A stretch of DNA of 63,858 bases, the filler included. It is 7 parts of 7 records of this genome, joined end to end, with 100 filler letters (N's around TTAATTAATTAA, not from the genome) between each part and the next. Parts side by side here need not be neighbours in the genome. Positions count along the whole stretch, not along the records: positions 31,180 to 38,889 come from SRR31147125_16715; 6 more parts are not named here. One strand, 5' to 3'. The notes beneath the pieces are model-generated. The model saw only the letters and a list, made by a program, of their open reading frames with translations, was not told the origin of the DNA and did no database searches. Shown here one piece after another: positions 1 through 63,858 of this stretch; within the stretch, counting starts at the first letter, position 1; every line of letters starts with the position of its first letter. Position numbers and translations under genes: made by a program.

Positions 1-18
1 AAGAGTATATTATTATTG

Positions 19-45
19 TTAGCAGTCGTTAGCGAAGAGTGCTAA
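19..45 (+). promoter_or_regulatory. CIRCE element (HrcA operator) upstream of clpB
   Basis: TTAGCAGTC-N9-GAGTGCTAA, one mismatch from consensus TTAGCACTC-N9-GAGTGCTAA; lies upstream of a heat-shock chaperone gene. Confidence 0.88.
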
Positions 46-72
46 CAATAAGGTGTAAACATAAATAATAAA

Positions 73-142
73 AGTTCTCGCGAAAAATCAAAAGATACCT
101 CATACGCCCTATCGGGCATCTTCTCCCTAGCTTAGGAGAATG
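73..142 (+). repeat. REP-like intergenic palindromic element, copy 1
   Basis: AGTTCTCGCGAAAAATCAAAA..ATACCTCATACGCCCTATCGGGCATCTTCTCC..GGAGAA; a similar sequence recurs at 7009-7068. Confidence 0.55.
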
Positions 143-189
143 AAAATGCTTTTAAAAGCAGGTTGAGGTCTATATGGAGGTGTTCATAG

Positions 190-2760
190 ATGAATCAAGA
201 TAAATTCACACAAAAGAGTCTGGAAGGTATATCGGCTGCTCATGAGTTCGCTATAAGGTATAAACACCCTGTCATCAAAGAGGAGCATCTGTTACTTGCT
301 CTAATTAGTCAGATGGAGGGATTGATTCCTAAATTATTACAAAAAATGGGAGTTAATAGTTCTAATATGATAGGTGAGCTTGAAAACAAGCTTAACTCAA
401 TGGCTAAGGTAGAAGGACAGAATCCTAACTCTATTCGAATGGATGGAAAATTAAGTCAAATACTTGTAAATGCTGAAGATATAGCTGCAAAATATGAGGA
501 TATGTATGTAAGTGTAGAGCATCTGTTTATTGCACTTCTTAAGAACAAAAATGAATTTCTAAAAAAATATAACATAAATTTAAAGGAGTTTGAAAAAACT
601 CTAAAAGAAACGAGAGGTAATCAGAAGGTGAATACACCAAACCCTGAGCAAACATATGACGTACTAAATAAATATGGACGTGACCTATGTGAAGCTGTGA
701 AGGAGGGTAAAATCGACCCAATTATAGGTAGGGATTCTGAGATAAGACGTGCTATGCAGATACTATCTAGACGAACGAAAAACAACCCAATTCTAATAGG
801 TGATCCTGGTGTTGGTAAAACAGCAATAGTTGAGGGATTAGCAGGAAGAATAGTAAAAGGTGATGTACCAGACAACCTGAAAGATAAAACTATATTTTCA
901 CTAGATATGGGCTCTCTAATCGCAGGAGCGAAATATAGAGGAGAGTTTGAAGAGAGACTAAAAGCTGTGCTAAAAGAGTTAGAGGAAAGCCAAGGAAGAA
1001 TCATACTATTTATAGATGAGATACATACAATAGTTGGCGCAGGAAAAACTGACGGCGCAATGGATGCCGGGAATATCCTAAAGCCTATGTTAGCTAGAGG
1101 AGAGATTAAGGTTATAGGTGCCACTACCATTGATGAGTATAGAAAGTATATAGAAAAAGACGCGGCACTTGAGAGACGTTTTCAACCTGTCATGGTTAAT
1201 GAACCAAGTGTGGAGGATGGTATCTCAATCCTTAGGGGACTAAAAGAGAGATATGAAGTATATCACGGTATAAGGATATCTGATAGTGCTATAGTTTCAG
1301 CTTGTGTACTAAGTGACAGATATATCAGTGATAGAAAGTTACCAGATAAGGCGATAGACCTAATAGATGAAGCTGCGGCAAAGATGAAAACAGAGATGAA
1401 CTCTATGCCGGAAGAGTTAGACGAGCTAACTAGACGTGCGATGCAACTTGAGATTGAGAAGGAAGCACTTAAGAGAGAGAAAGATAAAGCTTCAAAAGAG
1501 AGACTAAATAACTTGAAAAAAGAGCTGGCCGAAATTAATGAAAGAAAAAATGTCCTAAAAGCTCAGTGGGATTTGGAAAAAGAGGAGATTGGAAATATTC
1601 AGACTATCAAAGAGGAGATAGAGAAAGTTAATTTAGAGATTGATAAGGCTGAAAGAGAGTATAACCTCAATAAATTGGCTGAACTAAAATATGGTAAACT
1701 TCATGATTTAGAGGAGAAGCTAAAACTTGAAGAGGAAAAATTAGAGAAACAGGAGAACAATAACAAAATGCTGAAACAGGAGCTTACTCCTGAAGAGATA
1801 GCTGACGTAGTAGCAAGTTGGACTGGAATACCTGTATCAAAACTAATGGAGGGTGAAAAGGAGAAAATCCTTCAACTAGAAAATCACATTAAAGAGAGGG
1901 TAATCGGACAGGACAAAGCTGTAAAAATAATAGCTGATACTATTATGAGAGCAAGAGCTGGTCTAAAAGACCCGAAAAAACCTATTGGTTCTTTCATATT
2001 CCTAGGTTCAACAGGTGTAGGTAAAACGTACCTTGCCAAAACTCTAGCATATAACTTATTTGATGACGAAGAAAACATAACTCGTATTGATATGAGTGAG
2101 TATATGGACAAATTTTCTACAACTAAGCTTATTGGAGCTCCTCCTGGTTATGTTGGCTACGAAGAGGGTGGACAGTTAACTGAAGCTGTGAGAAGAAAAC
2201 CATACAGTGTGCTTCTATTTGATGAGATAGAGAAGGCACATCCAGATGTGTTTAACGTGCTTCTACAAATATTAGACGATGGACGTTTAACTGATGGAAA
2301 GGGTAAAGTGGTTGATTTCAAAAACACTATTATTATCATGACATCAAATGTAGGAAGTCGATTTATACTTGATGACCCTATGGTGGGAGCCGCTACAGAA
2401 AAGATTGTATTGGAAGAGTTAAAATCAATGTTTAAACCAGAATTTCTTAATAGAGTAGATGAAACTGTAATATTTAGGGCACTGGATAAAGATAGTGTAC
2501 TTAACATAGTGAGATTGATATTAGATGATATCAACTCTAGAATAGCAGATAAATATCTAAAAGTAGAGTTTAGCGAAGAGGCTATTAAATTTATCGCTGA
2601 TAGCGCATACGATCCTCACTACGGTGCTAGACCACTTAAGAGATACTTACAGCAAGAGGTTGAGACAAGCCTAGCCAAGATGATACTAGCTGGTGAACTT
2701 AACGAAGGGGATATTATAAAAGTTAGTGTTCAAAATGAAAAATTAATATATACGAAATAA
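190..2760 (+). CDS. clpB: ATP-dependent chaperone ClpB
   Basis: 856 aa; two AAA+ modules ([16 protein letters not shown]); coiled-coil middle domain; [33 protein letters not shown]. Confidence 0.97.
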
Positions 2761-2764
2761 CCTT

Positions 2765-2805
2765 ATATAAAACCTCTCAGAATTTTTGAGAGGTTTTATA
2801 TTTTG
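2765..2805 (+). terminator. Rho-independent terminator after clpB
   Basis: 15-bp stem ATATAAAACCTCTCA / TGAGAGGTTTTATAT followed by T-rich tract. Confidence 0.85.
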
Positions 2806-2998
2806 GTTTTATTTTTAAATGAAAATCACTAATTTTGATATTTTTATCTATATTATAATCTTTACAAATCAAAATCAAGTGAAATACCACTCTTTATAGT
2901 TGCATATAATTTTAAATGAAAAATATAATGTTGATATTTAAGTTTACTAATTGTACAATTGTTTTGCAGAAGAATTAATTTTAAAAGGAGTGGTACTA

Positions 2999-4644
2999 AT
3001 GAAAGTTGAAAAATCTTTAATACTAGCACTAACAATATTTACTTTAAGTGCTTGTAGTAGCAATATGAAAAAAGAAGGGGCAGTTACAAAACAGATTGAT
3101 AAAAACAATTACACTAAGACAGAAGAGTTTTTGGAGAATTCCAAAGAATCAGAGCCTGAGTTAATTGCATTTTTACGTGAAATGCCTAAAGGTGGAGATC
3201 TACATAATCATGTTTCTGGAGCATACTATACAAATGACATGATAAACTATGTAAAGGAGAATAACCTGTACTATAATGTCGAATCTAAAATATTTGTTCA
3301 AGAGCCAATAGATGGCAATTATGAAAATTTATTATCTTATGATGAGTTTATGAAAGCAAAATTATATGAAGTACTTAATCTATATAGCATGAGAGGAGTT
3401 AGAAACGGAAATCTAAATGGGCACGATCATTTCTTTGATACATTTGGATATATGTGGAGTGCTCAGCCATCAAGTGACGAAATGGTTAACAACATAGCAA
3501 TTAGAAACGCATATGAAAACATGAACTACCTAGAGTTAATGGTTCAATCAATACCAAATAAAATAAATACCAGATATACGAATTCCATGCCAGTAATAAA
3601 TAATATACTTGGTAGTGGTGAATTAAATGAGAAAAATATGGAGAAAGCCTATAGATATCTAGTAAGTTTAAATGAACAATCAGATTCAGGGTTTGTAACA
3701 CAGGAGCTGGATACTAGAGAGAAATTATGGCAAAACAGCTTAAAAGAAAGAGGAGAAAACGGAAAGCTAACTATTAATTATATTCAGCAACTTAAAAGAA
3801 TTGCTGAACCAAATGCATTTTTCGTAGATGCATACTCCTCTATATACGCCTCTACTCTAGATAACAGAATCGTTGCAGTAAATATGGTACAACCTGAGGA
3901 TCATCCTTTATCAAGAAGTTCTTTTCCTGAAGAGATGAAGATTCTTAATTTCCTAAAAAGGAAATTTGAAAAAAAGGCGAAGAGATAAATTTCACTCTAC
4001 ATGCCGGGGAGCTAGTATTAAATGATTCACCTGTAGAATCAATGCAAAACAGGATAAGCAACACGCTATACTTAACAACAAACAAAGAAGATTATGACTA
4101 TGATAAAAGTAATCTAACTGCCTATGATAAACCTCTGACTAAAAGAATCGGTCATGGAATATCTATTGCTTGGGAAGAGGATTTTTACGACATCATTGAT
4201 ATGATGAGAAGAGAAAAAATTGCTATTGAAATTTGTTTAACTAGTAATGAAGGTATCCTTGGTGTGGCTTATGACGAACACCCATTTATCCTGTATAAAA
4301 AATATGGTGTCCCAATGGTTATTTCCACTGATGATGAGGGAGTAAGTAGAAGTAATATTACAAATGAATACCTAAAAGCTGTAACAAGATATAATTTAAA
4401 CTATTCTGATTTAAAAAACTTAGTTAGAAATACTATCGAATACTCATTCCTTGAAGGGGATAGCCTATATATCAATGGAAATTATAATAAAGTAATTGAT
4501 GAGTTTAACAAAACTAAAACTCTGGAAGAATGGAAAGATATCTACACTAATAATCCTCTTTTAGATAAAAATGAAAAGATGAAAAAAGAAGTTCAACTTG
4601 AAATAGAGTTCTTAGAGTTTGAAAAAGAGATTGCTAATATTTAA
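2999..4644 (+). CDS. Adenosine deaminase-family lipoprotein (split by an indel at the A7 run near 3969-3975)
   Basis: Lipobox LSAC; MPKGGDLHNH; HAGE in the second frame just after the A run; RIGHG; ISTDDEG; SD AAGGAG before ATG 2999. Confidence 0.85.
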
Positions 4645-4651
4645 TATTGCC

Positions 4652-4691
4652 AAAACCTGAGGCTAGTTAAAAAACTTGCCTCAGGTTTTTT
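4652..4691. terminator. Bidirectional terminator between convergent genes
   Basis: AAAACCTGAGGC ... GCCTCAGGTTTTT inverted repeat with A and T tracts on either side. Confidence 0.8.
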
Positions 4692-4696
4692 AGTTT

Positions 4697-5902
4697 CTAT
4701 CTAGCTTTTTTCTTAGTAAATTTAAAGTAGAGCTTAATCATCCAAACCATAGGTCTTAGCATGATTCCCTCCATATCTTTTTTTACTTTCGCCAATTCTT
4801 CAGGGATAGCTATATATTGAGGGCATTTTTTTACACATACACCGCAGTTTACACACTGTGATGCAAGCGACGTTTCTGTTGTAATTCCACCATTCATAAA
4901 TGCATACATCCCTTTGGCTTTTTTATCGCCAAAAGTGTGATACGAGTTATACTGCTCAAAACAAAGTGGAATATTAACCCCTTTTGGACATGGCATACAG
5001 TACTGACACGCTGTACAGCCTACTCTCATTACCCTTCTAAAGGTTTCGGCAGCTTCATCTACAATGGATAGCTCCTTCTCAGTCATAAAGTTTGGAAGTG
5101 ACTCAGATGCTATTCTCAGATTCTCCTTAACATGCTCCTCCAGGCTCATACCAGAAAGAACTACTGCAACCTCTGGGTGATTCCATATCCAGCTAAGTGA
5201 CCAATCAACAGCTGTTCTCTTCACATCAGCTTTATCCCAAATAGCTTGTACCTCTTTTGGAGGAGTTTTAGCTAAATTCCCACCCCTTAGAGGTTCCATA
5301 ATCACTACAGCTATATCCTTTGATGCGGCGTATTTAAGTCCAGCTGTTCCTGCTTGGTTATTTGTATCCAGATAGTTATATTGTATCTGGCAAAATGTCC
5401 AGTCGTAATCATCTACTATTTTATTAAACTCACCTGAGACTCCGTGGAAAGAGAAACCAGCGTTTTTGATTTTCCCACTTGCTAACGCTTCATCAAGGAA
5501 GGCAATAACACCTTTATCTTTACATTTCTCCCAACTAGCACCATTTACAGCATGAATCAGATAATAATCTATATAGTCGGTTTGAAGTTTTCGCAATTGT
5601 TCATCAAGAATGGCAAACATTTCAGCTTTGTTACTCACTGCCCAATGAGGCAACTTTGTAGCTATTTTTACTTTCTCACGATATCCATCTTTTGACAGAG
5701 CCTTTCCCAAAAAACTCTCACTCTGACCACCGTGGTATGGATAAGCAGTGTCTATATAATTTACTCCGTTGTCTATTGCCCGATATAGGTGTTTTGATGC
5801 TTCCTCTTCGTTAATCTTACCATTTTTCGTTGGAAATCTCATTGCACCGTAACCTAAAACTGACAGTTTATCACCGTTTTTCTTAATCTCTCTATATTGC
5901 AC
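4697..5902 (-). CDS. Aldo/keto reductase with C-terminal 4Fe-4S domain
   Basis: LGYGAMRFP, NYIDTAYPY, IATKLP, MEPLRGG; CTACQYCMPCP and CVNCGVCVKKCP ferredoxin motifs. Confidence 0.92.
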   Translation of the reverse strand: MQYREIKKNGDKLSVLGYGAMRFPTKNGKINEEEASKHLYRAIDNGVNYIDTAYPYHGGQSESFLGKALSKDGYREKVKIATKLPHWAVSNKAEMFAILDEQLRKLQTDYIDYYLIHAVNGASWEKCKDKGVIAFLDEALASGKIKNAGFSFHGVSGEFNKIVDDYDWTFCQIQYNYLDTNNQAGTAGLKYAASKDIAVVIMEPLRGGNLAKTPPKEVQAIWDKADVKRTAVDWSLSWIWNHPEVAVVLSGMSLEEHVKENLRIASESLPNFMTEKELSIVDEAAETFRRVMRVGCTACQYCMPCPKGVNIPLCFEQYNSYHTFGDKKAKGMYAFMNGGITTETSLASQCVNCGVCVKKCPQYIAIPEELAKVKKDMEGIMLRPMVWMIKLYFKFTKKKAR

Positions 5903-5923
5903 AGTTATCTCACCTTTTTCCCT

Positions 5924-6886
5924 TTAATCCATATCAATAATAACGTTTCCTACCTTTTGCCCTGTCATGACATAATCATATGCTTCAGCTATCTGCTCTA
6001 GTGGATAAACCCTATCAATAACAGGTCTATAATGCCCCTCTTCAATTAACTTAGATGCAAACTTCAAACTCTCCATAGGTTTGGTTGGGAAAGGGAATTT
6101 TACTTTCTTTGCACCAACAATATTCGTTGATATTGCTAAAAATATGTTCTCACCCTTTGGTCCCAATTCAGATGATATATAAGCACCACCTGGTAGCAGG
6201 ATCTCTTTACAATTTACAAATCTATTTTTCCCCACAGCGTCAAATACAAAATTAAATTTCTCATCAACTTTTGTAAAATCCTCTTTTTCATAATCAATTA
6301 CTTTATCTGCTCCAAGTGACTTAACTAAGTCCGCATGCTCAGCTCGACACGTTGCAGTTATTTCCAAACCATAATATTTGCACAGCTGAATCGCCGCTGA
6401 ACCAATAGAACCAGTTCCACCATTTATCATTACTTTTTGCCCTGCTTCCAGCTTCACTTTATTGATAAAATTATGCGCGTAATGAAACCCCTCTGCACAA
6501 GCAACAGCTTTTTTCAGTGGAATGTTATACGGAAGTTTAACCATTGGTCTTGACTTGGATAACACAGTGTATTCACCTTGTGATTCTACTCCGCTATCAT
6601 CAAATATGAAAATTCTATCACCAACAACATACTCATCTACATTTTTCCCCACAGCTTCAACTGTTCCAGCTAAATCTGTTCCTAGAGTCTGTTTTTTAGG
6701 TTTTGATAAACCTGTAAAGAACTTCATTATAAATGGTTTTCCAGTTAACATTGCACAATCACTTCTATTAACCGTTGTGGATGCTATCTTAATCAATACT
6801 TCATTTGATTTTGGTACTGGTTTCTCTACCTCTTTTATACTCAAAACTTCTGATGAACCATAATTCTCATAATATGATATTCTCAC
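5924..6886 (-). CDS. NAD(P)-dependent medium-chain alcohol dehydrogenase/quinone reductase family
   Basis: LGTDLAGTVEAVG; INGGTGSIG Rossmann motif; VIDRVYPL; GTG start at 6886 after SD AAGGAG. Confidence 0.88.
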   Translation of the reverse strand: MRISYYENYGSSEVLSIKEVEKPVPKSNEVLIKIASTTVNRSDCAMLTGKPFIMKFFTGLSKPKKQTLGTDLAGTVEAVGKNVDEYVVGDRIFIFDDSGVESQGEYTVLSKSRPMVKLPYNIPLKKAVACAEGFHYAHNFINKVKLEAGQKVMINGGTGSIGSAAIQLCKYYGLEITATCRAEHADLVKSLGADKVIDYEKEDFTKVDEKFNFVFDAVGKNRFVNCKEILLPGGAYISSELGPKGENIFLAISTNIVGAKKVKFPFPTKPMESLKFASKLIEEGHYRPVIDRVYPLEQIAEAYDYVMTGQKVGNVIIDMD

Positions 6887-7008
6887 AGGAATCAACTCCT
6901 TATTCATTAACAACACTCTTGAATTTAATATTTAATTATAACACAATATTTTTCGGCTATGCCACATATTATGCTATAATTTAATCAATACGATTAAGGC
7001 ATCCAGAG

Positions 7009-7068
7009 AGTTCTCTCGAAAAGTCAAAATCATAATATACCTCAGCCGCCCTATTGGGCTCCTTTTCA
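7009..7068 (+). repeat. REP-like element, degenerate copy 2
   Basis: AGTTCTCTCGAAAAGTCAAAA...ATACCTCAGCCGCCCTATTGGGC aligns by eye with 73-120. Confidence 0.5.
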
Positions 7069-7087
7069 CTTGTTGGTATTTCAAAAA

Positions 7088-7187
7088 NNNNNNNNNNNNN
7101 NNNNNNNNNNNNNNNNNNNNNNNNNNNNNNNTTAATTAATTAANNNNNNNNNNNNNNNNNNNNNNNNNNNNNNNNNNNNNNNNNNNN
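7088..7187. other. Artificial contig spacer
   Basis: N44-TTAATTAATTAA-N44, a six-frame stop linker. Confidence 0.98.
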
Positions 7188-7488
7188 TTGAGCGACTTCA
7201 GGAATTCCCCATCCGAAACCTGAGATCGGCTTTTTTCAAAGAGCAATGCTCATCTATCGCTATTGCTCTGGCAAGTACAAGCATTGTTTTCCTGTTTTGC
7301 GCACGAAAACAAAAGCCCGTATCTGTTGACTGACCATAACCGTTGCGTTCTCGGTGCCGCCGCAAATGGTATTTTTTCTGGTTCATCGAACGTACCTTTA
7401 TTATTTAATTTGGGAACTTAACGCAACCCCATAATTATATGGCATCGGTCAAGAGGCAAAACCGTAACGCATCCGGATTAGTTCACAA

Positions 7489-8654
7489 TTAGCAATCTGG
7501 ATTATTTATCCGACTGGGCCAGGCATGCCCGGGCGTCATTGGCGCTGACGACGATTTACCGGTTAGGCTCTTGTAAAGTGAATCCATTTGATCGCTAATC
7601 TTGTCCCAGGAATAATTTTCCCAAACGTACTTTCGAGCACGACGTTTCATCACTTCCGTTTTTTCCGGGTGATCAATCAGATCGATCAGCAATTGCCTCA
7701 GGTCCAAGGGATTCCTGTTTTCGAACGTGTAGCCATATGATTTGATCGCCTCCAGATTTTCCGGGATATCACTGGCCACACAGCAGTTACCGTAGCTCAT
7801 TGCCTCGAGTAGGGCGATGGGCAACCCTTCGAGGGTGGATGGCAGGCAGAACAGGTAGGCATTACTGAACAGTTCCTCCAAGTTCGGCCCCGAAACAAAA
7901 CCAGGAAAGAGAATCCGGCTGTCGCCAGCTGCCATTTTCAACCTGGCCTTGTACCCTTCCGAATGGGCTGCATCGCCGGCCACGACCATTTTCATGTTTG
8001 TGTCAATGGAACGAAATGCCTCAATTAAAAAATGAGCCCCCTTCTCTTCCACCAATCTTGCGGCAAACAAAATGTAGCCGTTCGGTCTCAGCCCCTGCTC
8101 CAGAATCCATCCGGGCGCCCTACGCGTAACCCAATTCACACCGGTGGGAATGTAGACAATTGGCTTCTTGAATTTAGTCTCATAGTATGTTTTTTGAACC
8201 AATGAAACAGCCGTGGTTGCGTGGGGGAAATAAACCGCGTCAAGTCGGCGAGTTTAAAGAACAGCCGCCCTAAGGGTCCCCACTTGTCGCGCTTCCACTC
8301 CAGCCCATGGGTCTGGACAACCGTTGGAATACCCATCAGCCGGGTAAACACGGCAAACAAAGACGGCCCTACGGCGTGAATATGGACCACATCGAAGCGC
8401 TGCTTGTCTTTCCGGACATCCAGCACGGCGTGCAGGCAAATAGACAGCTTGTGCAATGTCTTGGTGTTTGCGGAAGGCACTGTTTTGATTTGCATGCCTT
8501 TGTAGACACAGTCCTTGGTACCGTAATCACGGCTGGTATAAACCACCACTTCGTGCCCGCGGTCAGCCATGCGCGAACCGATCTCTTCGGTAAGCTTTTC
8601 AATACCACCACCGATGGGCATCCCTTTTATGGCTATATATGCAATTCGGGCCAT
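7489..8654 (-). CDS. Glycosyltransferase family 4 (split by an indel near 8200)
   Basis: N-terminal half has GGIEK, HIHAVGP, VQTHGLEWKRDKW; C-terminal half has ARLVEEKG, EGLPIALLEAMSYG. Confidence 0.88.
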
Positions 8655-8655
8655 A

Positions 8656-9888
8656 TCAGTTACCACCGTCTATCGCTTTTTGGTAGATGGCCATCAATTT
8701 TTGGTAGTGCCGTTCGGGATTATATACGGTTTCAATTTTTTTGCGCGCCGCGCGCCCCATCTCGAGAATTGTATCATTTTTCATATCCAACATAGATTCC
8801 ATTCTGGCGTGCAATGCATCAACGGTGCCATGTTCGAACAAGAACCCATCTGTACCATCATCTATCATTTCGGGTATGCCGCCGATTCGAGCACCAATCA
8901 CAGGTTTTCCGTAAGCCATCGCCTCCAAAACAGATAAAGGTGCATTTTCATACCATTCGGAAGGAACCACGACAGCTAATGCCTTTCGGGTAATATCGGA
9001 TAGCGCAGGGCCGGAGAGATAACCGGAAAATGATATACGCCTGTCTACCGCTGCAATTTTTCGTAGTTCGCCCTCCAACGGGCCTTCACCGGCGATTTTT
9101 AGTCGAACATGATCGGAATTGAGACGCGAAAAAGCTTTGATTAGGGTCGATATACCTTTTTCGTTGGAGAGCCTTCCAAGGTAAAGAAAGTACCTGCCAG
9201 GCGTAAAATCAGGGCTGAAATCGTCAATCGAAATAAAATTCGGTATGTATTCAATACGCTCGGCAGGCCAACCAAATTCAACCATTTTTAATTTCAAGAA
9301 AAGGCTTGGCGAAATGAAATATGTGACATTTTTTTCATATTTTTTGAGTAAAAAGTTAAAATAGGTTTCAAGGGCATAGAGCGTCGAAGCAATGAAGCTA
9401 TTCTTGTGGCAACGATTAAACATCGCATTATAGTAGGAGTGTTTATGGCAGTCCTCGCAAATCCTGCCATGATGCATCATTTTGTAGTTGGGACATATGA
9501 TTTTGTAATCGTGCAGGGTCATTACGACGGGGATACCGTATTCCCGAAGCCCATCGAGTACGGAAGTTGTCAACCGACCGTATATATTATGGGCATGCGC
9601 AACATCAATGTGATAGCTCTTCAACATATTTTTTAGGCAGTGTTTGGATTCAAACGAATAAAAAAGCCTTGTCAGTGTTTTAAGTCCTTGCCTATCAAAT
9701 GCAACCCTATCGGTTTGAATTTCCTGCGGGAAAAATCTGTCGAATTCGGTCGAAACGTTCTTTCGGTGCCTTCCAGAGAATGGAATGAATCGAATCCCCT
9801 TCCTATTTATTAGATCCCTTTCTGAAAAAAAGACGCTTTCCGCGCCGCCTCTAAGATAATAGAAATTATTGATGCCTAATATATTCAT
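8656..9888 (-). CDS. Glycosyltransferase family 4
   Basis: RGGAE, HAHNIY, TLHDY, GRLSNEKG, PSEWYENAPLSVLEAMAYG. Confidence 0.93.
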   Translation of the reverse strand: MNILGINNFYYLRGGAESVFFSERDLINRKGIRFIPFSGRHRKNVSTEFDRFFPQEIQTDRVAFDRQGLKTLTRLFYSFESKHCLKNMLKSYHIDVAHAHNIYGRLTTSVLDGLREYGIPVVMTLHDYKIICPNYKMMHHGRICEDCHKHSYYNAMFNRCHKNSFIASTLYALETYFNFLLKKYEKNVTYFISPSLFLKLKMVEFGWPAERIEYIPNFISIDDFSPDFTPGRYFLYLGRLSNEKGISTLIKAFSRLNSDHVRLKIAGEGPLEGELRKIAAVDRRISFSGYLSGPALSDITRKALAVVVPSEWYENAPLSVLEAMAYGKPVIGARIGGIPEMIDDGTDGFLFEHGTVDALHARMESMLDMKNDTILEMGRAARKKIETVYNPERHYQKLMAIYQKAIDGGN

Positions 9889-9969
9889 TTATCCACAATC
9901 TCTTTTTAACTTTTACCTCGTTTTTTCAATACACATAGGAGGTTACAAGTTTGCGTCAATAATATATTT

Positions 9970-11048
9970 TCAAATACTTCCATATTTTTTAAGCGCTAAC
10001 TTCATATCTAAAAAATTGATGCACAGCTTGTCAAGAATTGACTCAATAACTTCTTCCGAAATATTTCCCTCTTCTTCCAAACGCGATAAAGCATCGCCAC
10101 GACTAAGCTGCCCATCTCTTACCAAAAAACTTAGTCCCTCGTCTTTGTCATTATAACCAAGTAACTTTTTGTATAAGAACAATTTCAAAAGAGCAATCTC
10201 ACAATCCCCTCTCCAAGTAGACTTTGCCCCAGGGGTAATTTTCCAGCATAGTCCATTTTTTATAGTATCGACTATCTCATCCTCTTTCCATCTTATGTAA
10301 TTGAAAAATGGCAATATTTCGGTAATACCATCGCTATTTTTATTTCCTTTATAAAAAACACAGTAAAATTCTTTAAATTGTGTAAGCATGCAATCAGCAT
10401 TCATAATCCACGATGGATTCATCAAAATCTCATTCAAATAACCTAAGACAAACAATCCTGTATTTAGCTTAGTGGATGGCCTTATTGACATAATATTTCT
10501 TTTGAAGCTATTTGAATCAAGACGATTATTCCCTGAAATATACACTGGTATTTTATTTATTTTTACAAAATCAGGGATCATGGTTTTCATCCCTAATCGA
10601 CATCCGGTGCATAAAAGTCCAACCATCGATGCAGAAGGCCTCCGTATAAAAGACTTTAAATGATGGTTGACACATTTTTCAAGATAGTTGTTTTTTTTAA
10701 TAACTAATTTAACGCTTAACGCGGAAACCATTTTCTTTATATTTTCTTTTGTTTGCTCAGGAACGAACCCATTGTCAACGAATAATGCAAGCACTCTTAG
10801 CTTCAAGATTCGAACCAAATAATATAATAGGAAACTGCTATCCCGCCCTCCACTTAGGGCAAGTACACAGTCATAATTCGGGTTATTGTATTTTGTTTTA
10901 TTATTAATAGTTAAAATTTTTTTCTTAGAGACCTTTTACCCAAGTAATTTCCAATTGTGGTGGCGTTACAATAATTGCATATTCCTTTTTCGTCGAATTT
11001 TATTCCGGGGTAGTTATTTGGCAAGATACATTTCGTGCATCGCATCAT
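9970..11048 (-). CDS. N-acetyl sugar amidotransferase / PP-loop protein (WbpG-like), indel near 10915
   Basis: Hand translation from ATG 11048 gives MMRCTKCILP...GICNYC; after an A-run indel it continues YDCVLALSGGRDSS (PP-loop) into the 282-aa ORF. Confidence 0.8.
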
Positions 11049-11136
11049 TTGGCTTCTCCTTTTTAATTATTTTATAAAAACATATTTAAGCAAATTAAAA
11101 AAAATATATCCATATAACGCAATTTGAAATATAAAA

Positions 11137-12452
11137 TTAAGCCATTTCAAATCGATAATTTAATCGTGTATAAACAACAGCCATTGCATAAAAATATAAA
11201 ACTGGCATTGTATCTCCCCAAAAGGTAGTCCAGTGATATGCAAAAGCAAAAAATAACATTGAAAAAGAGAAACAAACTGACCCGAAACTGAACGCTTTCC
11301 AATAAGTATCTCTTTCTTTTTTATAAAGTTTTATACACATTTTAGTAAAAATTACCAACATCGCAAAAAAAGCCAAAACACCAGCGATGCCATATTCCAT
11401 AGCAATCCGGTTCATTGGCGTCCAACCATACAAAATATCAAAGTTTTCATATTTTTCTTTAAAACGTTTACGCTCTTTTGCGGAATCTAAAAAAGAAGGA
11501 GTCGTGGCACCAGGGCCGATTCCAAAAATGACCTGAAGAAAACCGGACTCTGAAAGCTTTTCAATTACTCGCTGAGAAGTAGCGATTCTACCAAAAGATC
11601 GCCCGTAACCATCAACACCTGAGTTGTATCTCTCTGCATATTCGAAAGCATAGGTTATGTCTATTTTACCACCGATTTCATTGTTAGGGCTTAGCGATTT
11701 ATTAAAATAGAGGATAGATGCTGATACAACAATAATCGTAATTGTACACGCTGTGAACATCGCGAATTTTTTATAAAAAGCCGCACTATTTCCTTTAGCA
11801 TAAAGGTAGTAAAAAATTAGCATAAATTGTACTGGATAAAGAAATAAAACCGCCCTTTTTGCACCAACTATTGATAATATTATATATCCAAAACCAATCA
11901 CCAAATACACGAATTTTTGTTTATGTATAAAATAGTACGAAGCTAAATAGAATATAAATGTCACAGGTAGTGTTGTGGCAATCGAACCATCATGAATAGC
12001 ATAGGCGCCTGCAGTCCTCTCGTCTATCCCATATCTAATGAATTTTAATCCAACAATTGGAAACTGCGCCACTAATAGTGCGACAATTAGCAAGTTAAAA
12101 ATTTTTATGGCATTATCGTCCGGATCCATTATAATTAATGCAAGATAAAAAAGTAGTACCGGAACAAAAGTCTCAAACTAAAAATTGACCTTTGCGCCGG
12201 AAGTTCATTTATCATCATGGAAAGCAATGTGATAAATATGAACAACAAAACTATTTGCCATAAATGAGGTATAGGAAAGAATTTCCTAGAACGAGAAAGG
12301 ATCGAAGAAACCAAAAAAATGTAAATTAAAAGCTCTGAAATAATTGAAAAATATCTTGGTACTCCAAAACTAATAATCATTCCACCAAAAAGTGCAATAA
12401 ATAAGATTAGAAAGACTGGTAAACTTCGCAGCATGTTAAAATTTTTCCGCAA
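11137..12452 (-). CDS. Polytopic membrane protein, Wzy/O-antigen ligase-like (indel near 12130-12150)
   Basis: About 10 hydrophobic segments; large loop with FGIGPG followed by EYGIAG; lies within a glycosyltransferase cluster. Confidence 0.65.
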
Positions 12453-12473
12453 ATTTAATTGACTAAGTTAGCA

Positions 12474-13412
12474 CTACTTCCGATGACATATTTTAAATAA
12501 TAATTCTCTAAATATCATCTTTGACAAATAAATATTAACAAGAGGTTTTGAGTAAACTAGACGGTCGGTATCATCGCCACTACTACTACTATAATTATTC
12601 TCTCCATCGATACTATGATGTATTATTGCTGAAGTGATGTCATCGATAATACTATTTTTTGCATCATTCTTAACATATGAAGGCAATTCATCGGCCATTT
12701 TCGAATCATAGAAAATTGTCCTATGTTTATTTTCCATTGCATTACTTTCAAGTGATTTTAAATGATTATATGTATTTTCATACTTATCTATATCTTTATC
12801 ATATGTATGATACTTTGCAGACAGATTACCGAAAAGCATATGATGTCTTTTTAACCAAAATTCTTCCATTTTTTTTATACGGAATCGATAAATAATCGCA
12901 AATATACCTAAGAGTCTGGGCCGGTTTTGTGGCTAGACAATGATATTCAACAGACTTCCATTGCTTTACTAATGAGAAAAAAGCCTGTGATATTTTATCC
13001 AAGCTCGATCCCACCCCACTAATTGGCCTCTTTTATACCGTGAAATAGCAAATTCTATCGGGCTTTTCCAAATCAATAACACTTTACTTAATATTCCATG
13101 TTTTATTAAACATTTGTGTTGATAATCAATCCAAAAAGGATCTTTGCTTGAGTCTACAATCGTAGTGATATTTTCATACCGATTAAAAATAGAGACATAT
13201 AAATTTGATGCGCCTTTTTCTTTCACTTCGCTCCAAAGAGTGCAATTTCCGTCACCACAACCACAAGGCGGATTAATATGATGCAATTTTAATGGCTTAA
13301 ATAGAAATTGAATTTCTCCCATTGAAAATGAGGATTCCGTGTTCCCGATCATCATATCCAACATTGATGACCCGCTATATGCAGTTCCGGCAATGAAAAC
13401 GACCTGTTTCAT
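12474..13412 (-). CDS. Sulfotransferase-family protein (split by two indels)
   Basis: N-terminal FIAGTAYSGSSMLD (PAPS-binding loop-like); IVDSSKDP; ICDYLSIPY in the next fragment. Confidence 0.7.
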
Positions 13413-13693
13413 TTTTAATATATAATCCTCTTTTTTGGGCTATAGAAAAATTGATGCATATTATTCGAAGAATACAATTATTTAACCAGCAATTTAATAA
13501 CCAAATTTCGGAATATGCCTCTTTTCATGAACAACTAATTTATTGGAGTTTGCAAAAATACCACCCTGTTAAATTGAAATATTTAATTGCCGGTTTAATA
13601 ACGCAACCTATAGTTTTGTATTGCGGGAAAAATTACTTTGGCTTAGCCTTATAATTACGCTGATATTTTGTACGCGTTCACGCACGTGTATTC

Positions 13694-13798
13694 TGTCAAT
13701 GGGAATGAAAAGTGTACCACCCTGGGGTTTACTGAACATCCATTCCCTCAGCCTGGGCCACCGCCGTTTGTGCGGCATCGCTAAATGTGGCACAATTT
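13694..13798. mobile_element. Possible IS21-family terminal inverted repeat at the contig end
   Basis: TGTCAATGGGAATGAAAAGTGTACCAC resembles IS21-family ends; GC content jumps here; the contig breaks about 100 nt later. Confidence 0.4.
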
Positions 13799-13898
13799 NN
13801 NNNNNNNNNNNNNNNNNNNNNNNNNNNNNNNNNNNNNNNNNNTTAATTAATTAANNNNNNNNNNNNNNNNNNNNNNNNNNNNNNNNNNNNNNNNNNNN
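13799..13898. other. Artificial contig spacer
   Basis: N44-TTAATTAATTAA-N44. Confidence 0.98.
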
Positions 13899-14639
13899 GG
13901 TGAACTTATCGAACAAGACTATGCAGATATTTCCTATAAAATTCCATTCCTACTACGTAACAATACTACTTATTATTGGAAAATCATCATTAAAGAAAAT
14001 GGTAATATAATCCCCACACCACCTATTGTTTGGTCATTCACAACTGAAGAAAGTACTACTGTTGAATATTACCCTTTAATAGATTCTTGCGATCAAGAAA
14101 CTTTACCAGATAATAACTGGGGAGATAGTGCATACCTCCAATTTGGTGATATGGATAAAGCTGGGTGGGGTAAGGAATATGCCTATTTGCAATTTGATTT
14201 AACTAATCAGGATATAAATAACAAATATGGGATACCGCAAACAGCTACTATAAAAGATGGAGAATATTCATTTCGTTTCTATGTACATCACCTAAATCTT
14301 TCAGGAACTACTAGTTGGCCATCGGACAATCATTTTATTGTAAAAAAAATCACATCTGCATGGAATGAAATGAGCATAACTTGGAATAACCAACCAAGTT
14401 TTAAATATGAAATTGGTGGTGAAAATTGGAATGGGGGTCCGTTTGTTAATAAATCTTTTGCTAGTTTCTCAAATGATTATTTTACTAATGTTATAAGGGA
14501 ATGGTGTAGTGAACCAAGTAGAAACTATGGAATTGTGATAATTCCTCAAGATATTAATAATGCTGATGTAGCTGTTTATAGCAGAGAACATACTACTATA
14601 GAAAGAAGACCCCTTTTAACAATTACTTATAGTTGGTAA
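13899..14639 (+). CDS. 5'-truncated secreted protein with Fn3-like and DNRLRE-like (CBM96-type) domains
   Basis: Frame is open from the contig start; NTTYYWK..VWSFTT; YLQFDL; WNEMSITWNNQP; NYGIVI; YSRE..RPLLTITY. Confidence 0.65.
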   Translation, partial: GELIEQDYADISYKIPFLLRNNTTYYWKIIIKENGNIIPTPPIVWSFTTEESTTVEYYPLIDSCDQETLPDNNWGDSAYLQFGDMDKAGWGKEYAYLQFDLTNQDINNKYGIPQTATIKDGEYSFRFYVHHLNLSGTTSWPSDNHFIVKKITSAWNEMSITWNNQPSFKYEIGGENWNGGPFVNKSFASFSNDYFTNVIREWCSEPSRNYGIVIIPQDINNADVAVYSREHTTIERRPLLTITYSW

Positions 14640-14653
14640 TTGAAGGATTTGAC

Positions 14654-15475
14654 ATGAAATTAAGTAAGTTTTTTCTATTTATACTTGTTTTTATTTTCTT
14701 ATCTTTTTATTGTTATTCTCAAAAGATCCACACTATTGCAGTAGTTCCATTTAAAAGTAATGTCCTTTCTGAAGAAGAAGCAAAAATTTTTTCTGATATT
14801 TTGGAAAACAGACTTGCTCAATCCAATATATTCAATCCTGTTGAAAGAGAATTGAAAGAGAGAATTATTGATGAGTATATAAACAATTTAGAGTATGAGT
14901 CATTCTATGATGAAGAAAATTTCATCGAGCTAGGTAAATTACTATCAACTCAATGGTTAGTTTATGGTGATATCAATGAAATCGATGATAAATTCATATT
15001 AATTGCACAAATTATCAATATTGAAACAGGCGAAATAATTTCTGCTTATGATGGTATAGTTAACAATAAATTAGAATTATTTTCATTGACTTCAGAATGT
15101 GCAAATGCATTTATTAGTTTTTTTGATATGGATAAAAAGCATTCAATAGACTTATCTTTAATGACGCTTATACAATATCAATATATGTTTTCTATTGGAT
15201 TAAATCTTGGATATTCCTATGAAATTATTGACAATATATCTGTCGGATTTTGGGGTAGTGTGTATCTCAAACAGTCAGATTTAACGTTGGGATTACTAGG
15301 TGAGGTGAAAATTATTATTGGAGATACAGAAAATATTGCACTAAGCTTAAGTATTGGATCAATACCTTCAATTGGTATCTATTATAAAAATTTTTATTTA
15401 GATTATTTCCCACTAATTTTTATGGGGTATGATGGTTCTTTTGGTATATCTCTTGGGTACTCTATAGGTATTTAA
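14654..15475 (+). CDS. Exported protein with CsgG/TolB-N-like domain
   Basis: Signal peptide; TIAVVPF; ELGKLLSTQWLVYG; IINIETGEI; beta-strand-rich C-terminus. Confidence 0.6.
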   Translation: MKLSKFFLFILVFIFLSFYCYSQKIHTIAVVPFKSNVLSEEEAKIFSDILENRLAQSNIFNPVERELKERIIDEYINNLEYESFYDEENFIELGKLLSTQWLVYGDINEIDDKFILIAQIINIETGEIISAYDGIVNNKLELFSLTSECANAFISFFDMDKKHSIDLSLMTLIQYQYMFSIGLNLGYSYEIIDNISVGFWGSVYLKQSDLTLGLLGEVKIIIGDTENIALSLSIGSIPSIGIYYKNFYLDYFPLIFMGYDGSFGISLGYSIGI

Positions 15476-15488
15476 AAGTATTGCCAAT

Positions 15489-16130
15489 ATGATTGCACTT
15501 AAAGGTAAAGATATGAATAAATCAAAACTATTATTATTGAATATATTTGCTGGGATATTTCTTGGATTATTGATAGGAGTCATGCTTGGATTAAGTTTGT
15601 CAAGTATTGTTGGTTCAGTAATCTCAATATTTGCAACATCCGTGATAGTTTTTATGGGACTTTACGAAAAACAAAAAGATGATAATAAAATAGTCATAGG
15701 TTCTATGCGGTTGTTGAGAATAATATTTATTGCTTTATTTTGTCTAATAGGGGTGTTTTCTGGTATATTATTAAGAACTCATAATATATTAGGGGTATCT
15801 CAAATTAAAAGAATGTATAGAGAATTGACAGAAATAGGTATTGCTGATGAAACAGTAAAAGATATTATTATTGATACTTTGATAGATTCAGAAGATAACA
15901 AATATCAAAAAGAGAAATTGGGAGTATTATATTCTGAATATAATGAAATAGATATTAAGGATCTCGATCCGAGAAGTTTTTCGGATATAGATACTGTTTT
16001 TACAATGTATGAAAATTTCAATCCTGAATTTGCTACTTTCATATCTTTTGTGAAAGAATATTTTGATGATGAAAATTACATGCAAATTATGCAGTTTTTT
16101 TGGACTCATATTATGAATGAGTATAATTAA
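15489..16130 (+). CDS. Uncharacterised Gly-rich 3-TM membrane protein
   Basis: Hydrophobic helices with GxxxG patterns and a soluble acidic C-terminus; stop overlaps the next ATG (TAATG). Confidence 0.7.
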   Translation: MIALKGKDMNKSKLLLLNIFAGIFLGLLIGVMLGLSLSSIVGSVISIFATSVIVFMGLYEKQKDDNKIVIGSMRLLRIIFIALFCLIGVFSGILLRTHNILGVSQIKRMYRELTEIGIADETVKDIIIDTLIDSEDNKYQKEKLGVLYSEYNEIDIKDLDPRSFSDIDTVFTMYENFNPEFATFISFVKEYFDDENYMQIMQFFWTHIMNEYN

Positions 16131-17290
16131 TGATTAAACTAATTAGTGTCATAAAAAAAGAAATAGGAATAATATTAATATTAGTATTAACAGTAAATAT
16201 CCATGCGAACAATAATCTTCCTATTGATTTATTAGAGGAAATCTCTTTCTCTGTAGCAAAAATAACAACAACAAAACTATTTTATCCAAAAAAAGAGGGA
16301 ACAGGATTTCTTTGGGGCAGGAATGATGAAATCGTGACAGCATATCATCTTATTGCTGGTGGTTATGATGGAATAACAATCAAATTTTCAAAAGCAAACA
16401 TTAGTCTCTATAATGCAGATGTTTACATAAAGAAAGTATTTAAAGAAGCTGATTTAGTATTACTAGGAATAAATAAGCAGCTTGATGGTTTAATTCCATT
16501 ATCAAGTTTTTCAGAATCAAATATTTCTATAGATGAAGATCTCTATGTTATTGGTTATGCATTAGGAATGGATATAAGTTTAACAAGAACTTTGACAGGT
16601 CTTATAAATCAGAATATAACTTTTAAGGATATGTTAAATTCTAATTTGTCTGATAATCTTAATGGTTTTAATATGGAAATGGAAATCCTACCTCATCAAG
16701 AAGGGTTACTACCTGGTGATTCAGGAGCACCCATACTTAATAATTATGGAGAATTAGTTGGAATTGGGCATGGTGGTTACCATCGTCATGGTGGAGTAGA
16801 AATTTGTTGGAGTATCCCAGCATCTAATTTATCAGCATTAGCAAATTCTAATGACATAATTGATGTCCTAAATTCAAATAGTTCAACAACTTTTTGGTAT
16901 GGTTGGTCTCCTCCAATTATTCAAGAAAAAATCGATAGTGTTTTAAATAAAAATTCACAATCCTTTCCAGAAATAAATATAGTACCATTTGATAATAAGG
17001 TTTCAAATTCTTTTGATAATCAAGTTGTCGAAGGTATAATCCGACAGAATATTAATTTGCATTATCCTTATACAAGCTATTCAATCTTGCCTAAAATACA
17101 AATTACATACAAATATATAGATGTTATAGATAATGGTCATGGGATATTCTTTACAAACCTATATACTTTTATAGAGATAGTTGATACAAATGGCTTTGTT
17201 ATTAAATCATATACACTTACTAATAAGGGATCACAACTATCTAGAGAAACAGCAAAACTTGATGCCTTTAAAAAATTAAAAAAACTATGA
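16130..17290 (+). CDS. Trypsin-like serine protease with signal peptide
   Basis: GTGF, TAYH (catalytic His), ADLVLL (Asp), PGDSGAP (Ser). Confidence 0.85.
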   Translation: MIKLISVIKKEIGIILILVLTVNIHANNNLPIDLLEEISFSVAKITTTKLFYPKKEGTGFLWGRNDEIVTAYHLIAGGYDGITIKFSKANISLYNADVYIKKVFKEADLVLLGINKQLDGLIPLSSFSESNISIDEDLYVIGYALGMDISLTRTLTGLINQNITFKDMLNSNLSDNLNGFNMEMEILPHQEGLLPGDSGAPILNNYGELVGIGHGGYHRHGGVEICWSIPASNLSALANSNDIIDVLNSNSSTTFWYGWSPPIIQEKIDSVLNKNSQSFPEINIVPFDNKVSNSFDNQVVEGIIRQNINLHYPYTSYSILPKIQITYKYIDVIDNGHGIFFTNLYTFIEIVDTNGFVIKSYTLTNKGSQLSRETAKLDAFKKLKKL

Positions 17291-17718
17291 ATAGTATGAA
17301 TTCATTATTCATAGAAATTGATGATATAATGTTAGATTACTCAAAGAATTGACCTACATCGAAATTTAAAAAAAGCTAAAGAATATATTAGTTTTCACTT
17401 AAATTGGTAATTTTATTGGTTCTTTAGTTATCAATTTGATATCCTTAGTTATTTGAATAACTTATTATATAGTATTTTTCATCTGGTGAATGCTTTTTGT
17501 ATTAAAATACAAGAATCCTACTTTCATTTAACCATTTAGGAATTACAACACTTTTGGAACTTGGGTATTGTTGGGAAATATAACGAAAAGTCCTGAAAGA
17601 GTCATAAACTATCTATTATTAGCATTATAGAAATCGACTACTACTTTTTCAAAACCTTTATAATATGGAAGATCTTCAATCAAAATATTTTCAACTTTCC
17701 TTTTACTAAAAAAAGTTG

Positions 17719-18609
17719 TTAGAAAGTTTTTCCTTCAAAAGACCAATAATCATTACTTAAAAAACCTTCTTTCTTTTCTAGGGAGTTTCCGTTTATTATT
17801 AAAACTTTACCAATTTTACTATCGTCGCCAACAACATCTTGAATAATTACTGATTGATGAATTTTAACATCTGTACCCGAAAGAATATCAATAATTTTTT
17901 GTTTATTATCAATACTCATACAGGCTCCAAAAACAACGGACTCTAATACATCAAAAGGTAATTCACCTACGTATATTTTCTCTTCGTCGATGTTCCCATC
18001 AGGTTGAAAATCATCTAAACTCCTCACTAATCTATATTCTTTCTCATCTTTCCATCTTTCTGTTTTGTTGTAAAAAAGGATTTCATTTAAACTTTCTATT
18101 GTAAATATATTTTTTACCCTATCAGCTATTTTAGGTATATCAATTTCAAATATAGGAACATACTTTACTTTCTTTATTGGGTATATTTTATTTGACTTAG
18201 ATTTAAATTTTTCATGCTCGTTAAAATCTTGTTTTAATTCTAATAAAAACCCTTTATGGCCATTAGCATAATAATTCCACATAGAAAATAATTGAGGATT
18301 TTTAGTTAATGATAAAACCCCAGAATATTTTATTTGACTATCAACAAACATAAGTTTGTACCATCTATTAATTGATGGCATTAAAACATTTCCAATTTTA
18401 TACCAGGTATCTTCTACCTCACCTAAACCAGTCTTAATAATAGGATTAAACTCAAGAGGATCATTTAGCTGATTTGGTTGTGTAAATCTTATTGTCTTAT
18501 CAACAAAAATTTTATCAATCAAAATATTACTAAAATACTTAAAGTAGTTGGGAGAATTTGAGAAATCATACTTATTATTTTTTTCAAGCCATTCGATAAA
18601 TGTTTCCAT
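17719..18609 (-). CDS. DUF2971-like domain protein
   Basis: LNDPLE; LSLTK..LFSMWNYYANGHKGFLLE; KTERWKDEKEYRL; the C-terminus may extend to about 17610 across an indel. Confidence 0.75.
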   Translation of the reverse strand: METFIEWLEKNNKYDFSNSPNYFKYFSNILIDKIFVDKTIRFTQPNQLNDPLEFNPIIKTGLGEVEDTWYKIGNVLMPSINRWYKLMFVDSQIKYSGVLSLTKNPQLFSMWNYYANGHKGFLLELKQDFNEHEKFKSKSNKIYPIKKVKYVPIFEIDIPKIADRVKNIFTIESLNEILFYNKTERWKDEKEYRLVRSLDDFQPDGNIDEEKIYVGELPFDVLESVVFGACMSIDNKQKIIDILSGTDVKIHQSVIIQDVVGDDSKIGKVLIINGNSLEKKEGFLSNDYWSFEGKTF

Positions 18610-18847
18610 TCCTAAATCTTATCATAATTATATTATGATACAATAAATAATTGTGCTAATCCCAGAGTGCTAAAAAATAGATAAGCTGTATAAAGCTTAA
18701 ATTCAAACTTGATTTTAAATACTATAAAGATACTATATCTCCATCATCAGCCTCATTTTTGATTCAGTAGCCAAGATATTTATTGTGAAAATCCCATACT
18801 AGTAACAGTTGATAACAAATTGATATATTATATACATCAGCATATTT

Positions 18848-20287
18848 TTACTGACTCAACTCTAATTTTTTTATTTTGTTTTCCAGCCACTTCAATGCTG
18901 ATTCCTCGTTTTGCTCGATAGCCATATTTATAATCAGCCTAGAATAGCCCAATAAATCATTGGAACCAATTCTCAATAGCCGCGACTTTTCTACTGCCTC
19001 AATAATTTCGAATTGTTTGGCTCTGTTAATAAATGGTATATAAAAATTTGATATATGCTGTGGGTAAAGTTCAGCTTGAGCACTACCTGAACTATATTGT
19101 GTCGTTTGCATTCTCCCAATCCTCGAGTTCATTAAAAAAGCAACATATATCGGAGATTCTGAGGTGATTCGTAGAATATTCACATGATTGCTTGCTAGTG
19201 CTTTCCGTTCGGACTGATAACATGCAGTTCTTCCAATATTAGCACCTGTTGTATAAGTAAGAATATCGCCTTGGAGAATTCTCGACTGAGGGTTATTTTC
19301 CCAATTTATTACTTTAGTATTATCAAAGTTTCCTTCGTCTAAACCATATTCTAGTATATGCTTGCTAGTAACAACATCAATTGATTCTTTACTATCATAC
19401 TTTGGCTGCACACCACGTCTATTAAACAGTTCAATTGAATCTATTCTCGTAAGATATTCACTGTTACTCTTTAGATGCTCAACTAATTCTGAATACTTCG
19501 GATGAAAATGTTCAGCATCGAACCTATTTGCGACAACTAAGCATTTATAGTTTTCTAGATATGAAAGCTGATCTTTCTTATCTAGGAGTGATAACTTTAA
19601 TTCTTTATAAAGAATAGCTTCAGCTTCTTTATATATCTGTATGGATGATGACATCAACTCTCGTGACTTATTATATAGCCATTTAATTTTATATTGGAAA
19701 TCACTTGAGAAAAGTGGTACTCGTATGAACTTCAACGCTTCCAATGTCAGATGTGGTTGTCCTGTTTGACTTGCTGTCCGTAAGAGAAGTTGCTTTCCTT
19801 TATTTGAATGGAGAAACATCCATAAATAGTAGCGTTTAATCCCGAGTAATCTCGAAGTGCTAAGTATAATGATATCTCTAGAAACTGAGTATTCATTATA
19901 TTCATTTGTTAGTAGTGCTACCTTGGCTAAGGAGTTGCCTCCCTTTGCAATGATGATATCTCCTGGGTGACAAAGAGCTATAGTCGTTTGATTTTCCACT
20001 AATATTTGTCTAGGAATAAAAGCAGTTTCATCAGTGATATGAAGTAAGCCATTTTGAATTTCATTTACTCGAAGAAATGGTATACCTTCTCCATAAAAAT
20101 TATAATACTGTACTAAGGATGGATAAAAAGCACTACAATCAAATTCAGCATTAGCATCTTTAATGCTTATCCTCGCAATCTTTGATAGGCTCTTTTCTAA
20201 CTCTAAATATTCAGGCTGATAGTATTCAGCATCAATACGAAAAACAATTTTGTCTAGTTTTGATTTTTCAATAATTGAATACTGCAT
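18848..20287 (-). CDS. Restriction-modification specificity (S) subunit
   Basis: Two TRD-like halves, each preceded by RIDAEYY or RFDAEHF; GDIIIAK and GDILTY; TGQPHL and GSAQAEL. Confidence 0.88.
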   Translation of the reverse strand: MQYSIIEKSKLDKIVFRIDAEYYQPEYLELEKSLSKIARISIKDANAEFDCSAFYPSLVQYYNFYGEGIPFLRVNEIQNGLLHITDETAFIPRQILVENQTTIALCHPGDIIIAKGGNSLAKVALLTNEYNEYSVSRDIIILSTSRLLGIKRYYLWMFLHSNKGKQLLLRTASQTGQPHLTLEALKFIRVPLFSSDFQYKIKWLYNKSRELMSSSIQIYKEAEAILYKELKLSLLDKKDQLSYLENYKCLVVANRFDAEHFHPKYSELVEHLKSNSEYLTRIDSIELFNRRGVQPKYDSKESIDVVTSKHILEYGLDEGNFDNTKVINWENNPQSRILQGDILTYTTGANIGRTACYQSERKALASNHVNILRITSESPIYVAFLMNSRIGRMQTTQYSSGSAQAELYPQHISNFYIPFINRAKQFEIIEAVEKSRLLRIGSNDLLGYSRLIINMAIEQNEESALKWLENKIKKLELSQ

Positions 20288-20289
20288 AA

Positions 20290-22346
20290 TTACATGCTAC
20301 TCCAAAAAGAAAGTTTTTCATTCTTTGCCCATTCAATAAATACTTCGGAAATTCCAGCAGGCAATTCTCCTTCATGAGAATGTAGATCATGCTTAATTAC
20401 TAGATGACCGTTCTTATCTAATTTGAATTGACCATTCTCGTCTTGAACATATATATAATTTCCAGAGTTATCTTTCCCGCCCTCTTGCGAAATAGCAAAG
20501 AAAATCGGATAATCAGCGACTTTTGGGCATAGTGATTCATGCCATTTCTGCACGATTAGCACACTAGTTTTTGTCCCCGTATGAGGTTTGAAAGTATTTT
20601 TGTGAAGGCCAATTACAGCTAAAATTCGTCCATGTTCAGAAATGAATTCTCGAATATACTTATCGGTTGTATTATTAAATCGTCCTTGAGGTAAAACTAT
20701 GGCCATGCGGCCACCTGGTTTTAGAAAATCGAAATTCCTCTCAATAAAGAGAATATCTCGACCCACTTTATTTTGGGCGCTCTTTCCATCAGCTTTGAAG
20801 CCTAATTCATATTGATGTAATAACCTACTTTCTTTTATATCCCCTGCAAAAGGTGGGTTTGCCATTACAATATCAAAATTGAATTTTTTGTTTGAGTTTG
20901 TATCAACTCTTAATTTTTCTAATCGTTCAAAGCCTTTTCCGTAAGTATTAATCCATTTTTTATCATTTTCAGATTTATCCTTCCAACGCTCAAATTCCAG
21001 TGTATTTAAATGAAGTACATTAGTCTCTCCATCACCTGCTATCAAGTTTAGGGTTCTAGCCACTCGAACCGTTTTCTCATCAAAATCAATCCCAAATATT
21101 TTTAATACATATTGTTTATCATTTTCAGAGATCTCACTATTAGTAAAAGTTGGCCTGTTAATTTGAATATTGTATGGACAGGAAAGCCACAACTGCCTGA
21201 TGCTGTATCAATCATATATTCGCCACGTATAGGATTTAGCATTTGAACGCACATATCAATTACATGTCTGGGCGTAAAAAACTGTCCTTTTTCACCTTTT
21301 GCTGATTTGTTGACTAAATACTCAAAAGCCTCATCGACTACCAATAAGTTTGAGTTAAATAATTTCACATCTTGCAAACTTGATATACAAATGGATAAGT
21401 GACTATCAGATAATTCAAATAAACTGCCATCAGAAAAAATGCCTCCCCATTGACTTTTTGCTGCATTAAAAAGCTTCTGGATCTTCGTTTTAAGTTCTGA
21501 TTCTGTTTGACCAGAATTTCTGAACTCTAGTACACGAAATTTAGAATCATCTAAATCAGCTAAAGAAGTTTTGATATTCTTATAATTAGCCCTTTCTTCA
21601 TCAGATAGATTCTGGTCGAGAAAAAATTCAATATTCGCTTTATCTTTTCTGCTAGAAAATTCATCGAACAATTTAGTAAAAATTAACTTAAAAACTTCTT
21701 CGAAGACATCCACACCAGCATTTGCTAAAACTTCATCCTCCATTTCTAAAATTAAGTCCTTCAGCGATTTCCTTTCATTTGCGATCTTGTCCTTTACAAT
21801 AAGATCTTTAAAAGTGAAGCGTTCACTTAAAATATCCTTTAGACTTTGATTCTCTTTTGGAATATCAGTAATATCTTCAAAATAATTTGGATCCTTTCGA
21901 TGGTAATGTGATATTTGCTGTCCATTAGTCCAAACTCCGATCGGAGCGCCTGTTGCATTACAATATGATCGCAGTTGATCTTTTCCATCTTTCAGCTTTG
22001 GCTTTTTCAGCTCGATAACTATGTACGGTGTATCAGGACGGTGTTTATCAAAAATTACAATATCAGCACTCTTTTTTTCACGTCCAAAAGTAACCGGGTA
22101 TTCAAACTGTATTCGTGATTTTAAATATCTATATTGATTAATTAGTCGATTTGCATACAGTTGGCGTACAATTTCTTCTGGTTTTAATTGGATTTTCTTT
22201 TCTCTAATCACGCATATTACAAATGGCTTGTTTTTTTCAGATATTGAAACTGTTTTAAGAAAGTTTGATATTTCAACTTCTGAAAAAAGAGAAAGGTTAT
22301 GATTGGTGTCTTTTAGTATCGCTAATAGTAATTGTTTTTTATCCAT
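20290..22346 (-). CDS. Fused restriction endonuclease (HSDR_N-type) / N6-adenine methyltransferase (indel near 21150)
   Basis: PEEIVRQ..ADIVIF..IELKKP nuclease motif; GQFFTPR; DTASGSCGF (motif I); NPPF (motif IV). Confidence 0.88.
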
Positions 22347-22552
22347 ATTCTATCCCTTCAAAAAATCTATATATTGTCTTGTGTAAGTGTAGCAATTTAT
22401 TGACTAAAGTGTGAATAAAACATCATTTTATTTTATATGAAATGATGGTCCAAGAGATTGAGAGGAGTTTGGTCGATACGATGACATAATAGGAACTTTG
22501 ATATTATTGAATTTTCGTTCATCCAAAACTTTTTTCTTTTCTCAAATATAAT

Positions 22553-22672
22553 ATAAAATAAGGTGCCTAGTACATATTGCTTAAAATCCCAGCCATCTAC
22601 TGAGCCACGCACATCATTGGCAATTTTCCAAATTTGGCTCTGCAGTTGGGCACGTTGTTGGGTACTTGTCAT
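22553..22672 (-). pseudogene. hsdM: 5' stub of a type I hsdM gene (about 40 codons)
   Basis: MTSTQQRAQLQSQIWKIANDVRGSVDGWDFKQYVLGTLFY is a typical HsdM N-terminus; similarity ends abruptly; SD AGGAG retained. Confidence 0.8.
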
Positions 22673-22976
22673 CGTGATACTCCTGTTTTTTATTATGCAA
22701 TTTCAATTAATACAAGAAACAATTGTAGCATGTTCATAAATTGAATCCATTATTTATACTCTGTATCATACCTTAATTTACTCAAAAAACATAGATTAAT
22801 GTATTCTTAAGGCTTTTCCAACATTTATTATCGAACACTAAATTAATATTTCTATACCATAGATAAAACTGTGTTATAATACCCAAGTTAAAGAGTGCTA
22901 GATGTTTTAATCCATCAAGTTTCACCTCATATAATGCACTATTTCTCTGTATACATTCATCCTCAGGAGAAAATTA

Positions 22977-24524
22977 ATGCAAAATACAAATCAATATGAC
23001 TGGGTCCCATTTTATAAAGAACTAGCTAAAAAGCTGCTTGAATTTGAAAATAATCGATCTACACTCATTGAGATAATAAAAAGGATCTATGAAGATGCGA
23101 GAATAAATCTACCAACGCTTGAGCGTGAAAATAATATCATAGATATCGATCCTTTTACGGTTTTTGGCCTTTTCAATAAAAGCTCGATGACTGAAGACAA
23201 CCGCATAAAGATTATATCTGAATTTGCGAAACACTTTGATATTGATGCTGAAATCCCCAAATCATTTGATAGTATTCCAGTTTTAAACAACCAAAATGCT
23301 ACTTTTTATTACTTTATCGGGGATAGAGCAGATGATGATATTGATGAGCTCTGGTTCTTTTTCAAAGCAGCATTTGAGTATGCACAGGATACAAGTGCCG
23401 AAAATAGAAACAAAGTTTCTAACTATTTTGATTTAGTACTCAATAAAAAAGGGAATGGAAACAGCAAAATCACCATGGGTTTATATTGGCTTGCCCCGGA
23501 AATCTATCTGAATCTAGATAGAAGAAATAGGTGGTATATTTATGACTCTGGTAAGATTTCAAAAGATATTGTTAAAACATTCCCTAAAATAGCAAAATTA
23601 AAAGTTTCTGCAACCACCTATTTTGATTTGATTGAAAAGATCAGAGAATATTTATCCAGTAGTCAAAGCAAGTTAACCAGTTTTAAGGAATTATCATATG
23701 AAGCCTGGAAGTATTCAGAAGAGGTAAATATACAAACAAAAGCAGAAGTAGAACGCGAATCCAAAGGCGCAACTATGGCAGATGCAGGTGTAGAATCTAA
23801 GCATTTCTGGCTTTATGCACCGGGACAGAATGCATATAAATGGGATGAACTTTTTGAAGAAGGGGTTATGGCCATTGGGTGGGATATAGGAGACCTCAGC
23901 AGTTTTTCCAATAAAGAAGAAATGAAACAACGTATGAAAGAAACTATAGATCCTACAAAATCATTTATGCATGCAGGTCATGCAACTTGGCAGTTTGCAA
24001 ATGAAATGAAACCAGGAGATGTGGTCTTCGTGAAGAAAGGGAGATCCCAACTTATTGGTCGCGGTGTAATTAATTCTAACTATTTTTATGATGCAGCTTA
24101 TAACGATGAATATAAACACAAAAGAAAAGTGACTTGGACTCATAACGGAATATGGTCTCATCCTGGATTATCAGCAATGAAAACACTTACTGACATTACT
24201 CAATACACAGATTATGTTGAAAGGCTAAAAACACTATTTGAAAATGAGGGTGTGGAAGATGGTGAGGAGGAAGCCATAGATTATCCAATCTACACTGAAG
24301 AAGATTTCCTTACAGAAGCATATATAGATGAGAATGATTATGATATTTTAGTATCCCTCATAGCGAAAAAAAGAATGTTATCCTTCAAGGTCCTCCGGGT
24401 GTCGGAAAAACCTGGATGGCTAAACGGCTTGCTTACTCTATTATGGGGTTGAAAGATTTAAACCGGGTAATGCTTATCCAATTTCATCAAAGCTACTCGT
24501 ACGAAGATTTTATAATGGGATTTC
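22977..24524 (+). CDS. mcrB: McrB-family AAA+ GTPase (type IV restriction); indel near 24370; 3'-truncated
   Basis: After the A-run indel: NVILQGPPGVGKT and QFHQSYSYEDFIMGF; EVE-like N-terminal region (FANEMKPGDVVFVKKG). Confidence 0.85.
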
Positions 24525-24624
24525 NNNNNNNNNNNNNNNNNNNNNNNNNNNNNNNNNNNNNNNNNNNNTTAATTAATTAANNNNNNNNNNNNNNNNNNNN
24601 NNNNNNNNNNNNNNNNNNNNNNNN
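24525..24624. other. Artificial contig spacer
   Basis: N44-TTAATTAATTAA-N44. Confidence 0.98.
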
Positions 24625-24673
24625 ATCACAGTAATGTGATGCAGGTCTTGAAAGGACTTTAAACAGGATACCA

Positions 24674-24704
24674 TATAATTAGTGTTCAATCAATTGATTG
24701 AACA
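24674..24704 (+). promoter_or_regulatory. -10 box followed by a perfect 22-bp palindromic operator
   Basis: TATAAT at 24674-24679; TGTTCAATCAATTGATTGAACA at 24683-24704. Confidence 0.6.
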
Positions 24705-24740
24705 TGAAAACCGTAAAAAAATTAAAGGAGATTGTTTAAA

Positions 24741-25133
24741 ATGAATAAAAAGATATTTGTAAGCGCGCTTTTAGTGTTGGTTTTAGTAATGTCATTTAGT
24801 GTCACTGCTTTTGCTAATCCTGAAGAATATGAGGTTGCGATTGCCGCATATGACGATCAGATTGAATATGGGAACAAGATACATTATTCTTTCGGAATGT
24901 CCACATTTGTAGATAATAACCATTACACACGAAGTGCTTATAGTTCATATGGAGTAGATCAAGCAGCTAACTACGCGTCATGCACAAATCTAATGGATAT
25001 CTATTCAGCAGGTGGCGATGATGAATCAACAATTTTTACAAGCAATAGAGGTAATGGACATAGATATCGTTATTGTGGTAGAAACTATGATAATACTACG
25101 TTAGGCGTACAAGGCAAGTATAAAGTATATTAG
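24741..25133 (+). CDS. Small secreted protein
   Basis: Signal peptide ending TAFA; SD AAGGAG; Tyr/Gly/Asn-rich mature part with 2 Cys; hairpin follows at about 25145-25169. Confidence 0.75.
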   Translation: MNKKIFVSALLVLVLVMSFSVTAFANPEEYEVAIAAYDDQIEYGNKIHYSFGMSTFVDNNHYTRSAYSSYGVDQAANYASCTNLMDIYSAGGDDESTIFTSNRGNGHRYRYCGRNYDNTTLGVQGKYKVY

Positions 25134-25255
25134 TTACAAAGTTCTGATGCAGGTTTATCCTGCATTAGGCTTATAAATAATGAAATAAATGACGTGGATT
25201 ATATATAATAATATTTATACTATAAAAACAAAATAAAGAAAGGAATATACTTCAT

Positions 25256-26622
25256 TTGAAAAAACAAATTATAATCATAACCATTATCACATGCTTAATG
25301 TTATCTTTATCATGTAAACCTACTCCAGAATCCAATATAGTAGTAAGTAAAAACAGTCAAAAAAAGACGATGCGTTACAAGTGGAAAAGTTCCCATCAAA
25401 ATGGAATTCAAGTCATGAGAAATACAATAATAGACTAATCATAGATATTGATGCAAACGTCATTTCTGACAACAGCAATCCAATGTCAATAATGGAGATT
25501 GAGCCATATTACATTCCAATTAGTCAAGTAAACAATATTATACAATACTTCTTTGGTGATTCTGACGTGTATATTAATCCTACACAACCAAACAAAGATT
25601 ACTTAGAAAGTACTATATTAGACATTGAAAGGGATTTAGCTAAGGCAAGATCTGATAAAGATTTTGATAGTTGTGAAGAATTAGAGGGTGTTTTAGAATC
25701 TGTTAAAAACGAGTATAAAAATGCACCAACAAAAATAGACTTAATAAAATATGAAAATGAGTTTTTAGTTGAAGAAAATGGCGCTTTTAACCGACATCAC
25801 ATTGCAGTTATTGATTATACTGATGATAGACCAACTCCAATGGTAGAAGTATATAATATCTTACCATCAAAGTTGAATAATGGGTTTCATAGCTTTGCGG
25901 CATATAAGAATGGATTAAAAGAAAAATATGCTTATTTTGACAAAAGCCTGTTAACGCAAAACTGGAGCGAAAATTATTTATTCCAAACAAGCAAAGCTAA
26001 AAAAGCAATAGAAGTTTCATACAATTTCCTAAACGAGGTAGGAATTGATGACAGATCAATCGTAAGAATTGGACCTTTTATATCTTCTGAAAATAAAAAT
26101 GAAATTGATATATTTAAGTTTTATTACGAGAAAGAAATTAATGGTTCTGTTTTGCCACTTTATATCCAATTTGGTGGTCAAACAAACGAAGCCTATTCAG
26201 ATCCATACAATTCTGAAAAACTTACTGTTACGGTAAAGGATGACAAAGTGGTCGCTTTTGAATGGACGAATGCTTATGAAATAAAGAGCATACTATATGA
26301 AAATGTTGAGTTATTGGATTTTGAGACACTTATGGCAAATATAGAAAACCAACTATCAGCAAAGTATTCTTATTTGAGTGAGGGGACAAACCAATTTCAT
26401 ATATTTATTGATAAAATAATATTATCATATGCTGTTGAACCAATTAAAGATGAGCCAAATAAATATATGCTAGTGCCTGCTTGGGGATTTTACGGAGGAG
26501 AGGACTTTGGAGATGAAGTTATTACTTTATATGACGGAAATGAAATTTCTGGCAAAGTAAGAAAACCATATAGTTTGCTAACAATTAATGCATTAGATGG
26601 CTCGGTAATATTTGGACAGTAA
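25256..26622 (+). CDS. DUF6034-like lipoprotein, paralogue 1 (indel at the A7 run near 25360)
   Basis: Lipobox LSCKPTPESNIVVSK; C-terminal LVPAWGFYG and TINALDGS. Confidence 0.7.
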
Positions 26623-26684
26623 CAATAGTTTGTTGAGCCTATGTTATGTAATCTAAAGTTATATAATAACGAAAGTAGGTATTT

Positions 26685-28049
26685 ATGAAAAAAATAATAT
26701 TCTTTTATATAATTGTGTTTTCAATTATTTTTAGCTCATGCTATCCTCAATCTAAGGACATCAATCAAGAAAAAGATATCCAAATAAGTGATGAAAAAGA
26801 AATTGAACATGAAAAAAACACAGAAGAAACACTTGATAAAATAAGTCTAAATGAATTGAAGCAAAGTGTATTTAATATGAATAATAATCTTGTCTTAAAT
26901 ATAAATGATGATGCTTTGAAAATTATTGTTGATGGAAATATTATTATTCCAGAAGTGATTGAATTGCCAGTATATAAAACTGAACCGGTCAGATTTACAT
27001 ATGAAAGCTTAAAAACCTTAACGACTTATTTATGTGGTGATAATCCAGTTTATTATGTTGCATCAGGACAAGAAACTTCTTTTTCGAAGAAGGAGTTAAA
27101 AAATATTATTGATACATTAACAAATATTGAGCAAGCATCTGAAATATCCAATAAGAACAGAGAAATGCTAGTTGAGGAAATTAGTTTGATGAAAGCATTC
27201 TATAAACAATCAGATTTAATCGAAGAAGAATTATATTCATCTAAATCACTTTCTCAACCATTAGAAGAAATCTACCTAAAATCGTATCTGGGTAATGAAA
27301 TTGCAGCGAAACTCCGTGTTAATAGTAGTACGCATGACTATTACTCAGTGTCATTCGCAAATAGAGGATATGAGGTTGCTCAGAAATACTATTCTGATAT
27401 AACTTTAAACCAACCTCAAAGCGATGATTTTAATAATCGAAAGGATATTGCATTGGAGTTAATAAACACTCTCAATAGCAGTGATAATAATTTTAAAATA
27501 TGTGAAGTTGGACTTGCCTACTATGATTATTATTACTACAGATTTGAAGAAAATGAAATCAATTTAGAATATGTATTTGTTTTGTGTAGAGAAATAGACA
27601 ATCATTTACTTAGTAGAAATAACCAATTGTTTCGTGGAAATAAAATTGTACCAGAAACAATAACAGTATGCGTTGGTGAAAATGGTGTTAATGCATTCAA
27701 TTGGATGCATTTTATGGACTACGAAAGACAAAAAAATGACTCGAATGATTATGTTGACTTTAATGTTATAGCGAATACTTTTTCTGAAAACTGTGTAGAT
27801 ATAATTGAACAGAGCCTTGCTGAAATACGTCTTAATAGTAACAATTTAACTTTCAATGTTAATAATATTCGCTTAGAATACACGCTAATTAACGTGAGGG
27901 GAGAAAATTTATTTATCCCTTCGTGGAATTTTTACGCGGATATTATTTCGGATGATGAATCGGATATTAGTGATTCTGACACAAGTAGTTGGATGAATAA
28001 TATCTCAATAATGTCAATTAGTGCTTTAGATGGTACAGTTTTATACTAA
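26685..28049 (+). CDS. DUF6034-like lipoprotein, paralogue 2
   Basis: Lipobox FSSC; FIPSWNFY; SISALDGT. Confidence 0.7.
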   Translation: MKKIIFFYIIVFSIIFSSCYPQSKDINQEKDIQISDEKEIEHEKNTEETLDKISLNELKQSVFNMNNNLVLNINDDALKIIVDGNIIIPEVIELPVYKTEPVRFTYESLKTLTTYLCGDNPVYYVASGQETSFSKKELKNIIDTLTNIEQASEISNKNREMLVEEISLMKAFYKQSDLIEEELYSSKSLSQPLEEIYLKSYLGNEIAAKLRVNSSTHDYYSVSFANRGYEVAQKYYSDITLNQPQSDDFNNRKDIALELINTLNSSDNNFKICEVGLAYYDYYYYRFEENEINLEYVFVLCREIDNHLLSRNNQLFRGNKIVPETITVCVGENGVNAFNWMHFMDYERQKNDSNDYVDFNVIANTFSENCVDIIEQSLAEIRLNSNNLTFNVNNIRLEYTLINVRGENLFIPSWNFYADIISDDESDISDSDTSSWMNNISIMSISALDGTVLY

Positions 28050-28085
28050 TAGTAATTAAAAATATAATTCTTATTTTTACTGTGT

Positions 28086-28397
28086 TTGAGGGCAACAAAA
28101 TTTGAATTTATTATAGGTTCATCAGGATTTGAAAAGAAAGAAGTTAAGGATTATTCCCTAGGTATGAGACAAAAATTAGGAATCGCACTAGCGATTATGG
28201 AGTCCCCAGACTTACTAATACTAGATGAACCTTTTAACGGGCTAGATACTTATTCTATTGGTAGCATAAGAGAAATACTAAAAAGTCTTAAGTATGAAGG
28301 TGCTACAATAATTATCGCTACTCATATTAAAGAAGATATAGATATTCTTTGCGACGAAACATATTTAGTGAAAGATTGTAATGTTACTCAATTATAA
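28086..28397 (+). pseudogene. C-terminal fragment of an ABC transporter ATP-binding protein
   Basis: Signature YSLGMRQKLG, Walker B LLILDEPFNGLD and H-loop are present; no Walker A and no room for it upstream. Confidence 0.75.
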
Positions 28398-28421
28398 ATA
28401 ACAATTAAGGAGAAATATAAA

Positions 28422-29897
28422 ATGACTGAAGTTAAAAGAAATTGTAAGTTGCTGTTAGTTTGTCTACTAGTATTATTCTGGATTATGACGCTGACAGCAT
28501 GTCAACCAACCCCAGAAAGTATAGTCGTACAGAATAAAGCAGATGATGATCTTCAAGAAGCAATTTTATCTACGCCGAGCCCCAATGATGAACATATAAA
28601 TGAAAGTTCGTTACAACAAAAGATAGATTACATAGATATATCTGAAACATTTACAAATGGGAAAGGTGATATTTGTATAAATGCAGATTTTACGCTTGAA
28701 CAAAAAAACTATTCAAAAATACCGATTAGCAAAGCTGAACACTATAATTTAGATGAAGAGCAAGCTCAAGATATTGCATATGCTTTTTTTGGTAATGCAA
28801 CATACTATGATCCAAACGTAAGAACAAAATCTGAAATAGAAGAAGCAATTATTAAGGTTAAAAAAAATGCTACAGATATGAATTCTGATATGGCAGATGC
28901 ATCTGGTGCTAGAACACTTGAAGAATTACAAGAAATAGCAAATAAAAGGTTAGAAAAATTATTTGAGTTGCGAGAAACAGCTCCTGATGAAAAGCCCGAG
29001 TTTGTTAACTTTGATATTACCTCTGAGGGTGAATTTTCATCAGATATAGAAATTGGAAAAGGGCATAAAGGTTCAATTTATTACAGGAGTGATTCTCACG
29101 CTTCACATACGCAATTATATTGTACTGATAACGATATAAAGTATGGAACATTAAGAATGAGTAATCCGCATACTACAACTAAAGTAGATATTGAAGATAA
29201 AGACATGACCTTTTTATTAGCGAAAGAATCAGCATTAGAGTTAATTGATGCTATGAATATTAATAGTATAGCACTTAATGATGCCTATTTATCATTAGAC
29301 TTTGCTGGTTATGAAGAAAACCTAAGTGATAGAAAATATTATATATTCTGCTTTGGCAGAAAAATTGATGAAATTGTCGTTGATTATACTTTTCATACTT
29401 GTGGGAGACCTGAAAGTATGTATGATGCTCCTAAAATATACGAGAAAATTGAAGTATGGGTGGATAGTGAAACTGCAAAGGTTACACAATTCTTATGGCT
29501 ATCTCCAATGAGAATAAAAGAAGTAATCAATGATAATGTAACTATTCAAGTTGATATAAATGAGGCTTTAACCTATATGTCAAAACACTTATTTGCACAA
29601 TATGCAGACTTGTGGGATGGTGATGCTGATGAAATGAAAATAGATATTACAGATGCAGAACTAGCTTTTACAAGAATCAAAGAACGTAACTCGAGTGACT
29701 ATCTAATTGTTCCAGCATGGAAATTTTATGGAGAAGTAAAGATGAAAGTGCGAGAGGATTATCAAGATTTAAAATATATGAATGTTGATGAAAGTGGTTA
29801 TGCATCACAATTTGAAAATCAACTCTGTGATTATAAGAACATTGTTACAGTAAATGCTTTAGATGGTAGCATTATTAATATGGAATCAGGGTATTAG
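28422..29897 (+). CDS. DUF6034-like lipoprotein, paralogue 3
   Basis: Lipobox LTACQPTPESIVVQNK; IVPAWKFYG; TVNALDGS; SD AAGGAG. Confidence 0.75.
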   Translation: MTEVKRNCKLLLVCLLVLFWIMTLTACQPTPESIVVQNKADDDLQEAILSTPSPNDEHINESSLQQKIDYIDISETFTNGKGDICINADFTLEQKNYSKIPISKAEHYNLDEEQAQDIAYAFFGNATYYDPNVRTKSEIEEAIIKVKKNATDMNSDMADASGARTLEELQEIANKRLEKLFELRETAPDEKPEFVNFDITSEGEFSSDIEIGKGHKGSIYYRSDSHASHTQLYCTDNDIKYGTLRMSNPHTTTKVDIEDKDMTFLLAKESALELIDAMNINSIALNDAYLSLDFAGYEENLSDRKYYIFCFGRKIDEIVVDYTFHTCGRPESMYDAPKIYEKIEVWVDSETAKVTQFLWLSPMRIKEVINDNVTIQVDINEALTYMSKHLFAQYADLWDGDADEMKIDITDAELAFTRIKERNSSDYLIVPAWKFYGEVKMKVREDYQDLKYMNVDESGYASQFENQLCDYKNIVTVNALDGSIINMESGY

Positions 29898-29976
29898 AAG
29901 GGTTATAAGATACGCAGTCTTAAATAGCTTAAAAAGCAATAGAAATATTTTTATAATGATACGGAGGTTAGACATA

Positions 29977-30927
29977 GTGAAGAGAATAGTAAATTTATTT
30001 TTGGTTTTTTTAGCAATCATATTGGTTGTTGGATGTAAAACAGATGTTGAAGAAATTGAGACAGCAAACATTGTTGAAAGTACCCCAACAGCTACGGCAG
30101 AAATCGAAAATAATAAGGAAGATGAAAACGACAGTGTGATGAGTCAACCTGTTATACATATTGAACCGAGGGAAGAGCAAGAAGAAAAGCAGGAAAACAA
30201 ACAGTATGAAGGAACAATAATAGGTAAAACAATAGGTGAAACAAGGCTTGTTAAAGAGAAAGTTCTGTATATTCCTAGTGCTGAATTCGATACTATTAGA
30301 AACCTAAAAGAAGGTGAGGAGGTTGAGCTAATTGAAGCTGGGTGTGAGTGGCATAAGGTTAAAGCTGGTGATGATGAAGGTTATGTTTTAGCACGTGACA
30401 TCAGTGGAATTAAACTTGCGGATTCCCCTTATTACATTTATATCGAAAAAGGTTCGCATACGATTAACGTATATGAAAAAGACGGCAGTGATGAATATAC
30501 TAAACTCGTAAAAACATTTGTTACAGCAACGGGTGCTACAGCAGGAAAAACACCGACTGGGGTTTTCTATATATATAGGAAAAGAGAGTGGAAGCAATTT
30601 GATAGTGATGGGGAGAAAAGAGAGTATTCGTATTCTCCTTATGTTTCACAGTTTACGAAGGGTATATATATTCACGGGTCTGTTTATGCAGAACAAGATT
30701 TTGATAAAATGTTTGGAAACACATACAGAGAGATTGGAACAGATGCTACTGCTGGGTGCTTAAGAACAAATGCTGGTTCTGCTTATTGGATATATGCTAA
30801 CTGTCCGCTTGGAACAAAGGTGGAAATTGTGAATGGAAGCCCGAGGGGTATAGAAACGCCTAAACTGCAAGCTCCAGTTAAAAAAGCAGGAAGTTACTAT
30901 GATCCTACAACACCTAATTTGGAATAA
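29977..30927 (+). CDS. L,D-transpeptidase (YkuD) lipoprotein with SH3-like domain
   Basis: Lipobox VVGC; WHKVK..EGYV (SH3-like); TPTGVF; IYIHGS..TAGCLR catalytic motif; GTG start after GGAGG. Confidence 0.88.
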   Translation: MKRIVNLFLVFLAIILVVGCKTDVEEIETANIVESTPTATAEIENNKEDENDSVMSQPVIHIEPREEQEEKQENKQYEGTIIGKTIGETRLVKEKVLYIPSAEFDTIRNLKEGEEVELIEAGCEWHKVKAGDDEGYVLARDISGIKLADSPYYIYIEKGSHTINVYEKDGSDEYTKLVKTFVTATGATAGKTPTGVFYIYRKREWKQFDSDGEKREYSYSPYVSQFTKGIYIHGSVYAEQDFDKMFGNTYREIGTDATAGCLRTNAGSAYWIYANCPLGTKVEIVNGSPRGIETPKLQAPVKKAGSYYDPTTPNLE

Positions 30928-31079
30928 TACGTTATAGTATAAAATTATAGAAAAAAGATGAATACAAGATAAGGTTATCAAAAGCTAAAAATTGCTATTT
31001 TGGATATAGATTTGTGTATAGTAGGAAGTTTGAAGAAATGAATTTAGGATATTTTCCTGCGAAAAATGCTACACGAATG

Positions 31080-31179
31080 NNNNNNNNNNNNNNNNNNNNN
31101 NNNNNNNNNNNNNNNNNNNNNNNTTAATTAATTAANNNNNNNNNNNNNNNNNNNNNNNNNNNNNNNNNNNNNNNNNNNN
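31080..31179. other. Artificial contig spacer
   Basis: N44-TTAATTAATTAA-N44. Confidence 0.98.
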
Positions 31180-31208
31180 CGTGGGTTCGAATCCCACCCT
31201 CTCCGCCA
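31180..31208 (+). tRNA. 3' end of tRNA-Ser (T-arm, acceptor strand, CCA); probable att site
   Basis: GTGGGTTCGAATCCCAC T-arm; CCTCTCC-G-CCA with discriminator G; the 5' part lies beyond the contig edge. Confidence 0.8.
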
Positions 31209-31298
31209 ATAATAACGGGTAGTTAGCTTGGATGCTGCTGCCCTTTTTTTGTCCGTAAAATTTTCTTGAGGTAGCTTTGAAGGTATCTATTTACGTTT

Positions 31299-31901
31299 CT
31301 AAGTCGAGATATCCACTTCTTCACTAATGGTTAGTGCTATTGTTTTGATGGTGTGCATAATTTCAAGGTTAACTACGGCTGTGTTGTCTCTTAACTCGAT
31401 AAGATTTAAGGTAATCAGAGTCTCAATGTAGGTCTCAATGCTAGGGAATCTTTTTGGCCATTCGATTCCGTTTTTCTTTTTAGCGGTAGTACTAAATGCG
31501 CGTGGCAATGGTCTATATTCTCTGCCACTAAAATAAACATCTACATCGTCAATATATGGTTCTATGATGTGTTTTAAGCTTTTTCTATACTCACAAATAA
31601 GACTGTTATATTCCGCCCAAGCACGGTCCTCATTTAGCCTTTGAGTTATTTCTTCTTTATTTTTTAATATGTTAAAAAAGTCAATAAACTCTTTTTCTTC
31701 TAGTTTTTCATATATTTCTATACATAGTTCAGTATTTTTGTTTTTTTCTTTTTCACCAAATAAATGTTTTATTGTTTTAGTTTTTCTTTTTTTTGTTCTT
31801 ATTTTATTGATTTTGTCCAAAAAATCTCCTGTTATTGCTATGGAAAAAAAGAGTAATATTAATATGAAAACATAAAAAATAAATCTAGCTAAATTTAGCA
31901 A
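31299..31901 (-). CDS. Prophage cargo: hypothetical protein with N-terminal TM helix
   Basis: 200-aa AT-rich ORF with a hydrophobic N-terminus. Confidence 0.55.
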   Translation of the reverse strand: MLNLARFIFYVFILILLFFSIAITGDFLDKINKIRTKKRKTKTIKHLFGEKEKNKNTELCIEIYEKLEEKEFIDFFNILKNKEEITQRLNEDRAWAEYNSLICEYRKSLKHIIEPYIDDVDVYFSGREYRPLPRAFSTTAKKKNGIEWPKRFPSIETYIETLITLNLIELRDNTAVVNLEIMHTIKTIALTISEEVDIST

Positions 31902-32505
31902 AAACCCCCTTCAAAAAAATTTCTTAAAAATCTTGGGGACTGCATTTCTTCCCATGTATTTACAGGAGAGACTTTATCTATTCCGGCTATTTTCCCATAA
32001 AACTCAATATTAGGCTTTTCTTCTCTGTTGTGTAGAATTAATATTTCAAAGGAAAAACTTTCCTTTTTCAAAAATGACTTTTTCAAACTCTATCTTGTTT
32101 TCACTTTTCTTTTTTGGTAATAATTTTTCTTTTAAATATTTAGATATAGTAGTTATTTCGTTTGATATTTTTATTATTCTTCCATTGTTGACTACAATTC
32201 CCCAGTTCATGCTTTTTATCGAAACTGTTTTGTAGTATATCTTTATCTCCAATATTTTTAATTCTTACATTGATTACTTTAAGGTTAAGATTTTTATCTT
32301 TTATGTCTTCATTTTTAAATAAAATATTTAAATCTTTCACTTCCTTATATAAATCAAAGACATTTGACTCGTTTATAATCTCTAGCAAGATATTTGGTGC
32401 TGGTTTGTGAACGTAGGTGTATAGACCAGATAGTCCGAAAATAATCGTTAGGAATACACCGACGCTTCCCCAGTTAAATATTTTATATATTTTTTCAAAC
32501 TTCAT
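31895..32505 (-). CDS. Prophage cargo: membrane-anchored hypothetical protein (several indels)
   Basis: ORF fragments 32140-32505, 32046-32252 and 31895-32086 chain across A runs; N-terminal TM helix; SD GGAG. Confidence 0.45.
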
Positions 32506-32624
32506 TTTCACTCCATAGTTATATCTATTCAATAAAGACGAATTATTATTAAATAGATACACTCAATGGTTTTTGAATTAGCACAAATAAATTTTCAAGA
32601 TTATAAAATATATGTCTGTTTTCG

Positions 32625-33038
32625 TTACCGAAGAAACTTTATCTCTTTTTCAGCATTGCAAAACATGTCTTCTGCTATCTCTAACTCTATCTTTCTTTCT
32701 CTGTGCGCTGCTTTTTTTCGTTTGTCTCTATAAGTTCTGCATTTGTCTCTAAAATTTTCTTTTGCCTGTTGAATGCAGTGTCGTCTTTCTATGCTTCCTT
32801 TGTCGTAGTTTTGGCAAACCGACTCCCGGACAATTTCCTTTTTTATGACCTCAGATCCTTTTCGGGTTGTGGTTACATCGTATGAAATGCGGAGCTTTTG
32901 TTTTATTTCAGGGCATTTGTAATAGATTTTTCTTCCCTGGGAGTCGTATTTGACGCAGGTTTCGGCTTGTAGTGGTCTAGGAAATAGCAGAATGGTGAGC
33001 AGTGTCAGGCTGTAAAGTGTTGTTGTGATCGTCTTCAA
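32625..33038 (-). CDS. Prophage cargo: small basic secreted Cys-containing protein
   Basis: Signal peptide ending LQA; 6 Cys; SD GGAGGGGG before TTG. Confidence 0.65.
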   Translation of the reverse strand: MKTITTTLYSLTLLTILLFPRPLQAETCVKYDSQGRKIYYKCPEIKQKLRISYDVTTTRKGSEVIKKEIVRESVCQNYDKGSIERRHCIQQAKENFRDKCRTYRDKRKKAAHRERKIELEIAEDMFCNAEKEIKFLR

Positions 33039-33068
33039 TTTTCCCCCTCCAGATTCTTTTGTCTTTGA

Positions 33069-33380
33069 TTATTCCTCTTTTGGTTTTGAGTGTTCCAATA
33101 TTGTCAATATTGCTGATCTCACTTTTTCGTCTGCTTCTTCACATTTTCTTATCAGCTTATCGAGGTCTTGATCAGATCTGCTTAACTCTTCTTTTAGCAG
33201 CCAATTAAGATTTACGTTTTCGTTTATTCCCCATTCTACGATTAACGGCAAAATAGTTTTTCTCTTTAGTCTATTGCTTAAGTCTGCTGCTGAAATATTA
33301 AGAATTTCAGCTACTTCCTTTTTGCTTTTAACGTTTTTTGTCTTTTTAATTCGTTCGATGACCTTCTCAAAATTAATCAT
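33069..33380 (-). CDS. Phage CI-like HTH repressor
   Basis: KKEVAEILNISAADLSNRLKR HTH; VNLNWLL motif; divergent from the phage genes. Confidence 0.85.
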   Translation of the reverse strand: MINFEKVIERIKKTKNVKSKKEVAEILNISAADLSNRLKRKTILPLIVEWGINENVNLNWLLKEELSRSDQDLDKLIRKCEEADEKVRSAILTILEHSKPKEE

Positions 33381-33395
33381 TTAGTAAATTTTCCT

Positions 33396-33423
33396 TTGAC
33401 AAATTCACGTATTCGTTTATTTT
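33396..33423 (+). promoter_or_regulatory. Candidate sigma70 promoter of the phage rightward operon
   Basis: TTGACA-N16-TATTTT in the divergent gap. Confidence 0.4.
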
Positions 33424-33510
33424 TAAATCAGCTGTCCCCCAACGGATGTAAAGAAAAGCAAACAAAAGCAATAAAACAATGCAAAAGCGTATCACATTAC
33501 GGACTTTTTT

Positions 33511-33735
33511 ATGACCACAAATAAATCGATAAAGGTAGTGGAGAGTGACATTTACAACGCAAAAGAGCTCTCTTCCATCGTCTTTCGTTGTTCCTATCAC
33601 ACCTTCATGACCGAAATTAAATGCTTGGACGGTTTCCCTGTGCCTATTGGGAATCCAAATAGAAAGGGTGTTTTGCATTGGGTTAAAGACGAAGTTCTTG
33701 AATGGCGTAACGAAAATTATAGGAGACCACATTGA
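33511..33735 (+). CDS. AlpA/excisionase-like winged-HTH protein
   Basis: 74 aa; GFPVPI...WVKDEVLEW pattern; first gene divergent from the repressor. Confidence 0.7.
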   Translation: MTTNKSIKVVESDIYNAKELSSIVFRCSYHTFMTEIKCLDGFPVPIGNPNRKGVLHWVKDEVLEWRNENYRRPH

Positions 33736-34049
33736 ACAATCTGACGCATGTAGCTTTTCATTCACTGGTTGATGCTGGTTTGATCTCGTTTGTTTATTTG
33801 GATCCTGGTTCTGAAATTGGCGCTGATTTTAATTGCTGCGATACCTGCTTTTGTGAATTTGAGGATCATGACCATAGGTGTCTGGTCGCTCATGTTTATC
33901 TCTCAGGATTTAAGACACAAGTCTTCCGTTGTTCGACATGCTTTTCTGATGATTCTTCCTGGAGGCGGGTCGGGGCTGCCGGCGCAGCCGGTGGCACCGA
34001 TTTGTCTCCAGAGTGCGTATGTAACACCGCACTTTTGTCTCATTTTTGA
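33732..34049 (+). CDS. Hypothetical Zn-ribbon-like protein
   Basis: CDTC...CSTC; start overlaps the previous stop; 3' end overlaps the hairpin cluster. Confidence 0.35.
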   Translation: MNNLTHVAFHSLVDAGLISFVYLDPGSEIGADFNCCDTCFCEFEDHDHRCLVAHVYLSGFKTQVFRCSTCFSDDSSWRRVGAAGAAGGTDLSPECVCNTALLSHF

Positions 34050-34052
34050 GAC
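33970..34052 (+). other. Hairpin cluster, candidate rolling-circle origin
   Basis: GC-rich stem at 33970-34000; AGTGCG-TATGTAACAC-CGCACT; GTCTCA-TTTT-TGAGAC; immediately upstream of rep. Confidence 0.5.
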
Positions 34053-34079
34053 TTTTTGACTTTTTGTTATGGCTTGCTA

Positions 34080-35195
34080 ATGATTTTTCCTGATTGGATC
34101 ACATTGATTTTTGATGACTATGAGGGCCCTGAAATCTCAGGTGGCCAAGTTCAATTTGTTCATCCGAATGGTGTGATTGAAAAGTGCGTTGATCGTCGTT
34201 TGTGGCTTGAAGGTTCCTATGAATCAAAAATCTCTGTTCGTGGGTGGAAAGGTCATCTTGAAATATCCGGCAATCCGACAAAGTTCATTCAGGGACATAA
34301 TCTTTTCGGATGCTCTGATCTTCGCTACTTGCTCAGAAAATTCATTGATCGGGTTCTGTCGTTGATCGGCATGGACAAAATAAACACCGAGAAGGTTGTT
34401 CGGTTGCTCTTTGAAGGAAATGCTCGTGTCACCCAGATTCACCTAACGGGAATGTACGATTGCGGAAAAACAAATACGGAGGTTTCTCAGTTTTTAAAAG
34501 CATTGCCTTTGTACCTCTATAAAGACCGTCAGAAGTCTCATGATCGCTATGACTCCACATATTACATCGGTGAAAAGTCACGACGGTTAAGGACAAAAAT
34601 TTATAACAAACTGACAGAAATAAACGAATCCAAGCACGGAGCCTTAAAATTTAATCCAGATATTAATAACGCTCTTTGTAATTGGGTTAAAAATAAAATT
34701 CGAATTGAGTTCGAACTAAAATCTTTATTTTTGAAAGATTATCTTTATTTAAATGGAAACATTGAAAAATGTTCAATACCAACAAAAGAATTATTAACAG
34801 TTCTCAGAACTAAATCAAAAAATATAGATTCTTTATCATTATTAAAAACTTGGTACGAAAAGGACATTATAAGGAGAGTATTTATGACTCTACTAAACAA
34901 GAAACTTAAATTACCTGAAAATTTTTCTTATAACGAATCCAACCTGGTTGAACTTCCACGTTCAGTACGTGGAACTTACTCAATGTGGTCTCAAGGACTT
35001 GATGTGAAGACACATCTTTCTAAAGCTAGTTTATATCGTCATCGTAATTTGATTTTTGAATCTATTGGCGTTGATATTTTTCAGCCTTGTGCATTTTCTC
35101 AACGAAAGAACGTTGTCGTTCCAATGTTCAAAATTATCGAAGCTGGCCCGGCTTCTATTCCTGAGTGGGCCTATACCTACGGCCTAGTGGCCTAA
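34080..35195 (+). CDS. gII: Rolling-circle replication initiator, phage gene II/X family
   Basis: PDWIT; EGSYESKI; ISGNPTKFIQGHNLFG; KIYNK; IRIEFEL; SKASLYRHR..GVDI. Confidence 0.9.
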   Translation: MIFPDWITLIFDDYEGPEISGGQVQFVHPNGVIEKCVDRRLWLEGSYESKISVRGWKGHLEISGNPTKFIQGHNLFGCSDLRYLLRKFIDRVLSLIGMDKINTEKVVRLLFEGNARVTQIHLTGMYDCGKTNTEVSQFLKALPLYLYKDRQKSHDRYDSTYYIGEKSRRLRTKIYNKLTEINESKHGALKFNPDINNALCNWVKNKIRIEFELKSLFLKDYLYLNGNIEKCSIPTKELLTVLRTKSKNIDSLSLLKTWYEKDIIRRVFMTLLNKKLKLPENFSYNESNLVELPRSVRGTYSMWSQGLDVKTHLSKASLYRHRNLIFESIGVDIFQPCAFSQRKNVVVPMFKIIEAGPASIPEWAYTYGLVA

Positions 35196-35220
35196 ATACT
35201 GACAAAAGAGAGGTTTAATC

Positions 35221-35535
35221 ATGGCAGACACTATTTGTATTTTGGAAAATTGCGAAGTTTTAAGCACAAACGTGAACGTCTGGGAAAAATCAAAAGACGA
35301 CGTTCGAACCTTTATGACAGCTTTCTGTCATATCGAAGGTGATGAAGAAGGGCGTGAAAAATCATCTGTATTTGAACTGAACTGTGAAGATCCGGTTGCC
35401 TTTGAGGATCTCAAAAAGATGCGCAGGAAAGGGCCTACTAGTCTTGTTGCTGCCATGCGTCAGTTCAAAGATAACAAGCGTTATATCTATCTCGATACCG
35501 TACAAAGCTACTTCAAACCCGGTAAGACTGCTTAA
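35221..35535 (+). CDS. Probable ssDNA-binding protein (gene V position)
   Basis: 104 aa, beta-rich; SD GAGG; sits between rep and the minor coat genes. Confidence 0.6.
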   Translation: MADTICILENCEVLSTNVNVWEKSKDDVRTFMTAFCHIEGDEEGREKSSVFELNCEDPVAFEDLKKMRRKGPTSLVAAMRQFKDNKRYIYLDTVQSYFKPGKTA

Positions 35536-35546
35536 GGAATTTAACG

Positions 35547-35645
35547 ATGGATGCTGACCAGTTCGATGCACTTATGACGATCCTTTACATTATCGGGCTG
35601 GTTATCTGCTTTGCCTTGGGGGCTGTGCACGGTCACCAACGGTAG
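35547..35645 (+). CDS. gVII: Minor coat protein pVII homologue (32 aa, absent from the ORF track)
   Basis: MDADQFDALMTILYIIGLVICFALGAVHGHQR; M13 pVII ends CFALGIIAGGQR; SD AAGGA. Confidence 0.85.
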   Translation: MDADQFDALMTILYIIGLVICFALGAVHGHQR

Positions 35646-35659
35646 GAAAGGGGGTCTCG

Positions 35660-35779
35660 ATGGATACGACATCTGCAGAGTTTATCTTATCAACCCTAAT
35701 CGCTGCCTGGGCTCTTGGTTATTGCTTCGGAAAAGGGTTTCTTGAGTTCAGGCGTTTATTCGACATTTCATCAAGTTAA
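35660..35779 (+). CDS. gIX: Minor coat protein pIX homologue (39 aa, absent from the ORF track)
   Basis: MDTTSAEFILSTLIAAWALGYCFGKGFLEFRRLFDISSS; M13 pIX ends LGWCLRSGITYFTRLMETSS. Confidence 0.8.
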   Translation: MDTTSAEFILSTLIAAWALGYCFGKGFLEFRRLFDISSS

Positions 35780-35794
35780 GAAAGGAAAAGATCA

Positions 35795-36019
35795 ATGAAA
35801 ACCCGTATTTTTACACTGTTTCTGCTTGTCGCTATGACTTTTTCTGCAACGTCTGCTTTTGCTGTCTGGACCACCCCTCCTGAAGCAGTTGAGGCCTTTG
35901 CCGATATCGTAACTGGTATCGGTGCAATGGTCGCTCTTGGGTGGACTGTTGCCAATTCTTCGACTTTGGCCACTGCTGGTTTGCGCCTGTTTAAGAAGTT
36001 CGTTAACAGGGCTATCTAG
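35795..36019 (+). CDS. gVIII: Major coat protein pVIII
   Basis: 23-aa signal peptide ending AFA; 51-aa mature helix ending GLRLFKKFVNRAI (M13: GIKLFKKFTSKAS). Confidence 0.92.
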   Translation: MKTRIFTLFLLVAMTFSATSAFAVWTTPPEAVEAFADIVTGIGAMVALGWTVANSSTLATAGLRLFKKFVNRAI

Positions 36020-36038
36020 TTTTTTGCTCAATCCGTTC

Positions 36039-36075
36039 AAAAGGGGCTTGGTCTTTCGGCCTAGCCCCTTTTTTT
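36039..36075 (+). terminator. Terminator after the major coat gene
   Basis: AAAAGGGGCT...AGCCCCTTTTTTT; same position as the Ff central terminator. Confidence 0.85.
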
Positions 36076-36089
36076 ATGGTGATACCATC

Positions 36090-37679
36090 ATGAGAGTTTT
36101 TGCTTTTTTGTTCCTTTGTTTATTCACGCTTGTTCCTTTTTCATATGCTGAAAACTGGGTCAATATTCAGTTTGATGTTAAATGGTATAAGTATGATGTA
36201 GACAATTTGGCTTATCGTTATGAGGCTAGTTCTGGTTGTAGTTCTGCGGACTATTACAATGGCAGAACTGTACTTTTTAATCCTTGCAGTTACGGAGCGA
36301 CCGGGATTTGTGTAGGGATCCAATCTGTTGAGCAGGATCCATCATGTAATACTGGTCGTGGTCCTGTTGATACGGATTACTATCCTGCTAGTTATTGTGG
36401 ATATGATCCTTGCCCATTAGAACCTTGTGAAAATCAGACTCGCTGGCAGGAGTATACTGGCGAGCCTAATCTTGACGGTTATGGTTGTTACGAATATGCC
36501 TGTAGTAACAATTATCGCGCGTTGAGCATGTGCGACATCAATGAGCATCCCACCCAGGGAATTTGCACTAACGGTGTGCAGGATGACGGTGAAGAAGGTA
36601 TTGACTGCGGTGGTCCTTGTTCCGCTGCATGTGAACCTAAATGTCCACCTGGTAGCACAAGTGCTGAAGTCTCCGGTGACGGATATACTTCTGTTGAGTG
36701 TTTCCGCTCTATCCCTCCAAATTCTGCCGGTGTTTGTCCTGATGGATTTGAACGTCTCTTAGATTCCGATACTGCTCAAATTTATTGTTATGAAGACATC
36801 GATCCAGTTTTGTCACGTCCTGATTTTGAGCCTGAACCGTTGGATGAAGTTCAACATGAGGCTGTTTATACGGATGAGGATATCGCTGCAACTGATGTTC
36901 AGCGTGAATATTCAACCAATGACCAGGGGGAACAGGTAGAAACGATTACGGCAACTCGTGTTGTCGACAACCATGATGGAACTCAAACAGTAGAAAAAAC
37001 CGTTACCACCACGACAACCCATGCTGATGGCTCTCAGACTTCTGTTTTTGAAGATTCAACCACGATTAGCAACTCTGATGGACAGTCATCAACCCAGACA
37101 ACGACAACAACAACTGTTACAGACTCAAATGGTGATCTTGTTTCGGAGAGTAGTGGCACGCAAACAACTTCTTCGGATTCTGATTATACTCCTCATGGTC
37201 CTCAGGCAGTTGAGGTTGATGTTGATACGGATGGTATTGAAAACAAGCTAAACACAACAAATACAATACTTAATCAGAGTAATTCACTTCTTTCTGACAT
37301 CAATGATTCACTCAATGGAGAAATTACAGAAGAGTCTGATTCTTACGGGGATTCTCTCGATGAAGAATCAGATGGTTTGCTCGATGAACTGGCCTCATCT
37401 CAGCAAGATTTGATCGATTCAAGTTCTTCAAATGTTGATTTTGATACCCTGCCATTTTCAGAATCCGTCACTGATGAAATAAAGCAGATCCTTCCTGAGA
37501 GCGTAAGCACTTGCAGGGACCTTCCCATTGAATTTGATCTTTTTGATGTGCATCACAGTTATTACATTGACTGTGATCCGTTCCAAAATTTGAAAGATAT
37601 TTTAGGCTGGTTTTTCTATGTACTGACGGCTATCGGTCTTTTTTACTCTGTCACAAAACCTGTAGGAGAAAATAAATAA
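36090..37679 (+). CDS. gIII: Adsorption protein pIII homologue, Cys-rich
   Basis: Signal peptide; 18-Cys ectodomain; Thr/Ser/Asp-rich stalk; C-terminal YIDCDPFQNLKDILGWFFYVLT (M13: SIDCDKINLFRGVFAFLLYVAT). Confidence 0.85.
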   Translation: MRVFAFLFLCLFTLVPFSYAENWVNIQFDVKWYKYDVDNLAYRYEASSGCSSADYYNGRTVLFNPCSYGATGICVGIQSVEQDPSCNTGRGPVDTDYYPASYCGYDPCPLEPCENQTRWQEYTGEPNLDGYGCYEYACSNNYRALSMCDINEHPTQGICTNGVQDDGEEGIDCGGPCSAACEPKCPPGSTSAEVSGDGYTSVECFRSIPPNSAGVCPDGFERLLDSDTAQIYCYEDIDPVLSRPDFEPEPLDEVQHEAVYTDEDIAATDVQREYSTNDQGEQVETITATRVVDNHDGTQTVEKTVTTTTTHADGSQTSVFEDSTTISNSDGQSSTQTTTTTTVTDSNGDLVSESSGTQTTSSDSDYTPHGPQAVEVDVDTDGIENKLNTTNTILNQSNSLLSDINDSLNGEITEESDSYGDSLDEESDGLLDELASSQQDLIDSSSSNVDFDTLPFSESVTDEIKQILPESVSTCRDLPIEFDLFDVHHSYYIDCDPFQNLKDILGWFFYVLTAIGLFYSVTKPVGENK

Positions 37680-38017
37680 TGGTTGTTGCTGCTGCTGCTA
37701 TTCCTTGGTTGGCTGCTGCTTTAGGTGGTTTATTCAGTGGCCTTGTCTCTTGGTTTGCAAAAAGATTGACTAAAAAGATTGCTGCTATTTCGGCCTTCAC
37801 TGTTGGTGTTTTTGCCTTATCAGCCCTTTATTTCAGCGCCATGTATGGGCTTTATTCCTTGTTCGATTATGTTTCTCCGCCTCTTCTTGCTGATGCTTTA
37901 AGTCTTGTCATGCCATCAAACACGGCTGGTTGTGTCACTGCTGTTGCTACGGCCAGAACTGCCAGATGGGTTTATGTTTGGAACTATCGATTCATTGAAA
38001 CTACGGCTTTGGTGTGA
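37679..38017 (+). CDS. gVI: Minor coat protein pVI homologue
   Basis: 112-aa hydrophobic protein between III and I; begins AIPWLAAALGGLF..KK. Confidence 0.8.
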   Translation: MVVAAAAIPWLAAALGGLFSGLVSWFAKRLTKKIAAISAFTVGVFALSALYFSAMYGLYSLFDYVSPPLLADALSLVMPSNTAGCVTAVATARTARWVYVWNYRFIETTALV

Positions 38018-38020
38018 GAA

Positions 38021-38889
38021 ATGGCTGAGTTTGTTGTCACCGGCAAGAAAGGTGCTGGAAAGGGCTTAGTTACTGTTGGAAAAATTCGAGAGTACCTTTT
38101 TCAAAATCGAATCGTTGCAACAAATCATGATTTAAAGCTTCACAATCTTATAGGCCCACATTCAAAACAATGTCGCGTCATTCGTGTTCCAGACAAACCT
38201 AAAATTCATGATCTGCTAATGATCGGTGTCGGAAATCCAACGATCGATTATCAAATGATCAGCCGTAAAGACAAAGATGGGAACCATTCTTATTGGGATT
38301 ATGAATTTGCCGACGATCAGCCACGATTCAACGAGGATAAGAACGGTCTTCTTGCTTTAGATGAGCTTGGCTCCTGGATGAATACAAGAACATTTTCAGA
38401 TAAAGACCGTAAGCCTGTCCTTGATTGGTTGATTCACGCTCGTAAATATGGTTGGGACGTGATCTATGAAGTGCAAGACCTTTCCATGATTGATAAGCAG
38501 GTAAGAGAGGGATTTGCTGAGCATGTTGTTTATTGTCGCCGTTTGGATCGTATGCCATTGCCACTGATCGGCGCTGTTCTTCCAATAAAAATGCCAAAGG
38601 TCCATTTGGGGATTGTCAAATATGGCACCTCTGTTAATGCTCCAAATGTCGATAAATGGGTGATTCGGGGAACAGATTGCTACTCGGGCTATAACACGCT
38701 TCAAAAGTTTTCAGACCTCTACCCACATGGTGGTTTTACATATCTTCCTCCCTTTATGACTCACGGAAAATATAAACCTGCAAAGAATTGGAAAAATAGG
38801 ATGCGTATTACAAAAATTATAGGTAGGCGCTATTCACGGATTATTTCTTTTGCTTGTGGTTTCTTCTTGTCGGCTTTTGCCTTTGCCTG
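38021..38889 (+). CDS. gI: Morphogenesis ATPase pI (Zot family), 3'-truncated
   Basis: VTGKKGAGK; RVPDKP; NEDKNGLLALDE; HARKYGWD; AEHVVYCRRLDR, which closely match M13 pI as recalled. Confidence 0.95.
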
Positions 38890-38989
38890 NNNNNNNNNNN
38901 NNNNNNNNNNNNNNNNNNNNNNNNNNNNNNNNNTTAATTAATTAANNNNNNNNNNNNNNNNNNNNNNNNNNNNNNNNNNNNNNNNNNNN
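38890..38989. other. Artificial contig spacer
   Basis: N44-TTAATTAATTAA-N44. Confidence 0.98.
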
Positions 38990-39517
38990 AGCAGCATCGA
39001 ACATATCTTGATTGTAATATAAAACTTCAGTAGCTGCACACCATGGCAAACCATATACTGCACCTAAGCCATCAGATAATGCTGCAACAGCATCAATGAA
39101 GTCATCTTGATCAATGTTTGAATCCTTTAGATAATCATCAAGTGGTAAAATACCGTCAGCTTGTGCGAAATTTCCGATATCACATTCCCAAACTATCATA
39201 ATGTCTGCATCCGCTCCAGAAGCTACCATTTGGTTTAGTTTGGATGAGTATTCAGTATCAGGAATAACAGTTACGTCAACTTCTATCCCAGTTGCTAACT
39301 CAGCCTGGTAATACATATCCATTTCTTTGTCTTCCATTGGCTCATTCCAAACAGTAAGCGAAACTGTTTTCTTTTCGCCTGATTCCTCAGAACCTTTTGT
39401 TTCCCCATCATTTTTAGATTCATCTGTCGATGCAGTAGAACTACCACATGCTGCAAGTGTTAATACTAATGCCAAAACTAACATTATACTCAGCATCGAT
39501 TTTAACATTCTTTTCAT
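38990..39517 (-). CDS. Sugar ABC transporter substrate-binding lipoprotein, truncated
   Basis: Lipobox LAAC; ILPLDDY; YGLPW..LYYNQDMF. Confidence 0.85.
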
Positions 39518-39616
39518 TTTTTTATTCCTCCATAATTTATTTTACTAGTAGCATTTGCTTTTTTTAACAAACACCTACAAAATATTATTCAAACTTAGAT
39601 TTTCCCGTCATTGTTA

Positions 39617-41567
39617 TTATATTTTCATCATCGTTTTAATCCAGACCTGCATTTCACCTGGTTTGCGGTTTCCCCACAGAGCATAAGGAACAACTCGAAA
39701 GTTTGCCTTTTCAAATTCAAACTTTGGCTCACCATAAAGCTGATTATCCTTTTGCACCGAATGAACCATTCTTCCACCCTCAAAATTCAGTATAGGCGTG
39801 CTCTTAATCAAATCATCATCCAATTCCTCGATGATCGGTGCGTGAATATCTGCATAACACGATGCAAGGTTTTTCCGTTATCAATTTCCTCTAAGCAAAA
39901 TACGCAAGGTCCTTTCATAAGTGCTACTTTACCAATGTTTTCCTTTACATTGATATTAGAAGCAACCCATCTAGGCTTTACATCATATTGAATTTCCAAT
40001 TCGTGCTGTCCATTAAAATTACCCTTAAAAACTGCATAGCCCTTTTCAATCATCGGGTTAACCAATGAACCATTTAATGTGAACTTAGGTTCCTTTACAT
40101 AATCTGGTATACGAACCTTCAACGTAAGCTCTTCATTACTTTCCGATTTTATGAGGCATTTTATTTTTCCATCTTGCAAAAATGTTGATTTCATTGTGAT
40201 ATTGGTTTTATAACCATAAACAACCGTATCATAAGTGGATGATATAAATAGATTTATAAAAATTAATGCATTGTTTTGTGCATAAATATATTGACCTAAT
40301 GAAGCAAGTGTTCTAGCAACATTTGTAGGACAGCAAGCTACACTAAACCAGCGCTGCCTCTGCGCTTTTACATGTCCCATCGATGTTGCCTCCATACATT
40401 CTTCAGGCTTCACTTCTAAAGGATTAACATAAAAATATCGATCTCCTTCTATACTGATACCAGCAAGCACAGTATTATACAAAGCGCGCTCAACAGTATC
40501 ATAATATGATGCATCTTGCTCCATCAATGCCATTCTTCTTCCATATAATGCAAGTCCAATTGAAGCACAAGTTTCACAGTAACCCGATGCATTTGGCAAA
40601 TGATAATCATTTGTAAACCTTTCAAAAAATCCAGATGATCCAATACCACCTGTAATATACATCCGTTTTTCGGTCACATTTTTCCAAAGCTCCGTACAAA
40701 CTTCTAGCATCTCTTTATCTTCAAACTCATACGCCAAGTCAGCCATTGCACAATACATATACATCGCTCTAACTGCATGACCCTCTGCTGTTTTTTGCTT
40801 TCTCACTGGTAAATGAGATTGAGAATACTCCAGTTGATAGCTTATAAATTCAGGAAATATTGTATCTCCGTTTCTTTTTTCATTTCTTGCTCAAAATAAT
40901 TTGGGCTTTCGCCACGCGATTCAATAAAATATTGTGCTGTATCTAAATATTTTTTGTTCCCTGTGCAATCATACAGTTTAACAAGCGCCAGTTCAATTTC
41001 TTGATGCCCAGGATAACCTTTAATTTGTTTCTCGCCTGGACCAAAGATATCGAAAATCAAATCAGCAAAACGGCAAGCAATATTTAATAATTTTTTCTTA
41101 CCAGTCGCTTCATAGTAAGCAACTGCCGCTTCAATCAAATGTCCTGCACTATAAAGCTCATGCCCTTCTATAAGGTTACTCCATCTAGACTCTGGTTCTG
41201 CTACTGTATAATATGTATTTAAATATCCATCACCGCACTGCGCTTTCTCAAGCAATTCTATAACTTCATCGGCAATTTGCTCAAATCGCTTTCCTTGACC
41301 ATTATGAATACAATATGCAACGCTTTCTAGCCATTTATACACGTCTGTATCCATAAACACAACGCCTTTATGTTCTCCTTGCATCATACCAGCAGCAATC
41401 TTAAAGTTATCTAAACAGTGAGTTGGTTCTGCATCAGGTATTCGATCATTCAATATTTCCCATTGATACGGAACTATAACTTCTGAAACCATTTTTGTAT
41501 AATTGCTCCATAAAGGATCTTCGACTGCTATTTTATTAAGTTTTGGTAAGTAAGCAGATACAAGCAT
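39617..41567 (-). CDS. GH127 beta-L-arabinofuranosidase (split by two indels)
   Basis: DTDVYKWLE; HELYSAGH; GHQEIELAL; GHAVRAMY; YCETCAS; ACCPTN; VPYALWGNR. Confidence 0.9.
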
Positions 41568-41604
41568 ATTAAACCCCATTTCATATAACAATCCGTTTCG
41601 ATGT

Positions 41605-41833
41605 TAAACGTTTACTCTAAAATAAAGATTATAGAAGTTTTAGCAATTTGTCAAGTGCTTTTTATGTTTTTATTCATAATTTTTTCACAATTAGCAATAA
41701 TAATAAGCAATATTCCACCTATTTACAGAGAATATAGCTTATATAAACGTTTAATATTTATAGCATGTTTAATCATATTCAGAATAATTATTACTGTCTA
41801 TAGTCTATTTCACCCTTGTTTGTTAAACGTTTA
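41605..41833. promoter_or_regulatory. Three LacI-type operators (TAAACGTTTA)
   Basis: Perfect palindrome at 41605, 41744 and 41824, in the divergent gap between the GH127 and lacI-family genes. Confidence 0.8.
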
Positions 41834-41870
41834 TATGATATTGTTAACATATTATGTGTGGGAGGTTTTT

Positions 41871-42899
41871 ATGGCAACAATTCGAGAAATTTCAGATAAA
41901 GCAAATGTATCTATCGCTACAGTTTCAAAGGTATTAAACGGCAAGCCTGGGGTAAGTCAATCCACTATCCAAAATGTTATGAAAGTCGCAGATGAATTGA
42001 AATATAAGCCAAATCTTTTTGCTAGGAATCTAAAAAAAGGGAGCAGCCGTACTATCGGGATAATAACAGAGGACTTAACTGTCTTTAATACACCTGATAT
42101 AGTTGACGGCATCGATGTTTACTGCGAAAGCAAAGGGTATCATTATATACTAGGCAATTTACGTTTCAACAAAAGATATGGAAACAATCTGAAAGACACT
42201 GTTGAGTGTACAAACCTTGTCAACACACTCGTAGATACTATGCTTTCAAAACAAGTTGACGGCATTATATATGTTGGTTGTCACAGCCACGCAGTCGTAC
42301 CAATCAAAAGAAACGAAGTTCCTTTTGTGTATGCTTATTGCTATAGCACCGACCCTAACATTCCATCCGTTTTATACGATGATCAAAAGGCTGCTTTTGA
42401 AGCTACACAACTTTTAATAAGTAAGGGTCATAAAAAAATCGGTGTAATTGCAGGACAAAAAGAAAGTAGCCATACCGCAAATCGTATTTTAGGGTATCAA
42501 GAAGCATTATACGCAAACAACATCCCCTATAATCCTAGCTTCACCATACATGGAGACTGGACAAGAAAATCTGGTTTTGAGGTTAGCGAAAAATTGGTCG
42601 AAGCTGGCGCAACTGCAATATTTGCTCATAACGATTTGATGGCAACAGGTGTAATCGAATACTGTAGTAATCACGGCATAAAAGTTGGTAAAGATATGGG
42701 ATTAATCGGATTTGACGATCGCGAAATCGCTACTTTTTGCACGCCTTCACTAAGCACAGTATCGTTACCCTTATTTGAAATTGGACAAAATGCAATTCAT
42801 CTTCTGTTAGATATTTTATCCGAAAATCACGTATCTTCTGGTCAAAAAATAATGCTCGGATGCAATTTGATCGAACGTGAATCGACTAACACAAAATAA
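41871..42899 (+). CDS. LacI-family transcriptional regulator
   Basis: MATIREISDKANVSIATVSKVLN; YKPNLFAR; IGFDD; SD GGAGG. Confidence 0.95.
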   Translation: MATIREISDKANVSIATVSKVLNGKPGVSQSTIQNVMKVADELKYKPNLFARNLKKGSSRTIGIITEDLTVFNTPDIVDGIDVYCESKGYHYILGNLRFNKRYGNNLKDTVECTNLVNTLVDTMLSKQVDGIIYVGCHSHAVVPIKRNEVPFVYAYCYSTDPNIPSVLYDDQKAAFEATQLLISKGHKKIGVIAGQKESSHTANRILGYQEALYANNIPYNPSFTIHGDWTRKSGFEVSEKLVEAGATAIFAHNDLMATGVIEYCSNHGIKVGKDMGLIGFDDREIATFCTPSLSTVSLPLFEIGQNAIHLLLDILSENHVSSGQKIMLGCNLIERESTNTK

Positions 42900-42915
42900 T
42901 TATGGAGATACGTTA

Positions 42916-44421
42916 ATGAATACAACTATTAAAATAGATCTAAGTAAAAAAATTTCAAAAATCGATCCTCGTCTTTTCGGTTCATTTATTGAACACATGG
43001 GACGAGCAGTCTATACAGGCATTTATGAACCGAACCACAAAAATAGCAATAGTCAAGGTTTTAGACAAGATGTTATCGATTTAATCAAACCACTAAATAT
43101 CCCTATAATTCGATATCCAGGTGGTAATTTTGTATCAGGATATAACTGGGAGGACGGTGTTGGCCCTAAAGACGAACGTCCCACAAAACCAGAGTTAGCA
43201 TGGTTTGCAATTGAAACAAACCAAGTTGGGACAAATGAATTTATGGACTTTCTAAAATCCGTAAACGCCTCCCCTATGTTTGCTGTTAATTTAGGCACAT
43301 GTGGTGCTCAGGATGCCGCAAACCTATTAGAATACTGCAATTTCCCTAGCGGAACTCACTATAGCGACCTTCGAATTTCTCACGGATACTCCGAACCTCA
43401 TAACATCAAACTGTGGTGCTTAGGCAACGAAATGGATGGTCCTTGGCAGATATGTGCAAAAACTGCTGACGAGTATGGAAGGTTAGCCTGCGAAACAGCA
43501 AAAATAATGAAATGGTTGGATCCCGATATCGAACTAGTAGTATGCGGCAGTTCCTTTCAAGAAATGCCTACTTACGGTGAGTGGGAACGAACTGTACTCA
43601 GGCACACATATGAGCATGTAGATTATCTCTCTCTACACACATACTACACAAACATGGATGACGACCTTGCTTCTTTCTTGGCAAGCAATATAAAAATGGA
43701 TAGTTTTATTAAAGAAGTGGCAGGCATATGCGAAGAGATTAAAGAAGAAAAAGGCAGCGAAAAAGACATCAAGCTTTCTTTTGATGAGTGGAACGTTTGG
43801 TATCATTTTAAAAAGGACTGCAAGGAACCAGAAAAATGGATTGAAGCGCGTCCCATTGAGGAAGAAATATTCGACTTTGCCGACACATTGCTGGTTGGAA
43901 GTATGTTGATTACGCTACTAAACAACACCGACACTGTAAAAATAGCTTGTTTGGCACAGTTAGTAAACACCATTGCTCCAATTATGACCGAACCAAATGG
44001 AAAAGCATGGGTACAAACAATCTACTATCCATTCTTATATACTTCAAAGTTTGGAAGAGGCACGGCATTAGACATCGATGTTTCTTCGCCAACTTATTCG
44101 TGCAATGCAGGTTCTGATATACCCTTTATAGATTGTGCATCTGTTTTATCAGAGGAAAAAGATGAACTAATTCTTTTTATGGTCAATAAAAATCTTGAGC
44201 AAGATATCGCTTGTGAATTTTCCATCCATGATACTGCAGTTGCTGGTTTAACTGAGTGGATAACTATGAACGGGTATTCTATGTCTACCGTCAATTCTGC
44301 TAACCAAAGTCAAGTACAACCAAAAAACCTTACGGATGTTTCTATATCTGAAGATAAAATATCCTTTTCACTTCCAAAGGCATCGTGGAATATGTTGAGA
44401 TTTCAATTGCTTCAGATTTAA
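42916..44421 (+). CDS. abfA: GH51 alpha-L-arabinofuranosidase
   Basis: FGSFIEHMGRAVYTGI; RYPGGNF; LGNEMDGPWQ; SFDEWNVW; ACLAQLVN. Confidence 0.93.
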   Translation: MNTTIKIDLSKKISKIDPRLFGSFIEHMGRAVYTGIYEPNHKNSNSQGFRQDVIDLIKPLNIPIIRYPGGNFVSGYNWEDGVGPKDERPTKPELAWFAIETNQVGTNEFMDFLKSVNASPMFAVNLGTCGAQDAANLLEYCNFPSGTHYSDLRISHGYSEPHNIKLWCLGNEMDGPWQICAKTADEYGRLACETAKIMKWLDPDIELVVCGSSFQEMPTYGEWERTVLRHTYEHVDYLSLHTYYTNMDDDLASFLASNIKMDSFIKEVAGICEEIKEEKGSEKDIKLSFDEWNVWYHFKKDCKEPEKWIEARPIEEEIFDFADTLLVGSMLITLLNNTDTVKIACLAQLVNTIAPIMTEPNGKAWVQTIYYPFLYTSKFGRGTALDIDVSSPTYSCNAGSDIPFIDCASVLSEEKDELILFMVNKNLEQDIACEFSIHDTAVAGLTEWITMNGYSMSTVNSANQSQVQPKNLTDVSISEDKISFSLPKASWNMLRFQLLQI

Positions 44422-44536
44422 TACACTTGTTATATAGCTTCATGTTCTATACACAATGCTTTTTACTTTTAAAAAAAACACCCTTAGCAAATTGCTGAGG
44501 ATATCCTTTATGTAGTGGGTTAAAAGATTATTGTTT

Positions 44537-45511
44537 CTAATCTTGACTTATTATATATTTATCATAAAACTCAGAATAATATTTAAAGGTGAAATCAAAA
44601 GCGTCCTTACTGATATTGCTACCTGGAGCAAATTGATCAAAGGCATGGTAACACCTATTATATTCCTTAAATGCAACATCAACCCCTGCTGATTTAATAG
44701 CCGCCACATAGTCAAGTGTCTCCCTGTAAAAGGGCTCAAGACTTCCAACAAAGGTTATTGTCGGTGGAAAATCAGAGTAATCACTGTTTCTGGCTGGTGC
44801 GGCGTAGGCTGGTATCTCTTCACCGTTTCTACGTAAATCGGCCAAATAGCAAGCCCATCCGAATCGGTTCGCTCGACTATCCCACCCGGCTGAAACCAGA
44901 TAACGTGCAGGATCTTCTGGTTGGGTGTCATCAAGCATGGGATATATGGGCATTTGAAAGGCTATGTCAACTTCTTTGGTATCTCGCGCTTTCAAAGTAA
45001 GGGCTGCCGTCATACCACCACCAGCACTATGCCCGCCCACAATAATTCTATCTGTAGTCGCTCCAAGCTTTTGTGCGTTTTCTTTTGCCCAAATTAACGT
45101 ATCGTAACAATCATTAAAGGCTGCAGGGTACGGCGCATCCAAAGATAATCTATAGTCTGGTGAAACAACGATACATGGTCTGACTTTGATAAATCTTTCT
45201 ATGATTTTATCAAACTGTTCGGGATTACCAATAATAAAACCGCCACCATGTACATATACCATTATAGGCAAGTTTTCCGAATGATCTTTAGGCTTGTATA
45301 TCCTTGTGCGAATTTTAAAATCACTACTCCTGCTTGGTATATAGACTTCATCGCTGTCAATTTCCTTTGGTCTTCTCCCCTTATACACCATATCCGTTAT
45401 CCAGTTTACAACTTTCACTGCCCATTTACGACTAAGGGCATAGGATACAATCTTAAGAATCCAACTGCCTTTTCTCAAATCTTCATGTAACATCTTTCTT
45501 ATAATTTTCAT
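44537..45511 (-). CDS. Alpha/beta hydrolase (HSL-family esterase)
   Basis: HGGG oxyanion motif; GHSAGG nucleophile; YHAFD. Confidence 0.9.
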   Translation of the reverse strand: MKIIRKMLHEDLRKGSWILKIVSYALSRKWAVKVVNWITDMVYKGRRPKEIDSDEVYIPSRSSDFKIRTRIYKPKDHSENLPIMVYVHGGGFIIGNPEQFDKIIERFIKVRPCIVVSPDYRLSLDAPYPAAFNDCYDTLIWAKENAQKLGATTDRIIVGGHSAGGGMTAALTLKARDTKEVDIAFQMPIYPMLDDTQPEDPARYLVSAGWDSRANRFGWACYLADLRRNGEEIPAYAAPARNSDYSDFPPTITFVGSLEPFYRETLDYVAAIKSAGVDVAFKEYNRCYHAFDQFAPGSNISKDAFDFTFKYYSEFYDKYIISQD

Positions 45512-45723
45512 GAGAATCCTATCCTCTGCTTCAATTATTTCTACATAGACCTAGCAAGCAGATTTAATTTTCGATACAACTGTTGCATATCTTTCATGCG
45601 TCTATTATAATATCATAAACATAAGCTTTCAACCAACAAAAAGCATTAAAAAGTTAGAAATGAGACATATAGCTTGTATGTGTTTTATAACTACCAAGAG
45701 AACATAAAAGGAGATGAATCAAA

Positions 45724-46263
45724 TTGGATCGACGTATAAAATATACCAAAGGCGTTATAAAAGAGGCTTTGCTGGAACTGCTAAACAACAAAACTTTGGA
45801 CAAAATAACTGTTAAAGAAATCTGTCAGGATGCTGATGTAAATAGGGCTACTTTTTATAGGCATTATAAAGACATCTACGATTTATTCCAACAGATTGAA
45901 AAAGATATTATTGAAGAAATAACGTTAGATTCCTCTAGAATTCTAGATATTACAAAGTTGCTTGAATTTATATATGACCTCCAAGGTTTTTATAAAGAAT
46001 TTTTCAAAAGAAATTTAGATTCTGAAAACATCAAAAATGAAATTCAGAAGGGCTATAATAAAATTGTTAAGTTCTCTGCCTCAAACGACACTTACAACCC
46101 TGAGTTATTCAGCTATCTTTTTGATTATTATGTACATGGTTTCAACGGATTATTAAGAGATTGGGTTAACAATGGTTGTGTTGAACCCATAGATGAACTG
46201 TATGAGGTGATTCTTCATATTACTAAAATACAGTTTGGAGATTCCTATACAGAACTGCTATAA
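45724..46263 (+). CDS. TetR/AcrR-family regulator
   Basis: ITVKEICQDADVNRATFYRHY. Confidence 0.9.
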   Translation: MDRRIKYTKGVIKEALLELLNNKTLDKITVKEICQDADVNRATFYRHYKDIYDLFQQIEKDIIEEITLDSSRILDITKLLEFIYDLQGFYKEFFKRNLDSENIKNEIQKGYNKIVKFSASNDTYNPELFSYLFDYYVHGFNGLLRDWVNNGCVEPIDELYEVILHITKIQFGDSYTELL

Positions 46264-46275
46264 GGCACTTTGCAT

Positions 46276-46309
46276 ATTTATTTTTATCTCGATTTTGTTG
46301 CTCTTTTCA
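46276..46309 (-). pseudogene. prgI-like 5' remnant, shortest copy
   Basis: Minus strand ATCGAGATAAAAATAAAT (IEIKIN); upstream sequence matches the copy at 48061-48132. Confidence 0.5.
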
Positions 46310-46314
46310 TTTAC

Positions 46315-47217
46315 TCATTCTAATATCAGTTCAGTTTTAAATGCTATAACAGCACGTCCTATAATTTTTACAAGTTTAGGATCTTTTTCTTTGCTGTACA
46401 CTTCAACTTCCATATATCCTTTTCTATCTATCGCTTCGCCCTGCTTAATCTTAAATCGCATTCCGTCTGTACTAGCTTCAATTTTTCCATACTTAGTTAA
46501 ATATGCGCCCATTGGTCCATTAGCATTCCCTGTAACAGGATCTTCATTTATACCGATTGCAGGTGCAAACATTCTACCACTAGTTAGTACTCCCTCTTCT
46601 TCAGAATCAAATGTGAAAGCATAATACCCATTGCAGTCAATCTCCTTGCTAAGCAAAGATAAAACATCATTTTTTGGTGCTAATTTATCAAGAGTATCCT
46701 TGTTTATAATCGGCACCATAACTTTGGAATGTCCTGTTGATACTATCTGTATTGGCAAATTCTCCAATAATTCGTTCTTTCTAATCCCTAACCCTTGTAA
46801 TAATAACTCTTTATTTCTATCTTCAATAATATCCCCAAATTCTACAGTCGATTGGGTCATTATAATCTTTATATCATTTTTTTCCGTTACGATCTCAACA
46901 GGCAAAATACCCGCCTTTGTTTTTTGCCTAAGTATGCCACTGCCAATATTGTTCTCTTTTGCATAGACATAATGCGCCGCTATAGTTGCATGACCGCAAA
47001 TGGGAACTTCCTTAGTTGGGGTAAAAAACCTTACTTCTATGTCATAGTCATCAGTTGACTCATTGATAATAAATGCAGTTTCAGATAAGTTCAGTTCTCT
47101 TGCTATCTTCTGCATAGTCGCTTCATCTATTTTTTCTGCATTAGCAACAACACCTGCAGGATTTCCGCAAAATAATTGAGTCGTAAAAGAATCAACTTGA
47201 TATAGTCTGAGTTTCAT
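46315..47217 (-). CDS. PhzF-family isomerase
   Basis: GNPAGV; LSETAF; EVPICGHAT; EDPVTGNA. Confidence 0.92.
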   Translation of the reverse strand: MKLRLYQVDSFTTQLFCGNPAGVVANAEKIDEATMQKIARELNLSETAFIINESTDDYDIEVRFFTPTKEVPICGHATIAAHYVYAKENNIGSGILRQKTKAGILPVEIVTEKNDIKIIMTQSTVEFGDIIEDRNKELLLQGLGIRKNELLENLPIQIVSTGHSKVMVPIINKDTLDKLAPKNDVLSLLSKEIDCNGYYAFTFDSEEEGVLTSGRMFAPAIGINEDPVTGNANGPMGAYLTKYGKIEASTDGMRFKIKQGEAIDRKGYMEVEVYSKEKDPKLVKIIGRAVIAFKTELILE

Positions 47218-47283
47218 AAAATCTCCCTATTTTTTTCAAAATTATATCATATTAAATATGATATATAAAGATATAAGCTACCA

Positions 47284-47361
47284 TTAAAACTTGCGCATAG
47301 AAAGCCCCAATAATATGCTCTTGTGACAGGCTCTTACTTCTTTATTTATTTTTATCTCGAT
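47284..47361 (-). pseudogene. prgI-like 5' remnant
   Basis: Translates as IEIKINKEVRACHKSILLGLSMRKF*, like the N-terminus of Clostridial ICE PrgI (MEVKINKEIRxYxESxFFGLSLRQF, recalled). Confidence 0.65.
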
Positions 47362-47562
47362 TATCAATTACCTACTTTCATATCATACTATTTTTAGCAA
47401 TGTTTCTATATTTATATGAGAATTAAATTACTAATATCTACCAGTCAGTAAAATCATTTTCGGTTTCAATACACTAATTGCCTAATGCTCTTTATAGACA
47501 TTTTAGTTTTCATAGTGTAGTATAAAGTGTAATGTCATAAATTAAATAATCAGGAGATTATT

Positions 47563-47952
47563 ATGGAAAAAAGTAAAAATGGTAAACGTCTTACCATAAG
47601 TGTTATATGCGTCATGATGATGATAATGCTAGGCGGAACAATGTCAACATGGATTATATATGGTGTAAGTGATATTGCAATTCATATTATTAGATTCTTT
47701 GTTTCTCTCTTGCTATGTTATTATCTATATAAAGGCTATAATTGGTCTAAAGTAATCATAATTATTGTTTCATTACTCGCATTAATACTTTTTAAGTTCG
47801 CTTTTAAGGACTTGAAGTTATTATGGAAATTGTATCCTATTTTTTTTATTGAACCTGCGGCTTATGCATACTGTGGAATAACATTAATTGTAAGTAAAGG
47901 CATTAAAAATTTTATGCGCCAACAAAGAAGCAATAATATAGATTTCCATTGA
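47563..47952 (+). CDS. Hypothetical membrane protein
   Basis: Four hydrophobic segments; SD AGGAG. Confidence 0.7.
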   Translation: MEKSKNGKRLTISVICVMMMIMLGGTMSTWIIYGVSDIAIHIIRFFVSLLLCYYLYKGYNWSKVIIIIVSLLALILFKFAFKDLKLLWKLYPIFFIEPAAYAYCGITLIVSKGIKNFMRQQRSNNIDFH

Positions 47953-48060
47953 TAATAGTTTTCTTCTTGTTCTTATTTAAAATCACATTTTCATGTATTT
48001 AATGGCTCAATAATAACTATAACCCGTTTCTTCCACTTAGCCATATTGATCGCCTTATCA

Positions 48061-48132
48061 CTCCACTAAAAACACCTTCTTGATACGCTCGTACTTCTTT
48101 ATTTATTTTTATTTCGATTTTGTTTCCTCCTT
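48061..48132 (-). pseudogene. prgI-like 5' remnant with intact SD
   Basis: AAGGAGG-N7-ATC, then IEIKINKEVRAYQEGVFSG. Confidence 0.65.
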
Positions 48133-48183
48133 CAATTAAAAAAACACCTACTATTGTAAGTGTCTTTGAAAATCTCATAGTCA

Positions 48184-48978
48184 TTATTTTTTATATGTTA
48201 TCACTACCTTTTTACCAGCAACTTTACCGATTAAATAAAATAATTGTCCTATAGGCTTTAGATAAAAGGGAACCTTTACGGATTTATCATAAATAGTTTT
48301 CTTCCTACATTCATCTGTCCAGTAATCACCATCAGCGGTATGGTATTCTGAATCCTTAATAGATAAGGACATTCCTCTAAACAAGTTGTACGGTATTAGA
48401 AGTAATATGTTAGGACTATGCAGTTTCTTTGTGCAAACATCATTATAGAACTTTGACACAGTTTTATTAAGAGCATTTTTTGTTGAATTGGAAGGTTTAT
48501 AGTCATTCCAACTATATGATGATTGAGAAAATGTATAGCATCTATTAAATCCAATACCATTTAGCATTGATTTAATACTTTTTGCCACTGCTTTGCCTCC
48601 TACGCCTCCTGTGCTAGTAATTATTAATGCTTTACTGCTGAAAAAATATGGACGATGTAGCATAAAGCACAGATGATCAAATAGGTTCTTAAGCATTGCA
48701 GTTTCTTTCATATTAAACGCTGATGAAGAAATAATCACGCCATCTGACTTATCGATTGCATTGATTATTTTTAATATAATATCTGAATGCGGACAATGTT
48801 CATGCCCTAATCGAAAGCATGCACTGCACCCAATACAAAACGGTAACTTCTCTTCAGCCAAGTGAATTTCTTCAAATTCAACATTATCATCTATTTCAGC
48901 AATGGACTCACTAGCACACTCAACTAGTTTCCAAGTATTACCTTTACGCGGACTACCATTTAATAATAAAAAACGCAT
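48184..48978 (-). CDS. Flavodoxin / NADPH-dependent FMN reductase family (iron-sulfur flavoprotein-like)
   Basis: LNGSPRKGNT; CIGCSAC..C; MLKNLFDH. Confidence 0.85.
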   Translation of the reverse strand: MRFLLLNGSPRKGNTWKLVECASESIAEIDDNVEFEEIHLAEEKLPFCIGCSACFRLGHEHCPHSDIILKIINAIDKSDGVIISSSAFNMKETAMLKNLFDHLCFMLHRPYFFSSKALIITSTGGVGGKAVAKSIKSMLNGIGFNRCYTFSQSSYSWNDYKPSNSTKNALNKTVSKFYNDVCTKKLHSPNILLLIPYNLFRGMSLSIKDSEYHTADGDYWTDECRKKTIYDKSVKVPFYLKPIGQLFYLIGKVAGKKVVITYKK

Positions 48979-49119
48979 TTGTCATCCTCTAAAATTCATA
49001 ATATTATGTGCATCATATCACAGTGATTACCTATTTTCTACTTCATTTATGTAAAATCATTATTTTATATATAATATTTAAACAAAAAAAGAACACTGCT
49101 GGTGTCCATAGATTTTTGA

Positions 49120-49644
49120 TTAGTATTTTTGCACTTCTAAACTATTAGGTTCGATAATTATGATATTTCGTTTCTTTCTCTTAGCCATATTTATCGTCTG
49201 CAAAGTCCCACTAAACACATCGTCTTTGTTTTGCACTGCAATTAAATGCCGAGCGTGGTCTACCAAGTACTGATTCCTCTGCTTAAAGCATTTTGGCTTA
49301 AACTTAGTATTAAGCAAAACCACCTTATCCGATTTAGCCAACAAATCAAAATATCGATCTCGCCAATCCTCACTCCAGTTTGTCGGAAACTCCTCATATG
49401 GTATAATCGCTATAAGTTTTATATGTGGATATAGTGGCTTTAGCTCCAAAACCATCTCACCTGCAACAATATCCACGCCGTTACACATGCCCGTATAAAA
49501 GACCTCACAACCAGCCTTTATCTTTAAATTTATTTCAATGCATAATTGCATTTTAAAATCAATTGCCCGTTTGCTGTTTTCATCTTTCCATGGTAGTTTA
49601 TCTGCTCTATGTCCTGTAAAGGAGCAAGCGTTATCTATATGCAT
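49120..49644 (-). CDS. SLOG-family protein (DUF1273/YspA-like)
   Basis: CSFTGHR; TGMCNGVD; RNQYLVD; SGTLQTINMA. Confidence 0.85.
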   Translation of the reverse strand: MHIDNACSFTGHRADKLPWKDENSKRAIDFKMQLCIEINLKIKAGCEVFYTGMCNGVDIVAGEMVLELKPLYPHIKLIAIIPYEEFPTNWSEDWRDRYFDLLAKSDKVVLLNTKFKPKCFKQRNQYLVDHARHLIAVQNKDDVFSGTLQTINMAKRKKRNIIIIEPNSLEVQKY

Positions 49645-49663
49645 AAATTTCACCTCAAGATAC

Positions 49664-49689
49664 ATTATAGGTCAATACAACCCTATAAT
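49664..49689. promoter_or_regulatory. Inverted repeat between the divergent SLOG and XRE genes (candidate operator)
   Basis: ATTATAGG-N10-CCTATAAT. Confidence 0.45.
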
Positions 49690-49729
49690 CAATAGGTCAA
49701 TTTGCCATAATAGTATTGAGGTGCTAATT

Positions 49730-49951
49730 ATGAGCAGATTAAAAGATTTAAGATTAAAAAGAGGATATACCCAAGTAAAAATGCAAATGCTTACCGGAAT
49801 AGACCAGAGCGATTATTCTAAAATAGAGCGCGGCGTTAGATATTATACTTTTGAACAATGCAAAAAAATAGCCATTGCCCTTGAAACAAGTATGGATTAT
49901 TTGGCTGGATTAACTGATGAAGAAAGCCCACATCCACGCAGTATTGTATAG
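49730..49951 (+). CDS. XRE-family HTH regulator
   Basis: MSRLKDLR..TQ..GIDQSDYSKIERG..SMDYLAG; SD GAGGTG. Confidence 0.88.
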   Translation: MSRLKDLRLKRGYTQVKMQMLTGIDQSDYSKIERGVRYYTFEQCKKIAIALETSMDYLAGLTDEESPHPRSIV

Positions 49952-49952
49952 G

Positions 49953-50465
49953 TTATTTAGAAACTATTTCCGCTTCTAATAATTCAAGCAAATGACCTTT
50001 CCTTTTAGGAACTTCAAGTTTAAATCCACCTATATAGAGCATCAGCCCAAAAATCAAAAGAATAACTGATGAATCCCTAAAACTCAATGCCGCTTCACCA
50101 TTAAAAATCATTCGCCATAAATTAATAACAGGAAACGAGAGCCATAATAACATGAAAATCGAAACAAGTACATATGGTCGCATTACTATTTTTATTTGAG
50201 TTTTCCCTTCCATTTCATCTAAAAATACACCAGTAATTACTGGTATAAATGAATTTCTATATTTCAATGCAGGAAAGTTTTTTAAATATGTATGCGGTAC
50301 AATCTTAAATTTTTCACCCTTCTTCATTTTACTTGGAACAAAGTCATCAACAAACTCAGATTTATAGCATTCTCTAAACTCTTCACTTCTTCTGATGGAA
50401 TTCAATACTTCATTTCGGGACATATGTGTAATTACTGTAAATCGCTCATAAGGTAATAAAAACAT
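49953..50465 (-). CDS. Hypothetical membrane protein
   Basis: Two C-terminal TM helices; SD AAAGGA. Confidence 0.65.
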   Translation of the reverse strand: MFLLPYERFTVITHMSRNEVLNSIRRSEEFRECYKSEFVDDFVPSKMKKGEKFKIVPHTYLKNFPALKYRNSFIPVITGVFLDEMEGKTQIKIVMRPYVLVSIFMLLWLSFPVINLWRMIFNGEAALSFRDSSVILLIFGLMLYIGGFKLEVPKRKGHLLELLEAEIVSK

Positions 50466-50511
50466 ATTAGTTCCTTTCACAACAAATTCTCTTTGATATA
50501 TAATACTTCCG

Positions 50512-51204
50512 CTATGCATCATTGGTAATTTCATTCTTTGCTATTACTTCTTCAACATGCTTTCGATAAACAGAATCGTTTTTCAATCTCTTTAATAAAA
50601 AAATAATAACTACTATTATAAAGATCAAACTACATAATTGAGATTCAATACTTATTATAACTTTTAAAATATTAGATGAATTATTCTTCAGTAAAAGTAA
50701 TGCAAATGCCCATGAAGATATTTCTGAAAGTAAATGATATTTAAACAGATTTTTTACTTCCCCTGCTGAATTATTATACAAATAAAAATAGTATTTGAAT
50801 ACTCTTACTGTATAAATAATAAATATAGCAGTAAAAACAAAACCGAGAATAGTCACTAAACTTGTTTGCTGATTCATATTTCGAAAAAAATCTTTAAGAC
50901 TTTGCAAAAACGGTTGTATACCCAACACGAAGGTATTATAAAGAAAAATTAGTCGAAATTGTTTTATCGGTTTATTGTCTTCCCAATAAAGATACAAAGT
51001 ATAAAAAACTATAACTGTCAATGCAAAAGCAATATAACTAATAATCATATTATTCCAAAACTCTAGATATTTTGATAAATCAGTATTGTATATATTCAGG
51101 CATTGATTTAGCATAGCATGTACTCTTATAATTGTAACAAACATCCCTGCAATTAAAATCATTTTCGAATGTTTTCTTTGCTTATTTGATAATAAATCTT
51201 CCAA
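50512..51204 (-). CDS. Hypothetical polytopic membrane protein
   Basis: 230 aa with several hydrophobic helices; very AT-rich. Confidence 0.6.
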   Translation of the reverse strand: MEDLLSNKQRKHSKMILIAGMFVTIIRVHAMLNQCLNIYNTDLSKYLEFWNNMIISYIAFALTVIVFYTLYLYWEDNKPIKQFRLIFLYNTFVLGIQPFLQSLKDFFRNMNQQTSLVTILGFVFTAIFIIYTVRVFKYYFYLYNNSAGEVKNLFKYHLLSEISSWAFALLLLKNNSSNILKVIISIESQLCSLIFIIVVIIFLLKRLKNDSVYRKHVEEVIAKNEITNDA

Positions 51205-51266
51205 AAATTTCTCTCTTTACTTTTTATAGTATTATAAAACTTATAGCAATAAATAGCAATATCATC

Positions 51267-51543
51267 TTATAATCCCAACATACTCTTAACCGCAATAATA
51301 GCCATCTTAACATTTGCCGTTAATACATACAGATTAAACGTCACTTGTAAGATATATTACCATAGCATTTTTGATGGGGTTGTCTTAGCAGTAATGGTTG
51401 ATTTGTCCGAAACAAATAAGCCAAAGAGGATGCATGCAAGAACTATAAACGTTATCACAAGACCACCAATAAGCCACCAAGTCTTATCAAGGCGCTTATT
51501 TTATACACCCAAAGCAGATTGTAGGTTTTCTATAATACCAATT
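51267..51543 (-). pseudogene. Remnant of the 3' end of an ICE VirB6/TrbL-like gene
   Basis: One frame reads WWLIGGLVITFIVLACILFGLF...LW*YILQVTFNLYVLTANVKMAIIAVKSMLGL*, like the recalled C-terminus of the gene preceding prgI in Clostridial ICEs. Confidence 0.55.
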
Positions 51544-51571
51544 ATGTTTAACTTTTACCAAAACCAGATAT

Positions 51572-52369
51572 TTACAAAGTTTTCTTACCGATAACCATTC
51601 CATGATTACTAATACCCAAGATGCTTTTTTCATTACATGTTGCAAAATGATAATGAAGCCAGTGCTGATAATCATCGTCAGAAAGCTGGTTAATTTCACT
51701 ACTAATAAAAGGTGCAACGCCTTCCGAAGCAATATGTGAAATTATATTCACTTTATACTCTTTTACTAAATTTTCAATCTCATCGGGTGCATCAAAATGT
51801 GCAATAGTTAAAAAGTCATCAACATCGCTATTAATATTCCCTTCAACAAGTAAACCAGTGCTACTTTCAGCATTAAATACCATCTTTCTATTTTTCAAAA
51901 AGCTAGGGGCAATATGATATTTGCTTATATAAGCAACAGCTAATAATCCATCAGTTTTCAAAACGCGCAAACATTCTTCAATGCATTTTCTCCTATTATT
52001 CTCATCACGCAAATGATAGATTGGTCCAAAACAAATAACGATATCAAATGATTCATCACAAAACTTGCTTAAGTCAAGTGCATCACCTTGTCCAATTGTG
52101 ATATTTGATATCTTATTACTATTAGCCTTTTCATTCATACGATCAACATGTTTTGGCGAAATATCTAGCGCATCAACTTTGAAACCTTTTTCTGCAAAGT
52201 AAAATGAGTAAATACCTGTTCCTGCACCAACATCTAGCAATCTACCCTTTGTCGTAATTGCTCTATTTAAGAATTCGATATTTGTTAGAAATTCAACTTT
52301 ATGTGCATTTGTTCTAATCAACCTATTCTCTTCTTCATAGTTGTTATAATAATTTAATATGTCTTTCAT
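51572..52369 (-). CDS. Class I SAM-dependent methyltransferase
   Basis: LLDVGAGTG; GDALDLS; FDIVICFGPIYHL. Confidence 0.9.
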   Translation of the reverse strand: MKDILNYYNNYEEENRLIRTNAHKVEFLTNIEFLNRAITTKGRLLDVGAGTGIYSFYFAEKGFKVDALDISPKHVDRMNEKANSNKISNITIGQGDALDLSKFCDESFDIVICFGPIYHLRDENNRRKCIEECLRVLKTDGLLAVAYISKYHIAPSFLKNRKMVFNAESSTGLLVEGNINSDVDDFLTIAHFDAPDEIENLVKEYKVNIISHIASEGVAPFISSEINQLSDDDYQHWLHYHFATCNEKSILGISNHGMVIGKKTL

Positions 52370-52516
52370 ATATACTCACTCTCGTATGATTATAATTTGA
52401 TATACCGCAATTAATGGTAATTATTGTAACACAAATAGTATTATTTTAAAATGATATGTTGCTTAACCGCCAGTAATCATCGCCAAAATTCCCTTGGCAA
52501 ACATAAGAACAATATT

Positions 52517-52594
52517 ACCAATAAGCTACCAAGTCTTATCAAGGTGTTTATTTTATACATCCAAAGCGGATTGTAGGTTTTTATAATACCAATT
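52517..52594. repeat. Second copy of the 79-bp segment at 51465-51543
   Basis: ACCAATAAGC..GTCTTATCAAGG..ATTTTATACA..GATTGTAGGTTTT..TATAATACCAATT; about 6 differences between copies. Confidence 0.9.
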
Positions 52595-52678
52595 TTTTTA
52601 CGTCCAATCTTAAAAAGCCACCTTACGGTAGCTTTCACATGAGTTTTCTTATTCAATTCCCACAAACAATTTGGGGTT

Positions 52679-53218
52679 TTATTCCTTAATAGAATATTTC
52701 TTATTCTCAAAAATCAATAATATTGTAAATAAAATTTCCGTTGCTAACATTACAATCGCTATAACATATGGCTGTGCTAACAACCCTACAATTAAGGCCA
52801 TAAGCGTAATAAATACTGACATAACATAGTACGTCTTGGATTCATATAGCCATCCGAAAGGAAGCAAGTGAGCGCCAAAAATTATGCAAAGAATCATGAG
52901 CATTTTTTCAGGCACAGCGTTATATATCCATATTGCGATTAAAAGGTATAAAAACTGATTTAACGTCATGATAAACCCTAGCTTAGATAACGGGTTATTC
53001 TTGTTTTGAAAATTTATATTGAGTATTTTTGAACCTACAAAAGCAATAGGTACAAGAAATGCAGTAGTACAAAACGTGTAGAAGTTTTTTGTTAAAACAT
53101 CCATTGAAGTCATCTGAATAAATAGCAAAACAGACCAGATCAATATGGATGCTATTATGAAATGGATACCCTTTTTTTGCTTTCTTATATTGTCTATTTT
53201 TAATTCTTTTAAATTCAT
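52679..53218 (-). CDS. Conserved membrane protein (DUF7010-like)
   Basis: GIHFIIAS; NPLSKLG; FGAHLLPFGWLY. Confidence 0.75.
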   Translation of the reverse strand: MNLKELKIDNIRKQKKGIHFIIASILIWSVLLFIQMTSMDVLTKNFYTFCTTAFLVPIAFVGSKILNINFQNKNNPLSKLGFIMTLNQFLYLLIAIWIYNAVPEKMLMILCIIFGAHLLPFGWLYESKTYYVMSVFITLMALIVGLLAQPYVIAIVMLATEILFTILLIFENKKYSIKE

Positions 53219-53361
53219 TATTACCTCACTTAAAATTTTTCACATTATCGATTCTACATTACCCTGCAATTAATGTCAAAATCATAGAGAACATAAAAGG
53301 GGCTCTCTTATGTTGAGTAAGCCCCATATTATTTCTTTACTAAAGATCAATAAACTTGAGA

Positions 53362-54405
53362 TTATTTGAGGTGCCTTTCAAGGAATTCAATCTGATCCCT
53401 TACTGCTGCTTCAAAGTTGTCACCTTTATATATATCAAAATGTCCAATTGGATATTTCTTTACGGTGGCAAGTTCGCCTAAAATTTGTTTGGCATTTTTA
53501 TAAGACTTCTCCGATACAAGATTATCTTTTTCGCAGATCAAAAGCAGCACAGGACACTCAACACCCGATGCATAATCAACAGGATTTTTGCTAGGTTCAA
53601 TCATCGATCTAGCGCAAACCTCATTGACAAAAGTTGCATCAACCAACGATGAATACCCCTCATAGGCTCCGGGTGCATTTAAAAAAGCAAACTGTCCTTC
53701 TTTAGCCACAATCGGTATCGTGTGTGCCGAAAGCCCAAACCTTGATCTCCCTTTATCCCTTTGTGCATGCATAAACATTTTTATAAAGTAAGCTACCCCA
53801 AGTCTTTCTACAGCTATCTCACCATCAGCCTTAGTATCTAACGAAGGGCATTGTCCAATAATACATGCAATATCCTTGTCTTCGGATGCCTTAATTAAAC
53901 CATAACCGCCTGCTGCAGAAGTACCCCACAGAGCAATTTTTCCAGCGTCAATCTCATCTCTTTGCCTTGCATATTCTATAGCTGCTATCAGATCATCTAG
54001 TTGTTTAACCATTGAATACAACTGACGTGGATGACCTTCGCTAGAGCCAAATCCTCTATAATCATATAACAGCGATGCAATACCAGCTTTTTGAAACCTA
54101 ATGGCATACTGTTCAAGAATCATCCCTCTAGTACCGCCAAATCCATTGCTCATTACAACACAACTCACTGGTTCACTGGTGCCAATTGGAAGAAATAGCT
54201 TTGCATCTATCCTATCTCCATCAACTTCAAAAGATACAGCCTCAACTCCATCCTGCTGCTTAACACCCAGAGTAATATCCTGCCCTGCTAACATATGAAC
54301 TTTTTTCACTTGTAAAACAGGCAAGAATATAATTGTAACCAAGTATACAATTATAACTGCAATAAGCGAACCAAAAATAATTCCGACAATTTTCAATACT
54401 ATCAT
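53362..54405 (-). CDS. Alpha/beta hydrolase with N-terminal TM helix
   Basis: YDYRGFGSSEG; WGTSAAGG; GHFDIY; SD AAGGAGG. Confidence 0.88.
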   Translation of the reverse strand: MIVLKIVGIIFGSLIAVIIVYLVTIIFLPVLQVKKVHMLAGQDITLGVKQQDGVEAVSFEVDGDRIDAKLFLPIGTSEPVSCVVMSNGFGGTRGMILEQYAIRFQKAGIASLLYDYRGFGSSEGHPRQLYSMVKQLDDLIAAIEYARQRDEIDAGKIALWGTSAAGGYGLIKASEDKDIACIIGQCPSLDTKADGEIAVERLGVAYFIKMFMHAQRDKGRSRFGLSAHTIPIVAKEGQFAFLNAPGAYEGYSSLVDATFVNEVCARSMIEPSKNPVDYASGVECPVLLLICEKDNLVSEKSYKNAKQILGELATVKKYPIGHFDIYKGDNFEAAVRDQIEFLERHLK

Positions 54406-54427
54406 GATATCCTCCTTACAACTTTCA

Positions 54428-55030
54428 TTAAACGTTAGACTTAATAAGTGAGAAGATGAATTTATACATCTCATCAATTGCTTCTACCGAATCTTTCATA
54501 GTGGTATTAAAAGTAGAAGTGACACCGATGCCATGACGTATGTTCATAAACAGCTTTGCCGTTTTATCCACATCAATTCCTTTTTTAACTTCACCTACTT
54601 TTATGCTGTTTGTAATGATCGCCTTCCACTTCATAGTTTCTAATTCATGTATACGATATGATTGCTCCGCTAACTTAGGGTCTATTCCAAGTGCTTGAAA
54701 GGTCAAAATAAAGTAATTCAGCATACCGATATTATCAGGAATAGTTGAGCTGTCTAGCATGATTCTTGCCTCTTTTATCCTGTTTTCAAGGTACTTTGAT
54801 AGTAAAATACCATTCCAATCATCTGGGTTTTCTTCATGTTTGGCAGCTTTAAAATAGTGTTCCATTACAGCTGTAAAAAGCTCTTCCTTGCTTGCAAAAT
54901 AGTGGTAAAGTGTTGCCCTTCCAATATTAGCCTGCTTTTGTATCATACTAATCGAAACAGAATCATAACCTTTTTCTAGAAACAACAAATATGCTTTTTC
55001 CAGAATTACGCCCTTAGTATCTTTTTTCAT
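54428..55030 (-). CDS. TetR/AcrR-family regulator
   Basis: LFLEKGY..IGRATLYHYFASKEEL. Confidence 0.92.
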   Translation of the reverse strand: MKKDTKGVILEKAYLLFLEKGYDSVSISMIQKQANIGRATLYHYFASKEELFTAVMEHYFKAAKHEENPDDWNGILLSKYLENRIKEARIMLDSSTIPDNIGMLNYFILTFQALGIDPKLAEQSYRIHELETMKWKAIITNSIKVGEVKKGIDVDKTAKLFMNIRHGIGVTSTFNTTMKDSVEAIDEMYKFIFSLIKSNV

Positions 55031-55043
55031 AACATTATCCTTT

Positions 55044-55101
55044 CAATAATAGACCGACTGTTCGTTCTATTATTGTATCACAGGATAAATGGCTTTGTCA
55101 A
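55044..55101 (-). promoter_or_regulatory. Promoter and TetR operator
   Basis: Minus-strand TTGACA-N18-TACAAT with extended TG, overlapping the inverted repeat CAATAATAGA-N12-TCTATTATTG. Confidence 0.7.
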
Positions 55102-55778
55102 AGAAAAGTTATTCTGCGGATCATATGGACAAAAGTTATAAAGTTTAGCAATATAAATAATGTAGAGATAGAGGGGTTTTGTTCCATGGATAAGAAGCGA
55201 TCATTCAAGATGTAGCAGATCTCAGTAATACAATAAAAAACAAGACTAGATGGGATTTTCTGCTATTTAATTTGAATAAATATGAAAAGTATTCATCTTA
55301 TATTGGTGAACTGGATGACAATTCGCGTATAGCTTTTTAGAAGAAGGATATATAAGATCGTTCATTACCAATATCGAATTTGATGAAGCGCTAATTAGGT
55401 TGATACAACCAGAAAAAATGATTAGCTATGGTTTTGCCTTTAATCGCCCAAACTTAGTAATCAGCAAACAAAAAAGCTTAATATCGTTAAAAAATTATTT
55501 TCAAAAAGGACAAGCCGACTTTTAGCAGACCTTTACTTGTTTTTTCATTGGTTTTATAGAGTAGCTGAGTATACGAGATATTGAGAAGCTTCGATAGCTC
55601 GTTTCTATCCGGCGCTAATTGGTTTAGCATCACAAAAACTCGGATTTTGATAGCATTACGCGTGCACTAAGTGATACCAAAAAATTGGAGATATTCTGAG
55701 TTATGCCAAAACACGTAGCACCGTATTTTCTTACTCGCTGCCAAAGTTCAAACAAAGAGTATGCTCATTATTGTCTGT

Positions 55779-57480
55779 TTACTCAAATTCATTATTTATT
55801 TGAGCTATTTTAGCTTTCTCACACCCAACTAATTCTTTTAAATCTATTGTTTTGTTTTTAACACCTTCAACAAAAACAGAAGCAAGCTTTTCATCAAATT
55901 GAGTACCTGAATTGTTTTCCAATTCAGATATGGCTGTTTTTAAAGAAAGTGCTTTCCTATAAGGTCTATCCGATATCATGCTTTCAAATGCATCCACAAC
56001 AGATAAAACGCGGCCTTCTAATGGTATCCCATCGCCTTTAATTCCTCTAGGGTATCCCTTACCATCAATCCTCTCGTGATGGCTAACTACAGCCGGAATA
56101 AACCGCACCAAGCCTGGCATATGTTTCATGAAATAGGTTGAATAATCAACATGCTTTTTCATAATCCGCATTTCTTCATCAGTTAAAAATGTTGTTTTAA
56201 TAAGAACATCTTCTGGCACTCCTATTTTACCGATATCATGTAATATTCCTGCTAATTCAATTATCTCTATCATGGACGAATCCAAACATAATTGCTTAGC
56301 TAGCTGTCCACCCAGTAAAGATACATTTTTTGAGTGTCCATACGTATAGTTATCTTTATGATCAATTGATTCTGCCATCGAAAAAACAGCTTTAAAATAG
56401 AGTTGCTCAAAGTCAAAAGTCGTTTCGTCAAGCCCTTGCAAGTTAGATTTTTTTGCTTCGTATATCCCTAAATCCTTCTGTTCGCTAGGTATTGAGGAAA
56501 TTTGATTTTGGTTGTATATAATACATCTATTTTTACCTTTTCTCTTTGCTGAATATAGCGCTAAATCCGCATACTTAAGAATGTCTCTAATGCTAAAATT
56601 GTCACTAATTTTTTTATGAGCTATCCCTATACTTACGGTCAAAAAACCCTTTAATTCAGCGTCCGAATCTACTGTAAATATCTTTTCTACATTTTCTCTT
56701 ATAATTTCACCAATAGAATATGCTTCATTCTCATCTTTATCTGGTAAGAAAACTACAAATTCCTCACCACCCATTCTAATGGCAGTCCCTTGTTCTCTAA
56801 TTATTTCGGCAATATGTTTTATAGCATTATCTCCAGCCATATGACCATAAAGATCGTTATAAGATTTAAATATATCAATATCTATAAAAAGAATTGAGTA
56901 TTTTTGAATTTCGCCTTCTTCTGTAGATTTTCTTACTTCATCTTCAAAGTATCTATGATTATGAAGCCCTGTTAATGCATCTACATACGATTCTTCTATT
57001 GCGCTTTTGTACAAAACAGCATTTTCTATTGCAACTGCTGTGCTGTTCAAGAGCGAATGCATGATATCCATATCTTCTTCTCTATAAATCGTACTCTCAG
57101 ATCTAAATTTAAGCAATAATATACCAATCAAACGTTCTCTTTGAAAAACAGGGAACATTATTTCATAATTCTCCTGCTTAAGTATCTCTTTTTCAGTATT
57201 CCACAACGAAGAAAAGTAAGTATTTGTCAATAATTGATACTTATACAATTCCTCTTTTTCCTTTGCCAGCCATTTTACAATTGGATGCTTTAAATCTAGT
57301 TCTAAAGGATAATAACTATCTTTTGTTGAGCTTACTATTGAATACTTGTCATCTTCTTTTACCATTAATGATAAATAATCTGTATCAAACGCAGTTGTAA
57401 TTGCTGTAAATAAAAGATTAGAAAGCTCATCAATATCCAAAATATTATTAATTTCCTTACCAAAATTATTTAAAGCTTCT
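55779..57480 (-). CDS. GAF-GGDEF-HD-GYP cyclic di-GMP protein, 5'-truncated
   Basis: DALTGLHN; GGEEF; HDIGK; HHERIDGKGYP. Confidence 0.92.
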
Positions 57481-57580
57481 NNNNNNNNNNNNNNNNNNNN
57501 NNNNNNNNNNNNNNNNNNNNNNNNTTAATTAATTAANNNNNNNNNNNNNNNNNNNNNNNNNNNNNNNNNNNNNNNNNNNN
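57481..57580. other. Artificial contig spacer
   Basis: N44-TTAATTAATTAA-N44. Confidence 0.98.
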
Positions 57581-57899
57581 CCCCTGTATCAACCAGGGCA
57601 TCAGAAAAGGCATGGGAAAATCCCAGCTGGAAGGGAAACTGGCCGTGGAATCCGGCTACTGGCCGCTTTACCGTTACAATCCCCAGCTCACATCCCAAGG
57701 GAAGAACCCCTTTACCCTGGATTCCAAGGCCCCGGACGGAACCCTTCAGGAGTTTTTGAGCGGCGAGGTTCGTTTTGCCGCCCTGGAAAAGAGCTTACCT
57801 GAAGAGTCCAAACGCCTGAGAGCCATTATTGAAGGGGAAATAACCGATAAGTATGAAATGTTGAAAATGATGTCTGAGGCGGGAAAAGAAGAGAAATAA
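57581..57899 (+). CDS. nifJ: C-terminus of pyruvate:ferredoxin/flavodoxin oxidoreductase
   Basis: PCINQGI..AVESGYWPLYRYNP..NPFTLDSK..GEVRF. Confidence 0.88.
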
Positions 57900-57929
57900 T
57901 CATCCGTCTTTAAATTAAGATATGAAAAA

Positions 57930-57970
57930 CTAAAAGGGCTGGAAGTCTTTCTTCCGGCCCTTTTGGTTTT
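57930..57970 (+). terminator. Rho-independent terminator
   Basis: AAAAGGGCTGGAAG / CTTCCGGCCCTTTT followed by T-rich tract. Confidence 0.75.
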
Positions 57971-58036
57971 AAAGGCAGGAAAAATACTTTACAGCGTCGG
58001 CAGTCTTTATTATTTTGCCTGGCAAATGGAACCTGG

Positions 58037-59332
58037 ATGAGATCAAGCAGTATGGATATATTGGGGTGTGTGAAAAAAATGGGGCAGAGAATATCAAAAG
58101 GGTATGGTAAAATTATTCTTGTCTCCAGCCTCATATTTGTTCTTATTTCAGCGGTGCCCGTGGTGGATACAGGGACCCATACCTTCCCGGGTAAATTTTT
58201 GTCCGACTATCTTACCCCTGTGCTTATGGCTTCCCCCCAAAACCGGACCATATCCGGCCGGATCCAGAGCGGAGAGACAGCCTCATCCCTGCTAAAAGAC
58301 TATATCCCGTTGAGCACCATCTATGACCTGGATGTCCGGGCTAAAAAAATATTTCCTCTGACGCGCATCCGTAAAGGCCGTCCCTATAAGATCCAGGTGG
58401 TGGAGGATACTCTGGTCTCCTTTGAATATGAGATTAACGACCAGGACCGCCTGTGCATCCGAAAAGAAGATGATTGTTTTTCCATTGCCCGGGTGCCCAT
58501 TGAGTATGAAATTTACCAGGAAGTGGTTGGCGTAGATATCCGCACCACCCTGTCCGAAGCGGTCAGCCGGGCCCATGAAGGTAGGTCTCTGACCTGGAAG
58601 CTTTCGGAAATCTTTGCCTGGGATATTGATTTTATCCGGGATATCCGGCCCGGTGATGCATTCAGGGTGGCAGTGGAAAAAAAGTATAGAAATGGAAAAT
58701 TTGCCGGGTACGGTGATATAAAGGCGGCCTTTTTTACCAACCAGGGCAGGGTATTTCAGGCCTTTCTCTTTGAGGATAAGCAGGGAGGAAAACAATATTA
58801 TGATGAAAAGGGCAACAGCCTTGAAAAGGCATTCTTAAAGGCCCCTTTAAATTATTCCCGCATATCCTCACCCTTTTCATCCCGAAGGTTTCATCCTATT
58901 TTAAAACAATACCGGGCCCATCCGGGTGTGGATTATGTTGCCCCGAAAAATACCCCCATCAAGGCAGTGGGCAATGGGATTATCAAATCCATTTACTATA
59001 GAAATAGCTCGGGACGGCAGATTACCATCAGCCATGCCAATGGGTATGAGACCTCCTATTTTCACATGAACAAGTATGCCGCAGGTATGGCAAAGGGTAA
59101 AAAAGTGAACCAGGGAGATATCATCGGCTATGTGGGAAGGACCGGCCTTGCCACAGGATATCACTTGTGTTTTCGCATGCGAAAGAACGGCAAACCCGTC
59201 AATCCCCTGAACCAGGCCCCGAGAAATGCCAAACCTGTTGATCCCGGACAGATGGACCGGTTCAAACTTCTGGCTGGAAAATATACTCAAATGATCCAGG
59301 CCCATCAAAAATTGGCCAAGTCATCATCCTGA
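58037..59332 (+). CDS. M23 peptidoglycan DD-endopeptidase (MepM-like); start uncertain
   Basis: IFAWDIDF; RISSPF..RFHPI; HPGVDY; YFHM; TGYHLCF. Confidence 0.9.
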   Translation: MRSSSMDILGCVKKMGQRISKGYGKIILVSSLIFVLISAVPVVDTGTHTFPGKFLSDYLTPVLMASPQNRTISGRIQSGETASSLLKDYIPLSTIYDLDVRAKKIFPLTRIRKGRPYKIQVVEDTLVSFEYEINDQDRLCIRKEDDCFSIARVPIEYEIYQEVVGVDIRTTLSEAVSRAHEGRSLTWKLSEIFAWDIDFIRDIRPGDAFRVAVEKKYRNGKFAGYGDIKAAFFTNQGRVFQAFLFEDKQGGKQYYDEKGNSLEKAFLKAPLNYSRISSPFSSRRFHPILKQYRAHPGVDYVAPKNTPIKAVGNGIIKSIYYRNSSGRQITISHANGYETSYFHMNKYAAGMAKGKKVNQGDIIGYVGRTGLATGYHLCFRMRKNGKPVNPLNQAPRNAKPVDPGQMDRFKLLAGKYTQMIQAHQKLAKSSS

Positions 59333-59517
59333 TCAATTTATTTTCCTAATATTTAGGGGATGGGTGGTCATTGACATATCAGGCCTGACAGTCTAAGATT
59401 TTTAAAATCTTAATTTCGCTGACGGCAATGGGTATATTGCCGATTTCCGGACCTCGGGGGTCACAATTATAATACTTCCCCGTCGTGCAAAAATAATATT
59501 TAAACCGGAGCCTTACC

Positions 59518-62500
59518 ATGCGTTGGGAAAAACTGGTTGCCTTCCTGATTATGATGGCGGTATTCACCGTCCCCGGGACGGTCATTGCAAATCCAGCCCC
59601 AAACAGCTTTCATCTCAAGCCTGAAGAGATAACCTGGCTTAAGTCCCATCCTGTTATCCGCGTGGGGATTATGCCGGAGTGGCCCCCCTTGGACTATGTG
59701 GACCGGTTGGGAACCCCCAGGGGAATCGGGGTGGATTATCTGAATCTTCTCAACAGCCGTCTCAAGGGTGCCATTACCATTGTTCCCATGCCCTTTCACC
59801 AGGGAATGGCTGCGGTTAAATCCGGGGAACTGGATGCCCTCATGGATATTACGGCGCGAAAAGACCGGGAAGCCTGGTTCCACTTCACCCGGCCCTATAT
59901 CATCATTCCCCATGTTTTTGTGGGCCGCGCCAATGGCCCTTATGTGACAACGGAGAAGGATCTGGCCGGAAAAACAGTGGCCCTTGAAAAGGATTTTTAT
60001 ACTGTCCGTTATTTCAGGGAAAAGTATCCTAAAGTCGGGATAAAAGAGTATCCCAGCACCGATATGGCCCTGGAGGCTGTGGTCAGAGGAGAGGCAGATG
60101 CCTATGCGGGTAACCGGGCTGTGGCCATGTATATCATTGAAAATAAATTAATGACCACCCTCCAGGTCCAGGGCCGCCTGGATAAGCCTCCGGTCCTGAT
60201 CTGCATGGGGGTGAGAAAAGATTTGCCCAAGCTGGCCGGGATCCTGAACCGGGCATTTTCATCCCTTACCGTGGCAGAGGAGCGGCAGATCCGGGAAAAC
60301 TGGTTTGAGGCGCCTGCCCCCACAATCACCGCCTCAGATCTTCCCTCCCCGGTGAATTTCAACGGGGCGGTATTTGTTCTAAAAAGTATCCTGGCGGTGT
60401 TTTTTGTAATTCTGGTCATGGTGTTTCTGGTCTGGGCGGTTAAAGGCCGTCCGAAAACCCTGTCTTTGAGGGGCATTTTTTTCGGGGTTTCCCTGGTATT
60501 TACCGGTATGATTCTGGCCATCTGTGCCTTTGCCCTCCAGCTCTTGCACATGGAAAAAAAATTATCTGAGATCGAGGCGGGAAAATATAAGGCCATGGAC
60601 CTGGCCTATGAATTACAGCAGTCATCAGATGACCTGACCCGGTTTGCAAGGATTTTTTCGGTCACCGGGGAGTTTAAATTCGAAGCCTATTATAAGGATA
60701 TCATCGCCATAAGGGACGGGGCTAAAGCCCATCCGGGGAACCGGGTCCCCTCTTATTGGTATCATGTGGCTGCGGAAACGGTGAAACTCGACGAAACCGG
60801 CGAAATTTACAGTATTACAGAGAGAATGGAAGAGCTGAACCTGTCCTTGGAGGAAAAAGCTGCGCTTTCCCAGGCCATTAAAAAATCCGATGAGCTTATT
60901 TATTTGGAAACCATTGCCATGAATGCGGTCAAGGGATTGTCCCGGGATGCAGAGGGCAACTACACCCGGGTGGGAGAACCGGATCGGCGGCTGGCAAGGG
61001 ATCTTTTGAACGGACCGTCCTATCATCTGGCCAAGTCAAAAATAATGGTATTCATTGATAGATTCACCTTTCTTCTGGAAAAGCGGATCGGTAAAGAGGG
61101 AAATCTGCTGGGTTACAGGGCAAAGGCGCTGCTGGTGGCTGTGATCACCCTGACCGTTTTAACCATCCTGTTTTCGGTGTTTGCCTTTTTTCTGCTCAAA
61201 CGGAGGATCATCACCCCCCTGTACCAGCTGAAATCCGGTGCCACTATTCTCAAGGAAGGGGATTATTCCCATCATATTAAGATGGGAACCGGGGATGAAT
61301 TGGGGGATCTTGCCAAAACCTTTAATGCCATGGCAGACAGTATACGGGACCGGACCGCCCGGCTGAGAAGCATCGTTGATACAGCCATTGACGCCATTGT
61401 TGTCATTGGCAGGGATGGGATTATCCGGGAGTTCAGCCCGGCCGCGGAAACTATGTTCGGATATAGCGCCCGGGAGGTTGTGGGACAAAATATTTCCATA
61501 CTCATGCCGGATCAGGACAGGGAAACCCATGACAATCACCTTAAAAGTCCTCGGAAAAGTCAAAAATCCTGGGAAAACGATTTGAAACCCAGGGTCGGAC
61601 AAAAGAGGGGATTCTTTTTCCAATAAGCATCTCTGTTTCCGAGGCCAGGGTGGGAAAGGAGCGGTTGTTCACTGGCATTATCCGGGATATTACCGAGCGA
61701 AAACGCATTGAACAGGCCAGGCGGGCCTCCCTGAAAATGAATCAGATGACTGATACGGCATCGGAAAGGGATATTCTGGCCTTTGGCCTTGAGACCTGCG
61801 TTGGCCTGACAGCCAGCCGGCTGGGATTTTTTCATTTTCTCGGTCCTGACGGGAAAACCATTGACCGCCAGATCTGGTCCGGCCAGGTGGAAAAGGGGTG
61901 CACCATGGAGTTGTCCTCTTTTCATCATGATGTGGATCAGGCTGGGGTATGGGCTGACTGCCTTCGTAAAAAAATTCCAGTGATTCACAACGCTTACGAT
62001 TCTGATCAACTTGTCCAGGGGCATCTTCCCCTGGAACGCGGCCTCTATGTTCCGGTGATGGAAAAAGAGATGGCCGTGGCAGTATTGGGGGTGGCCAACA
62101 GCTGTCAGCCCTATCTTCAGCATGATATTGAAATTATCTCCATGCTCTCTACAATCTGTGGGGAATTGTGAAACGGAAACGGGCGGCCAAGCGGGTCAGG
62201 GAAAATGAGGAACGCCTGAATATGGTTCTCAGGGGGGAAATCTGGGATACTGGGATGTCAATCTAAAGACCCGGGAAACCATAGTGAACAAGCGCTGGGC
62301 CGAATTGTTCGGATATGACCTGGAAGAGGTGCAAGGGTCCTATGAGGTCTGGAAGAAGACCATTCATCCCGATGACCGGGAGATGGTGATGGCTGCAGGA
62401 AAGGATTATCTGGCCGGCCAAACTGACTCCTATGAGGTGGAATATCGGGTGGTGACAAAGGCCAATGAAATTAGGTGGCAGATATCCAGGGGGGCCATTA

Positions 62501-62724
62501 TGGAGCGGGACCAGTCCAAAAGCCCCTTGAGAATGGCCGGAACCGTTTTGGATATTACGGAAAAAAAGGTCATAGAAGAGGAACTCAGGCAGAACATGGA
62601 GGATTTAAAGCGATTTTCCAATATCGCCATCGGCCGGGAGGAAAAGATGATAGAGCTCAAGGAGGAGGTTAACACTCTGCACCGTGAAACAGGCCGGGGC
62701 CCGAAGTATACAATTGTGGAATAA
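59518..62724 (+). CDS. Membrane sensor with periplasmic binding, HAMP, PAS, GAF and PAS domains and no output domain (about three indels)
   Basis: SBP_bac_3-like N-terminus; DELGDLAKTFNAM (HAMP); PAS continues in another frame to RDITERK; GAF; IHPDD PAS; ends GREEKMIELKEEVN. Confidence 0.75.
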
Positions 62725-62763
62725 TCTAAGGGGCGGTTGCCGAACCGGTGCCCCTGGGGAGGA

Positions 62764-63294
62764 ATGATGTTCAAGGAAGCGCGAAAAACCCCCATGTTTC
62801 AATGGGATATGATCGGGGATATCGCCCTGGGGAGACCGAATCTTGGGGCTGGCATGGATGTAGCGGTTTACCGCTTGATGCAGTTTACCCTCAGGGATAT
62901 TTTAATAAAAGACCATGGGCCGGATGAGGCAGACCGAATTTTTTTCGATGCCGGAAAGCTTGCAGGCCGGGAGTTCTGCAAGGCCGTCATTAATAAGGAA
63001 GGCGACTTTTCAGCGTTTATCCGGCAGGTAACCGATCAATTGTCAAAACTTGGCATCGGTATTCTCCGGGTGGAGTCGACCAACTTTGAGGAGATGCGAT
63101 TTACCCTGACAGTGGCTGAGGATGTGGACTGCTCCGGTCTGCCGGTCTGCGACGAAACCGTGTGTACCTATGACGAAGGATTTATCAGCGGACTTATTTC
63201 TGAATATACGGGAGTGGCCCTCAAGGCGAGGGAAGTGGACTGCTGGTGTTCGGGAGACCGGGTATGCCGGTTTGAGGTGGAAAAGGTGGGTTAG
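62764..63294 (+). CDS. V4R (4-vinyl reductase) domain protein
   Basis: GRPNLG; YRLMQFTLRD; EDVDCSGLP; CTYDEGFISG; EVDCWCSGDRVCRF. Confidence 0.88.
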   Translation: MMFKEARKTPMFQWDMIGDIALGRPNLGAGMDVAVYRLMQFTLRDILIKDHGPDEADRIFFDAGKLAGREFCKAVINKEGDFSAFIRQVTDQLSKLGIGILRVESTNFEEMRFTLTVAEDVDCSGLPVCDETVCTYDEGFISGLISEYTGVALKAREVDCWCSGDRVCRFEVEKVG

Positions 63295-63297
63295 CCA

Positions 63298-63858
63298 ATG
63301 CTTAGGGTGGATGAGAAATATATTGACGCCATTTCCCAGGTCTTTTATCAGTTGCTTAACGGAGAGGAGCCCTCACCCATAACCCTGCCCGATGAATTCC
63401 CTGACAATGAAATCAGGCAGGTGGTGGGATATATCAACCGCTTTATCCGTGAATATGCCCGGGCAGCCAAATGGACTGCCGGTTTTTCAGCAGGGGACCT
63501 TCATACCTGCGCCCCTAAGACCAGGCTGTGCCTGGTCCAGTCCATGAAAAATCTTCAGGCCAGCCTGAAGAACCTGAGCTGGACCACCCAGCAGGTTTCC
63601 CAGGGGGATTTTGACCATGAAATTTCCTTTATGGGGGATTTTTCCCAGGCCTTTAACACCATGACCCGCCAGCTCAAAGGCCATTTTCTGGAACGGGAGC
63701 AGTCCACCCGGGCCCTGGAGGAGCAGGTCATGGAACTTGGCCGGGCCCGACGGGCCATGCTCAATATCATGGAGGACCTGGGTGAGGCCAAACAGGAAGC
63801 TGAGCAGGCCACCCGGGCCAAAAGCGACTTTCTGGCCAATATGAGCCATGAGATCCGC
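63298..63858 (+). CDS. HAMP-containing histidine kinase, 3'-truncated (absent from the ORF track)
   Basis: Open frame from ATG 63298; LQASLKNLSWTTQQVSQGDF..FMGDFSQAFNTM; ends AKSDFLANMSHEIR (H-box). Confidence 0.88.
   Translation, partial: MLRVDEKYIDAISQVFYQLLNGEEPSPITLPDEFPDNEIRQVVGYINRFIREYARAAKWTAGFSAGDLHTCAPKTRLCLVQSMKNLQASLKNLSWTTQQVSQGDFDHEISFMGDFSQAFNTMTRQLKGHFLEREQSTRALEEQVMELGRARRAMLNIMEDLGEAKQEAEQATRAKSDFLANMSHEIR

Follow-up and report, generated by a model that had tools for sequence, protein, structure and literature searches.

A probable temperate filamentous phage, Ff-like within the Inoviridae, integrated a short way past a tRNA-Ser gene

The Ff phages (M13, fd and f1; genus Inovirus), together with If1 and I2-2/IKe, carry their genes in the order II(X)-V-VII-IX-VIII-terminator-III-VI-I, an order found again in the locus described here. 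In Pseudomonas aeruginosa, the filamentous phage Pf4 has been described as having a repressor/excisionase switch made up of Pf4r and XisF4, and in both Pf4 and Pf5 a small MerR-superfamily HTH gene, transcribed away from a short repressor gene, stands just upstream of the replication gene (PMC7549136). These prophages lie at tRNA loci, the Pf tyrosine integrases acting at tRNA genes (PMC7379572). Finally, the Ralstonia phages phiRSM1 and phiRSM3 integrate at a tRNA-Ser(UCG) gene by means of a small serine recombinase, their attP, with its core reversed, being flanked by ORF14, which encodes the recombinase, and ORF15, which encodes the repressor (PMC3816273).

The window, meaning the whole stretch of 63,858 nucleotides that was analysed, is a chain of binned contigs separated by spacers of the form N44-TTAATTAATTAA-N44, and the feature under study is exactly one of these contigs (31180-38889, 7710 bp). 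From left to right, it carries a tRNA-Ser 3' end, AT-rich cargo, a CI-type repressor gene divergent from a small winged-helix gene, and the Ff-ordered series from gene II to gene I, within which the right end is cut. Taking all parts of the explanation jointly, we regard it as likely that the contig represents the left ~70% to three quarters of an Ff-like, temperate filamentous phage that is inserted a short way past a tRNA-Ser gene of a Thermodesulfobacteriota host by attachment at a GGTAGCT-N4-AGG block, and that the missing ~3.4 kb hold the pI C-terminus, pIV and a tyrosine integrase. The gene order and the repressor/small-regulator module beside tRNA-Ser had already been proposed by a sequence-only reading, and are confirmed by family matches, predicted fold and comparison between loci. 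The features are the following.

31180..31208, + strand: tRNA-Ser 3' end with T-arm, acceptor strand and CCA, truncated at the contig edge; taken as host DNA
31209..31267, + strand: tRNA flank with terminator-like hairpin and T-run, probably host DNA by comparison with genomes G001, G405 and G407
31268..31288, + strand: candidate attL core GAGGTAGCTTTGAAGG/TATCT, left prophage border at ~31284 (block recurring in other genomes)
31299..32562, - strand: exchangeable cargo with two ORFs, one of 200 aa (31299-31901) and one of 140 aa (32140-32562), weak matches, no function assigned
32625..33038, - strand: 137-aa secreted-looking, Cys-containing protein (phrog_7381, 1e-6), no function assigned
33069..33380, - strand: CI-type repressor, 103 aa, HTH domain only (PF07022), no peptidase domain
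33381..33510, no strand: divergent control region (promoter-like site and repeat)
33511..33735, + strand: winged-helix regulator of 74 aa, MerR/excisionase class (predicted fold Xis/AlpA-like), first gene of the rightward operon
33959..34011, + strand (viral strand): long hairpin, rich in GC, within the 320-nt gap that precedes gene II (fold and z-score)
34056..35195, + strand: gene II, rolling-circle replication initiator (PF05144, 2e-30; PF05155, 2e-14; phrog_702, 2e-51)
35221..35535, + strand: putative ssDNA-binding protein with an OB-fold, in the place of gene V (fold only)
35547..35645, + strand: pVII (PF19978, 3e-8)
35660..35779, + strand: pIX candidate, 39 aa, hydrophobic core (counterpart in prophage L001, weak M13 match)
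35795..36019, + strand: pVIII, major coat protein (PF19199, 6e-10; phrog_1646, 7e-14)
36039..36075, + strand: intrinsic terminator between VIII and III (hairpin and T-run)
36090..37679, + strand: pIII, adsorption protein (similarity to L001 pIII, and sequence features)
37679..38017, + strand: pVI (PF17537, 9e-14; phrog_1944, 1e-20)
38021..38889, + strand: pI, assembly ATPase (PF05707, 1e-21), first 289 of ~383 residues, the contig ending in a membrane segment

The replication and virion genes form a complete Ff-ordered set that starts at gene II and stops 289 residues into pI, and all genes from the repressor to pI are open, with plausible ribosome sites. Family searches relied on Pfam and PHROG, and comparisons with M13 on BLASTP. 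The earlier suggestion that pVII, pIX, pVIII, the pIII C-terminus, pVI and pI each resemble M13 holds firmly for pI (45% identity, 7e-93; phrog_1675, 'protein I of M13', 2e-110), and a solid match is also given by pII (25%, 3e-8), but the other proteins match weakly: 44% identity for pVII (3e-4), 2e-3 for pVI, 37% over 30 aa for the pIX candidate (E 0.02), E 0.03 for pVIII, and a non-significant E 0.22 for the pIII C-terminus. Unlike the Ff phages, the present phage has genes for a repressor and for a small HTH regulator, bears cargo and shows a chromosomal junction, its pIII and pV show no detectable homology to M13 proteins, and DNA similarity covers at most 2-3% of its length. Neither the pIX candidate nor pIII has a Pfam or PHROG match; the latter nevertheless displays a signal peptide, a Cys-rich N-terminal part, Thr/Ser-rich linkers and a C-terminal membrane anchor. 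Besides, the terminator between VIII and III folds with a z-score of -4.8, none of 200 shuffles folding equally well.

The nearest relatives by pI (65-67% identity) are uncultivated phages, namely L001, a 12.6-kb prophage in a Geopsychrobacteraceae MAG, the IMG/VR contig L004, P0001 and P0002. In a pI tree of 48 chosen rows (44 of the 120 matches listed, plus four others), they form with the present phage a five-row clade (support 100/99), and the present phage falls outside the 41-row clade to which M13 and I2-2 belong. The likeness extends to pVIII (62-63%, with L001), pVII (66%, with L001), the pIX candidate (60% over 30 aa of L001, 4e-8), pVI (44-55%: 55% with L004, 44-45% with L001), pIII (30-32%; 31-32% over ~445 aa with L001) and the small HTH protein (62-67%, the highest with L001), and L001 and L004 share the layout of cargo, repressor, small HTH gene, replication genes and virion genes. 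L001 differs from the present phage in its Rep_trans initiator, its HTH_3 repressor and its RelA/SpoT-like and ParA-like cargo, and L004 in its AbiU/AIPR cargo and ParE pair; the pII, OB-fold protein and cargo of the window have no match in either. The possibility of near-identity to a described inovirus, raised by the sequence-only reading, was examined by DNA and protein similarity searches, in which no such phage was found. That reading had also presented the joining of an Ff-type virion module to a tRNA-integrating lysogeny module as noteworthy, a view that does not survive comparison: 34 of the 80 IMG/VR relatives with an Ff-like pI encode a tyrosine integrase, so that integrase-bearing Ff-like prophages are common, and both tRNA-Ser targeting and the switch are published. 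The phage is a new, fairly ordinary member of a group already catalogued by metagenome surveys.

Regarding replication, pII is ~30% identical to its counterparts at 25 of 82 loci, L001 not being among these, and, as in the Ff phages, a probable in-frame pX start is seen (34884; Met277, AAGGAG upstream, 103 aa). The ORF at the gene V position has neither a Pfam or PHROG match nor a BLASTP match to M13 pV, and only three same-sized relatives among 1.84 billion representatives; its AF2 model (pLDDT 83.5) finds SSB proteins as best folds (probability ~1.0, TM 0.6, E 5e-3). Replication would be of the rolling-circle type, driven by pII/pX while the OB-fold protein covers the + strand, and virions would leave the cell through pI/pIV without lysing it. 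In the present phage the structured non-coding region is found before gene II and after the regulator, whereas in Ff it follows gene IV; its hairpin folds as ssDNA at -30.5 kcal/mol, with z-scores of -7.2 on the + strand and -5.0 on the - strand, and is a candidate packaging signal or origin element. A 105-aa ORF overlapping this region (33732-34049) has no family or locus match and is probably not a gene.

The repressor matches PF07022 (4e-7; 30.7 bits against a cut-off of 22) and phrog_4 (2e-8), and is 36% identical to that of L004. The most promoter-like site in the contig, TTGACA-16-TATTTT at 33396-33423, falls in the control region and overlaps one copy (33403-33421) of a 19-nt repeat whose other copy lies at 33210-33228 and which we read as a putative operator. 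The divergent gene had been called AlpA-like, an assignment that finds a modest fold match and no Pfam AlpA/HTH_17 match at E <= 0.1: the AF2 model (pLDDT 77, beta-alpha-alpha-beta-beta-alpha) resembles the RdfS excisionase, gpNu1 and BldC in Foldseek with probabilities of 0.87-0.96 but E >= 0.06. Only three homologs exist among 5.8 billion proteins, one of them labelled 'uncultured Desulfuromonas sp.'. By analogy with Pf4 XisF4, this small MerR-type protein may switch on gene II and aid excision, the repressor holding the rightward operon off. The likeness to Pf4/Pf5 is one of arrangement, no sequence similarity being claimed: the 74-aa protein falls short of a Pfam HTH_17 match, and the virion module here is Ff-like, with relatives that encode their own secretin. 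Pf phages are not known to carry a secretin.

Integrase and pIV had been expected beyond the contig end. Neither they nor a second att copy occur on the contig or elsewhere in the window, and neither gene was seen for the present phage; the closest relatives do carry both after pI. In L001, pI is followed by pIV (PF00263, 2e-39), and a 391-aa integrase-like ORF matches only SAM-like N-domains in Pfam (2e-5), while L004 reads pIV, ParE/HTH, P4-type integrase (-), cargo (-), repressor (-) and small HTH gene (+). In the public run X1, a single 10,672-bp contig (depth 22.9), collinear with the window and stopping at the identical tRNA piece, reaches 3,365 bp beyond 38889. The far end of the present phage is known from X1 by length only. 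Considering the relatives and the X1 contig, the missing part would comprise the pI C-terminus, the pIV secretin and a tyrosine integrase reading inward from the right end.

At the left end, ARAGORN makes no call at 31180-31208 because the tRNA is cut by the contig edge. All five places in G001 within three mismatches of this 29-mer are tRNA-Ser 3' ends or their att copies, and 383 of 401 genomes of the G001 phylum match it at E <= 0.001. The arm that follows shares 52 of 88 aligned columns with the G001 tRNA-Ser locus, a modest similarity, and a ACGGGTAGTTAGCT block with G405 and G407; similar hairpins trail tRNA-Ser in L101 and L102, although the hairpin at 31209-31267 folds no better than shuffles, and the whole 105-nt flank is matched by no sampled genome. 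Some 60 nt downstream of the CCA end stands the GGTAGCT-N4-AGG block, present once in the contig (31268-31283; 0.0 expected per shuffled contig). It is found at the occupied junctions of G405 and G407, followed by cargo, repressor and a homolog of the 74-aa gene in the orientation of the window, at the G001 site without phage DNA, and abutting the integrase gene start of L004 (5573-5592), and the X1 variant departs from the window at 31285. This recurrence suggests that the block, rather than the tRNA 3' end, is probably the attachment site. An integrase would recombine the phage attP with the host block, after which the cargo would border the tRNA while the integrase gene would sit at the opposite end of the prophage.

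The sequence-only reading had instead placed integration within the 3' end of the tRNA-Ser gene, the arrangement seen in phiRSM and L001, with the 29-nt piece as an att core duplicated at the far end. This seems unlikely, even though L001 has tRNA-Ser(CGA) 3' end copies of at least 21 nt at both ends, beside its integrase, and the last 13 nt of the tRNA piece (31196-31208), read as the reverse complement, are identical to the published phiRSM core TGGCGGAGAGGGT (PMC3816273). In L001 and L051 the tRNA abuts the integrase on the opposite strand, whereas here it lies on the phage-gene strand beside cargo; the phiRSM core, as described, is reversed between ORF14 and ORF15 while the window piece adjoins cargo, and the present relatives have tyrosine integrases, with a junction seemingly ~60 nt past the tRNA. 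Besides, 75 nt past the tRNA are common to the G001, G405 and G407 sites, including the phage-free one, and the L004 integrase has the GGTAGCT block but no adjacent tRNA-like core. Against the block stands L001 itself, whose proven att repeats use the tRNA 3' end in the opposite orientation. In G407, 15 kb of ordinary host genes separate the remnant from the shared flank, and the 'empty' G001 site may have arisen by deletion instead of being a pristine attB.

As to the host, the earlier proposal of a non-enteric organism agrees with the non-enteric origin of the relatives found. Assignment to the Fusobacteriaceae organism of the bin, by which the phage clade would span two phyla, is likewise unlikely. 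Fusobacteria are diderm, and the contig was binned with contigs carrying a fusobacterial ClpB (78% identity to a Fusobacteriaceae MAG, 68-70% to Ilyobacter, Leptotrichia and Sebaldella); the cargo resembles the bin in GC (31%) and in tetranucleotide composition (r 0.85-0.87 to core contigs c1, c3, c4 and c6). Composition does not discriminate, M13 giving r 0.86 to the largest contig of the bin against 0.82 for the phage core. The phage core, at 41% GC, exceeds the four low-GC core contigs (31-35%; contig 2 has 38.6%), and the bin is contaminated, contig 7 being an outlier with 50% GC and r 0.31-0.39 to four core contigs (0.53 at most). The relatives point to Thermodesulfobacteriota, as does the flank, which resembles the tRNA-Ser flanks of G001 relatives, although pI of the present clade occurs in only one of the 401 genomes of the G001 phylum. 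In the light of this flank, set against the fusobacterial ClpB of a contaminated bin, a Thermodesulfobacteriota host and mis-binning of the contig are both probable.

A decaying, non-functional prophage is improbable. The remnants beside tRNA-Ser(CGA) in G405 and G407 hold only cargo, repressor and small HTH gene, and the right end of the window phage lies outside the contig. However, the genes from repressor to pI are open, the X1 continuation of 3.4 kb gives room enough for pIV and integrase, and the coexistence of two variants, at depths of ~23 and ~4, suggests an active population.

That the contig is a free replicative circle or virion DNA, with the tRNA-like piece as part of attP, is very improbable. 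Both contig ends are assembly breaks, and L004 is an assembled, non-integrated arrangement of a relative; the L004 attP nevertheless lacks both tRNA piece and arm, three genomes carry chromosomal flanks homologous to the arm, and X1 would break at the tRNA piece because many other X1 contigs cover it.

XerCD/dif integration of the CTXphi type, in which the tRNA would be a mere neighbour, is a way used by many inoviruses (PMC12715192) and would fit a contig devoid of integrase, but is exceedingly improbable, since both closest relatives encode integrases and a dif-like pattern (from a consensus that may not be that of the host) has no match at up to three mismatches in the window, nor its relaxed core in the contig.

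Returning to the contig itself, GC content is 31.3% in 31209-33050 and 40.8% in the remaining contig. The cargo at 31299-32562 shows only weak matches (Abi_alpha, 1e-3; phrog_29747, 7e-8), with no PADLOC match and Atlas scores below 0.8. In the abundant X1 variant, 981 other bases replace it, the window version being present at a depth of ~4 only, and the signal/N-terminal segment of pIII (36076-36419) is replaced as well; the cargo slot and the pIII N-terminus may thus be exchangeable cassettes. The 137-aa protein is present in both variants but diverged, the X1 differences listed for 32655-33056 falling within it.

The window is composed of seven contigs with N44-TTAATTAATTAA-N44 spacers between them and is not one DNA piece; the phage corresponds to exactly one of these contigs (31180-38889, 7710 bp), to which the neighbouring contigs are tied by binning only. 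Its features outside the virion genes are the following.

Features of the phage contig
First 29 nt of the contig, phage-gene strand: 3' end of a tRNA-Ser (T-arm, acceptor strand and CCA), adjoining the cargo
The 1.8 kb after the tRNA piece, - strand: cargo of three ORFs whose function is not assignable
33069-33380, - strand: CI-type repressor of 103 aa
33511-33735, + strand: small HTH gene encoding a 74-aa protein
33959-34011: 24-bp GC-rich hairpin

ARAGORN and Rfam found nothing on the window, a cut tRNA not being callable by ARAGORN. In G001, a Thermodesulfobacteriota genome used for comparison, all five near-matches to the 29-nt piece (at most 3 mismatches) are tRNA-Ser 3' ends (GGA, GCT, TGA, CGA) or an att copy, in agreement with the tRNA-Ser end that the sequence-only reading had placed at the contig start. 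The AT-rich cargo announced there was also recovered, the 1.8 kb having a GC content of 31.3% vs 40.8% in the remaining contig. PADLOC gave no match in this cargo, Atlas searches with its 200-aa protein and with the pIII N-terminus returned nothing usable, and a counterpart was found in 0 of the 82 compared loci.

The genes from II to I were assigned one by one, profile matches giving pII, pVII, pVIII, pVI, and pI. The pII protein matches PF05144 (2e-30) and PF05155 (2e-14) and has a C-terminal domain of the pX kind; within its gene, an internal Met277 preceded by AAGGAG predicts a 103-aa pX-like product. The pI assembly ATPase matches PF05707 (1e-21) and phrog_1675 (2e-110). No family matches the ORF in the V position, nor did phmmer against PDB sequences find anything; only three same-sized relatives occur among 1.84 billion representatives, its alignment against viral contigs gave no relative, and a counterpart is present in 0 of the 82 loci. 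This protein is modelled as an OB-fold barrel (pLDDT 83.5) with single-stranded-DNA-binding proteins as best matches. The IX candidate resembles M13 pIX weakly (E 0.02) and is 60% identical to its counterpart in L001, a prophage of a Geopsychrobacteraceae MAG. The pIII protein displays a signal peptide, 21 cysteines, Thr/Ser-rich linkers, and a C-terminal anchor, and shares 31-32% identity with the L001 pIII over ~445 residues, while a hairpin followed by a T-run lies between VIII and III. Genes for a small major coat protein and for minor coat proteins in the Ff order are thus assigned through Pfam for pVIII, pVII, and pVI, and through L001 homology and features for pIX and pIII. Taken gene by gene, the profiles, the L001 homology, the features, and the terminator therefore indicate that the order II(X)-V-VII-IX-VIII-terminator-III-VI-I, as first read from the sequence, is real. 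The accompanying proposal that each protein resembles its M13 equivalent stands in BLASTP for pI (45%, 7e-93) and pII (25%, 3e-8), is weak for pVII (3e-4) and pVI (2e-3), marginal for pIX (0.02) and pVIII (0.03), and fails for the pIII C-terminus (E 0.22, not significant) and pV (no match). A further pI-like match in the window, at 46033-46164 (41% over 44 aa in tblastn with the L001 pI), is spurious, as it lies inside an ORF that by eye is of the TetR type.

The 320 nt between the small HTH gene and gene II can form, as single-stranded DNA, the hairpin at 33959-34011, with a z of -7.2 on the + strand and -5.0 on the - strand. A 105-aa ORF covering it has no relatives in the family or 82-locus comparisons, and the stretch may represent a packaging-signal or origin region.

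The phage is not near-identical to a described inovirus, since blastn matches to phage records span no more than 3% of the contig (69-73% identity) and, among isolates, the closest pI is 45-46% identical. In a large protein database, the pI proteins P0001 and P0002 come nearest (66-67%) and the others reach at most 49%, most of these being named from Gammaproteobacteria; scanning viral contigs with the pI protein alone gave no hit, and a metagenome pI scan returned only a 45% relative (L003). A pI tree was built from 48 hand-picked rows, namely 44 of 120 listed hits together with the window phage, L001, the IMG/VR contig L004, and M13. In this tree, the window phage groups with P0001, P0002, L001, and L004 (100/99 support) on a long stem, outside a 41-row clade that holds M13 and I2-2. 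It thereby differs from the genus Inovirus (Ff proper), both by this position and by the lack of close identity (pI 45%, blastn at most 3%). The two uncultivated relatives are arranged as follows.

Gene order in the relatives
L001, left part: att copy, RelA/SpoT-like and ParA-like cargo, HTH_3 repressor, small HTH gene (67% to that of the window)
L001, right part: Rep_trans initiator, virion genes, pI, pIV secretin, integrase-like ORF, tRNA-Ser(CGA)
L004, first part: pIII-pVI-pI-pIV, ParE/HTH pair, P4-type tyrosine integrase on the - strand (PF00589)
L004, second part: Abi_alpha-like and AbiU/AIPR cargo, repressor (36% to that of the window), small HTH gene

L001 is a complete prophage of 12.6 kb, whose integrase-like ORF of 391 aa matches only SAM-like N-domains in Pfam. 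The virion genes of the window phage are common to L001 and L004, and its pII resembles those of 25 of the 82 loci at ~30%, L001 not being among them. The modules of this phage group are mosaic. Besides, the tRNA-Ser 3' end recurs as two displaced copies, 193 nt apart, at the cargo end of L001 (866-1101), which suggests repeated integrations at tRNA-Ser. The accessory genes of other relatives (L006, L007, L010, L015, L017, L019, L021, L063, and L070) are often defence or toxin modules, the kinds seen in IMG/VR relatives including HipA, AbiJ, NERD, Pycsar-type TIR, GmrSD, and PIN_8; the window cargo matches none of these modules, nor the AbiU/AIPR of L004.

An integrase (PF00589) is encoded in at least 34 of the 80 IMG/VR loci with an Ff-like pI. 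Filtering left 206 candidate ORFs, 134 of them of at least 250 aa, of which 117 were scanned; the 17 ORFs left out, mostly shorter than 320 aa and all but one from loci with other scanned ORFs, therefore make this count a lower bound. A tRNA was detected in 1 of the 60 loci (out of 80) scanned for it. In 27 IMG/VR loci, a pair stands downstream of pIV, made of a ~430-aa ORF without Pfam family followed by an Int_N + Phage_integrase recombinase (for instance L047 9705-12040, L051 9421-11702, and L059 9721-12002).

Regarding the lysogeny switch, the CI-like repressor of the sequence-only reading holds, with a PF07022 match of 30.7 bits against a cut-off of 22. The HTH is the only domain matched, the protein being devoid of the C-terminal S24 peptidase domain of the self-cleaving LexA/CI class. 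The most promoter-like site of the contig lies in the 130-bp gap between the repressor and the 74-aa gene, and a 19-nt direct repeat (17/19 identical) is found at 33210-33228, inside the repressor gene, and at 33403-33421, over the rightward promoter-like site; these copies are possible operator sites. As for the divergent gene described as AlpA-like, its product has no match to Pfam Phage_AlpA, HTH_17, or any other Pfam family at E <= 0.1, and any likeness would be a modest one of fold. Its model (pLDDT 77) has a beta-alpha-alpha-beta-beta-alpha layout, as in MerR-type winged helices, and matches the RdfS excisionase, lambda gpNu1, and BldC with probabilities of 0.87-0.96 and TM of 0.53-0.73, but with E >= 0.06. 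Only three homologs were found in 5.8 billion proteins, one bearing the name of an uncultured Desulfuromonas and none with a precomputed Pfam domain, and counterparts are present in L001, L004, and two relatives of G001, the genomes G405 and G407. In Pf4, XisF4 is described to activate the replication gene, to repress pf4r, and to promote excision (PMC7549136). Lying just before the replication gene and facing away from a short repressor, the 74-aa gene occupies the position that XisF4 has relative to Pf4r in that description (PMC7549136), and a Pf4-like switch logic is therefore proposed, in which its product would, by analogy, turn on the replication gene, lower the expression of the repressor gene, and aid excision.

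A probable integration site emerges from comparison with the tRNA-Ser(CGA) locus of G405 and G407, which reads as follows.

tRNA-Ser(CGA) locus of G405 and G407, in order
Intact tRNA
Terminator arm
~170 nt
Partial second copy of the tRNA 3' end
Arm resembling that of the window
Past the arm: cargo, repressor, and small HTH homolog, oriented as in the window

In G407, ordinary host genes directly follow the small HTH homolog, and the element is therefore a prophage remnant. In the remnants L100 289-3019 (G407) and L098 ~9100-13400 (G405), only cargo (an SPFH protein among others), repressor, and small HTH gene are left. The junctions at these loci have GAGGTAGCT-YTS-AAGG in common, then TAGCTTTTG, while the G001 site has the GAGGTAGCT-YTS-AAGG part and then directly its own flank. 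In L004, CGGTAGCTCTCACGGTAGCTTTTG adjoins the start of the integrase gene, and the window reads GAGGTAGCTTTGAAGG|TATCT at 31268-31288, the candidate core (31268-31283) being single in the contig with 0.0 expected per shuffled contig. In the same region, the variant contig found in the public sequencing run X1 departs from the window sequence at 31285. The simplest reading of these sequences is that attP would adjoin the integrase gene and attB would lie ~60 nt downstream of tRNA-Ser, so that the prophage would have its cargo beside the tRNA and its integrase at the far end. Such a placement would explain the orientation of the tRNA in the window, where it lies on the phage-gene strand, whereas in L001 and L051 it adjoins the integrase on the opposite strand. 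Positions 31180-31283 would then be host DNA, and the G001 site may have arisen by deletion instead of being a pristine attB. Overall, the initial observation is confirmed and its interpretation, a prophage at tRNA-Ser, is partly supported, the att site being read ~60 nt past the tRNA 3' end. Further copies of the arm and att block occur away from tRNA-Ser(CGA), at L097 5322-5342 (a second site of G405) and on contig C20 of G001 (~435367-435452); queries detected no phage genes in regions L097 and L099.

Integration as in phiRSM, which is described to enter the 3' end of tRNA-Ser(UCG) via a small serine recombinase with its att core in reverse orientation (PMC3816273), is not supported; the tRNA-end core of the window is forward compared to the reverse one described for phiRSM (PMC3816273), and no recombinase is found on the phage contig or elsewhere in the window. 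Integration through XerCD/dif, as in CTXphi, is not supported either, with 0 dif-like matches to a consensus from which the dif of the host may differ.

Run X1 holds 62% of the sampled words of the contig and may be its source sample; a second run, X2, gave no cover of the contig, which is not evidence of absence. In X1, one 10,672-bp contig (depth 22.9) runs collinearly with the window phage, also ends at the tRNA piece (31181), and extends 3,365 bp past 38889. Judged by length, this extension could accommodate the C-terminal rest of pI along with a secretin and an integrase, as found in L001 and L004, both of which possess the pIV secretin. The X1 contig differs by two replacements: 31286-32624 (two cargo ORFs) is exchanged for 981 other bases, and 36076-36419 (the beginning of pIII with its N-terminal part) for 299. 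In X1, only short contigs carry the cargo of the window phage, at a depth of ~4 compared to ~23 for the abundant variant. These swaps at separate depths therefore indicate that two phage variants coexist and differ by cassettes; within one sample, exchange affects the receptor-binding end of pIII as well as the cargo slot. Such exchange offers a natural view of filamentous phages changing their cargo and possibly their host range.

Several of these traits have precedents: the 2019 inovirus survey catalogued integrase-bearing inovirus prophages at tRNA genes at scale, Pf phages are described to use tyrosine integrases at tRNA genes and to possess a repressor/excisionase switch (PMC7549136), and hypervariable cargo regions are described for Vibrio inovirus prophages (PMC12715192). 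The window phage is thus a fairly divergent newcomer of an established type, and leaves the picture of how inoviruses work unchanged. It constitutes a well-preserved mosaic addition to a small, deep Ff-like branch from anaerobic sediment-type bacteria, where the same virion module occurs in combination with no fewer than two replication modules, two types of repressor, and two integration modules. Mildly new are the use of one tRNA-Ser locus by these two integration modules in opposite orientations, the att block downstream of the tRNA, and the two cassette polymorphisms within one sample.

A Thermodesulfobacteriota host, implying that the contig was mis-binned, is considered moderately probable. 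The nearest phages reside in Desulfuromonadia, and the window flank has blocks in common with the tRNA-Ser flanks of G001, G405, G407, and two other genomes (G284 and G222), at a modest identity (52/88 columns). All 105 nt of the flank are matched by 0 of 401 sampled genomes, taken from the phylum of G001 alone, and the pI clade of the window phage occurs in only 1 of these 401. The tRNA piece does not by itself reveal the host, since its exact 29-nt end is common in Thermodesulfobacteriota (383/401 sampled genomes at E <= 0.001, many at 100%). The Fusobacteriaceae organism of the bin is a rather unlikely host, and the remaining probability falls to other hosts. The bin ClpB is fusobacterial, with 78% identity to a Fusobacteriaceae MAG and 68-70% to Ilyobacter, Leptotrichia, and Sebaldella; since Fusobacteriaceae are a diderm lineage, a secretin-dependent phage is possible there. 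Tetranucleotide composition cannot assign the host, as M13 fits the largest contig of the bin better (r 0.86) than the phage core does (r 0.82), and an AT-rich inovirus contig this short, indistinguishable in composition from M13, calls for caution when it falls in a fusobacterial bin. Among the matches listed, no association between inoviruses and Fusobacteria was found in print, and 'Fusobacteri' occurs 0 times in the main text and two supplement files of the 2019 survey, whose other files may list Fusobacteria or Desulfuromonadales as hosts. Were the bin right, which we regard as improbable, an Ff-like, secretin-dependent temperate inovirus would infect Fusobacteriaceae while its sister phages (pI 65-67%) reside in Desulfuromonadia; a single young inovirus clade would then extend over two phyla, and host switching would proceed through the exchangeable pIII N-terminus and cargo cassettes.

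Two other contigs of the bin deserve mention. Contig 7 (57581-63858) has 50% GC and a tetranucleotide r of 0.31-0.53 to the other bin contigs, and encodes a ShyC/MepM-like endopeptidase and a PAS sensor kinase; it is probably foreign, which would make the bin contaminated. Contig 3 carries, at 18848-22346, partial matches to MAD5 (1e-32) and MAD2 (1e-39) of methylation-associated defence, far below the family cut-offs, and this region is possibly a restriction-modification-like defence locus.
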